Assembly: GCA_048937405.1 (NCBI GenBank)
Contig: JBHLNF010000008.1
Coordinates: 180,825-225,597, forward strand
Length of the DNA: 44,773 bases
Direction: 5' to 3'
Origin: Promethearchaeota archaeon
GTDB taxonomy: Archaea > Asgardarchaeota > Lokiarchaeia > Sigyniarchaeales > SOKP01
Shown here: positions 1 through 44,773 of the stretch, one piece after another
Position numbering within the stretch: position 1 is the first letter of the stretch
How the letters are laid out: the number at the start of each line of letters is the position of its first letter
Made by a program: the position numbers and the translations under genes
The notes under the pieces: model-generated
The model's database searches: none
Seen by the model: the letters and a program-made list of their open reading frames with translations, nothing else
Told to the model about the DNA's origin: nothing

Positions 1-75
1 GATGAAGATTGGGATGAAGATGACGATTGGGATAATGATGGTGATTGGGAAGATGATAATTTAGATGATTATTAG
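1..75 (+). CDS. 3' end of an upstream gene, acidic Asp/Trp-rich C-terminal tail (partial)
   Basis: Frame 1 reads DEDWDEDDDWDNDGDWEDDNLDDY then TAG at 73-75, and is open to the window edge. Confidence 0.7.
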   Translation, partial: DEDWDEDDDWDNDGDWEDDNLDDY

Positions 76-172
76 ATTCTAAAGTTATGGCACATTAAAT
101 TAATACTATTTTTGACTATCTTAAACTAATTTACTTTGAATAAAAATATAAATTTGCTAATTATTTTTTGAA

Positions 173-2263
173 TTACCATTTTCCATTAAGAAATTCAATT
201 ATTTTTAAAGGATCTGAAGTTGGAGGTTTACAAGTTTTATTTATACATACATAAGCAGTCGACTTTCCCTCTAGATCATAAAAAAATTCAACAAAACTAG
301 AATAATTATCAATATCAGGAATATCTTGTTCTGTCCTTCTTAAAATGAACACTTTATTAGGAATATATTCATTTGAAATAATATCTATTACTTTTTTTGT
401 ATCCTCCGCATCTGAATCACCTGCTACGACTAAGGAATAAGTTGGTCCAATAGCAAAATCAATAGCAACTAAGAATTGAGTATATGCAAGAGGATTTGCT
501 TTCACTTTTTCGGCAAATACACTACTTAAAATTTCTGCTTTTTCTTCTAATTCATGGTCTCCTGTAATGTAACTCAATCTTAACAAATTTAACATAGCAA
601 TAGAGTTACCAGATGGTATAGCACCATCATAGATTTCTTTTTGTCTAGTTAACAACCTTTTACTCGTTTTTGAAGTAAAATAAAAACCACCAATGAATTC
701 ATCCCAAAAATCCTCAACTTGTATTTTATGCAATTCTAAAGCGGTTTTTAAATAAAAAGTATTAAAAGTAGTTTCATATAATTCTATAAGGCCCCAAATG
801 AAAAAAACATAATCATCTAAATAACCCTCTATTTCTGATGTTCCATCCTTATATCTATGTAAAATTCTACCATTTGCTTCACGAAGATGAGAAAGTAAAA
901 AGCTGACTGTATTTTTTGCAATTTTTAAATACTCAATTTCTTGAAATGCTTTACCAGCTTTAGCTAGCGCAACAATCATTAGTCCATTCCAATCTGTTAA
1001 AATTTTATCATCCTTATGAGGGTGAATCCGCTTTTCTCTAAAATTAAATAACCTCCTTCGAATATTCCTTATTTTTTTTTCAACTTCTCCATCAGGGAAA
1101 CTTTTAAGATGGAATATATTTCTCCCATTTTTTTTACCGATAGATTCTTCTAAGAAATTGCCAGTTTGTTCAATATTAAAAATCCTAGTAACTAACTCTA
1201 ATTCCTCCTTTCCCAGAATATTTTCTAATTCCTTTTGTGACCATAGGTAAAATTTACCCTCTTCGCCTTCACTATCTGCATCTTCCGCTGAATAAAATCC
1301 TCCTTCCGATGATATCATATCTCTTAGAACATACTCTAATATTTCCTGAGCAGTTCTTTTATAAATAGTTTTTTTAGTAGCTTGATAAGTTTCAATATAA
1401 GCTATTGCGATTAAAGCTTGATCATAGAGCATTTTCTCAAAATGAGGAACAAGCCATTTTGAATCTGTAGAATATCTATGAAATCCAAATCCAATGTGAT
1501 CGTATATACCTCCTTTTCTCATTTCTAGAAGAGTATTTTCAACCATTTCTAATGCTTTTTTATTATTTGTGCGCTTCCAATATCGCAATAAAAATATAAG
1601 ATTATGAGGTGTAGGGAACTTTGGTCGACTTCCAAATCCCGAGTGAATAGAATCATATTGTGCTAATAATTGCTGGAATGATTTATTAAGATGAGTTTCA
1701 GAAAGTTTTTCTCCAGGTGATTCTTGATCAATATTTTGAAGCCTAAAAGTAATCTTTTCCGCAGAATTAATTAACTCGGATCTTTGATTGATCCATAATT
1801 CTTTAATACGTTTAATTAGATCTATTAGTCCTATTCGCCCAAATCGAGTTTTTTTCGAGAAATATGTTCCAGCAAAGAATGGTTTCTTATCAGGGGTCAT
1901 GATAATCGTAAGTGGCCACCCTCCTGAACCAGTCATCAATTGACATATAGTCATATAAATTTTATCTATATCTGGGCGTTCTTCTCTATCAACTTTAATT
2001 GAAACAAATATTTCATTCATCAATTCTGCAATATCTTCATCTTCAAACGATTCGTGTGCCATAACATGGCACCAATGACAGGTTGAGTACCCTATCGATA
2101 AAAATATTGGTTTTTTTTCTTTTTGAGCTTTATTAAAAGCTTCTTCTCCCCATGGATACCAATCCACGGGATTTTTTGCGTGCTGAATTAAATAGGGACT
2201 TTTTTCATTAGATAAATGATTTTTATATATTTTTAATTGTTCATTATTCATTTTATTTCTCAA
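173..2263 (-). CDS. Thioredoxin-domain protein, YyaL/SPATA20 (DUF255) family
   Basis: Motifs [51 protein letters not shown] and [11 protein letters not shown] are characteristic of the family. Confidence 0.93.
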
Positions 2264-2264
2264 T

Positions 2265-2834
2265 TTATTCTAAAAACTTGTTATTATAAGTGTTTATAAA
2301 TACAAAATCTCTTATATTTTTCCTTGGAGGTCGCTGTTTTTCTCCTAATTTCATTTTTTCAGAGAGAACAGGATTAACTATTTTGGAATGTTTACCAAAA
2401 ATTATAAGCGTAATTAATCTCATATCATCTGGAATTCTAAGAATTTTTTTAGCTTGATCTTCATTAAAGCCCGCTATTGGATGAGCGACCAATCCCAGTT
2501 CTGTTGCTCGTAATATAATAAACGCTGTAGCCATTCCACTATCGAATAAGTAATATAAACGATTATTAATTATACAATCATTTTCAGGTTTACTAAATAC
2601 AGCAGCAATCATAGACGCTTTTTCAACCCATTTATTCCCTTCTGATAAAGTTGAAAATAATCTTTTTAATTGTTTATTCTCTTTCACAAAAATGAATTTC
2701 CATGGTTGCTTATTTGCACAAGAAGGAGAAATTTGGGCTTTTTCCGCTAAATCTTTTATTAATTCATCTGAAACATCAAATGATTCAAGAGAACGATAAG
2801 CTCTCCTTTCTTTAATAGTTTCATTAACATTCAT
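2265..2834 (-). CDS. Nitroreductase family protein (FMN-dependent)
   Basis: N-terminal [17 protein letters not shown] and D-x-G-M-A...LRATELGL motifs; lies 1 nt from the yyaL-like gene, so likely co-transcribed. Confidence 0.9.
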
Positions 2835-2889
2835 TTTTTTAATCTTTTATTAATTTTAATATATTTAATAAAATATAATAGAAATAAAA

Positions 2890-3375
2890 CTAATTTATTA
2901 ATTCTTTTAAGACTTTCTCAACATCTTCAGGATGTCCTTTGACAGATACTTTAGGCCAAATATGTGCTATTTTCCCTTCAGGATCTATCAAAAAAGTGCT
3001 TCTAATAACACCTATATATTCTTTTCCTCTGAATTTATTCTTCCCCCATTTACCATATTTTTTGATTACCTTTTTTTCAACATCACTCAAGAGAATAACT
3101 TTTAGATTCTTCTTTTCAATAAATTTTGCGTGAGATTCAGGTGTGTCTGGACTAATGCCAATAACTACGGCATCTAATTTTTGTAGCGCCGGTAATATTC
3201 CTGTGAACCCAATAGCTTCGGTAGTGCATCCTGGAGTGTTATCTTTTGGGTAAAAATATAATATAACATACTTTCCTTTAAAATCCTTTAAAGTAATTTG
3301 TTTTTTATCTTTATCTGGAAGACTAAATTCAGGAGCATTATTTCCTACTTCTAATTCATATACTTGTTGTGCCAT
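2890..3375 (-). CDS. bcp: Peroxiredoxin, BCP/PrxQ subfamily
   Basis: YFYPKDNTPGCTTEA peroxidatic motif, plus GISPD and RSTFLIDPEG. Confidence 0.93.
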   Translation of the reverse strand: MAQQVYELEVGNNAPEFSLPDKDKKQITLKDFKGKYVILYFYPKDNTPGCTTEAIGFTGILPALQKLDAVVIGISPDTPESHAKFIEKKNLKVILLSDVEKKVIKKYGKWGKNKFRGKEYIGVIRSTFLIDPEGKIAHIWPKVSVKGHPEDVEKVLKELIN

Positions 3376-3593
3376 TTTTTATACAACTTATTTATTTTTT
3401 GATTTTTTGGTCGTAAATTATTATTATTAGATATTTTTTTGAAATTATCAATATAAGGATTATAATGTATTAGATTTCTATAAAAGTAGTTTAATAATTT
3501 AATCTTCAAAAAGATTTAAATTAATAAATTATAAAACCAAGTGATAGATTACTATTTATGAATAGCTTTTACCAAAGTAAAGGAGATAATAAG

Positions 3594-4019
3594 TTGAGCG
3601 AAAAACTAAATGAATTTACTGTTGTTGAAGAGATACCCGTTCGATGGGGAGATATGGATGCTAGAGGGCATGTAAATAATACCATCTATTATCGTTATTT
3701 TGAAAGTACTCGGATTGCCTTATTTCGATTCTTCGATATTTATGAAGAACCTACAGCAGTTCTTATAGGACCTATCTTATCATATCAAGCCTGTTATTAT
3801 AAAGCACCATTAACTTATCCTGATACCCTTTATGTAGGAGCAAAAATAACTAACGTTGAAGGATCAAGGATAAAAATAAAGCATTCAATATTTAGTGAGA
3901 AATTAAATAAAATTGCTGCTGAAGGAGAAGCTCACATTATTTGGTATGACTATGAAAACAAACAAAAAGCTAAAATTTCAGAAGACCTAAAGGAAAAACT
4001 ATTGGAAACTAAAAAATAA
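3594..4019 (+). CDS. Acyl-CoA thioesterase, 4HBT/hotdog fold
   Basis: VRWGDMDARGHVNNTIYYRYFE motif. Start placed at the in-frame TTG at 3594 after a GGAG element; the ORF track starts at ATG 3558. Confidence 0.88.
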   Translation: MSEKLNEFTVVEEIPVRWGDMDARGHVNNTIYYRYFESTRIALFRFFDIYEEPTAVLIGPILSYQACYYKAPLTYPDTLYVGAKITNVEGSRIKIKHSIFSEKLNKIAAEGEAHIIWYDYENKQKAKISEDLKEKLLETKK

Positions 4020-4147
4020 AGTTAAATTATTAAAAGTTAACCAAAACTCAATAAGAAAGAAAATTTTATCGAACAACTTTTTTTAATTAATTATATATTA
4101 GATGAAAAAATAATACTATAGGGTAAAAAATATTGATTTGAAAAATT

Positions 4148-5122
4148 ATGATTAAAACTAAAGTTACTGAAATGTTGGGATGTAAATATCCTATAATCGT
4201 TGGAACTATGGCTAATATTACTAATCCTGAATTTGTTGCTGCGTGTAGTAATGCAGGTTCCTGTGCTGTGTTAGCCAGTGCGAACTATAAATCTCCTGAA
4301 GAATTACGTGAAGCAATTAGAAAAACACAATCATTAACCACTCAACCTTTCGCAGTAAATATAAATTTATTTCCTGCCCTCATGCCACAAGAAAAATTAG
4401 AGGATTATGTTGACGCTACATTAGATGAAGGAGCAAAAATTATAGAAACAAGTGGTCATAAGGCTCCAGAACATTTAGTCCCTAAATTTAAAGATAGTGA
4501 CGTTATATGGATTCATAAATGTGCAGGTGTCAAATATGCTATAAAGGGAGCTTCTTTAGGAGCAGATATGATAACAGTTGTGGGTTATGAAAATGGGGGA
4601 GCAACAGGGATTTTGGATATTGGTACTCTTGTAATGGTACCAAGTGTAGTAGATGCCTTGAATATCCCTGTTATAGCAGGTGGGGGTGTTTCAGATGGTA
4701 GAGGAGTTGCAGCTATTTTAGCACTTGGTGCAGAGGGTGTTATTATGGGAACAAGGATGATGGCAACAAAAGAATGCCCTATCCATGATAATTTAAAACA
4801 AGCGCTAGTACAAGCAAGCGAAACAGATACTTCATTAGTTATGCGTTCTATTCGTAATACTCATAGAGTATGGAGGAATAAAGCTGCTGAGACCATTATT
4901 GAACTAGAGTCAAAAAAGGCACCTCTCGAAGATATTGTACAAGTAGCTTCTGGTCAAAATGCTTTAAAAATGTATAGAGAAGGAGATATTGACGCAGGAA
5001 TGGTAAGTTGTGGTCAAGGTGTAGGAATAGTAAAAGATATCCCTTCTGTGAAAGATTTATTAGATCGAATAATGAAAGAAGCTGAAAAGATAATTTCAAA
5101 ACTTAATAATTTATCCAAATAA
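4148..5122 (+). CDS. Nitronate monooxygenase / FabK-like FMN-dependent enoyl reductase family protein
   Basis: KYPIIVGTM, PFAVNI, IPVIAGGGVSDGRG, LALGAEGVIMGTR and CGQGVG motifs. Confidence 0.88.
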   Translation: MIKTKVTEMLGCKYPIIVGTMANITNPEFVAACSNAGSCAVLASANYKSPEELREAIRKTQSLTTQPFAVNINLFPALMPQEKLEDYVDATLDEGAKIIETSGHKAPEHLVPKFKDSDVIWIHKCAGVKYAIKGASLGADMITVVGYENGGATGILDIGTLVMVPSVVDALNIPVIAGGGVSDGRGVAAILALGAEGVIMGTRMMATKECPIHDNLKQALVQASETDTSLVMRSIRNTHRVWRNKAAETIIELESKKAPLEDIVQVASGQNALKMYREGDIDAGMVSCGQGVGIVKDIPSVKDLLDRIMKEAEKIISKLNNLSK

Positions 5123-5207
5123 TTTCTAATTTTAAGTTTTGATCTAATTTGAATAAAAGATATAAAAATAAAAAATATCAAATTGATTATAGTAGAGGTG
5201 AAAGAAT

Positions 5208-6707
5208 ATGGAAGTAATGGCCATAATTGAATCAAAATCTGGAAAAGTTCAAGGATATACAGACAATGGTGTAGAAATATTTAAAGGAATTCCTTATGCT
5301 GAACCTCCAATCGGTGATTTGCGATTTAAACCACCAATTCCAAAAAAAACGTGGGATGGTGTGTTTGATGCTAAAAAATATGGGGCATGTGCGTTTCAAG
5401 GATATACACCTTTAGAAGAGTGGTGGGGTAAACTTGAACCAGAAAGTGAAGATTGCTTAACACTTAATATATGGACACCATCAGCAGATAATGGAAAACG
5501 CCCTGTTATGGTTTGGATCCATGGTGGATCATTTATAATAGGAAGTGGTAAAGATGCTTTTTATGAAGGATCAAAGTTAGCTAATCGCGGAAACGTGGTA
5601 GTTGTAACTATAAATTATCGTCTCGGCGCTTTCGGTTATTTGTATATCCCGGGAGTTACTGCAAATGTTGGACAATTTGATCAAATTGCTGCTCTGAAAT
5701 GGATAAGAGATAATATTGAAGCATTTGGTGGAGACCCTAATAATGTTACTATATTTGGAGAGAGTGCTGGGGCTTATGCTGTCACTACATTACCAACAAT
5801 GCCTGCTGCTAAAGGATTATTTCACCGTGTAATTGCTCAAAGTACCCCTGCTTTTAATCCAGAAATAAGTGAGAAAAGTACAAAGGGTTTAATGCGATTA
5901 TTGAAACTTAAAAGGGGAGATATTGATACATTACGCAAAATACCACCTGAAAAAATTATTGAAGCACAGAACACATATATGGCTAAAAATCCTACAGATC
6001 TTCTTGCGTTTAGACCTTTAATTGATGGGGATACAATTCCTAAGCATCCTTTAAAAGCTTTCCAAAATGGAGAATGTAAAGATATTGATTTAATGATAGG
6101 TTCCAATCTAGATGAGGCAAAATTATTTACTGCACTTGATCCTAATATAAATAAGATGATGGAATCTGGAGCAGAAAATGCCCTAATTGGTTTTTTAACC
6201 ACATTTAGTATAGATAATATTAGAAGTAAGGAAATCATCGATATATATAAAAAAGCTCGTATGGGAAAACTTTCTAATGAACCAATAGAACTATTTAATG
6301 CACTTTTTACAGATATATCATTCCGTATTTCTACAATTCGTTTACTTGAAGCCCAAAGAAAACATCAACCTAATACATATAATTATCTATTTACTATGGA
6401 ATCCCCTAATAAAGCTTTAGGTTCTCCTCATATTATTGAAATACCATTTGTATTTAATACATTTGATGCTCCTAATGCAGAAGAATTTGCCGGGAAGGGC
6501 CCAGATGTTGAACAACTTAGTGAAAAAATAATGGATGCTTGGATTTCTTTTGCACATACTGGAAATCCTAATCATGATGATCTTCCTGAATGGCCTTCCT
6601 ACGATGTTAAGAACAGAGCAACAATGTTCTTAGGAAAAGAATGTAAAATAGTTAACAAAGCCTTTGATAAGGAAAGAGAGGCTTGGGAGGGCCTTTTAGA
6701 AGTTTAA
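5208..6707 (+). CDS. Type-B carboxylesterase (p-nitrobenzyl esterase-like)
   Basis: FKGIPYA, SEDCLTLNIW, WIHGGSF, the GESAG nucleophile elbow and a candidate catalytic His in GSPH; GAGGTGA element upstream. Confidence 0.93.
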   Translation: MEVMAIIESKSGKVQGYTDNGVEIFKGIPYAEPPIGDLRFKPPIPKKTWDGVFDAKKYGACAFQGYTPLEEWWGKLEPESEDCLTLNIWTPSADNGKRPVMVWIHGGSFIIGSGKDAFYEGSKLANRGNVVVVTINYRLGAFGYLYIPGVTANVGQFDQIAALKWIRDNIEAFGGDPNNVTIFGESAGAYAVTTLPTMPAAKGLFHRVIAQSTPAFNPEISEKSTKGLMRLLKLKRGDIDTLRKIPPEKIIEAQNTYMAKNPTDLLAFRPLIDGDTIPKHPLKAFQNGECKDIDLMIGSNLDEAKLFTALDPNINKMMESGAENALIGFLTTFSIDNIRSKEIIDIYKKARMGKLSNEPIELFNALFTDISFRISTIRLLEAQRKHQPNTYNYLFTMESPNKALGSPHIIEIPFVFNTFDAPNAEEFAGKGPDVEQLSEKIMDAWISFAHTGNPNHDDLPEWPSYDVKNRATMFLGKECKIVNKAFDKEREAWEGLLEV

Positions 6708-6767
6708 CTTTCCTGAATAATAAAAATAATTCTTTTTTTTAATTAATTTTAGATATCATAATGAGCT

Positions 6768-8255
6768 TTATGGATCATTTCTGAAAGGATGTCGTGCATT
6801 TTCCGCATTCTCAATTCCTTCTTCTATAGTTGGTAAACCTTCCATTGCTTTTCGAATTGCATTACGAGTTGCTTTATAATTGTTGATAAAGATTCTTTTT
6901 CTGGCACTTGCACTGGGATGTACAAAAACATTCACAATTATTACCAACTCATCAGCCAGTGCTTTTGGAAGAATTCCATCTTCAATACATTGCATAACTG
7001 CCTTAGCAATTGCTGCTTGAGCAGGTCCATATGTAAGGCTAGCATGACGGAGCGATATTGGACGTATTGTAGGAATCATGATAGTAGGCGGCTTAATTTG
7101 CATATTTGGTTCAAGTATAACTTGAAGTCCTTCGCGTCCTTCTTCTGGATTGGTTAAAGCTTGAGCATAAGCAGCACCAACAGGTCCATCTTTTTTTCCA
7201 ATTAATAGATCAATGTGAGCTAGCTCTGCTCGTTCTCCTACAAGAGATTCTCCAACTTTTAGTTCGAAATCAGTAATTTTTTTAGGCGTAATTCCTACAG
7301 CGTAAAAACGACCTGATAATGGTTTGTCTCCTAACTCAAATTGAATTTCTGATTTTTCAATCAATCCTAATTTTTCTAGTTCGACTCGCAATTCATCTTT
7401 AATTTCATAAGAAAGAGTATCTCCTAAAATTATAGGTTGACGAGTTTTTCCTACAGGCACTTTCATCATATTTAAACAAGATTTTACTCCTAAAGCACCT
7501 GAATTAATCAAAAGTCTAGCTAGTTTCTGTATTTTTTTTTGAAGGGTTTGTGCTTTTTCCAAACGATCATTTTTCACGTGATTATAAATTTCTAGCCAAA
7601 TATTTGGAATAACATTTGCAGATCCTAGAATACATCCTGCTGCACCCCCTGCTAAAGCACCCAAAACATTTTCATCCCATCCAATGAGAACTGAAATCTT
7701 ATCACTTACTTTTTCTAATAAAGCTGAAAAATATTTATAATCTCCACTTGAATCTTTAATGCCCACAATATTTTCGATATCTACAAGATCTTCAACAACC
7801 GTCCAAGGCAATTCTACTCCTGTACATACAGGTATATTATACAATATTATTGGAATATCGGTTTTTTCTGCTATTGTAAAATAATGATCATATAATCCTT
7901 TTGCTTTTGGCTTCAAAAAGTAAGGAGTAACAATTAAAACAGCATCTACTCCAATATTAGTTGCAGCTTTAGTATTATTAATTACTAATTTTGTACCAGT
8001 ATCGCCAGTTCCTGCGATGACTGGGACTCTACCATTTGTCTCATCTACAACAATTTCGATAACCTTTAATCTTTCTTCAAATGTCATATTTACAAATTCT
8101 CCTGTAGTTCCAACTGGAACCAATCCAGTGACTCCCTGATCTATTAAATAATTTACGAGATTTCTTATATTCTCTTCATTTATAGATTCATCCTTATTAA
8201 ATGGGGTTACCATAGCAGGCATAACTCCCGAAGGTCGAAAATTAAATTTAGACAT
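6768..8255 (-). CDS. Fusion of a DapA/DHDPS-family class I aldolase (N-terminal ~295 aa) and formaldehyde-activating enzyme Fae (C-terminal ~165 aa)
   Basis: N-terminal part has GTTGE, VPVIAGTG, LYNIP and GIKDSSG (Schiff-base Lys). C-terminal part has VGESLVG..AELAHIDLLIG..DGPVG, GPAQAAIAKAV, VFVHP, NYKAT..AIRKAM and HPF, all typical of Fae. Confidence 0.9.
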   Translation of the reverse strand: MSKFNFRPSGVMPAMVTPFNKDESINEENIRNLVNYLIDQGVTGLVPVGTTGEFVNMTFEERLKVIEIVVDETNGRVPVIAGTGDTGTKLVINNTKAATNIGVDAVLIVTPYFLKPKAKGLYDHYFTIAEKTDIPIILYNIPVCTGVELPWTVVEDLVDIENIVGIKDSSGDYKYFSALLEKVSDKISVLIGWDENVLGALAGGAAGCILGSANVIPNIWLEIYNHVKNDRLEKAQTLQKKIQKLARLLINSGALGVKSCLNMMKVPVGKTRQPIILGDTLSYEIKDELRVELEKLGLIEKSEIQFELGDKPLSGRFYAVGITPKKITDFELKVGESLVGERAELAHIDLLIGKKDGPVGAAYAQALTNPEEGREGLQVILEPNMQIKPPTIMIPTIRPISLRHASLTYGPAQAAIAKAVMQCIEDGILPKALADELVIIVNVFVHPSASARKRIFINNYKATRNAIRKAMEGLPTIEEGIENAENARHPFRNDP

Positions 8256-8261
8256 TGTTAA

Positions 8262-9548
8262 TTAACTCCTTTTATGTAAATTTTGTGCTGCAATAATATC
8301 AATACCATTTTCAATAAGTACTTTTGCAGTGGTATTAATAGCAACATACCTATCAAGAAGTCCTTGTCGCATGAAATCCCATTCTCCAGAATCAATTATT
8401 TCTTGTTTATCTCTAAAATAATCAAGAATATCGGTAGGGTGTTCTCTTGTCTGTTCTACGTCAATATTACCACCTTCATGTTTAGCACTGATATTTTTAA
8501 CCTTTTTAGCAATTTTAATTAACTCATTTCTTCGATCATAAGGTTGTCTTACTATACTTTTCCATGTTTCAACAATATGGTGCTCTAACCTAACAAGATC
8601 TTCAAAATTAAACGCTTTTCTAATATAAGCAGATAATTCAAGGGTCTCATTATTTACTGAATTTGAAAGATTAAATCCTATTAGTGGACTTGAACCATCT
8701 TCTCTAGCAAATAATTTAGCAGTCATCAGTGTCCATAGACATGAATATGGATTATCATTACCCATATATACTGAAATCTTAAATTCATTATTTATTCCTA
8801 GTTTATGAATAAAGTATCCAAGTAACACAGTTCCAGGATTGACATTTAGAACTTGCCTAATACCATAATTAGTGTAGTAATAAAGAAATTCATCAATCCA
8901 TCTTAATGCAAATTCATTAGGTTGTCCAACTCCGCCAAAATACCCAGTAATGGTGTCAGGTCCTCCTAAATGAATATTCACAGGCATACCATCGGGACCA
9001 GGGGCTGTTCCCTTTGTATCAAGAGTTTCAACATATGATGCTCCTATTATTTGCATAGCAGCAGTCATTGCTAAAAGATCTCCATCTTCTTCCTGTTCCT
9101 TCATTTTCCGTACTCGTATAATTCTTCCAGGTAGTAGGTTTTGCTCTTCAATAGCTGTTTTTGCCATATTTATTAAAAATGGAAAATATTGACAGGCAGA
9201 AAGTTCCAAAGTAATTGCAAAATCTTTATCAAATTCCACTTCTGAGACTTTATTTCCAAGAATCTTTCTTCTATAATCAGATATAGTTATAAAAGCATCA
9301 GAATCTCTCTTTTTGATTAACCATTCCAAATCTCTAACATATTCAGGTTTTTTTTTGGAAAGTTTGTTTAAAATAATATCTAACTTACTGGCTTCTTCAG
9401 CCTTTTTGTTGATCTCATCAATCCCACCATATTTTTCGATAATTTTGAATAAATTATTTATAAGAGGATTTTTTTCATCCAATAAAAAATCATTTATATT
9501 CTGTATAGCTTTCTCGCTTACTTTTAATTTCTTACTTAAATTTTTCAT
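8262..9548 (-). CDS. Uncharacterised soluble protein, probably co-transcribed with the aldolase-Fae fusion
   Basis: Long ORF with enzyme-like blocks (ETLDTKG, NIHLGGPDTITGYFGGVGQPN, EHHIVE, KHEGG). ATG at 9548 is the likelier start than 9605. Ends 6 nt before the next gene. Confidence 0.75.
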   Translation of the reverse strand: MKNLSKKLKVSEKAIQNINDFLLDEKNPLINNLFKIIEKYGGIDEINKKAEEASKLDIILNKLSKKKPEYVRDLEWLIKKRDSDAFITISDYRRKILGNKVSEVEFDKDFAITLELSACQYFPFLINMAKTAIEEQNLLPGRIIRVRKMKEQEEDGDLLAMTAAMQIIGASYVETLDTKGTAPGPDGMPVNIHLGGPDTITGYFGGVGQPNEFALRWIDEFLYYYTNYGIRQVLNVNPGTVLLGYFIHKLGINNEFKISVYMGNDNPYSCLWTLMTAKLFAREDGSSPLIGFNLSNSVNNETLELSAYIRKAFNFEDLVRLEHHIVETWKSIVRQPYDRRNELIKIAKKVKNISAKHEGGNIDVEQTREHPTDILDYFRDKQEIIDSGEWDFMRQGLLDRYVAINTTAKVLIENGIDIIAAQNLHKRS

Positions 9549-9974
9549 TTTTAGATTTTTCTTTATTCTTAATTTTGTAAAATTAATTGTAAAAATTAAA
9601 CCCAAAAGTACTTCATGGGCTAAATAAATAAATGAGATATTTCATAAATTTAATACTATTTGTCTATTATTATAAATTTTTCTAACACTTACATCAAAAT
9701 AATAGGTTTGTATTAATAAAATTAGATATTAAAAACTAAATATATTTTATTATTCTAAATAACATAAAATATTTATTCTGATAAATTATCATAAGGAATT
9801 AGGATTTAGCAATTGAAAAAGTATAGTAACTATGAATATGAGATATGTTCATTCATTTAATTTATATTTAGACTTTATTAGGAAACTTAACAAAAAATTT
9901 ACTCAGCGTTTTTATATTTTAAGTTTAAAATAAAAAAAAATAGTTATTATATAATTACTTTTAATTTATTACTT

Positions 9975-12317
9975 CTACGCATTTCTCTTTTTTCTCATAA
10001 TTGAGTAGGCAATCCCAAAAAGAGCAATCAAAGAGACTGATATAACAATTCCAATTGAGTATCCTGGGATAGGTTCTGCTCCTCCTCCTCCTACTTGTTT
10101 AACCAAGTTAAAGCGGAAGGTCTCCCACAACCAATCAACATCCCATCCACTAGTCATAGCTTGTCCTGTCTTATCATTCCCCAACCAAAGATGTTGATAT
10201 TGGAAGGTTTGAGACCACTCAGTTAGTTCATCATATAATTCCTCTTCTCTCGTATTATTTGCAAACCAGAGCTCATCTAGTATAGTATCACATGTTTCAT
10301 TATAATTAAAAGACAAATTACTACCCTGAACATATGGAAATAGAGATTTAGGTTCTGTTATTGGATTAGTGAATGGAATAGTAGCATAGCCCATATACCA
10401 GTCTGAGATCACCCCAAAACTACCAGTTGGGTCTTGTTCTACAATACCAGGACTATGGAAATAAGCGTCCATATACCCAAGATCATTATATCTTTGATGA
10501 TAAACTTTAAGTGCCCATCCGTCAGTTGTAAGATAAGGAAATGTGTAAGTTCCATCGACAAATCGAGTTGATGTATCAGGTAAATCTTCTTCTAAGATCA
10601 TACCACATCCAATATCTTCGAGAGCACTTCTCAAAAGATCTCTAGTAGAGATATGAGCCGCATCCCAATTATATTCAAATTCATAGATAGGATTTTTCTC
10701 TGCTACCTCATTCCAATCATCTGTTGAATTTGCAATAGTTAATTCTCTATCTACAACTATAGGACCCCAGTGTGAATCATTTATAAGGGCTAATCGAGCT
10801 ACAGTGAGATCTGTATCAGCAAGAGGAATAGTTGGATTGTAATATTGATGGGTTTTTCCCAGTAATCCTCCAGAACGTACTATTCTGTCATTCATAACTG
10901 TATGCACAAATGTATCATAGTCAAAAGCATAGGATAGTGCCTTCCTAAAAGCACGATTTGTGGCACCTGCATCTATAAGGGCAGTAAAGGTTGGAATACT
11001 GAAGGTCTTAAACATTGAAGGAACAAAATTGGGTCCTGTTCCCCCAGAGGATTCAGGGATAAAATCAAAAAACACGTTTATATTGGCATCACTCCAGTAT
11101 CTCCAAAAAGTCTCATTAACACAATTCAAGACAATGACCTCTCCATAGGGTTCCAGTCCCAATTCTTCATATGTTATTCCAGGAGAAGCGATCATCAGTG
11201 GGGCATCAAGAGGTTCCCATGAACGGTCACGAGCATAATCAATCTCTCCAGTTACTAACGCAAGATTTCTGGATCCATATCCTGCCTCGGAATGAGGAAA
11301 GCCAGTTAGAACAACTTTATCAACTTTATGATAACCTTGGGCTTGTTGAGCTGAAGAATTCCACCAATTTTCAAATCTTATCATAGTACCTTCATCATTT
11401 GCAACATCATGTTCTTCAAAAATATAAGGACCTGTACCGATTAAATGACCAGGGAATACTGTTTTATCATCTTGTGGAAAACCAGCTGTTTGTCCATACC
11501 CATAAATTGGAACATCAAAATAATCTTCATAGGATTGCATTGAGATATAGCGAATATTTCGGAGATATAATGGCCCAGTGCGATAATCATTAAAGTAAAC
11601 TCTAACTCTTCCTCCTGATGCAGCGTTTTCTAATATTGTTACATTTGCAAATCTAGGAAAACGGTCTGTGTAGTCAGCAGATTCCCCAAAATCTGCATAA
11701 GAAGTATTTCCATAAAACTTTGAAGCATTCCAACTTGCAGTGGCAAATTCTTCCCATTCACTCACTTTTAGATAATAAACTGCTCTCGCTTGCATGATAT
11801 TGACCTCATATGATGCTATAAGTGAATCTATACACCCATTGATGTTTCCAAGAATGTACATTATTCTATCAATATTCCATTTACATACTGTTGCATTCCA
11901 ATTTGAACCATCATGGAATGTAACTCCTGTTCGAAGGGTTATATCCATATACTCAATTCCATCATAAGCCATGAACCCAGCGTCAGTCATTTCATCTGGT
12001 CTCTCTCCAAAAGACCATTCAGTCGCTAGGATAGGGATTAACTCATCCAACTCCCCTGTGGCGTTAATTCCAAAATCGAATAATGATTCAAGAGCACTGC
12101 CCTCATAATAATTTCCAATATTGGCTGTAACACAAGGAGTATCCCAATTTCCTATACCACGAGGACCACAAGCTCCAATAGTAAAAATATCTTCCTCCTC
12201 CTCCGTTGTTTCAGCTACTACGACGCTTGCCAAAATCGGGAGTAATATGCTTGTCATCATTAAAAAGCTAAGAAGTAATCCTTTTGAATATTTATGCATT
12301 TTCAAATTTCTCCTCAT
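9975..12317 (-). CDS. ABC transporter substrate-binding protein (family 5, peptide/nickel type) with N-terminal signal and C-terminal Loki-CTERM-like anchor
   Basis: LRTGVTFHDGS, IGTGPY and RKALSYAFD motifs; hydrophobic N-terminus; C-terminus GGGGAEPIPGY + TM helix + RKKR. Confidence 0.85.
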   Translation of the reverse strand: MRRNLKMHKYSKGLLLSFLMMTSILLPILASVVVAETTEEEEDIFTIGACGPRGIGNWDTPCVTANIGNYYEGSALESLFDFGINATGELDELIPILATEWSFGERPDEMTDAGFMAYDGIEYMDITLRTGVTFHDGSNWNATVCKWNIDRIMYILGNINGCIDSLIASYEVNIMQARAVYYLKVSEWEEFATASWNASKFYGNTSYADFGESADYTDRFPRFANVTILENAASGGRVRVYFNDYRTGPLYLRNIRYISMQSYEDYFDVPIYGYGQTAGFPQDDKTVFPGHLIGTGPYIFEEHDVANDEGTMIRFENWWNSSAQQAQGYHKVDKVVLTGFPHSEAGYGSRNLALVTGEIDYARDRSWEPLDAPLMIASPGITYEELGLEPYGEVIVLNCVNETFWRYWSDANINVFFDFIPESSGGTGPNFVPSMFKTFSIPTFTALIDAGATNRAFRKALSYAFDYDTFVHTVMNDRIVRSGGLLGKTHQYYNPTIPLADTDLTVARLALINDSHWGPIVVDRELTIANSTDDWNEVAEKNPIYEFEYNWDAAHISTRDLLRSALEDIGCGMILEEDLPDTSTRFVDGTYTFPYLTTDGWALKVYHQRYNDLGYMDAYFHSPGIVEQDPTGSFGVISDWYMGYATIPFTNPITEPKSLFPYVQGSNLSFNYNETCDTILDELWFANNTREEELYDELTEWSQTFQYQHLWLGNDKTGQAMTSGWDVDWLWETFRFNLVKQVGGGGAEPIPGYSIGIVISVSLIALFGIAYSIMRKKRNA

Positions 12318-12415
12318 TTTATTTGGTTTAATTTATTTCTTTTTTTTTTATATATTTTAGAAAAAAAATTTTTTTTAGATAGATTCATTTTTTGCATTTA
12401 TTAATGGTACCCGTA

Positions 12416-12431
12416 TATTTAAAAGTTTCCG
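12416..12431 (-). promoter_or_regulatory. Putative BRE/TATA promoter for the substrate-binding protein gene
   Basis: Minus strand reads CGGAAAC-TTTTAAATA about 100 nt upstream of the SBP start. AT-rich background limits confidence. Confidence 0.4.
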
Positions 12432-12544
12432 AATATTTCAAATTATAAAATTAGTTTGAAAAAAAAAATAAATAAAAATAAATATAACAATACTTATTTT
12501 CTCAAAATAGAATGGATATTAATTTTATAAAATAAGAATTAGCG

Positions 12545-13063
12545 ATGTTGGATGATAATAAACATGAAGTAATAGCCAATAATGTAAAAAAAAGTAATAT
12601 AAAAATCGATTGGGGAAGACAGGGAGGCGTTATTTTTGCTTACATAATTGTATTACTAGGATATTATGGTATTGTTGCTAATGTGGTTATGGTTGATCAT
12701 CTTGGTCATTATATATCTTTTACTGAAATGGATAGAACAATACTATTTTGGACCTTCGAAGTATATAACCAAACTTATTTTATACCTATTCTTCTAATAT
12801 TTCTTGTTAGTTTCTTACTTACTTTTAAAGAGGATATTCCACATTATGGAATAAAAGCGTCAATATGGCTTGTTCCTTCAATAATTATTGAAGCTTTCAT
12901 ATTTTATTGGTTCATGTTTGGTTTTGCTGCTGAACCTTTTATCATGCAATTTGGACATTGGAAGGGGTATATTCATATACTAATATTATTTGTAACTACA
13001 CTAGTTGGTTCGTTAAGTGGTATGAAAATCAAACAGATAATTGAATCAAAAAGAAAAATTTAA
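12545..13063 (+). CDS. Hypothetical membrane protein (about 4 TM helices) heading the ABC operon
   Basis: Several long hydrophobic stretches; same strand as, and 56 nt before, the dppB-like gene. Confidence 0.7.
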   Translation: MLDDNKHEVIANNVKKSNIKIDWGRQGGVIFAYIIVLLGYYGIVANVVMVDHLGHYISFTEMDRTILFWTFEVYNQTYFIPILLIFLVSFLLTFKEDIPHYGIKASIWLVPSIIIEAFIFYWFMFGFAAEPFIMQFGHWKGYIHILILFVTTLVGSLSGMKIKQIIESKRKI

Positions 13064-13119
13064 GAAAAAAAACTATTTAATAGATTTTATTTATTAATCA
13101 ATGGAAAAGTGAGAAAAAG

Positions 13120-14190
13120 ATGAAAAAACAATCAACAAATATGATAAAATATATTATCAAAAGGTTATTAATGATGATTCCAATGCTGTTTCTTGTTCTA
13201 ACTTTTTCATGGCTTTTATCACATATGATGAATAGGAATCCACTAGTTTATTATGGTGATCAGTTAATGGATCCTGACGTGCTTGAAGCAGAATTAAATA
13301 GAATCGGATATTATGATCCTTGGTATATTAAACTTGGCAATTATTATAAGAACTTTTTTTCAGGAAATTGGGGTAAATCTCTTATATACCAAAAGGATAG
13401 ACCAGTATATGATATGATAGTAAAAGAAGTTTTTCCAAAAACAATAGAATTAATGATAATTCCAATAATACTTAGTCCTATTATAGCAGTTAAATTAGGG
13501 CTAGTATCTTCTACAAATAAAGATAAAGCAAAAGACACACTTATTAGAATTTTAGCAATTATAGGGGCGGGATTTCCAGTGTTCTGGATTGCTGCTTTGG
13601 TTCAAATGGTTTCTGGTTATTATTTCGGGATTTTTACTAATGGAGCATTTGATCTACCTGCTCTTTCTCCCAACACTCCTGGTCTGGATGGTCCTGGACC
13701 TGATGGAGCACCCAAAACAGGATTTCGTATTATTGATAGTATAATCTATAATGATCAAATTTATCTATTTGATACAATAACTCATTTAATAATTCCAGCT
13801 ATAGTTATCACTTTTGTTTCATTGGCAGGGGTTACAAGGCTAACCCGATCAAGTATGCTAGATGTCTTAGATCAAGATTATATTAGAACTGCTCGAGCTA
13901 AGGGTGTTTTGGAAAACGATATTATAAATAAACATGCTCTTCGCAACGCTTTGCTACCTACTAGTAATCTTATTATACAGGGTACAGCAACAGCCTTACT
14001 TGGATCTTTTTTTGTTGAGGTAACTTTTAGATATACTGGTTTTGGTTATACTTTATTGATGTCTATATTGTTGGCTGATTATAACGTTATAAACGCGCTC
14101 GTAATAATCATGACTATTATACTTCTTACAGGTACGTTAGTTGCTGATGTCATGTATACAATTATTGATCCTAGAATAACATATAGATAA
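13120..14190 (+). CDS. ABC peptide/nickel transporter permease, DppB/OppB-like
   Basis: YIIKRLL, GNWGKS, RSSMLDVLDQDYIRTARAKG, HALRNA and IDPRI motifs. Confidence 0.93.
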   Translation: MKKQSTNMIKYIIKRLLMMIPMLFLVLTFSWLLSHMMNRNPLVYYGDQLMDPDVLEAELNRIGYYDPWYIKLGNYYKNFFSGNWGKSLIYQKDRPVYDMIVKEVFPKTIELMIIPIILSPIIAVKLGLVSSTNKDKAKDTLIRILAIIGAGFPVFWIAALVQMVSGYYFGIFTNGAFDLPALSPNTPGLDGPGPDGAPKTGFRIIDSIIYNDQIYLFDTITHLIIPAIVITFVSLAGVTRLTRSSMLDVLDQDYIRTARAKGVLENDIINKHALRNALLPTSNLIIQGTATALLGSFFVEVTFRYTGFGYTLLMSILLADYNVINALVIIMTIILLTGTLVADVMYTIIDPRITYR

Positions 14191-14215
14191 GTTTAAAATT
14201 CAGAGGTTATTTATA

Positions 14216-15211
14216 ATGACAGAACAAGCATATATAGAAGATAAAGATTATGAGAAATTTGAATCACCAAGGAAAAAGAAATTTTTTCGATTCATAAAAT
14301 TTTATTTAATTCCTGGATGGCGAGATCCTGAATTCTCTGCTCAAGAATATCAAATAGAAAAAATAAAATCTAAAAGGAGATTATTTCGGCGTGTTCTTAA
14401 ACCTTTGACAATAACAGGATTAATAATGGTTTTATTTGTTGTTATATTAGCAATTTATGCACCCTGGATATCTAAGATTCCATTAGAGGAATTAGTGCCA
14501 CCAAATATTCCTCCAGGAGAAAACGCTTTTGCTCCTCCTTCCGCTGAACACCCATTAGGGACAACTAAAAATGGATGGGATATTTTAGGAAGAATTATTT
14601 GGGGGGCCAGAACTACACTTTCAATGGCATTAATCCCTACAACTATCGCACTTGGAGGAGGAATGATTCTAGGGACGATATCTGCATACTTTGGTGGAAT
14701 GGTTGATTATATAATAATGCGTTTTGTAGATTTAATGTATGCTTTTCCAACGATGATTCTTGTCATCATACTTATTCCTATAGTGGGACAAGCATTGTTG
14801 ACTAGTCTTGTAATTTTTGGAATACTTTTTATACCCTATAATATCAGGCTTATGCGTTCACTTGTTTTTCAAGTAAAACAGCTTGAATTTGTGAAGGCCG
14901 CAATAACGGGTGGTGCGCGAAAATTCAAACTAATGTTTAAACATATTGTACCAAATGCAATTTCTCCTATGATAATAAGTTTTTTTGGAGGTGCCGCGAT
15001 TGCTGTATTGGGACTAGCAGGTATTGCATTTATAGGATTGGGAGACCAAACAGTGGCTAGCTGGGGAACTGACATCAGTTGGGCAACTAATAACTTAACT
15101 GCTATGAATGCTCTTCTTTGGCCAGGAATTTTTATAGGAATTGCATCTGTAGGACTGATGATCATAGGTGATGGATTGAGAGATGCATTAGATCCACGAT
15201 TAAATCTATAA
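14216..15211 (+). CDS. ABC peptide/nickel transporter permease, DppC/OppC-like
   Basis: PPSAEHPLGTTKNGWDILGRIIWGAR, KHIVPN and GDGLRDALDPR motifs. Confidence 0.93.
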   Translation: MTEQAYIEDKDYEKFESPRKKKFFRFIKFYLIPGWRDPEFSAQEYQIEKIKSKRRLFRRVLKPLTITGLIMVLFVVILAIYAPWISKIPLEELVPPNIPPGENAFAPPSAEHPLGTTKNGWDILGRIIWGARTTLSMALIPTTIALGGGMILGTISAYFGGMVDYIIMRFVDLMYAFPTMILVIILIPIVGQALLTSLVIFGILFIPYNIRLMRSLVFQVKQLEFVKAAITGGARKFKLMFKHIVPNAISPMIISFFGGAAIAVLGLAGIAFIGLGDQTVASWGTDISWATNNLTAMNALLWPGIFIGIASVGLMIIGDGLRDALDPRLNL

Positions 15212-15242
15212 ATATTAAATTTATAAATAAAAGGTTTTAAAT

Positions 15243-17153
15243 ATGTTCTTTCAAACTGTAGGATTAAATTATGGGATGGCTTTAGTTGAATCTCTTACCG
15301 CTACCCTTATTTTATACTTTATTTCGATTTTTATTAATCTTCAAATTCCTGATAATCAACAAATCTCGAAAAAATTACATAAAATAAGTTCAGCTGTAAG
15401 TAGTGTTATAATTTTAGGTATAATATTTGGTATTAGAGCTCTTTTTGAAACTCTTGCGGTTGTTAATCATTGGTTTCTTGTTTTCAATACCGATATTTTA
15501 TTATTTGCAATAATGACAACAATTTTTTATTTTATATATCCAAAATTTGTAAATAAATATGAAAGATATGTAATTGAAGGAGAAAATCTTATTAGTGACC
15601 AATTTATTAAAGTTTTTAAAATTTTTAATGGATTAATGTGGATTATTTCAGCTATTTTTATTTCAATTCCACTCCTCGGAATTAATATGAGAAACCCCGA
15701 TATATTTAACCTCGGATTTTTATGGGCCAGTTTCTTTATTGGATTAGATCTTGTTATCACAATATTAATTAATAAAATTCGATCTATAGAAAAACGTATT
15801 CCTAAACAGGTTCTTAAATATTCTATGTTTACTGGTGGGCTTATTTCATTTGGAATTTGGTCAATACAACTAATAATTTTTGAATTATATTTGAAAAGAT
15901 TAGCTGGAATAGATCTATTTAAACAAGATATACGTGTATTAATTCCTGTAGTTAGTATAATATATTCTGTTCTATTTGTAATATCTATGAAAAAGATATT
16001 CATGCCTAAGGTTCAAGAACAAAGTAAGTTAGAAATAGAAGAAGCACTCAAATTAGTTTCAGAAGAGAAGACTGCTAGTATTTCTATAACAGTAAATAAT
16101 GTTATTCTTGATGTGAAAGATCTAACCACCTATTTCCATACAGAAGAGGGTGTCGTTCATGCAGTAGAGGGTGTTTCTTTTAAAATATATAAAGGAGAAG
16201 TTCTTGGTCTTGTAGGAGAAACAGGTTGTGGGAAATCAGTAACCGCATTATCTATACTTCAAGTAATTCGCCCCCCAGGAAAAATAGAGAAAGGAAATAT
16301 TACCTTTGGAGGAGAAAATCTATTACTAAAATCTGAATCGGAAATGTTGAAATATCGTGGTAAAGATATTACTATGATTTTTCAAGATCCACTCAACTCA
16401 CTCAATCCTGTTTTTAGAATAGGTAAACAAATCTCTGAAGTATTTTTATTGCATATGGAAAATGAATTACTTGCAGAAATCGCTAAATTCCCCGAAAAAA
16501 GCATATATAGTGTTGCTCGAGAATGGAGTATACAACTTTTAAAAAATTTAAATATACCTTTTCCTGAAGTAATTATCGACAGATATCCACATGAATTAAG
16601 TGGTGGTATGCGACAACGAGTTCAGATTGCTATGGCTCTTGCATGTAGTCCTAAATTATTGATTGCTGATGAGCCTACTACAGCATTAGATGTGACAATT
16701 CAAAATCAAATTCTAAAACTAATGAAAGATCTCCGTACAAAATTTGACACTACAATATTATTTATTACTCATGATCTAGGAATTATCTCAAAAATGTGTG
16801 ATCGTGTTGCTGTTATGTATAGTGGGCATATAGTTGAATATGGGGATATAAAAAGATTATTTATTAAGCCATATCATCCATACACTAAAGGACTTATAGC
16901 TTCTGTTCCAATTGTTGGGGAAAAAAAAGATCAACTTGAAGTAATACCGGGGATGGTACCAAATTTAATTTATCCTCCCGAAGGATGTAGATTTCACCCT
17001 AGGTGTCATTTCTGTTTCGAACCTTGTAATTCAAAAGTTCCAAAAGCGATTGAGGTTGAACAAGGTTATTTTGTAGCATGTCATCTGTATGATCCTCAAT
17101 ATAAAAATTTAGCAGATATTTCTATAAAGAAAGTTAAAGAAAAAATAGAATAA
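15243..17153 (+). CDS. DppD/OppD-like ABC ATPase with an N-terminal multi-pass membrane domain
   Basis: Walker A GETGCGKS, signature LSGGMRQR, Walker B LLIADEPT, HPYT and C-terminal CRFHPRC..C..CH. The first ~255 aa are strongly hydrophobic and in the same open frame. Confidence 0.9.
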   Translation: MFFQTVGLNYGMALVESLTATLILYFISIFINLQIPDNQQISKKLHKISSAVSSVIILGIIFGIRALFETLAVVNHWFLVFNTDILLFAIMTTIFYFIYPKFVNKYERYVIEGENLISDQFIKVFKIFNGLMWIISAIFISIPLLGINMRNPDIFNLGFLWASFFIGLDLVITILINKIRSIEKRIPKQVLKYSMFTGGLISFGIWSIQLIIFELYLKRLAGIDLFKQDIRVLIPVVSIIYSVLFVISMKKIFMPKVQEQSKLEIEEALKLVSEEKTASISITVNNVILDVKDLTTYFHTEEGVVHAVEGVSFKIYKGEVLGLVGETGCGKSVTALSILQVIRPPGKIEKGNITFGGENLLLKSESEMLKYRGKDITMIFQDPLNSLNPVFRIGKQISEVFLLHMENELLAEIAKFPEKSIYSVAREWSIQLLKNLNIPFPEVIIDRYPHELSGGMRQRVQIAMALACSPKLLIADEPTTALDVTIQNQILKLMKDLRTKFDTTILFITHDLGIISKMCDRVAVMYSGHIVEYGDIKRLFIKPYHPYTKGLIASVPIVGEKKDQLEVIPGMVPNLIYPPEGCRFHPRCHFCFEPCNSKVPKAIEVEQGYFVACHLYDPQYKNLADISIKKVKEKIE

Positions 17154-17170
17154 ATAATAATAATTAGAGG

Positions 17171-18895
17171 TTGTTAGTAATTATAGTCAATATAATAGAA
17201 GTTGTCATTATCCCAATTGTGATACTTATAATAGGCTTTTTTCTACTGAATAAGATTTTAGAAGTAAAAAGATGGGAGGATTCCAAGAAAATCTCACTTA
17301 TATTAAATTCATTTTGGACCGTTTTCAATATAATTTTCATTTTTATTATTATAAATTCTTTAGGTGAATCACCTGTTTATAAATTCTTTTTAGTTGCTGT
17401 GAATATACCCGTTGCTATATTGATCCTTTGGGGTTTTTATGAAAAAACTGTTCTAAAGTCATTTATATTGATCAGTCTTACCCAAATCGCATTGATTGTA
17501 TTATGGCTTTTATTTAGTGCAATTCCAGAAGTTATAACTATTTTTTTAACTGAAGGTGGTGATGATTTGGATGCATCCAAATTATCATTTACTCTTGCCT
17601 TTCTATTTCTTTTTGGACTATCGATTTTTATTTCACATTGGGGAGATAAAATACAATTAGTAAAATATAGAAAGTCATTTACTATTAGCAGTATAATCCC
17701 TGGGATTTATTATTTAATGCTTAATTTTATTATTCAAGGTGAAGAATTTAATAATAATATTATCTCTATTGTGATATTTAGCTTTTTAATTGCGTTTATT
17801 TCTTCATTTTTGATTAAAAAAATTGCGTATAGAACTATACAGTTTAAAGAAATAAGAGGGTTATCTATTCTTGAGAAGGGTAAGGAATTACTAGATGTAA
17901 AAGATCTTAAAGTACACTATCCACTTCTTAAAGGTGTCTTAAAAAGACAAGTTGGCGCTGTGAAAGCTGTCAATGGTGTTTCCTTTCAAATAAAAACAGG
18001 TGAAACACTCGGATTAGTTGGAGAAAGTGGATGTGGAAAAACAACTATTGCTAAAGCAATTTTAGGTTTGGTTGAAAAAACAGATGGAGAGATGAAGTTC
18101 CTAGATGAATCTATTCCTCCTGAATATTCAACTTTTTTAAGACAAAAAATTCAGATGGTTTTTCAAGACCCAGATGCATCCTTGAATCCACGTTTAAAAG
18201 TAGTAGACATCATTGCAGAACCTCTTAAGAATTTACTTGGTATTACTAATAAAATAGAAATCAGAAAACATGTTTTAAGATTATTGGATCAAGTTTCCTT
18301 AAAACGAGAACATATGGATCGTTATCCTCATGAATTTTCTGGAGGTCAAAAACAAAGAATTGTTATAGCAAGAACATTAGCTTGTAATCCTGAGTTAATA
18401 ATTTTGGATGAACCCACTTCTGCACTTGATGTATCAGTTCAAGCACAAATCCTTAATTTACTTAAAGAATTGCAAGCTAAATATGGGTATGGATTTTTAT
18501 TTATTACACATAATTTAGCTGTTGTAAATCACATTGCTGATCGTGTAGCTGTTATGTATCTTGGCAAGATTGTAGAAATTGGAAAGATGAATCAAATTTT
18601 TTCTAATCCTTCACATCCATACACTATAGCTCTTTTGAGTTCCCGTTCTGAAATTGATCCATACAATCAAGAAATCAGTTTTGTTATAAAAGGTGAAGTA
18701 CCAAGCCCAATTAGACCTCCACCTGGATGTACCTTTAATCCCCGTTGTTCTTCAGATGCTCGTACGAAAGAATGTGAAATTGAGATACCTCATAAGATTA
18801 AAATCGAAGATGACCACTTTATTTGGTGTGTAAATCCTCCTAAATCAATGCAATCAACAATTCAAAAATCTGAAGAGAGTTTATCTGCTAAATAA
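17171..18895 (+). CDS. DppF/OppF-like ABC ATPase with an N-terminal multi-pass membrane domain
   Basis: GESGCGKT, FSGGQKQR, IILDEPTSALD, HPYT and GCTFNPRC motifs; first ~220 aa hydrophobic. Exact start is uncertain (TTG at 17171). Confidence 0.88.
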   Translation: MLVIIVNIIEVVIIPIVILIIGFFLLNKILEVKRWEDSKKISLILNSFWTVFNIIFIFIIINSLGESPVYKFFLVAVNIPVAILILWGFYEKTVLKSFILISLTQIALIVLWLLFSAIPEVITIFLTEGGDDLDASKLSFTLAFLFLFGLSIFISHWGDKIQLVKYRKSFTISSIIPGIYYLMLNFIIQGEEFNNNIISIVIFSFLIAFISSFLIKKIAYRTIQFKEIRGLSILEKGKELLDVKDLKVHYPLLKGVLKRQVGAVKAVNGVSFQIKTGETLGLVGESGCGKTTIAKAILGLVEKTDGEMKFLDESIPPEYSTFLRQKIQMVFQDPDASLNPRLKVVDIIAEPLKNLLGITNKIEIRKHVLRLLDQVSLKREHMDRYPHEFSGGQKQRIVIARTLACNPELIILDEPTSALDVSVQAQILNLLKELQAKYGYGFLFITHNLAVVNHIADRVAVMYLGKIVEIGKMNQIFSNPSHPYTIALLSSRSEIDPYNQEISFVIKGEVPSPIRPPPGCTFNPRCSSDARTKECEIEIPHKIKIEDDHFIWCVNPPKSMQSTIQKSEESLSAK

Positions 18896-19380
18896 ATTTT
18901 TTATTTCAAACTAAATTTTGTATCATACTTTATTCTTAAAACTAAAGATATTAATACACTTTTAGAGGTATTAATATATCCAGTATTATATGTATAAATA
19001 GTAGTAATACATCTTTAGATTTAATAGAAAAATTCCTTGAAAGATTAAATTAAGTGAAAATTATATTTAGGGAACTAAATTTTAAGGAGTAGCTTATAAT
19101 TACTATTGATGTTATAAACTAAATTATACATCTTTCTAAAGCTGATGTAATTCTTAAAGCTGCTGAAGTGAATTCTGTAATAGGATTTTATTGGACAAAT
19201 ATTCAAAAAAATTTTTATTTTCTAAAGTAGATATAGAATAATTTTAATATACTTTTAATTATATCTTATATTCCGTCTCTTTTAAAAAATAAATTAGTTA
19301 TAATAATTTACCGAATAACCAATCTTAATTAAAATTATAGAAAACAATTAAGCATTAATTCTTCCTATATACATTTTTAT

Positions 19381-19417
19381 AGAAACATTTATAAATATAT
19401 TGTGTCTACTAAAATTC
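19381..19417 (+). promoter_or_regulatory. BRE/TATA promoter of GRE copy 1 (probably leaderless)
   Basis: TTTATAAA at 19388-19395, exactly -30 to -23 from ATG 19418, with the same spacing as in the other copies. Confidence 0.7.
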
Positions 19418-21865
19418 ATGGTAGTTCAAAGTTTTAAGTTGAATCCAATCCTAGGGACACCTTCGGAAAGGGTTCGCAAGATTAGAGATAGAATGCTATC
19501 TATGCCTAGAGAACTTGATATTGAACGAGCTCGTTGTTATACAAGAATCTATAAACAAATGGAGGATGCTCCTCCATGTATAAAAAATGTTAAGGCACTA
19601 GAGGAATTTTTACGATGTCTTCCAATAAGGATTGAAGACGATGAGCTACTTGTTGGTGTAAAATCTAGTAAAGTAAGAGCTGATCCTATCGAAATTGAAC
19701 GTGGAGGGCGTGCTAAACTTTTTGGGTTTGTCTATAATGATTCAATAGATAAAAAAATAAGAGATAATTTTAGTGCGAATTTCACTTTTATTAACCGGTA
19801 TGTTCCCTTAAAAGAAGAAGAAATTAATGAATTGAAAAACGATATAATTCCCTACTGGAATGGTAGATCAGTAGAAGATCGAAAGGTAGAATATTGGAGA
19901 GAAGCAGGTTTGCTTAATGAAAATGAGGAATCTATGACAAGAATTCCCTTTAGACGTTCTGTGACTAATACTGATATGTTTGCAGGTTCTAGGGGTCAAG
20001 GACATGTTGTTCCTGGTTATCGGCGTGTACTTAAAATGGGATTTAAAGGAATCGAAAAGATGGCGCAAGAAGGTCTTGCAAATCTCAAGGAAACAGATGA
20101 AAATTATGAACATCGAAAGGATTTTTATGAATCAGTTGTGGTAGCAGCACAAGCGGTCATCGAGTATTCTAATCGCTATGCTGATCTCGCAATGGAAATG
20201 GCACAAAATGCACCAGAAACAAGAAGGGCCGAGCTTCTGGAAATTGCTGAACGTGTAAGGCGAGTTCCTGCCCTTCCTCCAAGGACATTCATGGAAGCAC
20301 TTCAATCAATTTGGATGACAAATGTCGTCATGGAAATGAGTTATGGTGAAGGAAATATTTTTTCTCAAGGACGAGTAGACCAATATCTTTATCCATATTA
20401 CACAGTAGATGTAGCAGAAGGGCGTATTACGTATGAAGAGGCTTTAGAAGCAATTGAGGAATATTTAGTGAAACTTGCTTCAGTCGTTATAGCAGGACAG
20501 AATAATATTACTATTGGAGGATCAGACCATGATGGAAATGATGCGACTAATGATGTGTCTTACATGTTTCTTGAAGCAATTGCAAATGTAAAAAGTTTAT
20601 TAAACACATTGTCAATTAGGATTTCTTCCAAAACACCCCATGAATTTATAAAAAGAACTATTGAAGCTATTAAATATACTGGTGGGATGGGAATTCATAA
20701 TGATGATGTTTTAATACCACAGCTTAATAATACAAGTTATTCATTGGAAGATGCCCGTGATTACTCCCTTGTAGGTTGTGTAGAACCTGCGGGTACTGGA
20801 AATGATTTCTCCTATACAGCCGGTAATGCCATTCAGATTTCAATCCTTCTAAATATGGCATTAAATGAGGGACGCACTATTTTATCTGGAACTAAAACTG
20901 TTGGAGCAAAAACACCTCCAGCAAGCGTTTTTAAATCTTTTGAAGATGTGAAGAATGCCTGGGTCGAACAAGTTAAGTTTGCTATAGATCTTACTGTGAA
21001 AAAAGCTGAATTAAAGGATAAAGCCTTTGCTGATTATATGCCTTCCCCATTACTTTCATCTTCGATAGAAGGATGTCTTGAGAGCGGAATGGATGCTACT
21101 CGAAATGGAGCAAAATACAATAATAATCCTATGGGTGCACAAGGATTAGCAACAGTAACTAATTCCTTAGCTGCAATTCGCTGGGCTGTATTTGAAGAAA
21201 AAATAGTAACAATGGAAGAATTAGTTAAACATATGAATAATAATTTTAAAGGGGCAGAATCTCTACGTGAAAAACTACGAAATAAGGCACCTAAATATGG
21301 TAATGGTGATGAAAGAACCGATGACCTTGCCAAATGGGTAGCAACTACCCTCTGTGAAAATACAAGAAAATATAAAGCAAGGGGTGGTGATGGTATCTAT
21401 CATAATTGCCTCGTATCAGCGGGAAGTCAGATTATGGAGGGTAAATTGCTAGGAGCAACTGCAGATGGAAGATTATTTGGTGAACCTGTAGCAAACGGTA
21501 TTTCTCCTGCGAATGGAACAGAAAAGAATGGTCTTACTATGGCTCTCCGATCAATAGCTTATGCAACAGCTGAACCACATCTCACTAATGGAGCCTCAAT
21601 GAATGTTAGAATCAATCCTACCTTATTAGAAACAGATGAAGGAATTGAAAAATTTACTTCTATTGTAGAGGCTTATTTAGAGTTAGGAGGACGAGAACTT
21701 CAAGTAAATCCGATAAGTTCAGAAACACTCCGGGACGCACAAGTTCATCCAGAAAAATATCCTGACCTTTCAGTTAAAGTTTCAGGATACTCTGCTCGAT
21801 TCATAGATATAGCAAAAGAGCTTCAAGACGATATTATCAACAGAACCGTTTTTGAAGAATTATAA
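19418..21865 (+). CDS. Glycyl-radical enzyme (PFL superfamily, PFL2/eliminase-like), copy 1
   Basis: GQGH, GRVDQYLYPYY, Cys loop SLVGCVEP, PKYGNGD, GATADGR and Gly loop VKVSGYS. Start set at ATG 19418 by homology to the MVVQ starts of copies 2-4. Confidence 0.93.
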   Translation: MVVQSFKLNPILGTPSERVRKIRDRMLSMPRELDIERARCYTRIYKQMEDAPPCIKNVKALEEFLRCLPIRIEDDELLVGVKSSKVRADPIEIERGGRAKLFGFVYNDSIDKKIRDNFSANFTFINRYVPLKEEEINELKNDIIPYWNGRSVEDRKVEYWREAGLLNENEESMTRIPFRRSVTNTDMFAGSRGQGHVVPGYRRVLKMGFKGIEKMAQEGLANLKETDENYEHRKDFYESVVVAAQAVIEYSNRYADLAMEMAQNAPETRRAELLEIAERVRRVPALPPRTFMEALQSIWMTNVVMEMSYGEGNIFSQGRVDQYLYPYYTVDVAEGRITYEEALEAIEEYLVKLASVVIAGQNNITIGGSDHDGNDATNDVSYMFLEAIANVKSLLNTLSIRISSKTPHEFIKRTIEAIKYTGGMGIHNDDVLIPQLNNTSYSLEDARDYSLVGCVEPAGTGNDFSYTAGNAIQISILLNMALNEGRTILSGTKTVGAKTPPASVFKSFEDVKNAWVEQVKFAIDLTVKKAELKDKAFADYMPSPLLSSSIEGCLESGMDATRNGAKYNNNPMGAQGLATVTNSLAAIRWAVFEEKIVTMEELVKHMNNNFKGAESLREKLRNKAPKYGNGDERTDDLAKWVATTLCENTRKYKARGGDGIYHNCLVSAGSQIMEGKLLGATADGRLFGEPVANGISPANGTEKNGLTMALRSIAYATAEPHLTNGASMNVRINPTLLETDEGIEKFTSIVEAYLELGGRELQVNPISSETLRDAQVHPEKYPDLSVKVSGYSARFIDIAKELQDDIINRTVFEEL

Positions 21866-22019
21866 ATATAAGCAATATTTTAAATATCAATTTTAAAATA
21901 TCTTTTTTTCTATTTTTGAACTTTGTTAATTCTATAACTTAGAATCTATGAAGAATCATATTCAAGATAAGATTAGATATGAATTGCTCTTTCTTCCTTA
22001 TAAAGATGTTACTCTACAA

Positions 22020-22605
22020 ATGAACTACGCACAGCCTAAAGGCTGTTACTTCCTACGAGTACATAATCGCTTCTAGTACGAGTTGGGCTGTATGTCGTAG
22101 AAAACCATTCCATTATGTTAGGAATGATTCCTCATTCACAGAGGGTTTATGCGATAGGAATTCATAGTTATGCTTGGAAAATTAAAAATGAGTCATGATC
22201 TCATGATTTTGAACATAAAATTGAGATATTTACCAACATGAGTTCCACAGTTGCATGTAATACTTCTTTTGAAGAGCAACGGTTTTTTTTATTTTTTGTC
22301 TTTATAACAGACCTTTGTAATCTTAGACTCATCAATTCTTATTACTCTTTTACCCATTTTTTCCGCTTTATAGGTTACGAATTCGACAAACCTTAATCTA
22401 TAACCTTTGTTGTAAACCGAACAGTTGAAGATTTTATGTGTTTTATTCTTTTTAGTATCCCCTATTTCTTTCTTTTAAGTTAGTTTTATTTTAAATATAA
22501 TAAAGAACAATCAGTTTAAACAAAGGAGCGCTTAATCGTTTAATGATTTTTCTTCTCATCCTCATTTCATCCCATCCCCAAAGGGAGGGATTTTCTTGAG
22601 TTATA
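22020..22605 (-). mobile_element. Decayed, internally deleted IS200/IS605-family (tnpB, IS1341-like) element with both hairpin ends
   Basis: On the minus strand the left end reads AAATCCCTCCCTTTGGGGATGGGATGAA (~22566-22593) and the right end GGAAGTAACAGCCTTTAGGCTGTGCGTAGTTCAT (22020-22053). They flank a TnpB C-terminal remnant. The left boundary is approximate. Confidence 0.8.
22053..22405 (-). pseudogene. tnpB: tnpB pseudogene fragment (C-terminal Zn-ribbon/RuvC-III region)
   Basis: Manual translation gives RFVEFVTYKAEKMGKRVIRIDESKITKVCYKDKK*KKPLLFKRSITCNCGTHVGKYLN..., then FLSHKPSVNEESFLT*WNGFLRHTAQLVLEAIMYS*. This matches the TnpB pattern YKA..G..V....TS..C..CG...C.CG...DRD.N, with stops and loss of DRD. 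Confidence 0.8.
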
Positions 22606-22635
22606 ATGATAAAATGCTATACCAGAATATTCAAG

Positions 22636-22672
22636 CAAAAACTTTAAATGTACGATGATTATTTAACAACAC
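22636..22672 (+). promoter_or_regulatory. BRE/TATA promoter of GRE copy 2 (divergent version)
   Basis: CAAAAAC-TTTAAATG, with the TATA starting at 22643, 30 nt before ATG 22673. Confidence 0.6.
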
Positions 22673-25123
22673 ATGGTAGTTCAAAATTTTAAGTTGAACC
22701 CAATCCCCGGAACTCCTTCGGAAAGGGTTCGCAAGATTAGAGATAGAATGCTATCTATGCCTAGAGAACTTGATATTGAACGAGCTCGTTGTTATACAAG
22801 AATCTATAAGCAAATGGAGGATGCACCTCCATGTATGAAAAATGTTAAAGCATTAGAGGAATTTTTACGATCCCTTCCAATAAGGATTGAAGACGATGAG
22901 CTACTTGTTGGTGTAAAATCTAGTAAAATAAGAGCAGATCCAATGGAAATAGAACGAGGAATGCGTGCTTCAATTTTTGGATTTCTCTATGATGATTCAA
23001 TAGATCAAAAAATAAGAGATGCATTTGCCCAAAACTTTTCATGGGTTAATCGATATGTTCCCTTAACAGAACAAGAAGTTGATGAGATGAAAAATGAAAT
23101 TCTTCCCTACTGGAAAGATAGGAACATAGAGGCTCGACAGAGAGAATATTATAAAAAAGCAGGTTTGATTGAAGAACCAAAGGAATTTAAGGGTCCAGCA
23201 GTTCCCTTTATGGATTATATGGGTGGCACTGATATGTTTGCGGGTGCTCATGGTCAGGGACATATCATTCCAGGTTATCGGCGTGTACTTAAGATGGGAT
23301 TCAAGGGAATCGAAAAGATGGCACAAGAGGGACTCGCAAAACTCGAGGAAACAGATGATAATTACGAACAACGAAAGGATTTTTATGAATCAGTTGTAAT
23401 TGCAGCACAAGCAGTGATCGAATATTCCAATCGCTATGCAGATCTCGCAATGGAAATGGCACAAAATGCACCAGAAACAAGAAGAGCTGATCTTCTGGAA
23501 ATTGCTGAACGTGTAAGGCGAGTTCCTGCCCTTCCTCCAAGAACATTCATGGAAGCACTTCAATCCATTTGGATGACGAATGTTGTTATGGAGATGAGCT
23601 ATGGTGACGGAAATATCTTTTCTCAAGGACGAGTAGATCAATATCTTTATCCATATTTCACAGCAGATGTAGCAGAAGGGCGTATTACATATGAAGAGGC
23701 TTTAGAAGCAATTGAGGAATATTTAGTGAAACTTGCTTCAGTCGTTATAGCAGGACAGAACAATATTACTATTGGAGGATTAGATTATGATGGAAATGAT
23801 GCGACAAATGACGTATCCTTTATGTTTCTTGAGGCAATTGCAAATGTAAAAAGTCTATTAAATACATTATCAATAAGGATCTCTTCCAAGACACCCCATG
23901 AGTTTGTAAAAAGATCGATTGAAGCTTTTAAATTTACCGGTGGAATGGCAATTCATAATGATGACATTTTAGTACCTCAACTTAATAATACAGGATATTC
24001 ATTAGAAGATGCTCGAGATTATTCACTCGTAGGGTGTGTAGAACCCGCAGGTACCGGAAATGATTTCTCCTATACGGCAGGTAATGTCGTACAGATTTCA
24101 ATCCTTTTAAACATGGCATTAAATGAGGGACGTAATCTTTTTTCAGGAAACAAAACTGTTGGCGCGAAAACACCCCCAGCAAGCACTTTTAAATCTTTTG
24201 AAGACGTGAAAAATGCTTTTGTAGAACAACTTAAATTTGCTATAGATCTTACTGTAAAAAAGGCTGAATTAAAGGATAAGGCATTTGCAGATTATTTACC
24301 TTCCCCATTGCTTTCATCTTCAATAGAAGGATGTCTCGAGAGCGGAATGGATGGAACTCGAAATGGAGCAAAATATAATAATAATCCTATGGGTTCACAA
24401 GGGTTAGCAACGGTCACTAATTCCTTAGCTGCAATTCGTTGGGCTGTATTTGAAGAAAAATTAGTATCAATGGAAGATTTAGTTAAGAATATGAATAATA
24501 ACTTCAGAGGAGCTGAAAATCTTCGAGAAAAATTACGAAATAAGGCTCCTAAATATGGAAATGGTGATGAAAAAACAGACGAACTTGCCAAATGGATAGC
24601 AACTACCCTTTGTGAACTTACAAGGACATATAAAGCAAGGGGTGGTGATGGTATTTATCATAATTGCCTTGTATCCTCTGGAACTCAAATTATGGAGGGA
24701 CAAATGTTAGGAGCGACTGCTGATGGAAGATTAATGGGTCAACCTGTAGCGAATGGTATTTCTCCTGCAAATGGAACAGAAAAGAATGGTCTTACCATGG
24801 CACTTAGATCAGTGGCTTATGCAACAGCAGATCCTCATCTCACTAATGGAGCCGCAATGAATATCAGAATCAATCCTACTTTATTAGAAACAGATGAAGG
24901 AATTGAAAAATTTACTTCTATTGTAGAGGCTTATTTAGAAATAGGAGGAAGGGAGCTTCAGATAAATCCAATAAGTTCAGAAACACTTAAAGACGCACAA
25001 GTTCATCCCGAAAAATATCCTGATCTTTCAGTTAAAGTTTCAGGCTACTCTGCTCGATTTATAGATATAACAAAAGAGCTTCAAGACGATATTATCGACC
25101 GAACTGTTTTCAGTGAATTATAA
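22673..25123 (+). CDS. Glycyl-radical enzyme, copy 2
   Basis: Same motifs as copy 1 (SLVGCVEP, VKVSGYS); full length, 816 aa. Confidence 0.93.
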   Translation: MVVQNFKLNPIPGTPSERVRKIRDRMLSMPRELDIERARCYTRIYKQMEDAPPCMKNVKALEEFLRSLPIRIEDDELLVGVKSSKIRADPMEIERGMRASIFGFLYDDSIDQKIRDAFAQNFSWVNRYVPLTEQEVDEMKNEILPYWKDRNIEARQREYYKKAGLIEEPKEFKGPAVPFMDYMGGTDMFAGAHGQGHIIPGYRRVLKMGFKGIEKMAQEGLAKLEETDDNYEQRKDFYESVVIAAQAVIEYSNRYADLAMEMAQNAPETRRADLLEIAERVRRVPALPPRTFMEALQSIWMTNVVMEMSYGDGNIFSQGRVDQYLYPYFTADVAEGRITYEEALEAIEEYLVKLASVVIAGQNNITIGGLDYDGNDATNDVSFMFLEAIANVKSLLNTLSIRISSKTPHEFVKRSIEAFKFTGGMAIHNDDILVPQLNNTGYSLEDARDYSLVGCVEPAGTGNDFSYTAGNVVQISILLNMALNEGRNLFSGNKTVGAKTPPASTFKSFEDVKNAFVEQLKFAIDLTVKKAELKDKAFADYLPSPLLSSSIEGCLESGMDGTRNGAKYNNNPMGSQGLATVTNSLAAIRWAVFEEKLVSMEDLVKNMNNNFRGAENLREKLRNKAPKYGNGDEKTDELAKWIATTLCELTRTYKARGGDGIYHNCLVSSGTQIMEGQMLGATADGRLMGQPVANGISPANGTEKNGLTMALRSVAYATADPHLTNGAAMNIRINPTLLETDEGIEKFTSIVEAYLEIGGRELQINPISSETLKDAQVHPEKYPDLSVKVSGYSARFIDITKELQDDIIDRTVFSEL

Positions 25124-25136
25124 ATTATAATTTAAC

Positions 25137-25154
25137 TTTCTTTTTTTTTTTTTT
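25137..25154 (+). terminator. Oligo-T archaeal terminator after GRE copy 2
   Basis: T14 run shortly after the stop codon. Similar runs follow copies 1 (21903-21909), 3 (27723-27732) and 4 (30380-30389). Confidence 0.6.
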
Positions 25155-25202
25155 ATTACTGTTCTATTTCATTCGTTATATTAAATCGAAATAAATTATT
25201 AT

Positions 25203-25239
25203 AAGAATATTTATAAATATAAAATGTCTATTAAAATTC
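25203..25239 (+). promoter_or_regulatory. BRE/TATA promoter of GRE copy 3
   Basis: TTTATAAA at 25210-25217 (-30 to -23), followed by TATAAAATGTCTATTAAAA shared with copy 4. Confidence 0.7.
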
Positions 25240-27690
25240 ATGGTAGTTCAAAATTTTAAGTTGAACCCAATCCCCGGAACTCCTTCGGAAAGGGTTCGCA
25301 AGATTAGAGATAGAATGCTATCTATGCCTAGAGAACTTGATATTGAACGAGCTCGTTGTTATACAAGAATCTATAAACAAATGGAAGATGCACCTATATG
25401 TATGAAAAATGTTAAAGCGTTAGAGGAATTTTTACGGCACCTTCCAATAAGAATTGAAGAAGATGAGCTTCTTGTAGGCGTAAAATCTAGTAAAATAAGA
25501 GCAGATCCACTTGAAATTGAACGGGGAATGCGTGCTGCAATTTTTGGGTTTGTTTATAATGATGCAATAGATAAAAAAATGAGAGATGCGTTTGCACAAA
25601 ATTTTACTTTTATTAACAGATATGTTCCCTTAACAGAACAAGAAGTTGATGAGTTGAAAAATGAAATTCTTCCCTACTGGAAAAATCGAACAGTAGCGGC
25701 CCGAAAGGAGCAATATTTTAAAGAAGCAGGATTGATTGATGAATCGAAGAAAAAAGTGGACGGAACAATTCCTATGAGAGGCTCTGCGGGTGGTACTGAT
25801 ATGTTTGCAGGTGCCAGTGGTCAAGGACATACCATTCCTGGTTATCGGCGTGTACTTAAAATGGGATTCAAGGGAATCGAAAAGATGGCGCAAGAAGGTC
25901 TTGCAAATCTCAAGGAAACAGATGAAAATTACGATCATCGAAAGGATTTTTATGAATCAGTTGTGGTAGCAGCACAAGCGGTCATCGAGTATTCTAATCG
26001 CTATGCTGATCTCGCAATGGAAATGGCACAAAATGCACCAGAAACAAGAAGGGCCGAGCTTCTGGAAATTGCTGAACGTGTAAGGCGAGTTCCTGCCCTT
26101 CCTCCAAGGACATTCATGGAAGCACTTCAATCAATTTGGATGACAAATGTCGTCATGGAAATGAGTTATGGTGAAGGAAATATTTTTTCTCAAGGACGAG
26201 TAGACCAATATCTTTATCCATATTACGCAAATGATGTAGCAGAAGGTTGTATTACGTATGAAGAGGCTTTAGAAGCAATTGAGGAATATTTAGTGAAACT
26301 TTCCTCTGTTGTTATAGCAGGACAAAATAATGTTACTATTGGAGGATTAGACCATGATGGAAATGATGCGACTAATGATGTGTCTTATATGTTTCTTGAA
26401 GCAATTGCAAATGTAAAAAGCTTATTAAATACATTGTCAATTAGGATCTCTTCCAAAACACCCCATGAGTTTGTAAAAAGAACTGTTGAAGCTATTAAAT
26501 ATACAGGTGGGATGGGAATTCATAATGATGATGTTTTAGTTCATCAGCTTAATAATACTGGATATTCATTGGAAGATGCCCGAGATTATTCACTCGTAGG
26601 GTGTGTAGAACCTGCGGGTACTGGAAATGATTTTTCTTATACAGCCGGTAATGCCATTCAGATTTCAATCCTTTTAAATATGGCATTAAATGAAGGACGT
26701 ACTATTTTTTCAGGAACTAAAACTGTTGGCGCAAAAACACCCCCAGCCAGTGCTTTTAAATCATTTGAAGATGTGAAGAACGCCTGGGTCGAACAAGTTA
26801 AGTTTGCAATAAATCTTACTGTGAAAAAAGCTGAATTAAAAGATAAAGCCTTTGCTGATTATTTACCTTCCCCATTGCTTTCATCTTCAATAGAAGGATG
26901 TCTTGAGAGCGGAATGGATGCTACTCGAAATGGAGCAAAATACAATAATAATCCTATGGGTGCACAAGGATTAGCAACAGTAACTAATTCCTTAGCTGCA
27001 ATTCGCTGGGCTGTATTTGAAGAAAAAATAGTGACCATGGAAGAATTAGTTAAACATATGAATAATAATTTCAAAGGAGCAGAAGCTCTACGTGAAAAAC
27101 TACGAAATAAGGCACCTAAATATGGCAATGGTGATGAAAGAACCGATGACCTTGCCAAATGGATTGCAAATACCCTCTGTGAAAATACAAGAAAATATAA
27201 AGCAAGGGGTGGTGATGGTATCTATCATAATTGCCTCGTATCTTCTGGAACTCAGATTATGGAAGGGAAAATGCTAGGAGCAACTGCAGATGGAAGATTA
27301 TTTGGTGAACCCGTAGCAAACGGTATTTCTCCTGCAAATGGGACAGAAAAGAATGGTCTTACTATGGCTCTCCGATCAATAGCTTATGCAACAGCTGAAC
27401 CACATCTCACTAATGGAGCCTCAATGAATGTTAGAATCAATCCTACCTTATTAGAAACAGATGAAGGAATTGAAAAATTTTCTTCTATTGTAGAAGCTTA
27501 TTTAGAGATGGGAGGTCGAGAACTTCAAGTAAATCCGATAAGTTCAGAAACACTCCGAGATGCACAAGTTCATCCAGAAAAATACCCTGACCTTTCAGTT
27601 AAAGTTTCAGGATACTCTGCTCGATTCATAGATTTAGCAAAGGATCTTCAGGAAGATATTATTGACAGAACCGTTTTTAATGAATTATAA
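25240..27690 (+). CDS. Glycyl-radical enzyme, copy 3
   Basis: Same motifs as the other copies; 816 aa. Confidence 0.93.
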   Translation: MVVQNFKLNPIPGTPSERVRKIRDRMLSMPRELDIERARCYTRIYKQMEDAPICMKNVKALEEFLRHLPIRIEEDELLVGVKSSKIRADPLEIERGMRAAIFGFVYNDAIDKKMRDAFAQNFTFINRYVPLTEQEVDELKNEILPYWKNRTVAARKEQYFKEAGLIDESKKKVDGTIPMRGSAGGTDMFAGASGQGHTIPGYRRVLKMGFKGIEKMAQEGLANLKETDENYDHRKDFYESVVVAAQAVIEYSNRYADLAMEMAQNAPETRRAELLEIAERVRRVPALPPRTFMEALQSIWMTNVVMEMSYGEGNIFSQGRVDQYLYPYYANDVAEGCITYEEALEAIEEYLVKLSSVVIAGQNNVTIGGLDHDGNDATNDVSYMFLEAIANVKSLLNTLSIRISSKTPHEFVKRTVEAIKYTGGMGIHNDDVLVHQLNNTGYSLEDARDYSLVGCVEPAGTGNDFSYTAGNAIQISILLNMALNEGRTIFSGTKTVGAKTPPASAFKSFEDVKNAWVEQVKFAINLTVKKAELKDKAFADYLPSPLLSSSIEGCLESGMDATRNGAKYNNNPMGAQGLATVTNSLAAIRWAVFEEKIVTMEELVKHMNNNFKGAEALREKLRNKAPKYGNGDERTDDLAKWIANTLCENTRKYKARGGDGIYHNCLVSSGTQIMEGKMLGATADGRLFGEPVANGISPANGTEKNGLTMALRSIAYATAEPHLTNGASMNVRINPTLLETDEGIEKFSSIVEAYLEMGGRELQVNPISSETLRDAQVHPEKYPDLSVKVSGYSARFIDLAKDLQEDIIDRTVFNEL

Positions 27691-27722
27691 ACAATAATAT
27701 TGATTTAATAATTTAATATTAA

Positions 27723-27732
27723 TTTTTTTTTT
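27723..27732 (+). terminator. Oligo-T terminator after GRE copy 3
   Basis: T10 run about 30 nt after the stop codon. Confidence 0.5.
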
Positions 27733-27885
27733 CTATTACTATATTATCGTATTTATGATAAAACTTTGAAATTAAATATTAATAAAAAATATTTTAGTTG
27801 TAGAAGTAATAATTTATATCTATTTCTAATTCGGAAGTTTTAGAAATCTACAGGATAAAAAGCTGAATATTTATTTTTGTATTAT

Positions 27886-27922
27886 AAAAACATTTATAAA
27901 TATAAAATGTCTATTAAAAATC
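27886..27922 (+). promoter_or_regulatory. BRE/TATA promoter of GRE copy 4
   Basis: AAAAACA-TTTATAAA (TATA 27893-27900, -30 to -23 from ATG 27923). Confidence 0.7.
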
Positions 27923-30364
27923 ATGGTAGTTCAAGATTTTAAGCTGAGCCCTCTCCAAGGAAAACCATCCGAGAGGGTCCGAAAAATCAGAGATAACATG
28001 TTAGCCAATCCCTTCGAATATGATCTTGAGCGAGCACGATGCTATACAAGGATGTACAAGAAATTTGAAGCTTCTCCTCCCTGTATGAAGAAAGCTAAAT
28101 CATTAGAGGAATTCTTACGTTGTCTTCCTATAAGGATTGATGACAATGAACTTCTTGTAGGAGTAAAATCAAGTAAACCAAGAGCAGATCCTATTGAAAT
28201 AGAACAAGGACGACAGGTTAAATTATATGGTTTTCTCTTAGACGATAAGATTGAAGAAAAAGCGAAAGACACTCTCCGTAGATATCACCCCACTATTAGA
28301 CGTTATGTTCCTTTTTCAGAAGATGAACTTAAAGAATGGAAAAATGAAATCATCCCTTTCTGGAAAGGAAAAACAATGACTGACAGAAGGAATGAACTTT
28401 TTAGAGAAGCAGGATTGATTGAAGAAAATGTGGGACACGTTCCTCCATCAATGTCAATGTTACCTGGAAATTCTTTTGTATATTCAGTAATGCAGGGCCA
28501 CACCATTCCAGGTTATCGACGGGTTCTTAAGATGGGATTTAAAGGTATCGAAAAGATGGCACAAGAAGGACTTTCAAATCTCAAGGAGACAGATGAGAAT
28601 TATACTCAACGCAAGGATTTTTATGAATCAGTTCAAGTGACTTCTAAAGCTGTTTGTGATTATTCTAATCGATATGCAGATCTCGCAATGGAAATGGTAC
28701 AAAATGCATCAGAAACAAGAAGGGCTGAACTTCTAGAAATTGCTGAACGTGTAAGAAGGGTACCTGCTCAACCCCCTAGAACATTTATGGAAGCCCTTCA
28801 ATCAATATGGATAACTAACGTTGTTATGGAGATGAGTTATGGTGAAGGAAATATCTTTTCTCAAGGAAGAGTAGATCAATATCTTTATCCATATTATGCC
28901 GCAGACTTAGCAGAAGGACGTATTACTTATGAAGAAGCTTTAGAAGCAATTGAAGAATATTTAGTGAAACTTGCGTCTGTTGTTATAGCTGGACAGAATA
29001 ATGTTACTATTGGAGGATTAGACAAGGATGGAAATGATGCGACTAATGAGATATCGTATATGTTTCTTGAAGCTATTGCAAATGTCAAAAGTTTATTAAA
29101 CACGTTATCAATCAGAATCTCTTCTAAGAGCCCTCGTAATTTTGTCAAAAGAACTATTGAAACTTTTCGACACACAGCAGGAATGGGTATTCATAATGAT
29201 GAAATCTTAGTACCACAGCTTCAAGAAGATGGCTATTCACTAGAAGATGCCCGAGATTACTCACTCGTAGGGTGTGTAGAACCTCATGGTACAGGGTTTG
29301 ATTTTTCTTATACTGCAGGTAATGGTGTTAGGTTTACACTAGTACTTGGTATGGCATTAAATGGAGGACGTATGCTTTATTCAGGAGGTCGAGTTGTTGG
29401 AGCAAAAACTCCTGAACCCAGTACTTTTAAAACTTTTGAAGATGTAAAGCAAGCTTTTGTTGATCAACTTACTTTTGCAGTAGATAAATGTGTGCAAATG
29501 TCTGAATTAAAAGATAAAGCTTTTGCAGAATACTTTCCATCTCCATTACTTTCCTCTACAATAGAAGGATGTCTTGAGAGTGGAATGGATGCAACTCGAA
29601 ATGGGGCTCGTTATAATAACAATCCTATTGGTTCACAAGGTTTAGCAACTGTTGTAAATTCATTAGCAGCAGTTCGATGGGCTGTATTCGAGGAAAAATT
29701 ATTAACAATGGGAGAATTAGCTGAACATATGAATAACAATTTCAAAGGAGCGGAATTACTTAGAGAAAAGCTAAGAAACAAGGCACCTAAATATGGTAAT
29801 GGTAACGAAAAAATAGATGAATTAGCACGGTGGGTTGCAAATACTTTTTGTGATATTGTAAGAAAACATTCTGCCAGAGGTGGTGTTGGTATATATCGTC
29901 CTTGCCTTGTATCAGCAGGGGGTCAATTAGCCGAGGGTAGAATGTTAGGAGCGACTCCAGATGGAAGACTCTCTGGTGAACCAGTATCTAACGGTGTTTC
30001 TCCAGTAAATGGGACCGAACAAAATGGACTCACCATGGCACTCCGTTCTATAGCGCATGCTACACGTGAAGCTCTTCTAACTGATGGCGTATCAATGAAT
30101 ATCAGAATCAATCCTAGTATGATAGAAACAGATGAAGGTGTAGAGCAAATGACATCAATATTAGAGGCATATTTTGATTTAGGAGGAAGAGAACTTCAGA
30201 TTAATCCTATAGGTTCAGAAACTCTTAAAGACGCACAAGCTCATCCTGAAAAATATCCTGACTTATCCGTTAAGGTGACCGGCTATTCTGCTCGCTTTAT
30301 AGACCTTGGTAGAGGTCTACAGAATGATATTATTAATCGTACAGAATTTAGTGAATTTAAATAA
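27923..30364 (+). CDS. Glycyl-radical enzyme, copy 4 (most divergent)
   Basis: SLVGCVEPHG, GATPDGR and VKVTGYS motifs; 813 aa. Confidence 0.93.
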   Translation: MVVQDFKLSPLQGKPSERVRKIRDNMLANPFEYDLERARCYTRMYKKFEASPPCMKKAKSLEEFLRCLPIRIDDNELLVGVKSSKPRADPIEIEQGRQVKLYGFLLDDKIEEKAKDTLRRYHPTIRRYVPFSEDELKEWKNEIIPFWKGKTMTDRRNELFREAGLIEENVGHVPPSMSMLPGNSFVYSVMQGHTIPGYRRVLKMGFKGIEKMAQEGLSNLKETDENYTQRKDFYESVQVTSKAVCDYSNRYADLAMEMVQNASETRRAELLEIAERVRRVPAQPPRTFMEALQSIWITNVVMEMSYGEGNIFSQGRVDQYLYPYYAADLAEGRITYEEALEAIEEYLVKLASVVIAGQNNVTIGGLDKDGNDATNEISYMFLEAIANVKSLLNTLSIRISSKSPRNFVKRTIETFRHTAGMGIHNDEILVPQLQEDGYSLEDARDYSLVGCVEPHGTGFDFSYTAGNGVRFTLVLGMALNGGRMLYSGGRVVGAKTPEPSTFKTFEDVKQAFVDQLTFAVDKCVQMSELKDKAFAEYFPSPLLSSTIEGCLESGMDATRNGARYNNNPIGSQGLATVVNSLAAVRWAVFEEKLLTMGELAEHMNNNFKGAELLREKLRNKAPKYGNGNEKIDELARWVANTFCDIVRKHSARGGVGIYRPCLVSAGGQLAEGRMLGATPDGRLSGEPVSNGVSPVNGTEQNGLTMALRSIAHATREALLTDGVSMNIRINPSMIETDEGVEQMTSILEAYFDLGGRELQINPIGSETLKDAQAHPEKYPDLSVKVTGYSARFIDLGRGLQNDIINRTEFSEFK

Positions 30365-30379
30365 ATCTTTTAGTTAATC

Positions 30380-30389
30380 TTTTTTTTTT
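30380..30389 (+). terminator. Oligo-T terminator after GRE copy 4
   Basis: T10 run 15 nt after the stop codon. Confidence 0.5.
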
Positions 30390-30589
30390 AATTTGAGAAT
30401 ATAATCAAATTTATTATCTTTAATATGCATTTTACATAGGAGATTATACTAAATATCTTTATCAATAAATATTACTGACACTAATATCATTACTTGAGAT
30501 GTGAAATCTAAAGATAATCTTTACTTATAAAAATTAAGAAAAATAGAGCTATATTATTTAGGTTGATATAAGCAAATTTTTTTTTCCAC

Positions 30590-31534
30590 TTAGCGAGTTA
30601 ACCCAGACCACTTTACATTTTTAGCTCCAGTACTTGTAGCAATTTCAAGAAAATTTTCCATTTCCTCTTTTGTCATTAATGGTTCATCTCTTAAAGACCA
30701 TTCTTTGCCTAATCTTGTATATTTAATTTCACAGAGTTTATTAAAGGCTAATATATCCCATTGTTCAGGAATATTATCTAATTCATTTACAATAAATTCT
30801 CCAATACCTTTAATATTCTTTTCCGTGGCAGTATAGTGTGGTATTATTGGTGTCCTTATCCACATTTTCTTTCCATTATCTTTGACATAACTTGAAATCC
30901 ATCTAGCATTTTCTAAAATCGTTTTATTTGATACTCCTGTATATTCTTCATGTTGTTTAGGATCAATAACCTTTATATCAAAAAGGACTATATCAACGTA
31001 AGGTAATAAATCTTGATATACTTTTTTACTTGAATATCCACATGTATCTAAAGCAGTAGAAATATCATTTTCTTTACATTTTTTCAAAAATTTTAAGAGA
31101 AAATCTGATTGTAATGTTGGTTCACCTCCAGAAACCGTTATACCTCCTTTTGTTTTATCAAAAAATATTTTTTCTTTTTCAACATCATGAACAAGATCTT
31201 CTAAATCCCACCATTTACCCCACATATTTAATGCTGTACTAGGACAAGCTTCTACACAATCTCCGCAACTAGTACATCTCTCTCTATTAATATGCAAGCC
31301 ATCTTCTTCAAAAAATAAAACATCTTCTTGACAGGTCTCTATGCAACTATTACAACCGATACACTTTCGCTCCATCCAATAAATTTGAGGTTTCTTTGGA
31401 ATTGATTCTGGATTATGACACCATGCACAATTTAAGAGACACTTGTTAAAAAAAATTGTTGTACGAATACCAGGACCATCATCAGTAGACATTCTCTCAA
31501 GTTTAAAAATTAAACCCTTAGATTTTGACTCCAT
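30590..31534 (-). CDS. Glycyl-radical enzyme activating enzyme (radical SAM, with a 2x[4Fe-4S] ferredoxin insert)
   Basis: DGPGIRTTIF, CLLNCAWCHNPES (CxxxCxxC), CIGCNSCIETC and CTSCGDCVEACP inserts, GGITVSGGEP and DTCG. Confidence 0.95.
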   Translation of the reverse strand: MESKSKGLIFKLERMSTDDGPGIRTTIFFNKCLLNCAWCHNPESIPKKPQIYWMERKCIGCNSCIETCQEDVLFFEEDGLHINRERCTSCGDCVEACPSTALNMWGKWWDLEDLVHDVEKEKIFFDKTKGGITVSGGEPTLQSDFLLKFLKKCKENDISTALDTCGYSSKKVYQDLLPYVDIVLFDIKVIDPKQHEEYTGVSNKTILENARWISSYVKDNGKKMWIRTPIIPHYTATEKNIKGIGEFIVNELDNIPEQWDILAFNKLCEIKYTRLGKEWSLRDEPLMTKEEMENFLEIATSTGAKNVKWSGLTR

Positions 31535-31824
31535 ATCACATCTCTATTTTAATTTTTAAGATACAATATTCAATAAAAAATCAATTACTTTATTTTAAAA
31601 ATTGTTAGTTTCTTAAATCTTTTATGAATTATTTGATTTTTTATGGCAATTAGCTGAAACTCGTTGAAATGAAAGAATCAAACCTTTAAATATAATATGG
31701 CAAGCTACTATTTTAAAAAAAATATCAAAGATTGATTTCAAGAAGGTTGAACTTATATTTTACGAAAAGTTTATACCCAAATCGAGTATTTTACTTTTTA
31801 TTAAAAAAAAGGTTTTAAACTAAG

Positions 31825-33183
31825 ATGTATAAATATAAGGTTTCTATTTTAGGTACGGGATTTATTGGCTTATGCTCTGCCGCTTGTTTTGCTCTAAGAG
31901 ATATTAAAGTTTTGGCATCTACGCATAATGAGAAGAAAGCGAATATTATAAACGAATATAAATCGCCTTTTTTTGAGGAAGGTTTAGATGAGATGCTTAC
32001 CGAAATTAAGCAGAAAAAATCAGACCTTCTTAAATGTTTAATTGATCCTATTCAAGCAATATTAGATACAGATATAATGATGATTACTCAAGGAACTCCA
32101 ATGCGGACAGATAATTCAATTGATTTAAGTTATATTGAAAGTACTGCTAAAGAAATTGGGGAGGCTTTAAAACAAGATAATAAATATCGTTTGGTTGTCG
32201 TGCGATCTACCGTTGTTCCAGGGACCTCTAGGAATCTTGTAGGAAAAATAATTACAGAAGTTTCTGGAAAAATTCCAGGAAAAGATTTTGGATTATGTAT
32301 GCAACCAGAGTTCTTAGCGGAAGGGCGGTCAATTGAAGATACACTTAGACCTGATAGAATCATTATAGGATCAATAGATAATAAAAGTGGAGATATGCTT
32401 CAAGAGTTCTATGAGTATTTTTACGGAGATCATTTAATAAATTGTCCAATAAAAAGAATGAATTTAGAAAGTGCAGAACTCGTTAAATATGGCAATAATT
32501 GCTTATTATCAACTAAAATATCTTATGCCAATGAGTTTGCCAATTTGGCTGAATTAGTTCCTAATGTTGATGTAGTCCAAGTAATGGAAGGAGTAGGGTT
32601 GGACTATAGGATTAATCCTAGATTTCTTCGTGCAGGGGTGGGTTTTGGGGGTGCATGCTTTCATAAAGATGTAAACGCTATAACCAAGTGGGCAAGATCT
32701 AAGGGATATATTGCAAAATTATTAGAAGCTGTTTTAGAACGTAATGACCTGAGAGCAATTCGAATTGTTGATATCGCTGAAGGGTTAGTCGGAAATTTGG
32801 ATAGCAAAAAAGTAACTTTGCTTGGTTTATCTTTTAAACCAGGGACTGATGATATGAGAGAAGCTCCGAGTATTAGAGTTATTAATGAATTGATTAAAAG
32901 AAATGTTTCTGATATTATTGGATATGATCCTAAAGCTAAGGAATCTGCTGAAGAAGCAATTGGCAATAAGATTAAATACGCAGAAACTATAGAAGAAGCA
33001 CTAAAAGATTCAGAATTAGTCTTTTTGATTACAGAATGGAATGACTTTAAAAAACTATCTCCTCATGATTTTAAAAAATATATGAAATCTCCAAATCTAG
33101 TCGATGGTAGAAGGATTTATGATTATGATGAATTTAATAAGGCTATAAATTTCCGTGCAATGGGTCGGATAAATTTGAATTAA
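31825..33183 (+). CDS. ugd: UDP-glucose/GDP-mannose dehydrogenase family protein
   Basis: GTGFIG, RSTVVPG, PEFLAEG, AELVKY, GFGGACFHKD (catalytic Cys) and LGLSFKPGTDDMREAPS. Confidence 0.9.
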   Translation: MYKYKVSILGTGFIGLCSAACFALRDIKVLASTHNEKKANIINEYKSPFFEEGLDEMLTEIKQKKSDLLKCLIDPIQAILDTDIMMITQGTPMRTDNSIDLSYIESTAKEIGEALKQDNKYRLVVVRSTVVPGTSRNLVGKIITEVSGKIPGKDFGLCMQPEFLAEGRSIEDTLRPDRIIIGSIDNKSGDMLQEFYEYFYGDHLINCPIKRMNLESAELVKYGNNCLLSTKISYANEFANLAELVPNVDVVQVMEGVGLDYRINPRFLRAGVGFGGACFHKDVNAITKWARSKGYIAKLLEAVLERNDLRAIRIVDIAEGLVGNLDSKKVTLLGLSFKPGTDDMREAPSIRVINELIKRNVSDIIGYDPKAKESAEEAIGNKIKYAETIEEALKDSELVFLITEWNDFKKLSPHDFKKYMKSPNLVDGRRIYDYDEFNKAINFRAMGRINLN

Positions 33184-33282
33184 CCATTATTTCTGAAGAT
33201 AAAATATATTTCTAGAAATTTTTTCAAGTATCTATTAATATTTTGTAAATTATCAGAAAATGATTTAAAAAAAAATTTCAAT

Positions 33283-34527
33283 TTATGAAATTACTTTTTT
33301 TATCAATTCAGAAAGATCTAAAGCTTGAATCTCATTATTTTCAATATTATCCTTGAATTGATTTAAGCAGAATGGGCAACAGGACACAATAGCTTCAGCG
33401 GTAGTTTCTTTTGCTTCTTCTATTCGTTCTTTTGCTGCAAAAGTAGATAAGTCTTTAAATGCTGATCTCACACCCCCTCCCGAGCCACAACACCATGCAT
33501 TATGTCTGTTTCGTGTCATCTCTATCAATTTAATACCTGGAATATTCTCTATTACGTCACGAGGGGCTTTATAGATTCCCATATGACGTCCTATATGACA
33601 AGGGTCATGATAAGTGACTTTCATAGATAATTCTTTATTAATATTTAATTTACCATCTTTCATCTTACGTCGTAAAAATTCTGGCAGATGTTTAACTTCA
33701 ATACCATGATCTAATCCAAATTTATTTTGATAAGTATCCTTCCAAGTCCTATAACATCCTGCACACGAAGTTATAATGCTATCGATTCCACCATCTTTAA
33801 AAGCCTTAACATTTTTTTCCGCTAATTCTTTAGCCTTTTCTACTTGACCTGTCATATAGACAGGAGATCCACAACATCCTTCGCTCTCAAGAATTTTAAA
33901 CTCAACATTTAAAACATTTAAAATTTCTGCTGTAGCAATAGCAACGTTTTGTTCTCTATAACTGGAAGTGCACCCTACGAAATATGCTAAATTCGCATCA
34001 GGAGATTGTTTAATGTGAGAGGGTAACCACTTAAGTCTATCTTCATGTATTTCAAAGTAAGGATTTTTCTCCTTCATTATATGTTCAGTATATCGTTTTT
34101 GCTCAGGCATAGGTCCATATCCCAAATTAACAGCTTCTTCTCTCATTGCCATTAGCCATTCTCCAGCATAGGTATGAATTTCAGGGATTTGACATTGTTG
34201 GACGCAAGCCATACAAACAGAACATTGGTAAAAGATCTCTGCTAATTCTTTCCTCCATTTGAGCTTATCTGTAGATATAGCCCATGTTAATAGATTTTTC
34301 CCACCAAGGTAATATGCTTCAAACTTACCAAATTCTCCAGAAGGACAAACTCGCGACCAAAAAGCTTCTTTATATGCTGTTCTACAGGTACCACATTTAC
34401 CACACTGATAGAATACCTCCTTGTAATGACCCAAATCTTGATTTCTATCAAGCTTCTGGTTTTCATGTGCTAAAGTTATCTTGGAAATACCTTTTCCAGG
34501 TTGATATCTTATTCTTTTTTTAGACAT
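33283..34527 (-). CDS. Fe-S oxidoreductase with two CCG domains (HdrD/GlcF/GlpC-like)
   Basis: CGKCGTC...CP and CSVCMACVQQC clusters; FVGC, GCCGS, SCAGC, YHDPCH, WCCGSGGG and SCCPFC. Confidence 0.9.
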   Translation of the reverse strand: MSKKRIRYQPGKGISKITLAHENQKLDRNQDLGHYKEVFYQCGKCGTCRTAYKEAFWSRVCPSGEFGKFEAYYLGGKNLLTWAISTDKLKWRKELAEIFYQCSVCMACVQQCQIPEIHTYAGEWLMAMREEAVNLGYGPMPEQKRYTEHIMKEKNPYFEIHEDRLKWLPSHIKQSPDANLAYFVGCTSSYREQNVAIATAEILNVLNVEFKILESEGCCGSPVYMTGQVEKAKELAEKNVKAFKDGGIDSIITSCAGCYRTWKDTYQNKFGLDHGIEVKHLPEFLRRKMKDGKLNINKELSMKVTYHDPCHIGRHMGIYKAPRDVIENIPGIKLIEMTRNRHNAWCCGSGGGVRSAFKDLSTFAAKERIEEAKETTAEAIVSCCPFCLNQFKDNIENNEIQALDLSELIKKVIS

Positions 34528-34528
34528 A

Positions 34529-35956
34529 TTAATCCTCTCCTCTTCCTTGTCCTGGATTCATTATTTTATTTGGATCAAGAAGCTTTCTAATTTTTTCAAT
34601 TAGATCACCGGTAGTGGGAAATATTTTTGCCTTGTGCGTTTGATAAGCCCATTTTGGTGCTTTATACATAATTGCTCCGTCAATTTTTTGAACTTCCTCA
34701 TGAATTTCTTTTAGAAGCTTCCGTGCCATTTCAATATCATTAGGATCATTTTTATTAAAATTAATATTCGCTCGTGCAACACAATAATGCCCACCAAACA
34801 TTATTCTACTATAAAATTGAGGGGGTTTATTATATTTCAAAGCAATTTTCCTTACTAAATTATAGTAATTTACAATATCGCCTGTTGAGCAGTAAGAACC
34901 AATCCATTCTCCTCCACCACCCCTAGAGAAATTCCAACACCCCCAAACCTGAGTTGGGGGAGCATCCATAGCTTCTACTCCTTGTTCTCTTGACATCAAC
35001 CGTATATTGCCTTTTTTACAAATATCTTTAATAGCTTCACATTGAGCTTCATGTTGTGTGGCAGTATATGCTTGAGTTGAAATTGTACATACAAAATCAG
35101 GCATACCTTCTTTTATAGCATCTTTAGGTACGTTATACTCATTTAAATGCTGGACTGATTGGCTCCAACCGAGATTAACTACAACTATATCATTAATTCC
35201 AAGACCTGCTTTTGCAAGTTTTAGCATTACAGGAATTCCTTTATCTATTCTAAGCGTGCCTCCCGTAAAAACTTCATTAAAAGGTAATTTTGGCCATAAT
35301 TTTATAGCAGCTTTGGTTACGATCCCAGTAGTACCTTCCCATCCTATAAACAATCCGGCTAAATCTGGTAATGGTTGCCTGCCGTACCAATGTTTAGAAA
35401 GGGCACAAGAACCTATTTTAACAAGTTCTCCTGAACCTAGTACTGCTTCTAATCCATTTAGGAACTCTGCACCGGATCCACCAATCATACCTAAATCAAA
35501 CATTCCATAACAGAGACATGAAGGAATTACCCCTGTACCTGGAGGTGACCAGGTTATTCCCGCTCTTAGATCAGGGTAATACTTTTCAAGATACCCTTGT
35601 AAACCTGCCCATGTAATTCCTCCCTCAACTACAGCATACATATCATCTTCATTCACTTCAAGTACTCGATTTAATCGCCTTAAATCAACCACAATCCCTC
35701 CTTTTCGAGGAGTTGCAAGAGATCCAAAATTAATTCCAGTAACCCACGGAACTAATGGAATTTTATATTTATTAGCAATCTTGACAATTTCTTGTACTTC
35801 TTCAGCAGAAGCAGGAATAATCACAATATCACATCTACCTTCTGGTTCAGCGGTAATAAAGTCATAGTGATAAAGATAGGTTAATTCAGGTAGATTCGAG
35901 ACATATCTCGCTCCAACTACATTTTCTAATTCCGAAATAATTTCATTATTAATCAA
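34529..35956 (-). CDS. FAD-binding oxidoreductase, GlcD/D-lactate dehydrogenase (VAO/PCMH) family
   Basis: P.SAEEVQEIVK, VDLRRLN, GLEAVLGSGE, GWEGTTGIVTKA and LDPNKIMNPG. TTG at 35956 after AGGTGA is the likelier start than 36013. Confidence 0.9.
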   Translation of the reverse strand: MINNEIISELENVVGARYVSNLPELTYLYHYDFITAEPEGRCDIVIIPASAEEVQEIVKIANKYKIPLVPWVTGINFGSLATPRKGGIVVDLRRLNRVLEVNEDDMYAVVEGGITWAGLQGYLEKYYPDLRAGITWSPPGTGVIPSCLCYGMFDLGMIGGSGAEFLNGLEAVLGSGELVKIGSCALSKHWYGRQPLPDLAGLFIGWEGTTGIVTKAAIKLWPKLPFNEVFTGGTLRIDKGIPVMLKLAKAGLGINDIVVVNLGWSQSVQHLNEYNVPKDAIKEGMPDFVCTISTQAYTATQHEAQCEAIKDICKKGNIRLMSREQGVEAMDAPPTQVWGCWNFSRGGGGEWIGSYCSTGDIVNYYNLVRKIALKYNKPPQFYSRIMFGGHYCVARANINFNKNDPNDIEMARKLLKEIHEEVQKIDGAIMYKAPKWAYQTHKAKIFPTTGDLIEKIRKLLDPNKIMNPGQGRGED

Positions 35957-36147
35957 TATTATTTCACCTACAATGAAATAACTATTGAATTTTTGATAAA
36001 TAAAAATTATCATATTAACAAAAAAAGAAAAATTGAGTAATAAAATTATAAACTATATTTTCCAATGGGATAAATATCCATTATTTGGATTCAAAAGTTT
36101 TATAGAGTCCATATAATCTTTAACTTTTTGAAAGTTGGTAAATGGTG

Positions 36148-36259
36148 TTCCTCTCGCATAAACCCTTTGCGAAAAAGAAATCAAACTTTACATGATGGAA
36201 TGATATTAAACGATATATAGAACAATCTGGACTGGAAGTGGTTGCGAACTCGTAGGAAG
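36148..36259 (+). mobile_element. Second remnant of the tnpB 3' end / reRNA scaffold region
   Basis: Aligns without gaps to the reverse complement of 22049-22160 at 83/112 identities (counted by hand), ending in the shared ACTCGTAGGAAG. The terminal hairpin is missing. Confidence 0.75.
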
Positions 36260-36391
36260 CTCTTCTATCAAGACACCTTTAACTTCTATATCTTCTAAAT
36301 TTGAAACTCCAAGGTCTCTTTTTCCAGCTAATTTTAAATATTTAAATTATAAAAATCCTTATTAGATATAATAAAATTTTTGCGAAATATC

Positions 36392-36547
36392 ATGATCCTT
36401 TCTAATTTAAAAATAAACGATTTAATTAATGATAATGAAAAACTTACCTTTTTAGTGGGTGCTGGATGTTCGGTTAGTGCTCCTTCATGTCTTCCTGCTG
36501 GACACGCAATGATGGAAGAATTGCTAACTAATCCATTAGAGAAATAA
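36392..36547 (+). pseudogene. Truncated N-terminus of a SIR2-like domain protein
   Basis: 51-aa ORF MILSNLKINDLINDNEKLTFLVGAGCSVSAPSCLPAGHAMMEELLTNPLEK*, with the sirtuin-fold GAGxS....LP motif; far too short to be a full domain. Confidence 0.7.
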
Positions 36548-36682
36548 AAGGTTGACTTAAAAACACTGACAAAACAAATTTGATACTATAATTTGAGAAT
36601 TTAAGCTAAAATTAGTTTATATTAATCATTTGAGATACAATAATGTAAAAAGATTTATAAAGTAGAAAATTAAAATAATACT

Positions 36683-37105
36683 ATGCCAAAAACAATAAAT
36701 TGTGGTAAAGGATGGCCCGATGATCTTATCAAAGATACAGTTATAAAATCAACTGAAGCGTTTCTCAATGCTTTAAGAGGAAAGATGATGTTTAAATTTA
36801 TTGGAAAAGAAACAACTGTAACAGATATTGCTTCTAATATTTTTCAAATTACATCTGGTAAACAATTTATCGGAAAATTTCAAATAATTGATGATCCCTC
36901 TGAAGGAAAAATACTTAAGATAGAATACGAAAAAAGTGGTAAAAAGGCGAAATCATTACTTTGGAATAATCTTTTTAATGCAATTGAACCCGGGCTCAAT
37001 AAATCACCAGAAGAAATGGCTGAAAAGTTTATTGCTGAAAATCCAGAGGAATTTGATAAAATTATTGATGAGGAACTTTCTAAAATAAAAAGCGAAAGGA
37101 AATAA
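36683..37105 (+). CDS. Hypothetical protein
   Basis: 140-aa ORF with normal composition and TTTATAAA about 30 nt upstream; no motif recognised. Confidence 0.7.
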   Translation: MPKTINCGKGWPDDLIKDTVIKSTEAFLNALRGKMMFKFIGKETTVTDIASNIFQITSGKQFIGKFQIIDDPSEGKILKIEYEKSGKKAKSLLWNNLFNAIEPGLNKSPEEMAEKFIAENPEEFDKIIDEELSKIKSERK

Positions 37106-37352
37106 AAAGTATCATAGAATAATTCAATAAGCAAAAATTTCCTAACTTAAATTAGTTTTCTATTGTTTTTTTTATTTGTTTAATAGTAAAATTTCTTCTT
37201 TAAATTGAGGGTATTTTTTCTTTTTAAAAAAAAATAGAAGTGATTTTTAAATTTCTCAAATTTTGGACTCTAAATCATTAATATTCAATCAAAAAAATAC
37301 TAGACTAAAATAATACAAATATTCAAAATTAAGTTAAAATAAAAATATTGAT

Positions 37353-38192
37353 ATGATAATGGCAGTTCAATCCAAAAAAAAAAATCTTTTCTTAGAATTT
37401 GAAGAAAAAAGTAGAAGTATAAAAGAGAAAGAATTAAAGAACTTTATTTATGAATTAGATTCTTCTACTATCTTAAAAGTTAAAGGTCTTACAAAAATTT
37501 ATAAATCAAATGGATATACCGTTGAAGCTCTTAAAAATATAAATCTTAAAATAAAAAAGGGTGAATTCGTTGCGATTATTGGTCCTTCTGGATCAGGAAA
37601 GACAACATTAATTAACCTTCTTGGTGCTTTAGATTTCCCAACTTCTGGTGAAGTAATATACAATATTGATAACAATGGTGAAGGACGTGATATTGCCAAA
37701 ATGAATTCAAAAGAACATAAAGAAATGAGATTGAGGAAAATTGGACTGATATTTCAATTTTATAATCTTTTTCCGATCCTTACTGCATATGAAAATGTTG
37801 AGCTTCCAATGATAATCTCAAAAAAAAATTCTACTGATAGAAAAAAAAGAGTAGAAGAATTACTTACTTTAGTTGGGCTTGAAAAACGAATAAATCATCT
37901 TCCATCTCAACTCTCAGGAGGAGAAATGCAAAGGGTTGCAATTGCTCGTTCTTTAAGTAATAAACCATTGATACTATTTGCTGATGAACCCACAGGGGAA
38001 CTTGATACAGAAACAACAAAACAAATAATTAAAATTTTCCTTGAGTTAAAAAATGTAGGACAATCAATTCTTATGGTAACTCATAACAATAGAATAGCTG
38101 AAACAGCAGATAGGATCATAACATTAAAAGATGGAGAATTTATTCATGAAAGAATAGGTGGAAAACCTTTAGAAGATATCTGGAAAAATTAA
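37353..38192 (+). CDS. ABC ATPase, LolD/MacB/FtsE family
   Basis: GPSGSGKT, FQFYNL, LSGGEMQRVAIAR, ADEPTGELD and VTH motifs. Confidence 0.93.
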   Translation: MIMAVQSKKKNLFLEFEEKSRSIKEKELKNFIYELDSSTILKVKGLTKIYKSNGYTVEALKNINLKIKKGEFVAIIGPSGSGKTTLINLLGALDFPTSGEVIYNIDNNGEGRDIAKMNSKEHKEMRLRKIGLIFQFYNLFPILTAYENVELPMIISKKNSTDRKKRVEELLTLVGLEKRINHLPSQLSGGEMQRVAIARSLSNKPLILFADEPTGELDTETTKQIIKIFLELKNVGQSILMVTHNNRIAETADRIITLKDGEFIHERIGGKPLEDIWKN

Positions 38193-38201
38193 TAAAAGAG
38201 T

Positions 38202-38930
38202 GTGATAAAAATGTTATCAAAACAAAAAACTGATGAATCTTTGGAATCTCCAATTAGTTCTGATACTATTATAGAGATTGTTAATTTAACAAAAGATTAT
38301 ATTATGGGAGATACAATCATTCATGCTTTAAATGGCATCAACTTAAAAATTAATAGAGGTGAGTTTGTTTCAATAATGGGCCCTTCAGGTTCTGGAAAAA
38401 CAACTCTTCTCAATATGATTGGAGCTCTTGATAATCCTACAAGTGGAGAAGTTATTGTAACTGGAATTAATATTGCAAAAATGAATGATAATCAACGAAC
38501 GAACCTTAGACTCAGAAATATTGGATTTATTTTTCAATTTTATAATTTAATCCCTGTACTTTCTGCTTTAGAAAATGTCGAGCTTCCACTAGTTTTTGCT
38601 AGAGAACAAAAAAAAATCCGTCGTAAGAAAGCAGAAAGATTTTTAGAAGTTGTAGGTCTTTCTAATCGATTGTATCATCTCCCCGATGAGCTTTCAGGAG
38701 GAGAACAACAGAGGGTTGCGATTGCACGCTCTTTATGTAATGAACCAGCAATACTTATTGCTGATGAACCTACTGGAGAACTTGATACAAAAATGGGTCG
38801 TGATGTAATTAATCTGTTGAGAAATCTCAATCGAGAATTGAATCAGACGGTTCTAATGGTGACTCACGATCCTGATGTTGGAAAATTAGCAGAACGACAT
38901 TTAAGAATGAAGGATGGAAAAATTATTTAA
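38202..38930 (+). CDS. ABC ATPase, LolD/MacB/FtsE family (second paralog)
   Basis: GPSGSGKT, LSGGEQQRVAIAR, ADEPTGELD and VTHD motifs; start could be ATG 38211. Confidence 0.93.
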   Translation: MIKMLSKQKTDESLESPISSDTIIEIVNLTKDYIMGDTIIHALNGINLKINRGEFVSIMGPSGSGKTTLLNMIGALDNPTSGEVIVTGINIAKMNDNQRTNLRLRNIGFIFQFYNLIPVLSALENVELPLVFAREQKKIRRKKAERFLEVVGLSNRLYHLPDELSGGEQQRVAIARSLCNEPAILIADEPTGELDTKMGRDVINLLRNLNRELNQTVLMVTHDPDVGKLAERHLRMKDGKII

Positions 38931-39171
38931 TTTTTTTTATTTATTTATAACATTAAGGTTAAATTATATCCTTTTAAAAGATTTATTGATTTTAATCGTT
39001 TTATTGAATAGTTTACTAGTTTCCATAAATTGAACTCACTTACTTTTTCTTTTTAGTTACATTTTTAATGCAAGTTAAAAATTGGTCTATAAAATATTCT
39101 TATTTAATAAATAAAATTATTTCATAAGCAAATTTATCTTAAAAAAATTAAAAAAGAGATATGATAAAAAA

Positions 39172-42100
39172 ATGGCAATTTATTTAAAAATCGCATTTCG
39201 AAATATAAAACGACGAAAGTCTCGTTTTATTTTAACTACAATTACATTAATTATTGGGGTTGCGTTATTTGGTGGTATTCTAATTACAAATGATTCACTA
39301 AGTGAGTTTTTTGTCAAAAGTCTTGACGATCAATATGGTAGTGCAGATATTCTTATGAAGAATGATAATTTCAGTAATGGATGGTTTAATTCAACAGAAT
39401 TAAATGACATTACAGAGGAAATTGCACATATTGACTCAATTTCATATAGAATATCCGGATTCAATGTATTTTTAAGTGATACTGATAAAGGTAATCAAAT
39501 TGAAAATAGTACTTATACTTCGGTATATGGTATTGATATTAATGATCTTGGGGAAAAAAAGCTTGGAAAAGAGCCTGAGATTATAGAATCTATAGTTGAA
39601 GGGGGTAGTATTGAGGAATTACTCGATTATTATGATAATGAGACTGGAGATAAAGTAATTGTGATTTCTGAGGCATTAAAATATTACTTAGGTAATATTG
39701 ATGCTGGAGAGAATGTATGGGTTTTACCTAAAGATGGTGAAGAGACTATTGATGCTGATTTAGAGAATACAGGTACATGGATTAAATATACAATTACTGC
39801 TATAGTGAGAGACTATGGTGAAGCAATTGATTTCAATCCAGAGGTAATAGGCAATAAAAGTACTGAAAATTCTAACGAAAAAGTTTTTGTTTCTCAAGGA
39901 CCCTGTATATTTGTTAATATAAATAATGCTCATGAACTTGTTGATGGCATAAGTGGTGCTAATGGTGATTATAACTTAGCAGTTGTAGGTATAGATAACA
40001 TTAGAAATATTGCAGGTGTAAAAAAAGTTCTTGAAGAGAAATATGAGATATCTGGATGGAAGATATGCGATCTTAAAACAAATATACTTGATGAAATAGA
40101 AAGTTCCGTTTCAGTTTTAATAGTAATGTTAATGATGTTCGCTTTAATTGCACTTATTTTATCTATTATATTGATTATGAATATTTTTGATGTTATAAAG
40201 AAAGAACAAGAATATGAAACTGGAATGTATCAAGCTATTGGCGTATCTAAAACAGAATCATTTAAACTATTTTTAAGCCAAGGTTTGATCATAGGATTTG
40301 TTGGTTCAATAATAGGAACTTTTTGTTCTGTATTTTTTTCAGATTTCCTTTTTAATGTATCCTTGGATATGATGACAACTGGATTACCAAATTCTAGTTT
40401 GAATTATGGAATTGTGTTATATCCGAGTACATTAGTAATAACATTCATTGTGGGCTTACTTGCTTCTATAATGGCTTCAATTTATCCAAGTTGGAAGGCA
40501 ACTCGTAAGCCTATAATAGAATGCTTAAATCCATATGCAGAAAATACCAGTAAACAATACAGAACTTCCAAACGAAGAAAAATATATTGGATTATAAGTT
40601 TGTTTCTTTTAATTTCAGGAATTATATTGATGATTATGGGAAGTTTTGGTTCTACGAGGGGAGAAGGACAAATAAAGCCTCCAACAGCCGAAGAATCAGC
40701 ATCAATGATGATGGCATCTACTTTTATTCTACTTGGTTTTATTGCATTAATGGCGTTAATAATAAATCCTCTTACAAGGATAGCTTCTACCATTTTCTTA
40801 CCTTATTTAAGACAAACCAGAGGATTAACTCAGAAAAATATATTAAGAAATCGCAAAAGAACTACGTTAACATTTTCGATGGTTGCATTAACACTCAGTT
40901 TTTTAATAGGAATGACAATTTTATTTGATTCAATGAATGCTGGTTTTGTTTATACCGCTGATGATATATTAGGTTGTGACATACAATTATATACAGGAAA
41001 TACACCCATTGATTTTAAAGAAAACTTAAATGATTACGAAGAAATTGACAATGTTATGGGAGTTAAAAGTATTGATGTATTCATTAAAAATCAAAATGAA
41101 TGGGTAGGTCATGATGATAATATCAGAGCCAATATAATGGATATAGAATCATGGAAAAGATCAATAGATAAAATAAATATCATTGAATCACATGGTTTAT
41201 CTACTCATGAATTAATGGATAAAATAAATGCAGGATATAATACATTTATAACTGAACCACTGGCAAAAGAATTAGATATTCAAATAAATAATATGATAGA
41301 AGTGAATTTTACTTTGGGGAGAGAATTTGCTAATCAAAGTGCAATTTTAGAAGGCAATATTTATAATTCTAAAAATACCTATGTTTTAGAAAATCTCACA
41401 GTTGTAGGTATAGTTAAGAATGCACCAGGATTTTCAAATTCTGGATTTGATGTCACAAGAAAATTATATGATATCTTCATCTCCTGGAATATCTATGAAA
41501 ATATAGCACAAAAAGAATTACCTGGAAATGGTATCGATATTATAATTAGACAACAACCAGAAACGGGAGATGATCAATTCGATAATATGTTTCCTGAGTG
41601 GTTTAATATTTCAGAAGTTATGCCTCTAATAGATGATACTTCAGGAATAAGAGATTATACAACAAGGATGGATTATATAACAGCAACCCAAGTTGGTGCT
41701 ATGGTAGATACGGATATTGCTATTGTAGGTATAAGAAATGATTCTTATGATAAATTATTATCGGATGATCATTTTGGTTCACATACCATACTTGAAAAAG
41801 ATGAGTCATACGTAGGTAATAATATGGAAGAACTATTAAGTACCAATGAAAATGTATGTGTGGTCCATCAATATTACATAGACAGGCAAATTGAAAGAGG
41901 TTATAATGATTTTGGTATTGGCTCAGAAGTGATAATTTATAGTGATCAAATGGTACCCAATAGTTTTACGATTATTGGTATCTTAGAAAATCCATTGTTA
42001 TATAACAGTGAAAGATTTAATTGGTATGCGGGTTATGAAATTGGAATGGATATTTTAGAGACAGAGAAAGCAATTTATATTAATTATGATAAAGCACGGG

Positions 42101-42846
42101 AATTAGTCTTTACTACTCATCAAGGATCTAATGTCTTGAATGATGAAGTAACTTATCTTTTCATTAGATGTGAAGAGCCTACCCAAATACGAGAAATTAG
42201 TGAAAACTTAGATATTAATTTAGGAACTGTTTTAGGAGGGAACTGGAGCATAGTGGATTTTAAGACTCGAACATTAGAATATAGATACAATATTTATCAG
42301 TGGTTTATATGGATAAAGAATGGAGAAAAGGATGAGGATGTTGTCAACAATTTATCAGACTACATCGAATCTGAAGGAATTATTCTCTTTTATAGTCTTA
42401 CAAGGTCATTTATTCTCACATCATTTGGTTCAGTGATGGATTTTATTACTACAGTTATCTCAGGCATTTTGATAGTTGCTATTGTCATTTCAATGATCGG
42501 ATTAACACTTCATTGCCTTGTTTCGACAATGGCTCGTAAAAGAGAAATTGGTATGCTCCGTTCTATAGGATTGACTAAAGGTGGTGTTACTCGAACGATA
42601 TCTGGTGAAACTATTCTCGTTGCAGCATTAGGATCTATTGTTGGAACAATAGGGGGTTTAATTCTAGGAATACTTTTAACAATGTATGGCCCTGGAACGA
42701 CCTTCGTTGCATTTAAACTAGCAATATCTTGGTTAAAAATATGGATAATAATTTTGATTACTCTATTTACTGCGCTTTTAGGCTCAGTGTTTACATCAAG
42801 ATGGGCAGCCAATATCAATATAATCGAAGCAACACGAACAAGATAA
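39172..42846 (+). CDS. FtsX/MacB-like ABC permease (two FtsX repeats, enlarged extracytoplasmic region)
   Basis: AFRNIKRRKSRFILT, ETGMYQAIG, YPSWKA, KNILRNRKRTTLT and REIGMLRSIG motifs. Confidence 0.9.
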   Translation: MAIYLKIAFRNIKRRKSRFILTTITLIIGVALFGGILITNDSLSEFFVKSLDDQYGSADILMKNDNFSNGWFNSTELNDITEEIAHIDSISYRISGFNVFLSDTDKGNQIENSTYTSVYGIDINDLGEKKLGKEPEIIESIVEGGSIEELLDYYDNETGDKVIVISEALKYYLGNIDAGENVWVLPKDGEETIDADLENTGTWIKYTITAIVRDYGEAIDFNPEVIGNKSTENSNEKVFVSQGPCIFVNINNAHELVDGISGANGDYNLAVVGIDNIRNIAGVKKVLEEKYEISGWKICDLKTNILDEIESSVSVLIVMLMMFALIALILSIILIMNIFDVIKKEQEYETGMYQAIGVSKTESFKLFLSQGLIIGFVGSIIGTFCSVFFSDFLFNVSLDMMTTGLPNSSLNYGIVLYPSTLVITFIVGLLASIMASIYPSWKATRKPIIECLNPYAENTSKQYRTSKRRKIYWIISLFLLISGIILMIMGSFGSTRGEGQIKPPTAEESASMMMASTFILLGFIALMALIINPLTRIASTIFLPYLRQTRGLTQKNILRNRKRTTLTFSMVALTLSFLIGMTILFDSMNAGFVYTADDILGCDIQLYTGNTPIDFKENLNDYEEIDNVMGVKSIDVFIKNQNEWVGHDDNIRANIMDIESWKRSIDKINIIESHGLSTHELMDKINAGYNTFITEPLAKELDIQINNMIEVNFTLGREFANQSAILEGNIYNSKNTYVLENLTVVGIVKNAPGFSNSGFDVTRKLYDIFISWNIYENIAQKELPGNGIDIIIRQQPETGDDQFDNMFPEWFNISEVMPLIDDTSGIRDYTTRMDYITATQVGAMVDTDIAIVGIRNDSYDKLLSDDHFGSHTILEKDESYVGNNMEELLSTNENVCVVHQYYIDRQIERGYNDFGIGSEVIIYSDQMVPNSFTIIGILENPLLYNSERFNWYAGYEIGMDILETEKAIYINYDKARELVFTTHQGSNVLNDEVTYLFIRCEEPTQIREISENLDINLGTVLGGNWSIVDFKTRTLEYRYNIYQWFIWIKNGEKDEDVVNNLSDYIESEGIILFYSLTRSFILTSFGSVMDFITTVISGILIVAIVISMIGLTLHCLVSTMARKREIGMLRSIGLTKGGVTRTISGETILVAALGSIVGTIGGLILGILLTMYGPGTTFVAFKLAISWLKIWIIILITLFTALLGSVFTSRWAANINIIEATRTR

Positions 42847-43069
42847 TTCTTTTATTCTTTTTTTCTTTTTCTTATTATTAATAATTTAGGAGTTTCCTAT
42901 CATTAATTAGAATTATAACCAATTTGATCTGGGATAATATACAGAAAAAATACTGACAAAATTCTAATGAAAATGCTTTTATATGTTTAGAATTTGATGG
43001 ATTAAATCTAAAAAAGTTATTAAATAAATAATTTAATTTTAAAAAAAATGGTTTAGTAAAATGAAACCA

Positions 43070-43639
43070 TTATTTTATTTCAATTTTCTTTTTTTCTGGC
43101 TTTATAGGTTCAACTTTTGGGATAGTTACTGTTAAAATTCCTTTATTCAATGAAGCGTCGATTTTATTTTCATCAATATTTTCAGGCATATTAAAGCATC
43201 GATAATAACTTGAAGAACGATATTCTCTCCTGACTAATTCTCCTTCTTTTTCTTCTTTTTTCTCTTCTTTTACTTCTCCTTTAATTTCTAAATTCCCATC
43301 TTGGATTGAAATCTCAATATCACCTTTGTCAAGTCCAGGTAATTCTGCACTAATTTTGAAAGAATCTTCAGTTTCTGTTATATTTGATAAAGGAGTCCTA
43401 AAAATTGGTTCATCTTCTCTTATTATCAATGAAGAAGGTCTTCGACGTCTTACTCCAAATGGCCAGTTCCAATCATCAAGGAAATTTCGCTGCATATCAT
43501 TAAATAAGCGATCCATTTCTTGAAATAAAGAAAATGGACTTTCCCTTCTTACAGTAATCTCTCTTGATTTTTTATCTTCTTTTTTCTTTTCATTATTTTT
43601 TTCCTTTTTTTTAACTTCAATTTTTTCTTTTTCAGACAT
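43070..43639 (-). CDS. hsp20: Small heat-shock protein Hsp20/alpha-crystallin
   Basis: AELPGLDKGDI, LEIKGE, LNKGILTVTIPK and C-terminal IEI motifs; ATG 43639 follows AGGTGG. Confidence 0.93.
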   Translation of the reverse strand: MSEKEKIEVKKKEKNNEKKKEDKKSREITVRRESPFSLFQEMDRLFNDMQRNFLDDWNWPFGVRRRRPSSLIIREDEPIFRTPLSNITETEDSFKISAELPGLDKGDIEISIQDGNLEIKGEVKEEKKEEKEGELVRREYRSSSYYRCFNMPENIDENKIDASLNKGILTVTIPKVEPIKPEKKKIEIK

Positions 43640-43689
43640 TAAATCCACCTCTTATTTCAATTTTTTAATAATATTATATTAAATTTTCA

Positions 43690-43757
43690 TGTCAACTCAT
43701 GGTTGACAATACTTAATTACATAATATCAATTGACATATATAAATCTTTCGTTTTTT
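43690..43757 (-). promoter_or_regulatory. hsp20 promoter: BRE/TATA plus TGTCAAC-N5-GTTGACA inverted repeat
   Basis: Minus strand reads AAAAAACGAAAGA-TTTATATA-TGTCAATTGATA...TGTCAACCATGAGTTGACA; the perfect 7-bp inverted repeat is at 43690-43708. Confidence 0.6.
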
Positions 43758-44021
43758 TCTATCTAAATGCGATTTACTATATTTGAAGTCTTCAATATAT
43801 AGAAGATAATATAAAGAAGTATATATCATAAAAAATATTTTATAAAGTTAATTTATTTAGTCAATTCATAAATTGATAATATTACTCAAAAGGACTATTT
43901 AACTAAAGATAACTTTGTTGGATTTAATAAGATCCTATTACTATCTAAATATAAGAATAAAAATCTCTAATATAGAAAAAAATATTATTAAAAATGCTTA
44001 AAAGCTAATAAGGTAGATAAA

Positions 44022-44773
44022 ATGGAATACAAATTCTTAAAAGTAGAAAAAAAAGGACATATAACAAATATTACCTTAAATAGACCAGAGGTATTGAATG
44101 CAATTCACCCTTATATATCATTAGAACTAGGTAAGGCAATTAATGAATTTGAGGATGAACCAAATGCATGGGTTGCGATTTTAACAGGCGAAGGGGAAAA
44201 AGCGTTTTCTGCTGGTGCTGATCTAAAATGGGCTGCTGCAACTAGTGTTGAAGAACAGAGAACCGCTTATGAACAAGTAAGAAAGCAGAACGCTTCTTTA
44301 ATAAGAAACTTTAGAATTACCAAACCCTTAATCGCCGCAATAAATGGTCTTGCCTATGGAGGAGGTTTTGAGCTTGCATTGAGTTGTGATCTTATGATTG
44401 CTTCTGAACATGCTACTTTTAGCCTACCGGAACCTATAGTAGGGAGAATTCCCTCAGGAGGGGGAATTCATCGATTAGTTAGATATCTTCCTTATCATTT
44501 AGCAATGGAAATTCTACTAACCCGTAAAAGAATAACTGCTCAAGAAGGTTTACAATATGGTTTTGTAAACAAAGTGGTTCCTTTCAATCAGTTAATGGAT
44601 GAAACAGAAAAAACCGCAAATCTTATAATGGAAGGTTCTCCTCTGGCAATCAGGACAATCAAACAAATGGCTATTGAAGGGCTTCAAATGTCTTTAAAAG
44701 AAGCTCTTTTTGCAAGTTTTCCACTTTACACGAAATTTCTCCAGTCTTATGATTTTAGAGAAGGTCCAAAAGC
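44022..44773 (+). CDS. Enoyl-CoA hydratase/crotonase family protein (runs off the window; absent from the ORF track)
   Basis: Manual translation gives MEYKFLKVEKKGHITNITLNRPEVLNA..AFSAGADLK..KPLIAAINGLAYGGGFELALSCD..FSLPE. Confidence 0.92.
   Translation, partial: MEYKFLKVEKKGHITNITLNRPEVLNAIHPYISLELGKAINEFEDEPNAWVAILTGEGEKAFSAGADLKWAAATSVEEQRTAYEQVRKQNASLIRNFRITKPLIAAINGLAYGGGFELALSCDLMIASEHATFSLPEPIVGRIPSGGGIHRLVRYLPYHLAMEILLTRKRITAQEGLQYGFVNKVVPFNQLMDETEKTANLIMEGSPLAIRTIKQMAIEGLQMSLKEALFASFPLYTKFLQSYDFREGPK

Follow-up and report, generated by a model that had tools for sequence, protein, structure and literature searches.

A DHDPS-family aldolase fused to Fae in Asgard archaea: a putative link between 4-hydroxy-2-oxobutanoate and tetrahydromethanopterin

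What does a class I aldolase barrel do when it is joined, in one frame, to a formaldehyde-activating enzyme (Fae)? A first-pass annotation of the window, the whole stretch of 44,773 nucleotides analysed here, had described such a frame with an intact barrel and a full Fae domain, had read it as something other than DHDPS and had offered 4-hydroxy-2-oxobutanoate (HOB), by analogy, as a likely substrate. Domain searches confirmed the architecture and placed it on the minus strand, which that annotation had not given (Table 1): PF00701 matched the barrel with 262.7 bits, PF08714 matched the Fae domain with 183.3 bits (profile positions 1-158 of 159), and the Fae model TIGR03126 passed its cutoff (183.7 versus 118.05).

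Table 1. Positions of the fusion, its domains and the neighbouring genes in the window
Feature	Position	Strand	Remarks
Aldolase-Fae fusion gene (P0001)	6768..8255	minus	495 aa; ATG at 8255, stop ends at 6768, zero internal stops
DHDPS/NAL-family class I barrel	7377..8234	minus	residues 8-293 of the fusion
Fae domain	6783..7256	minus	residues 334-491 of the fusion; AHIDL His347, GPAQ, VFVHP, C-terminal HPF motif
Partner gene X (P0272)	8262..9548	minus	428 aa; unnamed TIM-barrel family
Peptide ABC transporter set	9975..18895		
Four tandem ORFs	19400..30364	plus	813-821 aa; the first a glycyl-radical (PFL-like) enzyme
Radical-SAM activase	30590..31534	minus	after the glycyl-radical array
UDP-glucose dehydrogenase gene	31825..33183		

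The motifs singled out in the first reading (GTTGE, the Tyr of LYNIP, the Lys of IKDS and the His of AHIDL) are all present. The residues that place the barrel in the PF00701 superfamily are K167 (Schiff-base Lys), Y139 (catalytic Tyr) and T50/T51 of GTTGE; these catalytic positions stand, but the word intact was slightly generous, the Y107-equivalent being Phe113 here and Tyr in most relatives. In the Fae domain, AHIDL at residues 346-350 (H347) is colinear with Fae from M. extorquens (1y5y), in an alignment spanning nearly the full Fae length. The position of the Fae NKV lysine reads PTI here, PTI or PTV in most fusions and PKV in two; we take the NKV/PKV lysine to be a pterin-site residue, on the presumed roles of Fae His22 and Lys71. 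Both active sites are retained in this single fusion protein. Many lineages carry tandem fusion copies, one with an intact Fae domain and the other without the His and the C-terminal motif, and some tandem copies lack catalytic residues; the complementary Fae status suggests that such copies may form a heteromer. P0128 and P0132 are a likely fusion pair in which both barrels lack the Schiff-base Lys and one protein has the Fae His.

Compared with E. coli DapA, the fusion barrel keeps the equivalents of T44, T45, Y133, K161 and D188. R138 is replaced by C144, N248 by G253, D187 by W193 (Trp or His) and S48 by F54, and the lysine-feedback residues H53, H56, N80 and E84 are not kept. The loss of the Arg that binds aspartate semialdehyde (ASA), noticed after YNIP in the first reading, was thus borne out by the alignment, and none of 38 aligned fused sequences has an Arg at this position, where Val, Leu, Ala and Thr occur besides Cys144. 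The dapA model TIGR00674 passed its cutoff on the fusion (246.3 versus 206.15; true dapA copies score about 341 bits), which explains the database name dapA. In the tree, the fused aldolases form one clade (support 100/98) apart from true DapA, a clade that includes one 310-aa non-fused row, possibly a fragment. The host genome does have the separate lysine genes that the first reading asked about: two dapA genes of canonical type, scoring about 341 bits, adjoin dapB and asd. Among the fusions inspected none adjoins dapB. Models for NanA, KdgD, archaeal KDG aldolase and the HpaI-type TIGR02313 all scored far below their curated cutoffs on the fusion; these enzymes share with it a class I pyruvate aldolase/dehydratase barrel without the DHDPS Arg, and none is fused to Fae. 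Judged by its residues, its clade and the canonical dapA genes elsewhere, the fusion is not DapA and its database label is wrong. Elsewhere, a 629-aa ORF (G000:C25:174053-174808; L077:1678-3567) has a weak N-terminal DHDPS-like domain and a C-terminal half without assignment.

Close fused full-length homologs number at least 120 at 82-91% identity. GTDB loci with the fusion number 73, the close relatives being labelled Promethearchaeota (Lokiarchaeia), and fused representatives reach down to 35% identity, with records labelled Thorarchaeota, Korarchaeota and Anaerolineae. Since fused homologs occur across so many genomes, an assembly or sequencing artefact is ruled out. Mapped by taxonomy, the DHDPS+Fae architecture is present in about half of the sampled Asgard genomes (123/251) and about a quarter of the Bathyarchaeia (33/121); with the fusion labelled dapA, the metabolic maps of those genomes are wrong at this point. 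Mch, a marker of tetrahydromethanopterin (H4MPT), was found in 117 of the 123 Asgard fusion genomes, a pattern that is descriptive because the genomes are related, partly incomplete drafts and not independent. The host genome itself encodes Mch, Mtd and Ftr, as well as a separate Fae-Hps gene. The proposed link of the fusion to formaldehyde and H4MPT gains support from these host genes and from the near confinement of the fusion to Mch-positive genomes.

The gap between X and the fusion is 6 nt, and a GGAG element overlaps the last codons of X. The first reading of the fusion had left X out, although it supplies the greater part of the evidence. Of 74 loci, 70 have X next to the fusion, in divergent orientation in Bathyarchaeia, and X has at least 8000 homologs. 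In 392 sequences, E115, S117, R142, K257, S259, N293, E322, H323, H324, K356, H357 and E358 are invariant. X matched no family in Pfam or NCBIfam, and no PDB entry by sequence at E values up to 10; nor does it have an invariant Cys, the Fe-S ligand of U32 (PF01136). The predicted structure of X (pLDDT 88) is a TIM barrel. The nearest Atlas structures, at a TM of 0.74, are 316-aa "U32-like" proteins, hereafter X', which adjoin the fusion in lineages without X and some of whose bacterial members give marginal, partial PF01136 matches. Fold searches with X and X' returned only generic TIM barrels and no specific structural relative. Class II FBP-aldolase-like barrels were the top Foldseek matches, but with TM values of about 0.33 for X and 0.48 for X'; the best fold match of X (Z 11.9, rmsd 3.5, 207 aligned residues) was tied with other barrels, and Mk0906 and mannonate dehydratase are each one of many tied matches. 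An Atlas feature search of X gave glycosyltransferase-like top matches below 0.85, which we treated as noise.

X and X' have ExS, R, KxS and N motifs in common and are each other's best non-self HMM match among 2813 proteins. HHalign of the two alone is weak (probability 7.7%); together with the reciprocal HMM and structure matches, it argues that X and X', which share a fold, are distant homologs. They occur together in none of the 251 Asgard genomes: of the 123 with the fusion, 95 have X, 22 have X' and 6 have neither, which gives 117/123 with one or the other, and the corresponding figure for Bathyarchaeia is 27/33 (121 genomes sampled); the genomes being related and in part incomplete, these counts too are descriptive. 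The two need not be isofunctional, since sugar-acid operons contain X' as well, a copy of X' that looks truncated adjoins dmpFG (4-hydroxy-2-oxovalerate aldolase), and X and X' lie in one operon at locus L269. A distant X' homolog (L241:8980-9918) belongs to an Enterobacter plasmid cluster that also encodes an aminotransferase, a 2-hydroxyacid dehydrogenase and iron redox enzymes and looks like one for an amino-acid natural product. At L179, L185 and L200, X stands between a GlmS-like gene and an amino-acid dehydrogenase. Polaromonas-like loci have a dapA near X that is of canonical type; it was left out of the support for our reading of the fusion.

Regarding the wider surroundings, the UDP-glucose dehydrogenase gene is the direct divergent neighbour of X in 54 of 74 related loci. 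In the window, the two genes are separated by the ABC transporter set and the glycyl-radical array, a stretch that looks like a 22-kb insertion or rearrangement. A promoter scan, with a bacterial model on an archaeal host, found no more sites than chance.

The genes that take the place of the fusion beside X bear on its substrate. X-positive, fusion-negative Asgard genomes number 45, and 38 of these belong to groups without an Mch match. Seven loci from three Mch-negative groups were inspected, and in six of them the genes after X encode a class I aminotransferase, homoserine dehydrogenase (Hom) and aldehyde:ferredoxin oxidoreductase (AOR), a set that recurs beside X in other archaeal contigs and that would convert HOB into homoserine, ASA and then aspartate. 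Among contigs of Bacillota and other bacteria-like origin, panB is the immediate neighbour of X 14 times, and two contexts of the X-panB type lie near Fhs/FolD-like or acetyl-CoA synthase genes. The X-linked PanB passes the TIGR00222 cutoff, is an extra copy in three of three genomes checked, and carries the substitutions V179L (14/14), V214I (14/14) and I212L (13/14); the PanB tree did not recover these proteins as one clean clade. Positions 179, 212 and 214 presumably line the dimethyl pocket, and the changes fit a donor smaller than ketoisovalerate. Finally, one Bathyarchaeia fusion is followed by thrB (homoserine kinase) and thrC (threonine synthase), in a 1.4-Mb draft with no match to Hom or Asd. 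HOB appears to be the sole metabolite within reach of aldolase+Fae, PanB, aminotransferase+Hom and ThrB-ThrC alike. From these partner swaps in four separate gene contexts we infer HOB as the likely substrate, so that the suggestion first made by analogy is now backed by the panB, aminotransferase+Hom+AOR and thrB-thrC contexts. In a Mch-negative, Lokiarchaeia-related genus (L118:7778-8824), the gene before X is a divergent member of the DHDPS family that stands alone, with no Fae domain.

We propose that the fusion probably catalyses the reversible conversion of HOB into pyruvate and methylene-H4MPT via formaldehyde, and that it probably works catabolically here. The barrel would bind HOB as a Schiff base on Lys167 and cleave it by a retro-aldol reaction into pyruvate and formaldehyde. 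The formaldehyde would be handed to the Fae site (H347) and condensed with H4MPT to methylene-H4MPT, the reverse being release. The protein would in that case be a two-step 2-oxoacid:methylene-H4MPT hydroxymethyl-transfer enzyme, the H4MPT counterpart of the folate-dependent PanB paralog, and X, in the same operon, would supply or remove HOB. Flow in the host would run from an amino acid to its keto acid, to HOB, and to pyruvate and C1, a putative and plausible entry of C1 into the Wood-Ljungdahl pathway. Domains, residues, clade, linkage and co-occurrence are what we draw on for the HOB substrate, the aldol activity, the formaldehyde hand-over, the direction and the reaction of X. The breadth of aldehydes accepted by DapA-family barrels counts against HOB.

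As to direction, the host genome encodes two aspartate kinases, Asd, Hom, ThrC and HcyBio elsewhere, and a canonical PanB (V179/I212/V214) with a pantoate kinase-like gene. With separate lysine, homoserine/threonine, homocysteine and pantoate genes, the host does not need the fusion for these products, and a catabolic role is for this reason somewhat the likelier one. The same chemistry could be mainly anabolic, with methylene-H4MPT releasing formaldehyde that is joined to pyruvate, and HOB leading on to homoserine, threonine or methionine (X adding the thiol), a route that would act as a homoserine-cycle module in nature and bypass aspartate kinase, Asd and Hom; it overlaps with the proposal above in chemistry and differs in direction. 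The fusion-thrB-thrC cluster in a genome without Hom or Asd matches suggests such use in some Bathyarchaeia, Hom was not found in four of five fusion-positive Bathyarchaeia checked, and three fusions lie near a homocysteine-synthesis-like gene (below cutoff). As the main role it is nonetheless rather unlikely, given the host's own aspartate-family genes and the AOR and amino-acid dehydrogenase neighbours, which suit catabolism better; moreover, Fae condensation favours methylene-H4MPT.

A sugar-acid route, which leaves room for the fusion to act on HOB, would have X dehydrate a tetronate (threonate, erythronate) to HOB or process a 2-keto-3-deoxy-aldonate, the fusion completing a non-phosphorylative Entner-Doudoroff-like path. 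X' does accompany lactonase, mandelate-racemase-family dehydratase and sugar ABC genes in Thermomicrobium and Streptomyces, a UxaA-like gene occurs at L194, and mannonate dehydratase is among the tied fold matches of X. We hold this route to be improbable, since those sugar operons already contain a dehydratase, X proper is mostly found beside amino-acid genes, and the 73 close loci have no flanking sugar genes, apart from the divergent UDP-glucose dehydrogenase gene, which resembles synteny. Another 2-oxoacid as donor, either ketoisovalerate (in an H4MPT-dependent PanB reaction for pantoate) or 2-oxobutanoate (the product of methionine gamma-lyase or threonine deaminase), is quite improbable: the functional counterpart is indeed a PanB above the TIGR00222 cutoff, and L272 has methionine gamma-lyase, a producer of 2-oxobutanoate, ahead of X-panB, but the host has its canonical PanB and the aminotransferase+Hom+AOR and thrB-thrC contexts fit only the homoserine skeleton. 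That the protein should be a genuine DHDPS whose Fae tail is incidental is scarcely credible in spite of the TIGR00674 score, the DHDPS entries that head its PDB matches and the database names of its homologs, in view of the replaced R138, N248, D187 and lysine-site residues, the separate clade, the pair of canonical dapA genes next to dapB and asd, and the fusions inspected, none of which has dapB alongside.

Set beside known systems, HOB cleavage coupled to Fae would most resemble archaeal Fae-Hps (PRK13307, NF009833), in which an aldolase is likewise joined to Fae and the formaldehyde set free by retro-aldol cleavage can be trapped on H4MPT. In the fusion, however, the domain order is reversed, a Schiff-base DHDPS-family barrel stands in place of the metal-dependent Hps barrel, and the proposed substrate is a 2-oxoacid rather than a sugar phosphate; NF009833 stays below its cutoff (146 versus 274), matching the Fae part only. 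With DapA the fusion shares the fold, the Schiff-base Lys, the Tyr and the Thr-Thr carboxylate site, whereas the substitutions and clade described above, the missing lysine site and the fused Fae set it apart. PanB, which replaces the fusion beside X in bacteria, also moves a hydroxymethyl group between a pterin carrier and C3 of a 2-oxoacid, as proposed here, but it is unrelated in sequence, uses a metal enolate in one active site and depends on THF instead of H4MPT.

In the synthetic homoserine cycle, HOB aldolases (YfaU/RhmA, GarL) join pyruvate and formaldehyde to HOB, which is transaminated to homoserine, as we propose for the natural system (PMC7918591, PMC8224422, 10.1101/2025.02.17.638773). 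YfaU and GarL perform this reaction in engineered systems, and the known HOB aldolases are class II (PMC7918591, 10.1101/2025.02.17.638773). HOB formation in vivo is partly restored by PanB from P. putida, a screen found no HOB aldolase action for DapA or YjhH of E. coli, and the formation of HOB from pyruvate and formaldehyde was termed a non-native reaction (10.1101/2025.02.17.638773). The activities of YfaU/RhmA and GarL are side activities of class II aldolases, whereas the fusion is proposed as a natural class I enzyme devoted to this reaction and linked to H4MPT. In the literature covered, with subscription papers largely outside it, we found no description of a DHDPS-Fae fusion, of the X family or of a natural HOB node; PMC11291895 mentions only Fae-HPS. 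Both domains are known and Fae-Hps is a precedent for the design, while the DHDPS-Fae architecture and the partner family appear to be new. If the proposal is right, non-methanogenic sediment archaea gain through the fusion a further point at which C1 units join or leave H4MPT, nature has an enzyme dedicated to the pyruvate + formaldehyde reaction that was engineered for synthetic methylotrophy, and a substrate range is predicted for an unnamed family of at least 8000 members.

Regarding X itself, a candidate C4 lyase/hydratase acting on 4-substituted 2-oxobutanoates is the most likely assignment and fits most contexts, X' beside 4-hydroxy-2-oxovalerate aldolase among them. Our leading guess, a tentative one, is that X demethiolates the keto acid of methionine to HOB and methanethiol. 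A methionine gamma-lyase over cutoff lies directly upstream of X-panB (L272), and amino-acid dehydrogenases or oxidases and NhaC-family transporters neighbour X. An operon that contains methionine gamma-lyase needs no second demethiolase, which counts against the guess. In its favour, the 54 genomes of the host's family gave no close TIGR01328 match. No Asgard match to methionine gamma-lyase passes the cutoff, close homologs occur in X-positive groups, and no clean anti-correlation of this enzyme with X was found. A cultured Hodarchaeales strain is suspected of releasing methylsulfides from methionine and may be a parallel case (10.1101/2025.02.26.640444). It is possible, though doubtful, that X, the fusion and its stand-ins (the panB paralog; aminotransferase+Hom+AOR) make up a widespread anaerobic HOB-centred pathway in which a new lyase family demethiolates methionine keto acid and HOB is converted into pyruvate and pterin-bound C1 or into aspartate. 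Such a pathway would be the natural equivalent of the synthetic homoserine cycle, and it would supply methanethiol to the methanogens with which Asgard archaea partner. A further hint of methionine is that the amino-acid dehydrogenase beside X in bacteria-like loci has a 61% ortholog in the host (G000:C7:323908-325773); this protein resembles Glu/Leu/Phe/Val dehydrogenases, ends in a CBS-like tail and reads PSMGG where the glutamate-binding Lys motif would stand.

Follow-up and report, generated by a model that had tools for sequence, protein, structure and literature searches.

The 44,773-nucleotide window analysed here, the whole stretch of DNA under study from a Loki-type Asgard archaeon, carries between positions 19418 and 30364 four intact genes for oxygen-sensitive glycyl radical enzymes (GREs), arranged head to tail on the plus strand with an activase and an importer adjoining them (Table 1). 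The four genes make up an array of separately promoted, predicted functional paralogs from a GRE subfamily that lacks a characterised member. The explanation that we favor, with a probability of roughly 0.55, is that they encode paralogs of a 1,2-eliminase-like GRE that share one activase and act on imported substrates, each copy being specific for its own member of a set of related compounds.

Table 1. Features of the GRE array and its surroundings (positions are those of the window).
Feature	Position	Strand	Description
Family-5 (Opp/Dpp/Nik-type) solute-binding protein, very divergent	9975-12317	-	780 aa; PF00496 1.3e-22; divergently transcribed from importer genes
Membrane protein, first gene of importer operon	12545-13063	+	172 aa; four hydrophobic TM-like segments (hydropathy)
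Opp/Dpp-type ABC permeases (two)	13120-14190, 14216-15211	+	PF00528 in both; OppC_N in second
Opp/Dpp-type ABC ATPases (two)	15243-18895	+	636 and 574 aa; PF00005 and PF08352 in both
Box related to ACATTTATAAATATAAAATGT, copy A	19385-19405		
GRE copy A (P0001)	19418-21865	+	815 aa; PF02901 and PF01228 matches
Paralog-specific variable segment, copy A	19703-20005	+	codons 96-196
Non-coding repeat element, MITE-like	22020-22610	no strand	~590 bp, inserted between copies A and B
GRE copy B (P0002)	22673-25123	+	816 aa; PF02901 and PF01228 matches
Variable-segment equivalent, copy B	~22958-23263		
Box related to ACATTTATAAATATAAAATGT, copy C	25207-25227		
GRE copy C (P0003)	25240-27690	+	816 aa; PF02901 and PF01228 matches
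Variable-segment equivalent, copy C	~25525-25830		
TATA-box-like palindromic element ACATTTATAAATATAAAATGT upstream of copy D	27890-27910	+	related boxes elsewhere in array
GRE copy D (P0004)	27923-30364	+	813 aa; PF02901 and PF01228 matches
Variable-segment equivalent, copy D	~28208-28501		
GRE-activating radical-SAM enzyme (P0005)	30590-31534	-	314 aa; two-cluster ferredoxin insert; TIGR02494 match

All four proteins start with MVVQ and contain the Pfam GRE domains (PF02901 E-values of 1e-159 to 1e-164), which bears out the initial annotation of four full-length GREs in direct tandem. Identity to copy A is 86% for copy B, 90% for copy C and 73% for copy D. The further proposal that each copy has its own promoter and terminator agrees with the flanking DNA: a promoter-like box, ACATTTATAAATATA(A/T)AATGT, is found 12-33 nt upstream of the ATG of copies A, C and D (with 3, 1 and 0 mismatches, respectively), a weaker box, CTTTAAATG, stands in front of copy B, and a run of 7 to 14 T residues follows every GRE stop codon. 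The palindromic box of copy D likewise lies upstream of the C- and D-type genes of two other species, G044 and G053. The repeat element sits in the 807 nt that separate copies A and B; it has at least 10 genomic copies (73-82% identical) and only short ORFs within it. A search of the intergenic DNA of the array yielded no plausible small-subunit ORF, as had been noted at the outset.

An array of near-copies in a metagenome-type assembly (estimated contamination 5.69%) could in principle have arisen artificially, by the joining of strain variants of a single gene, and repeated genes have broken contigs at the same locus in three other genomes (G024, G061 and G048). However, pairwise dS among the copies is 0.21-0.93, well past strain variation, each copy is under purifying selection, and the intergenic regions differ, one of them with the mobile repeat. 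In addition, independent assemblies of sister species show orthologous copies in the same order: G044 has B', C' and D' copies (those of B and C at C13:402561-405008 and C13:405108-407555), and G053 has two. These dS values and the conserved order argue that the array is not a misassembly, an explanation to which we attach almost no weight. Copy A, which lacks an ortholog in G044, is the youngest of the array, and copy D belongs to an older subgroup with orthologs in G044, G053 and G067.

When 53 species of the genus were searched, five copies of the clade were found in the genome of the array (the fifth on another contig), as against one to four in the 19 other species that have the clade. 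The view of the array as an expanded GRE set thus holds as to number, but the array is less exceptional than was earlier implied, because the family in general, its bacterial relatives as well, shows arrays of several copies with a single activase. Several species have a single copy of one type only, which argues that the copies are able to work alone.

In an NCBIfam profile search, copies A to D fell under the cut-off of every model; the best equivalog scores were 445-489 bits against cut-offs of 1000-1100, TIGR01774 gave 533-554 bits against 678, and identity to the solved GREs compared was 24-31%. By these sequence measures the array proteins belong to an uncharacterised GRE clade, as first suggested, and the subfamily ranges over Asgard archaea and uncultured sediment bacteria. 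An AF2 model (pLDDT 90) matches glycerol dehydratase, propanediol dehydratase and CutC with TM scores of 0.88-0.90. The GCVEP and KV(S/T)GYSARF loops are present in all four copies, and Cys455 and Glu457 of the Cys-x-Glu loop are invariant in the 40 clade members examined, along with the beta1 residue His197, the counterpart of HypD His160 and glycerol dehydratase His164. The Cys-x-Glu motif is a mark of eliminases and isomerases (PMC13450708), and these residues sustain the original assignment to the eliminase-type, single-Cys GREs. Net elimination is not proven, since GRE isomerases likewise have Cys-x-Glu.

Single-Cys GREs of Asgard archaea that come with a ferredoxin-insert activase have been assigned to the alkyl- and benzylsuccinate synthases (Ass/Bss; PMC8163825), and hydrocarbon addition to fumarate, as published for Hermodarchaeota and Thorarchaeota homologues, might by extension be the reaction of the array GREs. 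A relationship to the Hermodarchaeota enzymes is probable (P0082, a homologue labelled Hermodarchaeota, shares 66% identity with copy C), and bacterial relatives lie beside acyl-CoA dehydrogenases and TetR-type regulators, one such locus coming from a Smithella MAG. The published assignment, however, relied on identities of 29-33% and on a feature common to all non-PFL GREs, the single Cys. The array proteins match BSS/MASS far more weakly (E-values of 1e-67 to 1e-70) than they match eliminases (1e-134 to 1e-92), are 25% identical to BSS, keep the eliminase glutamate and the beta1 His without exception, and lack the small subunit genes that characterised succinate synthases have. Succinate-synthase function is unsupported for the array clade, and we consider it very improbable.

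The activase gene directly follows copy D and is convergent with the array. Its product scores 310 bits on TIGR02494 (cut-off 174), with the HypD-activase model giving the second-best score, and it has the radical-SAM motif CX3CX2C and two ferredoxin-type Cys clusters, in keeping with the convergent ferredoxin-insert activase described initially. That one activase serves the whole array is consistent with a whole-genome profile search, in which this was the sole GRE activase found for seven GREs and the next-best place reached only 42 bits. The Gly loop is near-identical among the five clade copies.

Upstream of the array lies the importer. At least 10 species in the genus keep one gene order, which runs from the solute-binding protein through the 172-aa membrane protein, the permease pair and the ATPase pair to the GRE(s) and the activase; G024 lacks the importer at this locus, and two bacterial relatives have Opp-type genes beside their GREs as well. 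The solute-binding protein, which holds the same position in relatives, gave no informative match in the PDB or NCBIfam, its divergence being too great to suggest a ligand. The 172-aa protein matched no Pfam or NCBIfam family; its orthologs (61-76% identical) occupy the same place in G008, G014, G015 and Loki_b31. The first permease has OppB/DppB/NikB-like NCBIfam matches under the cut-offs, and both ATPases have an N-terminal extension of about 250 aa with some seven hydrophobic segments by hydropathy, homologues of similar length being found at the same position in relatives. In G015, G014 and Loki_b31, genes for an aldehyde:ferredoxin oxidoreductase (AOR) and an Fe-alcohol dehydrogenase (Fe-ADH) separate the GRE from the activase or stand immediately beyond the latter, which suggests that the GRE product is an aldehyde. 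Orthologs of both genes (84% and 75% identical) are adjacent on contig C7 of the array's own genome, unlinked to the array.

The imported substrate could also be pictured as cyclic (a molecule resembling hydroxyproline or derived from a sugar, for example), its ring C-O or C-N bond being opened with no leaving group, as by the GRE isomerases YbiW, PflD and HplG. The Cys-x-Glu motif is retained in isomerases, importers with family-5 binding proteins take up oligosaccharides in Thermotogae and in some archaea, and the invariant, polar Q362-N363-N364 of beta3 could make contact with a polar substrate. Both the isomerase reaction and a cyclic substrate nevertheless seem unlikely: the array proteins score 392-401 bits on the PflD equivalog model (cut-off 1109), identity to the three isomerases (26-29%) is no closer than to dehydratases, the conserved locus contains no sugar-phosphate or aldolase genes, and AOR and Fe-ADH point to a free aldehyde.

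Specificity differences among the copies are suggested by residues 96-196, which consist of pre-barrel helices (96-165) running into beta1 and have their most divergent stretch at about 166-196; the structure model is of low confidence at residues 165-200. Here dN/dS is 0.42-0.79 between the paralogs but 0.09-0.12 (C and D) or 0.30 (B) between orthologs at similar dS, and outside the segment it is 0.09-0.17 overall and 0.11-0.17 between paralogs. Positive selection in the segment is not demonstrated, because dN/dS stays below 1. Gene conversion homogenises parts of copies A to C outside the segment: copies A and C share an identical run of 291 nt at codons 233-329, copies B and C share 137 identical nt at the 5' end, and no long identical runs fall within codons 96-196. 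The equivalents of the beta1 -4 and beta6 +17 sites contact substrate in other GREs, whose pockets have been stressed as hard to predict from sequence (PMC8473560). In copies A, B, C and D, respectively, the -4 site (the position of IslA Arg189 and HypD Arg156) is R, H, S and V, and the +17 site (that of CutC Tyr506 and HypD Tyr450) is A, V, A and G. Pocket positions on beta8 also vary; most pocket sites mapped by comparison with other GREs show no variation within the clade. From the paralog-specific constraint on residues 96-196 and the variable pocket positions in beta1, beta6 and beta8, set in a common catalytic core, we infer that each copy most likely acts on a different related substrate.

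In other GREs, the helices before the barrel build the dimer interface (PMC13450708), and residues 96-165 are such helices, so that the variable segment may have a role other than substrate choice. The copies might even be dosage or regulatory isozymes for one common substrate, with the divergence in the dimer interface limiting paralog mixing or tuning assembly; the separate boxes, that of copy B being different, and the mostly invariant pocket would fit such a scheme. This alternative is conceivable but doubtful, since the stretch from about 166 to 196 takes in the -4 site (a substrate contact in IslA and HypD), the copies differ at pocket positions on beta6 and beta8, and A, B and C hardly differ in their first 95 residues, which are pre-barrel helices too. 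Furthermore, the types are kept among orthologs over a dS of about 0.4-0.5, which is unexpected for plain dosage copies under gene conversion.

If the copies are substrate-specific eliminases, as we favor, the single activase would place the glycyl radical on the KV(S/T)GYSARF loop common to all of them, and the radical would move to the GCVEP cysteine, and this residue would take a hydrogen from a substrate carbon that bears a hydroxyl. Next, the Glu of that loop and the beta1 His would bring about heterolytic loss of the neighbouring group, a chemistry of the 1,2-eliminase kind used by glycerol and propanediol dehydratases, CutC and HypD. Substrates, presumably different members of one related class for the different copies, would probably enter via the adjacent Opp/Dpp-type ABC importer, and the product, probably an aldehyde, would be oxidised by AOR or reduced by Fe-ADH.

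Among known systems, Archaeoglobus fulgidus PFL2 (PDB 2F3O) is the one archaeal PFL-like GRE whose structure has been studied. Like the array GREs it is a single-Cys enzyme, with a function that is itself unknown or disputed, but identity to it is 30%, it falls in another clade and neither an array nor an importer is known to accompany it. The trans-4-hydroxy-L-proline dehydratase HypD (6VXC/6VXE) shares the beta1 His160 with the array GREs, and its -4 residue Arg156 has an equivalent in copy A only, not in B, C or D; identity is 28%, and the array proteins reach 482-485 bits on its model NF043068 (cut-off 1100). CutC (5FAU, 5A0U, 9F3W), the best PDB sequence match (E 1.4e-134), has the eliminase mechanism and aldehyde product proposed for the array, but its model TIGR04394 gives 451-473 bits against 1050, its Asp216 is replaced by His and its Tyr506 by Ala, Val or Gly, the loop bearing Phe395 is deleted, and microcompartment genes are absent at the array. 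The best structural matches (TM 0.88-0.89) are glycerol dehydratase (C. butyricum DhaB1, 1R8W) and the propanediol dehydratases (5I2G, 9RCO), which likewise have the Cys-x-Glu loop and the beta1 His (the proposed protonator of the leaving hydroxyl), consist of one subunit, depend on an activase of the ferredoxin-insert type and work with an Fe-ADH in their pathways. Identity to these enzymes is only 30-31%, however; the array proteins have Asn, Ile, Gln, Ala and Val where glycerol dehydratase has His281, Ser282, Tyr339, Asp447 and Tyr640, they lack 13 residues ahead of beta3, and their Gly loop carries Lys for Arg. Unlike these dehydratases, the array family is linked to an ABC importer and AOR and forms tandem paralog arrays.

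The four glycyl radical enzyme (GRE) genes are intact and stand in direct tandem, as the initial annotation had it. Each of the four open reading frames, here called copies A to D, matches both PF02901, the PFL-like barrel (E 1e-159 to 1e-164), and the glycine-radical domain PF01228 (E about 1e-24), and each carries both catalytic loops. The Cys loop reads GCVEP in all four copies, with the single Cys that had been claimed for it. The Gly loop reads KV(S/T)GYSARF, in which Lys replaces the Arg of the superfamily motif RVxG[YF]; this change is common to a bacterial sister clade. Identity to copy A is 86% for B, 90% for C and 73% for D.

Positions of the GRE array, its activase and neighbouring features in the window
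Feature	Position	Strand	Remarks
Type-B carboxylesterase	5208-6707		5' of importer; COesterase, E 4e-122
DHDPS-Fae fusion gene	6768-8255		5' of importer
Family-5 solute-binding protein (SBP)	9975-12317	-	very divergent; part of Opp/Dpp-type importer
172-aa protein	12545-13063		first gene of importer operon; four membrane segments, no known family; kept in several species
Two Opp/Dpp-type ABC ATPases	15243-18895		each with N-terminal extension of ~250 aa, about seven hydrophobic segments
GRE copy A	19418-21865	+	815 aa, starts MVVQ
Non-coding repeat	22020-22610		~590 bp, in A-B gap
GRE copy B	22673-25123	+	816 aa, starts MVVQ
GRE copy C	25240-27690	+	816 aa, starts MVVQ
GRE copy D	27923-30364	+	813 aa, starts MVVQ
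GRE activase	30590-31534	-	convergent; 314 aa

At the sequence level it is plausible that each copy has a promoter and a terminator of its own, as had been suggested, because boxes lie upstream and T runs downstream. The box ACATTTATAAATATA(A/T)AATGT precedes copies A, C and D, 12-33 nt 5' of the ATG, and copy B has a weaker box, CTTTAAATG. The promoter-like box of A, C and D has no other occurrence in the window, and the same box is found upstream of C- and D-type genes in two sister species; runs of 7-14 T residues follow the stop codon of each copy. A bacterial promoter scan, not applicable to archaea, returned 47 sites where shuffles gave an expectation of 53. No RNA match came from an Rfam scan of positions 19000-32000 at E values up to 0.1. 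The intergenic DNA of the array holds no credible small-subunit ORF and no small Cys-rich ORF, in agreement with the earlier view that beta and gamma subunits are absent. The repeat between A and B has at least 10 copies across the genome, 73-82% identical, and is thus MITE-like in character. Part of it is also matched by a 112-nt stretch (74% identical) at about window position 36148-36259.

A tandem array of this kind could be produced artificially if strain variants were misassembled side by side, a prospect that we regard as negligible. The divergence between the copies argues against it: pairwise dS is 0.21 for A-C, close to 0.42 when B is compared with A or C, and about 0.9 for any copy against D (whole-gene dN/dS among the copies is 0.15-0.26). 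So do the orthologous arrays of two sister species; in G044 three copies keep this order and follow the same ATPase genes, and G053 has two. The contig that carries the window is 225 kb long, in a genome of 4.47 Mb. In an IQ-TREE phylogeny, the partner of copy B is the first G044 copy (support 99); the second G044 copy clusters with C and A, and the third with D and G053 (support 100). Because B and C each group with their own G044 copy, the split between them is older than the speciation, and copy A is, by its place in this tree, an extra and younger copy.

Of the seven PFL-like GREs in the whole genome, four make up the array, a fifth, on contig C7, is of the same clade (72% identity to C), and the two others, on contigs C13 and C27, are unrelated (34% identity to C). 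A copy-number count in related genomes, proposed as a check at the outset, finds the clade in 20 of the 54 species genomes of the genus, this one included, with one to five copies each; the five found here are the most in the genus, which bears out the idea of an expanded set. The tree separates four orthologous subgroups. One is basal, with proteins of 817-819 aa; the others are the D type, an 809-aa type to which the C7 copy belongs, and an 815-aa type to which A, B and C belong. Obligate heteromers were considered and ruled out; several species carry a single type alone, so the copies are mutually independent. The C7 copy (C7:919341-921767; locus L018, 9341-11770) is solitary, flanked by a methyltransferase-like gene on one side and uvrA on the other, with uvrB further upstream. 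In relatives a gene of the 809-aa type comes straight after the importer and before the 815-aa type, and the ancestral locus would therefore have been split in the lineage of this genome and its two sister species. One of the two unrelated GREs, at C27:190925-192907 (L007), has a Cys loop GCVYI without the Glu, no beta1 His and a Gly loop RVAGFSAYF, and it is of a different class from the array clade, one not yet assigned. No activase gene was found beside it.

The clade was placed by NCBIfam cut-offs, PDB phmmer searches and Foldseek identities, and it is by these that it is set apart from characterised GREs. None of the four copies reaches the cut-off of any NCBIfam model. The scores are 533-554 bits against 678.2 for TIGR01774 (the PFL2/glycerol dehydratase subfamily), 451-473 against 1050 for the choline trimethylamine-lyase (CutC) model TIGR04394, 482-485 against 1100 for the trans-4-hydroxy-L-proline dehydratase (HypD) model NF043068, 445-489 against 1000 for NF048011/NF048009 (the C-S lyases and sulfopropanediol dehydratases IslA, IseG, HpsG and HpfG), about 400 against 1109 for PflD, and 131-140 against 994 for the PFL model TIGR01255. 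Ordinary GREs do better on TIGR01774: nine of them, found in Bacillota and related genomes, reach 768-877 bits, and a PflD equivalog reaches 986. NCBIfam labelling of ten more distant GRE loci gave one equivalog only, a PflD. Among PDB sequences the best match is CutC (1.4e-134), followed by glycerol dehydratase (1.2e-119), and the matches to the X-succinate synthases BSS and MASS are much weaker (1e-67 to 1e-70). An AlphaFold2 model (pLDDT 90, pTM 0.92) superposes on solved GREs with TM scores of 0.83-0.90, the best being 0.88-0.90. Identity to these enzymes is uniformly low: glycerol dehydratase (GD) and HpzG 31%, propanediol dehydratase 30-31%, CutC 29-31%, Archaeoglobus fulgidus PFL2 30%, YbiW and PflD 28-29%, HypD and IslA 28%, HplG 26%, BSS 25% and HPAD 24%. 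The description of the array as belonging to an uncharacterised GRE clade thus holds.

All named homologues at least 62% identical are labelled as Asgard MAGs (Loki/Promethearchaeota, Thor, Odin, Hod and Hermod), and a sister group at about 50% identity comprises uncultured Dehalococcoidia, Chloroflexia, Thermodesulfobacteriota, Smithella, Actinomycetota and one Freyarchaeota genome. A literature search found no paper on this GRE family in Dehalococcoidia. An earlier survey reported numerous Asgard GREs falling outside the groups of characterised enzymes (PMC6258724), and a 2026 review notes that every PFL-like GRE of known function is bacterial and that the archaeal clades, being without validation, are a clear gap (PMC13450708).

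The Cys-x-Glu motif is the mark of 1,2-eliminases and of newer isomerases (PMC13450708). Cys455, Glu457 and the beta1 residue His197 are invariant in 40 of 40 clade members examined, and His197 aligns with GD His164. The common beta1 substrate-contact site is occupied by His160 in HypD, Asp216 in CutC and Gln193 in IslA (PMC8473560). The clade therefore has both eliminase features, the motif and a polar residue at the beta1 site, and the eliminase-type signature first read from the Cys loop is borne out across its members. In the same 40 proteins, N314-I315 of beta2 and Q362-N363-N364 of beta3 are invariant and F316 nearly so, while Y467-T468-A469 is invariant except for Gly and Ala in a few members. 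Isomerase chemistry, in which a ring would be opened without release of a leaving group, has the shared motif to recommend it, and we judge it quite improbable.

The divergence between the paralogs is concentrated in residues 96-196, which in the AlphaFold2 model form helices and then a low-confidence loop running into beta1. Among copies A to D, dN/dS is 0.42-0.79 in this segment and 0.11-0.17 in the rest of the protein. In ortholog comparisons made at similar synonymous distance, the corresponding values are 0.11 and 0.13 for C, 0.09 and 0.12 versus 0.09 and 0.11 for the two orthologs of D, and 0.30 and 0.09 for B. Because the segment is slow between orthologs at such distances, it is not a free-running loop, and on these ratios each paralog type is keeping its own version under purifying selection. 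Within this segment, copy A has moved away from the C lineage fast (dN 0.22 between A and the G044 ortholog of C, against 0.047 between C and that ortholog). Copies A and C share 291 identical nt in codons 233-329, and at their 5' ends B and C have an identical run of 137 nt; shuffles give far shorter runs, and none of the long identical runs among A-C falls within codons 96-196. From these runs, gene conversion among A, B and C is evident outside the variable segment.

Two contact positions vary along with the segment. The site four residues before the beta1 contact (beta1 -4), where IslA Arg189 and HypD Arg156 touch the substrate in solved eliminases (PMC8473560), is Arg in A, His in B, Ser in C and Val in D; the 809-aa type has Glu, Asn or Thr there, and the basal type has Asp. 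At beta6 +17, the contact of CutC Tyr506 and HypD Tyr450 (PMC8473560), copies A to D have Ala, Val, Ala and Gly, and beta8 positions also vary among the copies. A literature search found no CutC substrate-gating region that maps onto the variable segment. By the way paralogs and orthologs contrast, residues 96-196 and the beta1 -4 and beta6 +17 sites stand out as the likely specificity element. The copies might instead be isozymes whose variable helices are elements of the dimer interface; the pre-barrel helices do make the GRE dimer interface, and we nonetheless hold this account to be unlikely.

The importer upstream of the array is of the Opp/Dpp type and consists of the SBP, the 172-aa protein, two permeases and two ATPases. 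The SBP has a single PDB match (E 3e-4 over 41 residues) and in NCBIfam matches only short stretches of nickel- and staphylopine-binding proteins, which suggests no ligand. The long ATPase extensions are present although two normal permeases are encoded, and they appear to be kept in relatives, since the homologous ATPase genes there are similar in length. The same importer order, with one or two GREs and a convergent activase after it, recurs in at least 10 species of the genus, and in two bacterial relatives Opp-type genes adjoin the GREs. A scan of species genomes found at least two tandem GREs in 15 of 41 family loci, at least three in 4 and Opp-type parts in 10, compared with tandem GREs in 2 and Opp-type parts in none of 38 more distant GRE loci; these counts are descriptive only, because the loci are related to each other. 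Bacterial relatives (L036, L037 and L040, from Chloroflexia and Deltaproteobacteria MAGs) have arrays of two or three family GREs, and one Chloroflexia MAG has five copies across two loci. In most relatives a TetR regulator comes after the activase, and bacterial loci have a MerR-TetR fusion regulator; a 308-aa fusion of this kind lies upstream in seven bacterial loci, and an HpaB or 4-hydroxybutyryl-CoA-dehydratase-like gene is present in three.

In three relatives (G015, G014 and Loki_b31), genes for an aldehyde:ferredoxin oxidoreductase (AOR) and an Fe-alcohol dehydrogenase (Fe-ADH) are neighbours of the activase, located just past it or in the space between GRE and activase. This linkage is the strongest hint of an aldehyde product, and the presence of the pair inside the locus gives indirect support to a putative net 1,2-elimination to a carbonyl product. 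In the genome studied here, the orthologs (84% and 75% identical) are adjacent to each other at C7:277619-280809 (L118, L120), unlinked from the array, and a second AOR and Fe-ADH pair is found on contig C18. Selenocysteine in the C7 AOR was considered and rejected: its TGA stands at the position of a Trp codon, about 11 residues from the C-terminal end, which makes the protein slightly shorter and not a selenoprotein. In Freyarchaeota CP147778, a gene of the alkyl-sulfatase type, with metallo-beta-lactamase and alkyl sulfatase dimerisation domains (L044, 5970-7217), lies directly upstream of a family GRE and activase, and this neighbour may hint at alcohol-type substrates.

The convergent, ferredoxin-insert activase seen in the initial annotation proves to be the sole GRE activase found in the genome. 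Its score on TIGR02494 is 310 bits (cut-off 174), and its sequence shows a CX3CX2C motif as well as two ferredoxin-type Cys clusters; in a whole-genome protein and family search the next best place scored 42 bits, in a genome 100% complete by marker genes. Activase specificity depends, according to the literature, on the Gly loop. The Gly loops of the five clade copies are nearly the same, so these copies likely share the one activase; the corresponding loops of the two unrelated GREs read RVAGYSDYF and RVAGFSAYF. One activase with seven GREs of three types bears on the question of activase specificity. In another Promethearchaeota genome (Zod_Metabat.1389, L045), a clade GRE adjoins two other GREs on the opposite strand (30-31% identical) and the other activase there is 34% identical, such that several GRE systems are clustered in one locus.

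The reading that we favor, with a probability of roughly 0.55, is that the copies are eliminase-type GREs that would carry out a common chemistry on differing substrates or leaving groups, with substrates supplied by the neighbouring importer and aldehydes as the products. The system is tractable, with five natural specificity variants, an invariant catalytic core and its own activase; it also offers a candidate importer, whose SBP is usable as ligand bait, and candidate downstream aldehyde enzymes.

Several known systems differ from the array in informative ways. Pyruvate formate-lyase has an adjacent Cys-Cys pair, whereas the array copies have a single Cys. Asgard homologues have been published as alkyl- or benzylsuccinate synthases (PMC8163825), a claim that has shaped views of Asgard hydrocarbon degradation. 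The present results argue against it and make fumarate addition very improbable here: X-succinate synthases have small beta and gamma (and delta) subunits encoded beside the catalytic one, which the array lacks, the eliminase Glu and His are conserved, and the similarity is weak (25% identity to BSS, E 1e-67 to 1e-70). The Arg/Gln/Arg clamp of the sulfonate enzymes (IslA, IseG, HpsG and HpfG) is also missing, in that the beta1 Gln site is His, only copy A has the IslA-type Arg at beta1 -4, and no Arg occurs at the four beta8 positions examined (Cys665, Val667, Ser/Ala669 and Thr/Ser/Gly671). Compared with CutC, Asp216 is replaced by His and Tyr506 by Ala, Val or Gly, and the 13 residues before beta3 that include the Phe395-carrying loop are absent, so that the usual aromatic lid is probably missing from the pocket. 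A speculative and rather doubtful extension is a GRE reaction not yet described, in which a C-O or C-N bond of a larger imported compound, of the ether, glycoside or peptide type, would be cleaved by radical chemistry; the lost lid loop would give room, and the ortholog-conserved cassette of residues 96-196 would pick a different leaving group or tail for each paralog. If true, this extension would give archaeal PFL-like GREs their first function and reveal a naturally modular specificity element, and one promiscuous activase would serve all seven GREs of the cell. The GD pocket is reportedly formed by His281, Ser282, Tyr339, Asp447 and Tyr640 (O'Brien 2004), which align here with Asn314, Ile315, Gln362, Ala469 and Val667. 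The GD residues confirmed in the recent review are His164, Cys433 and Glu435 only (PMC13450708). These differences from GD, together with the 13 residues missing before beta3, point to a pocket unlike that of any known GRE.
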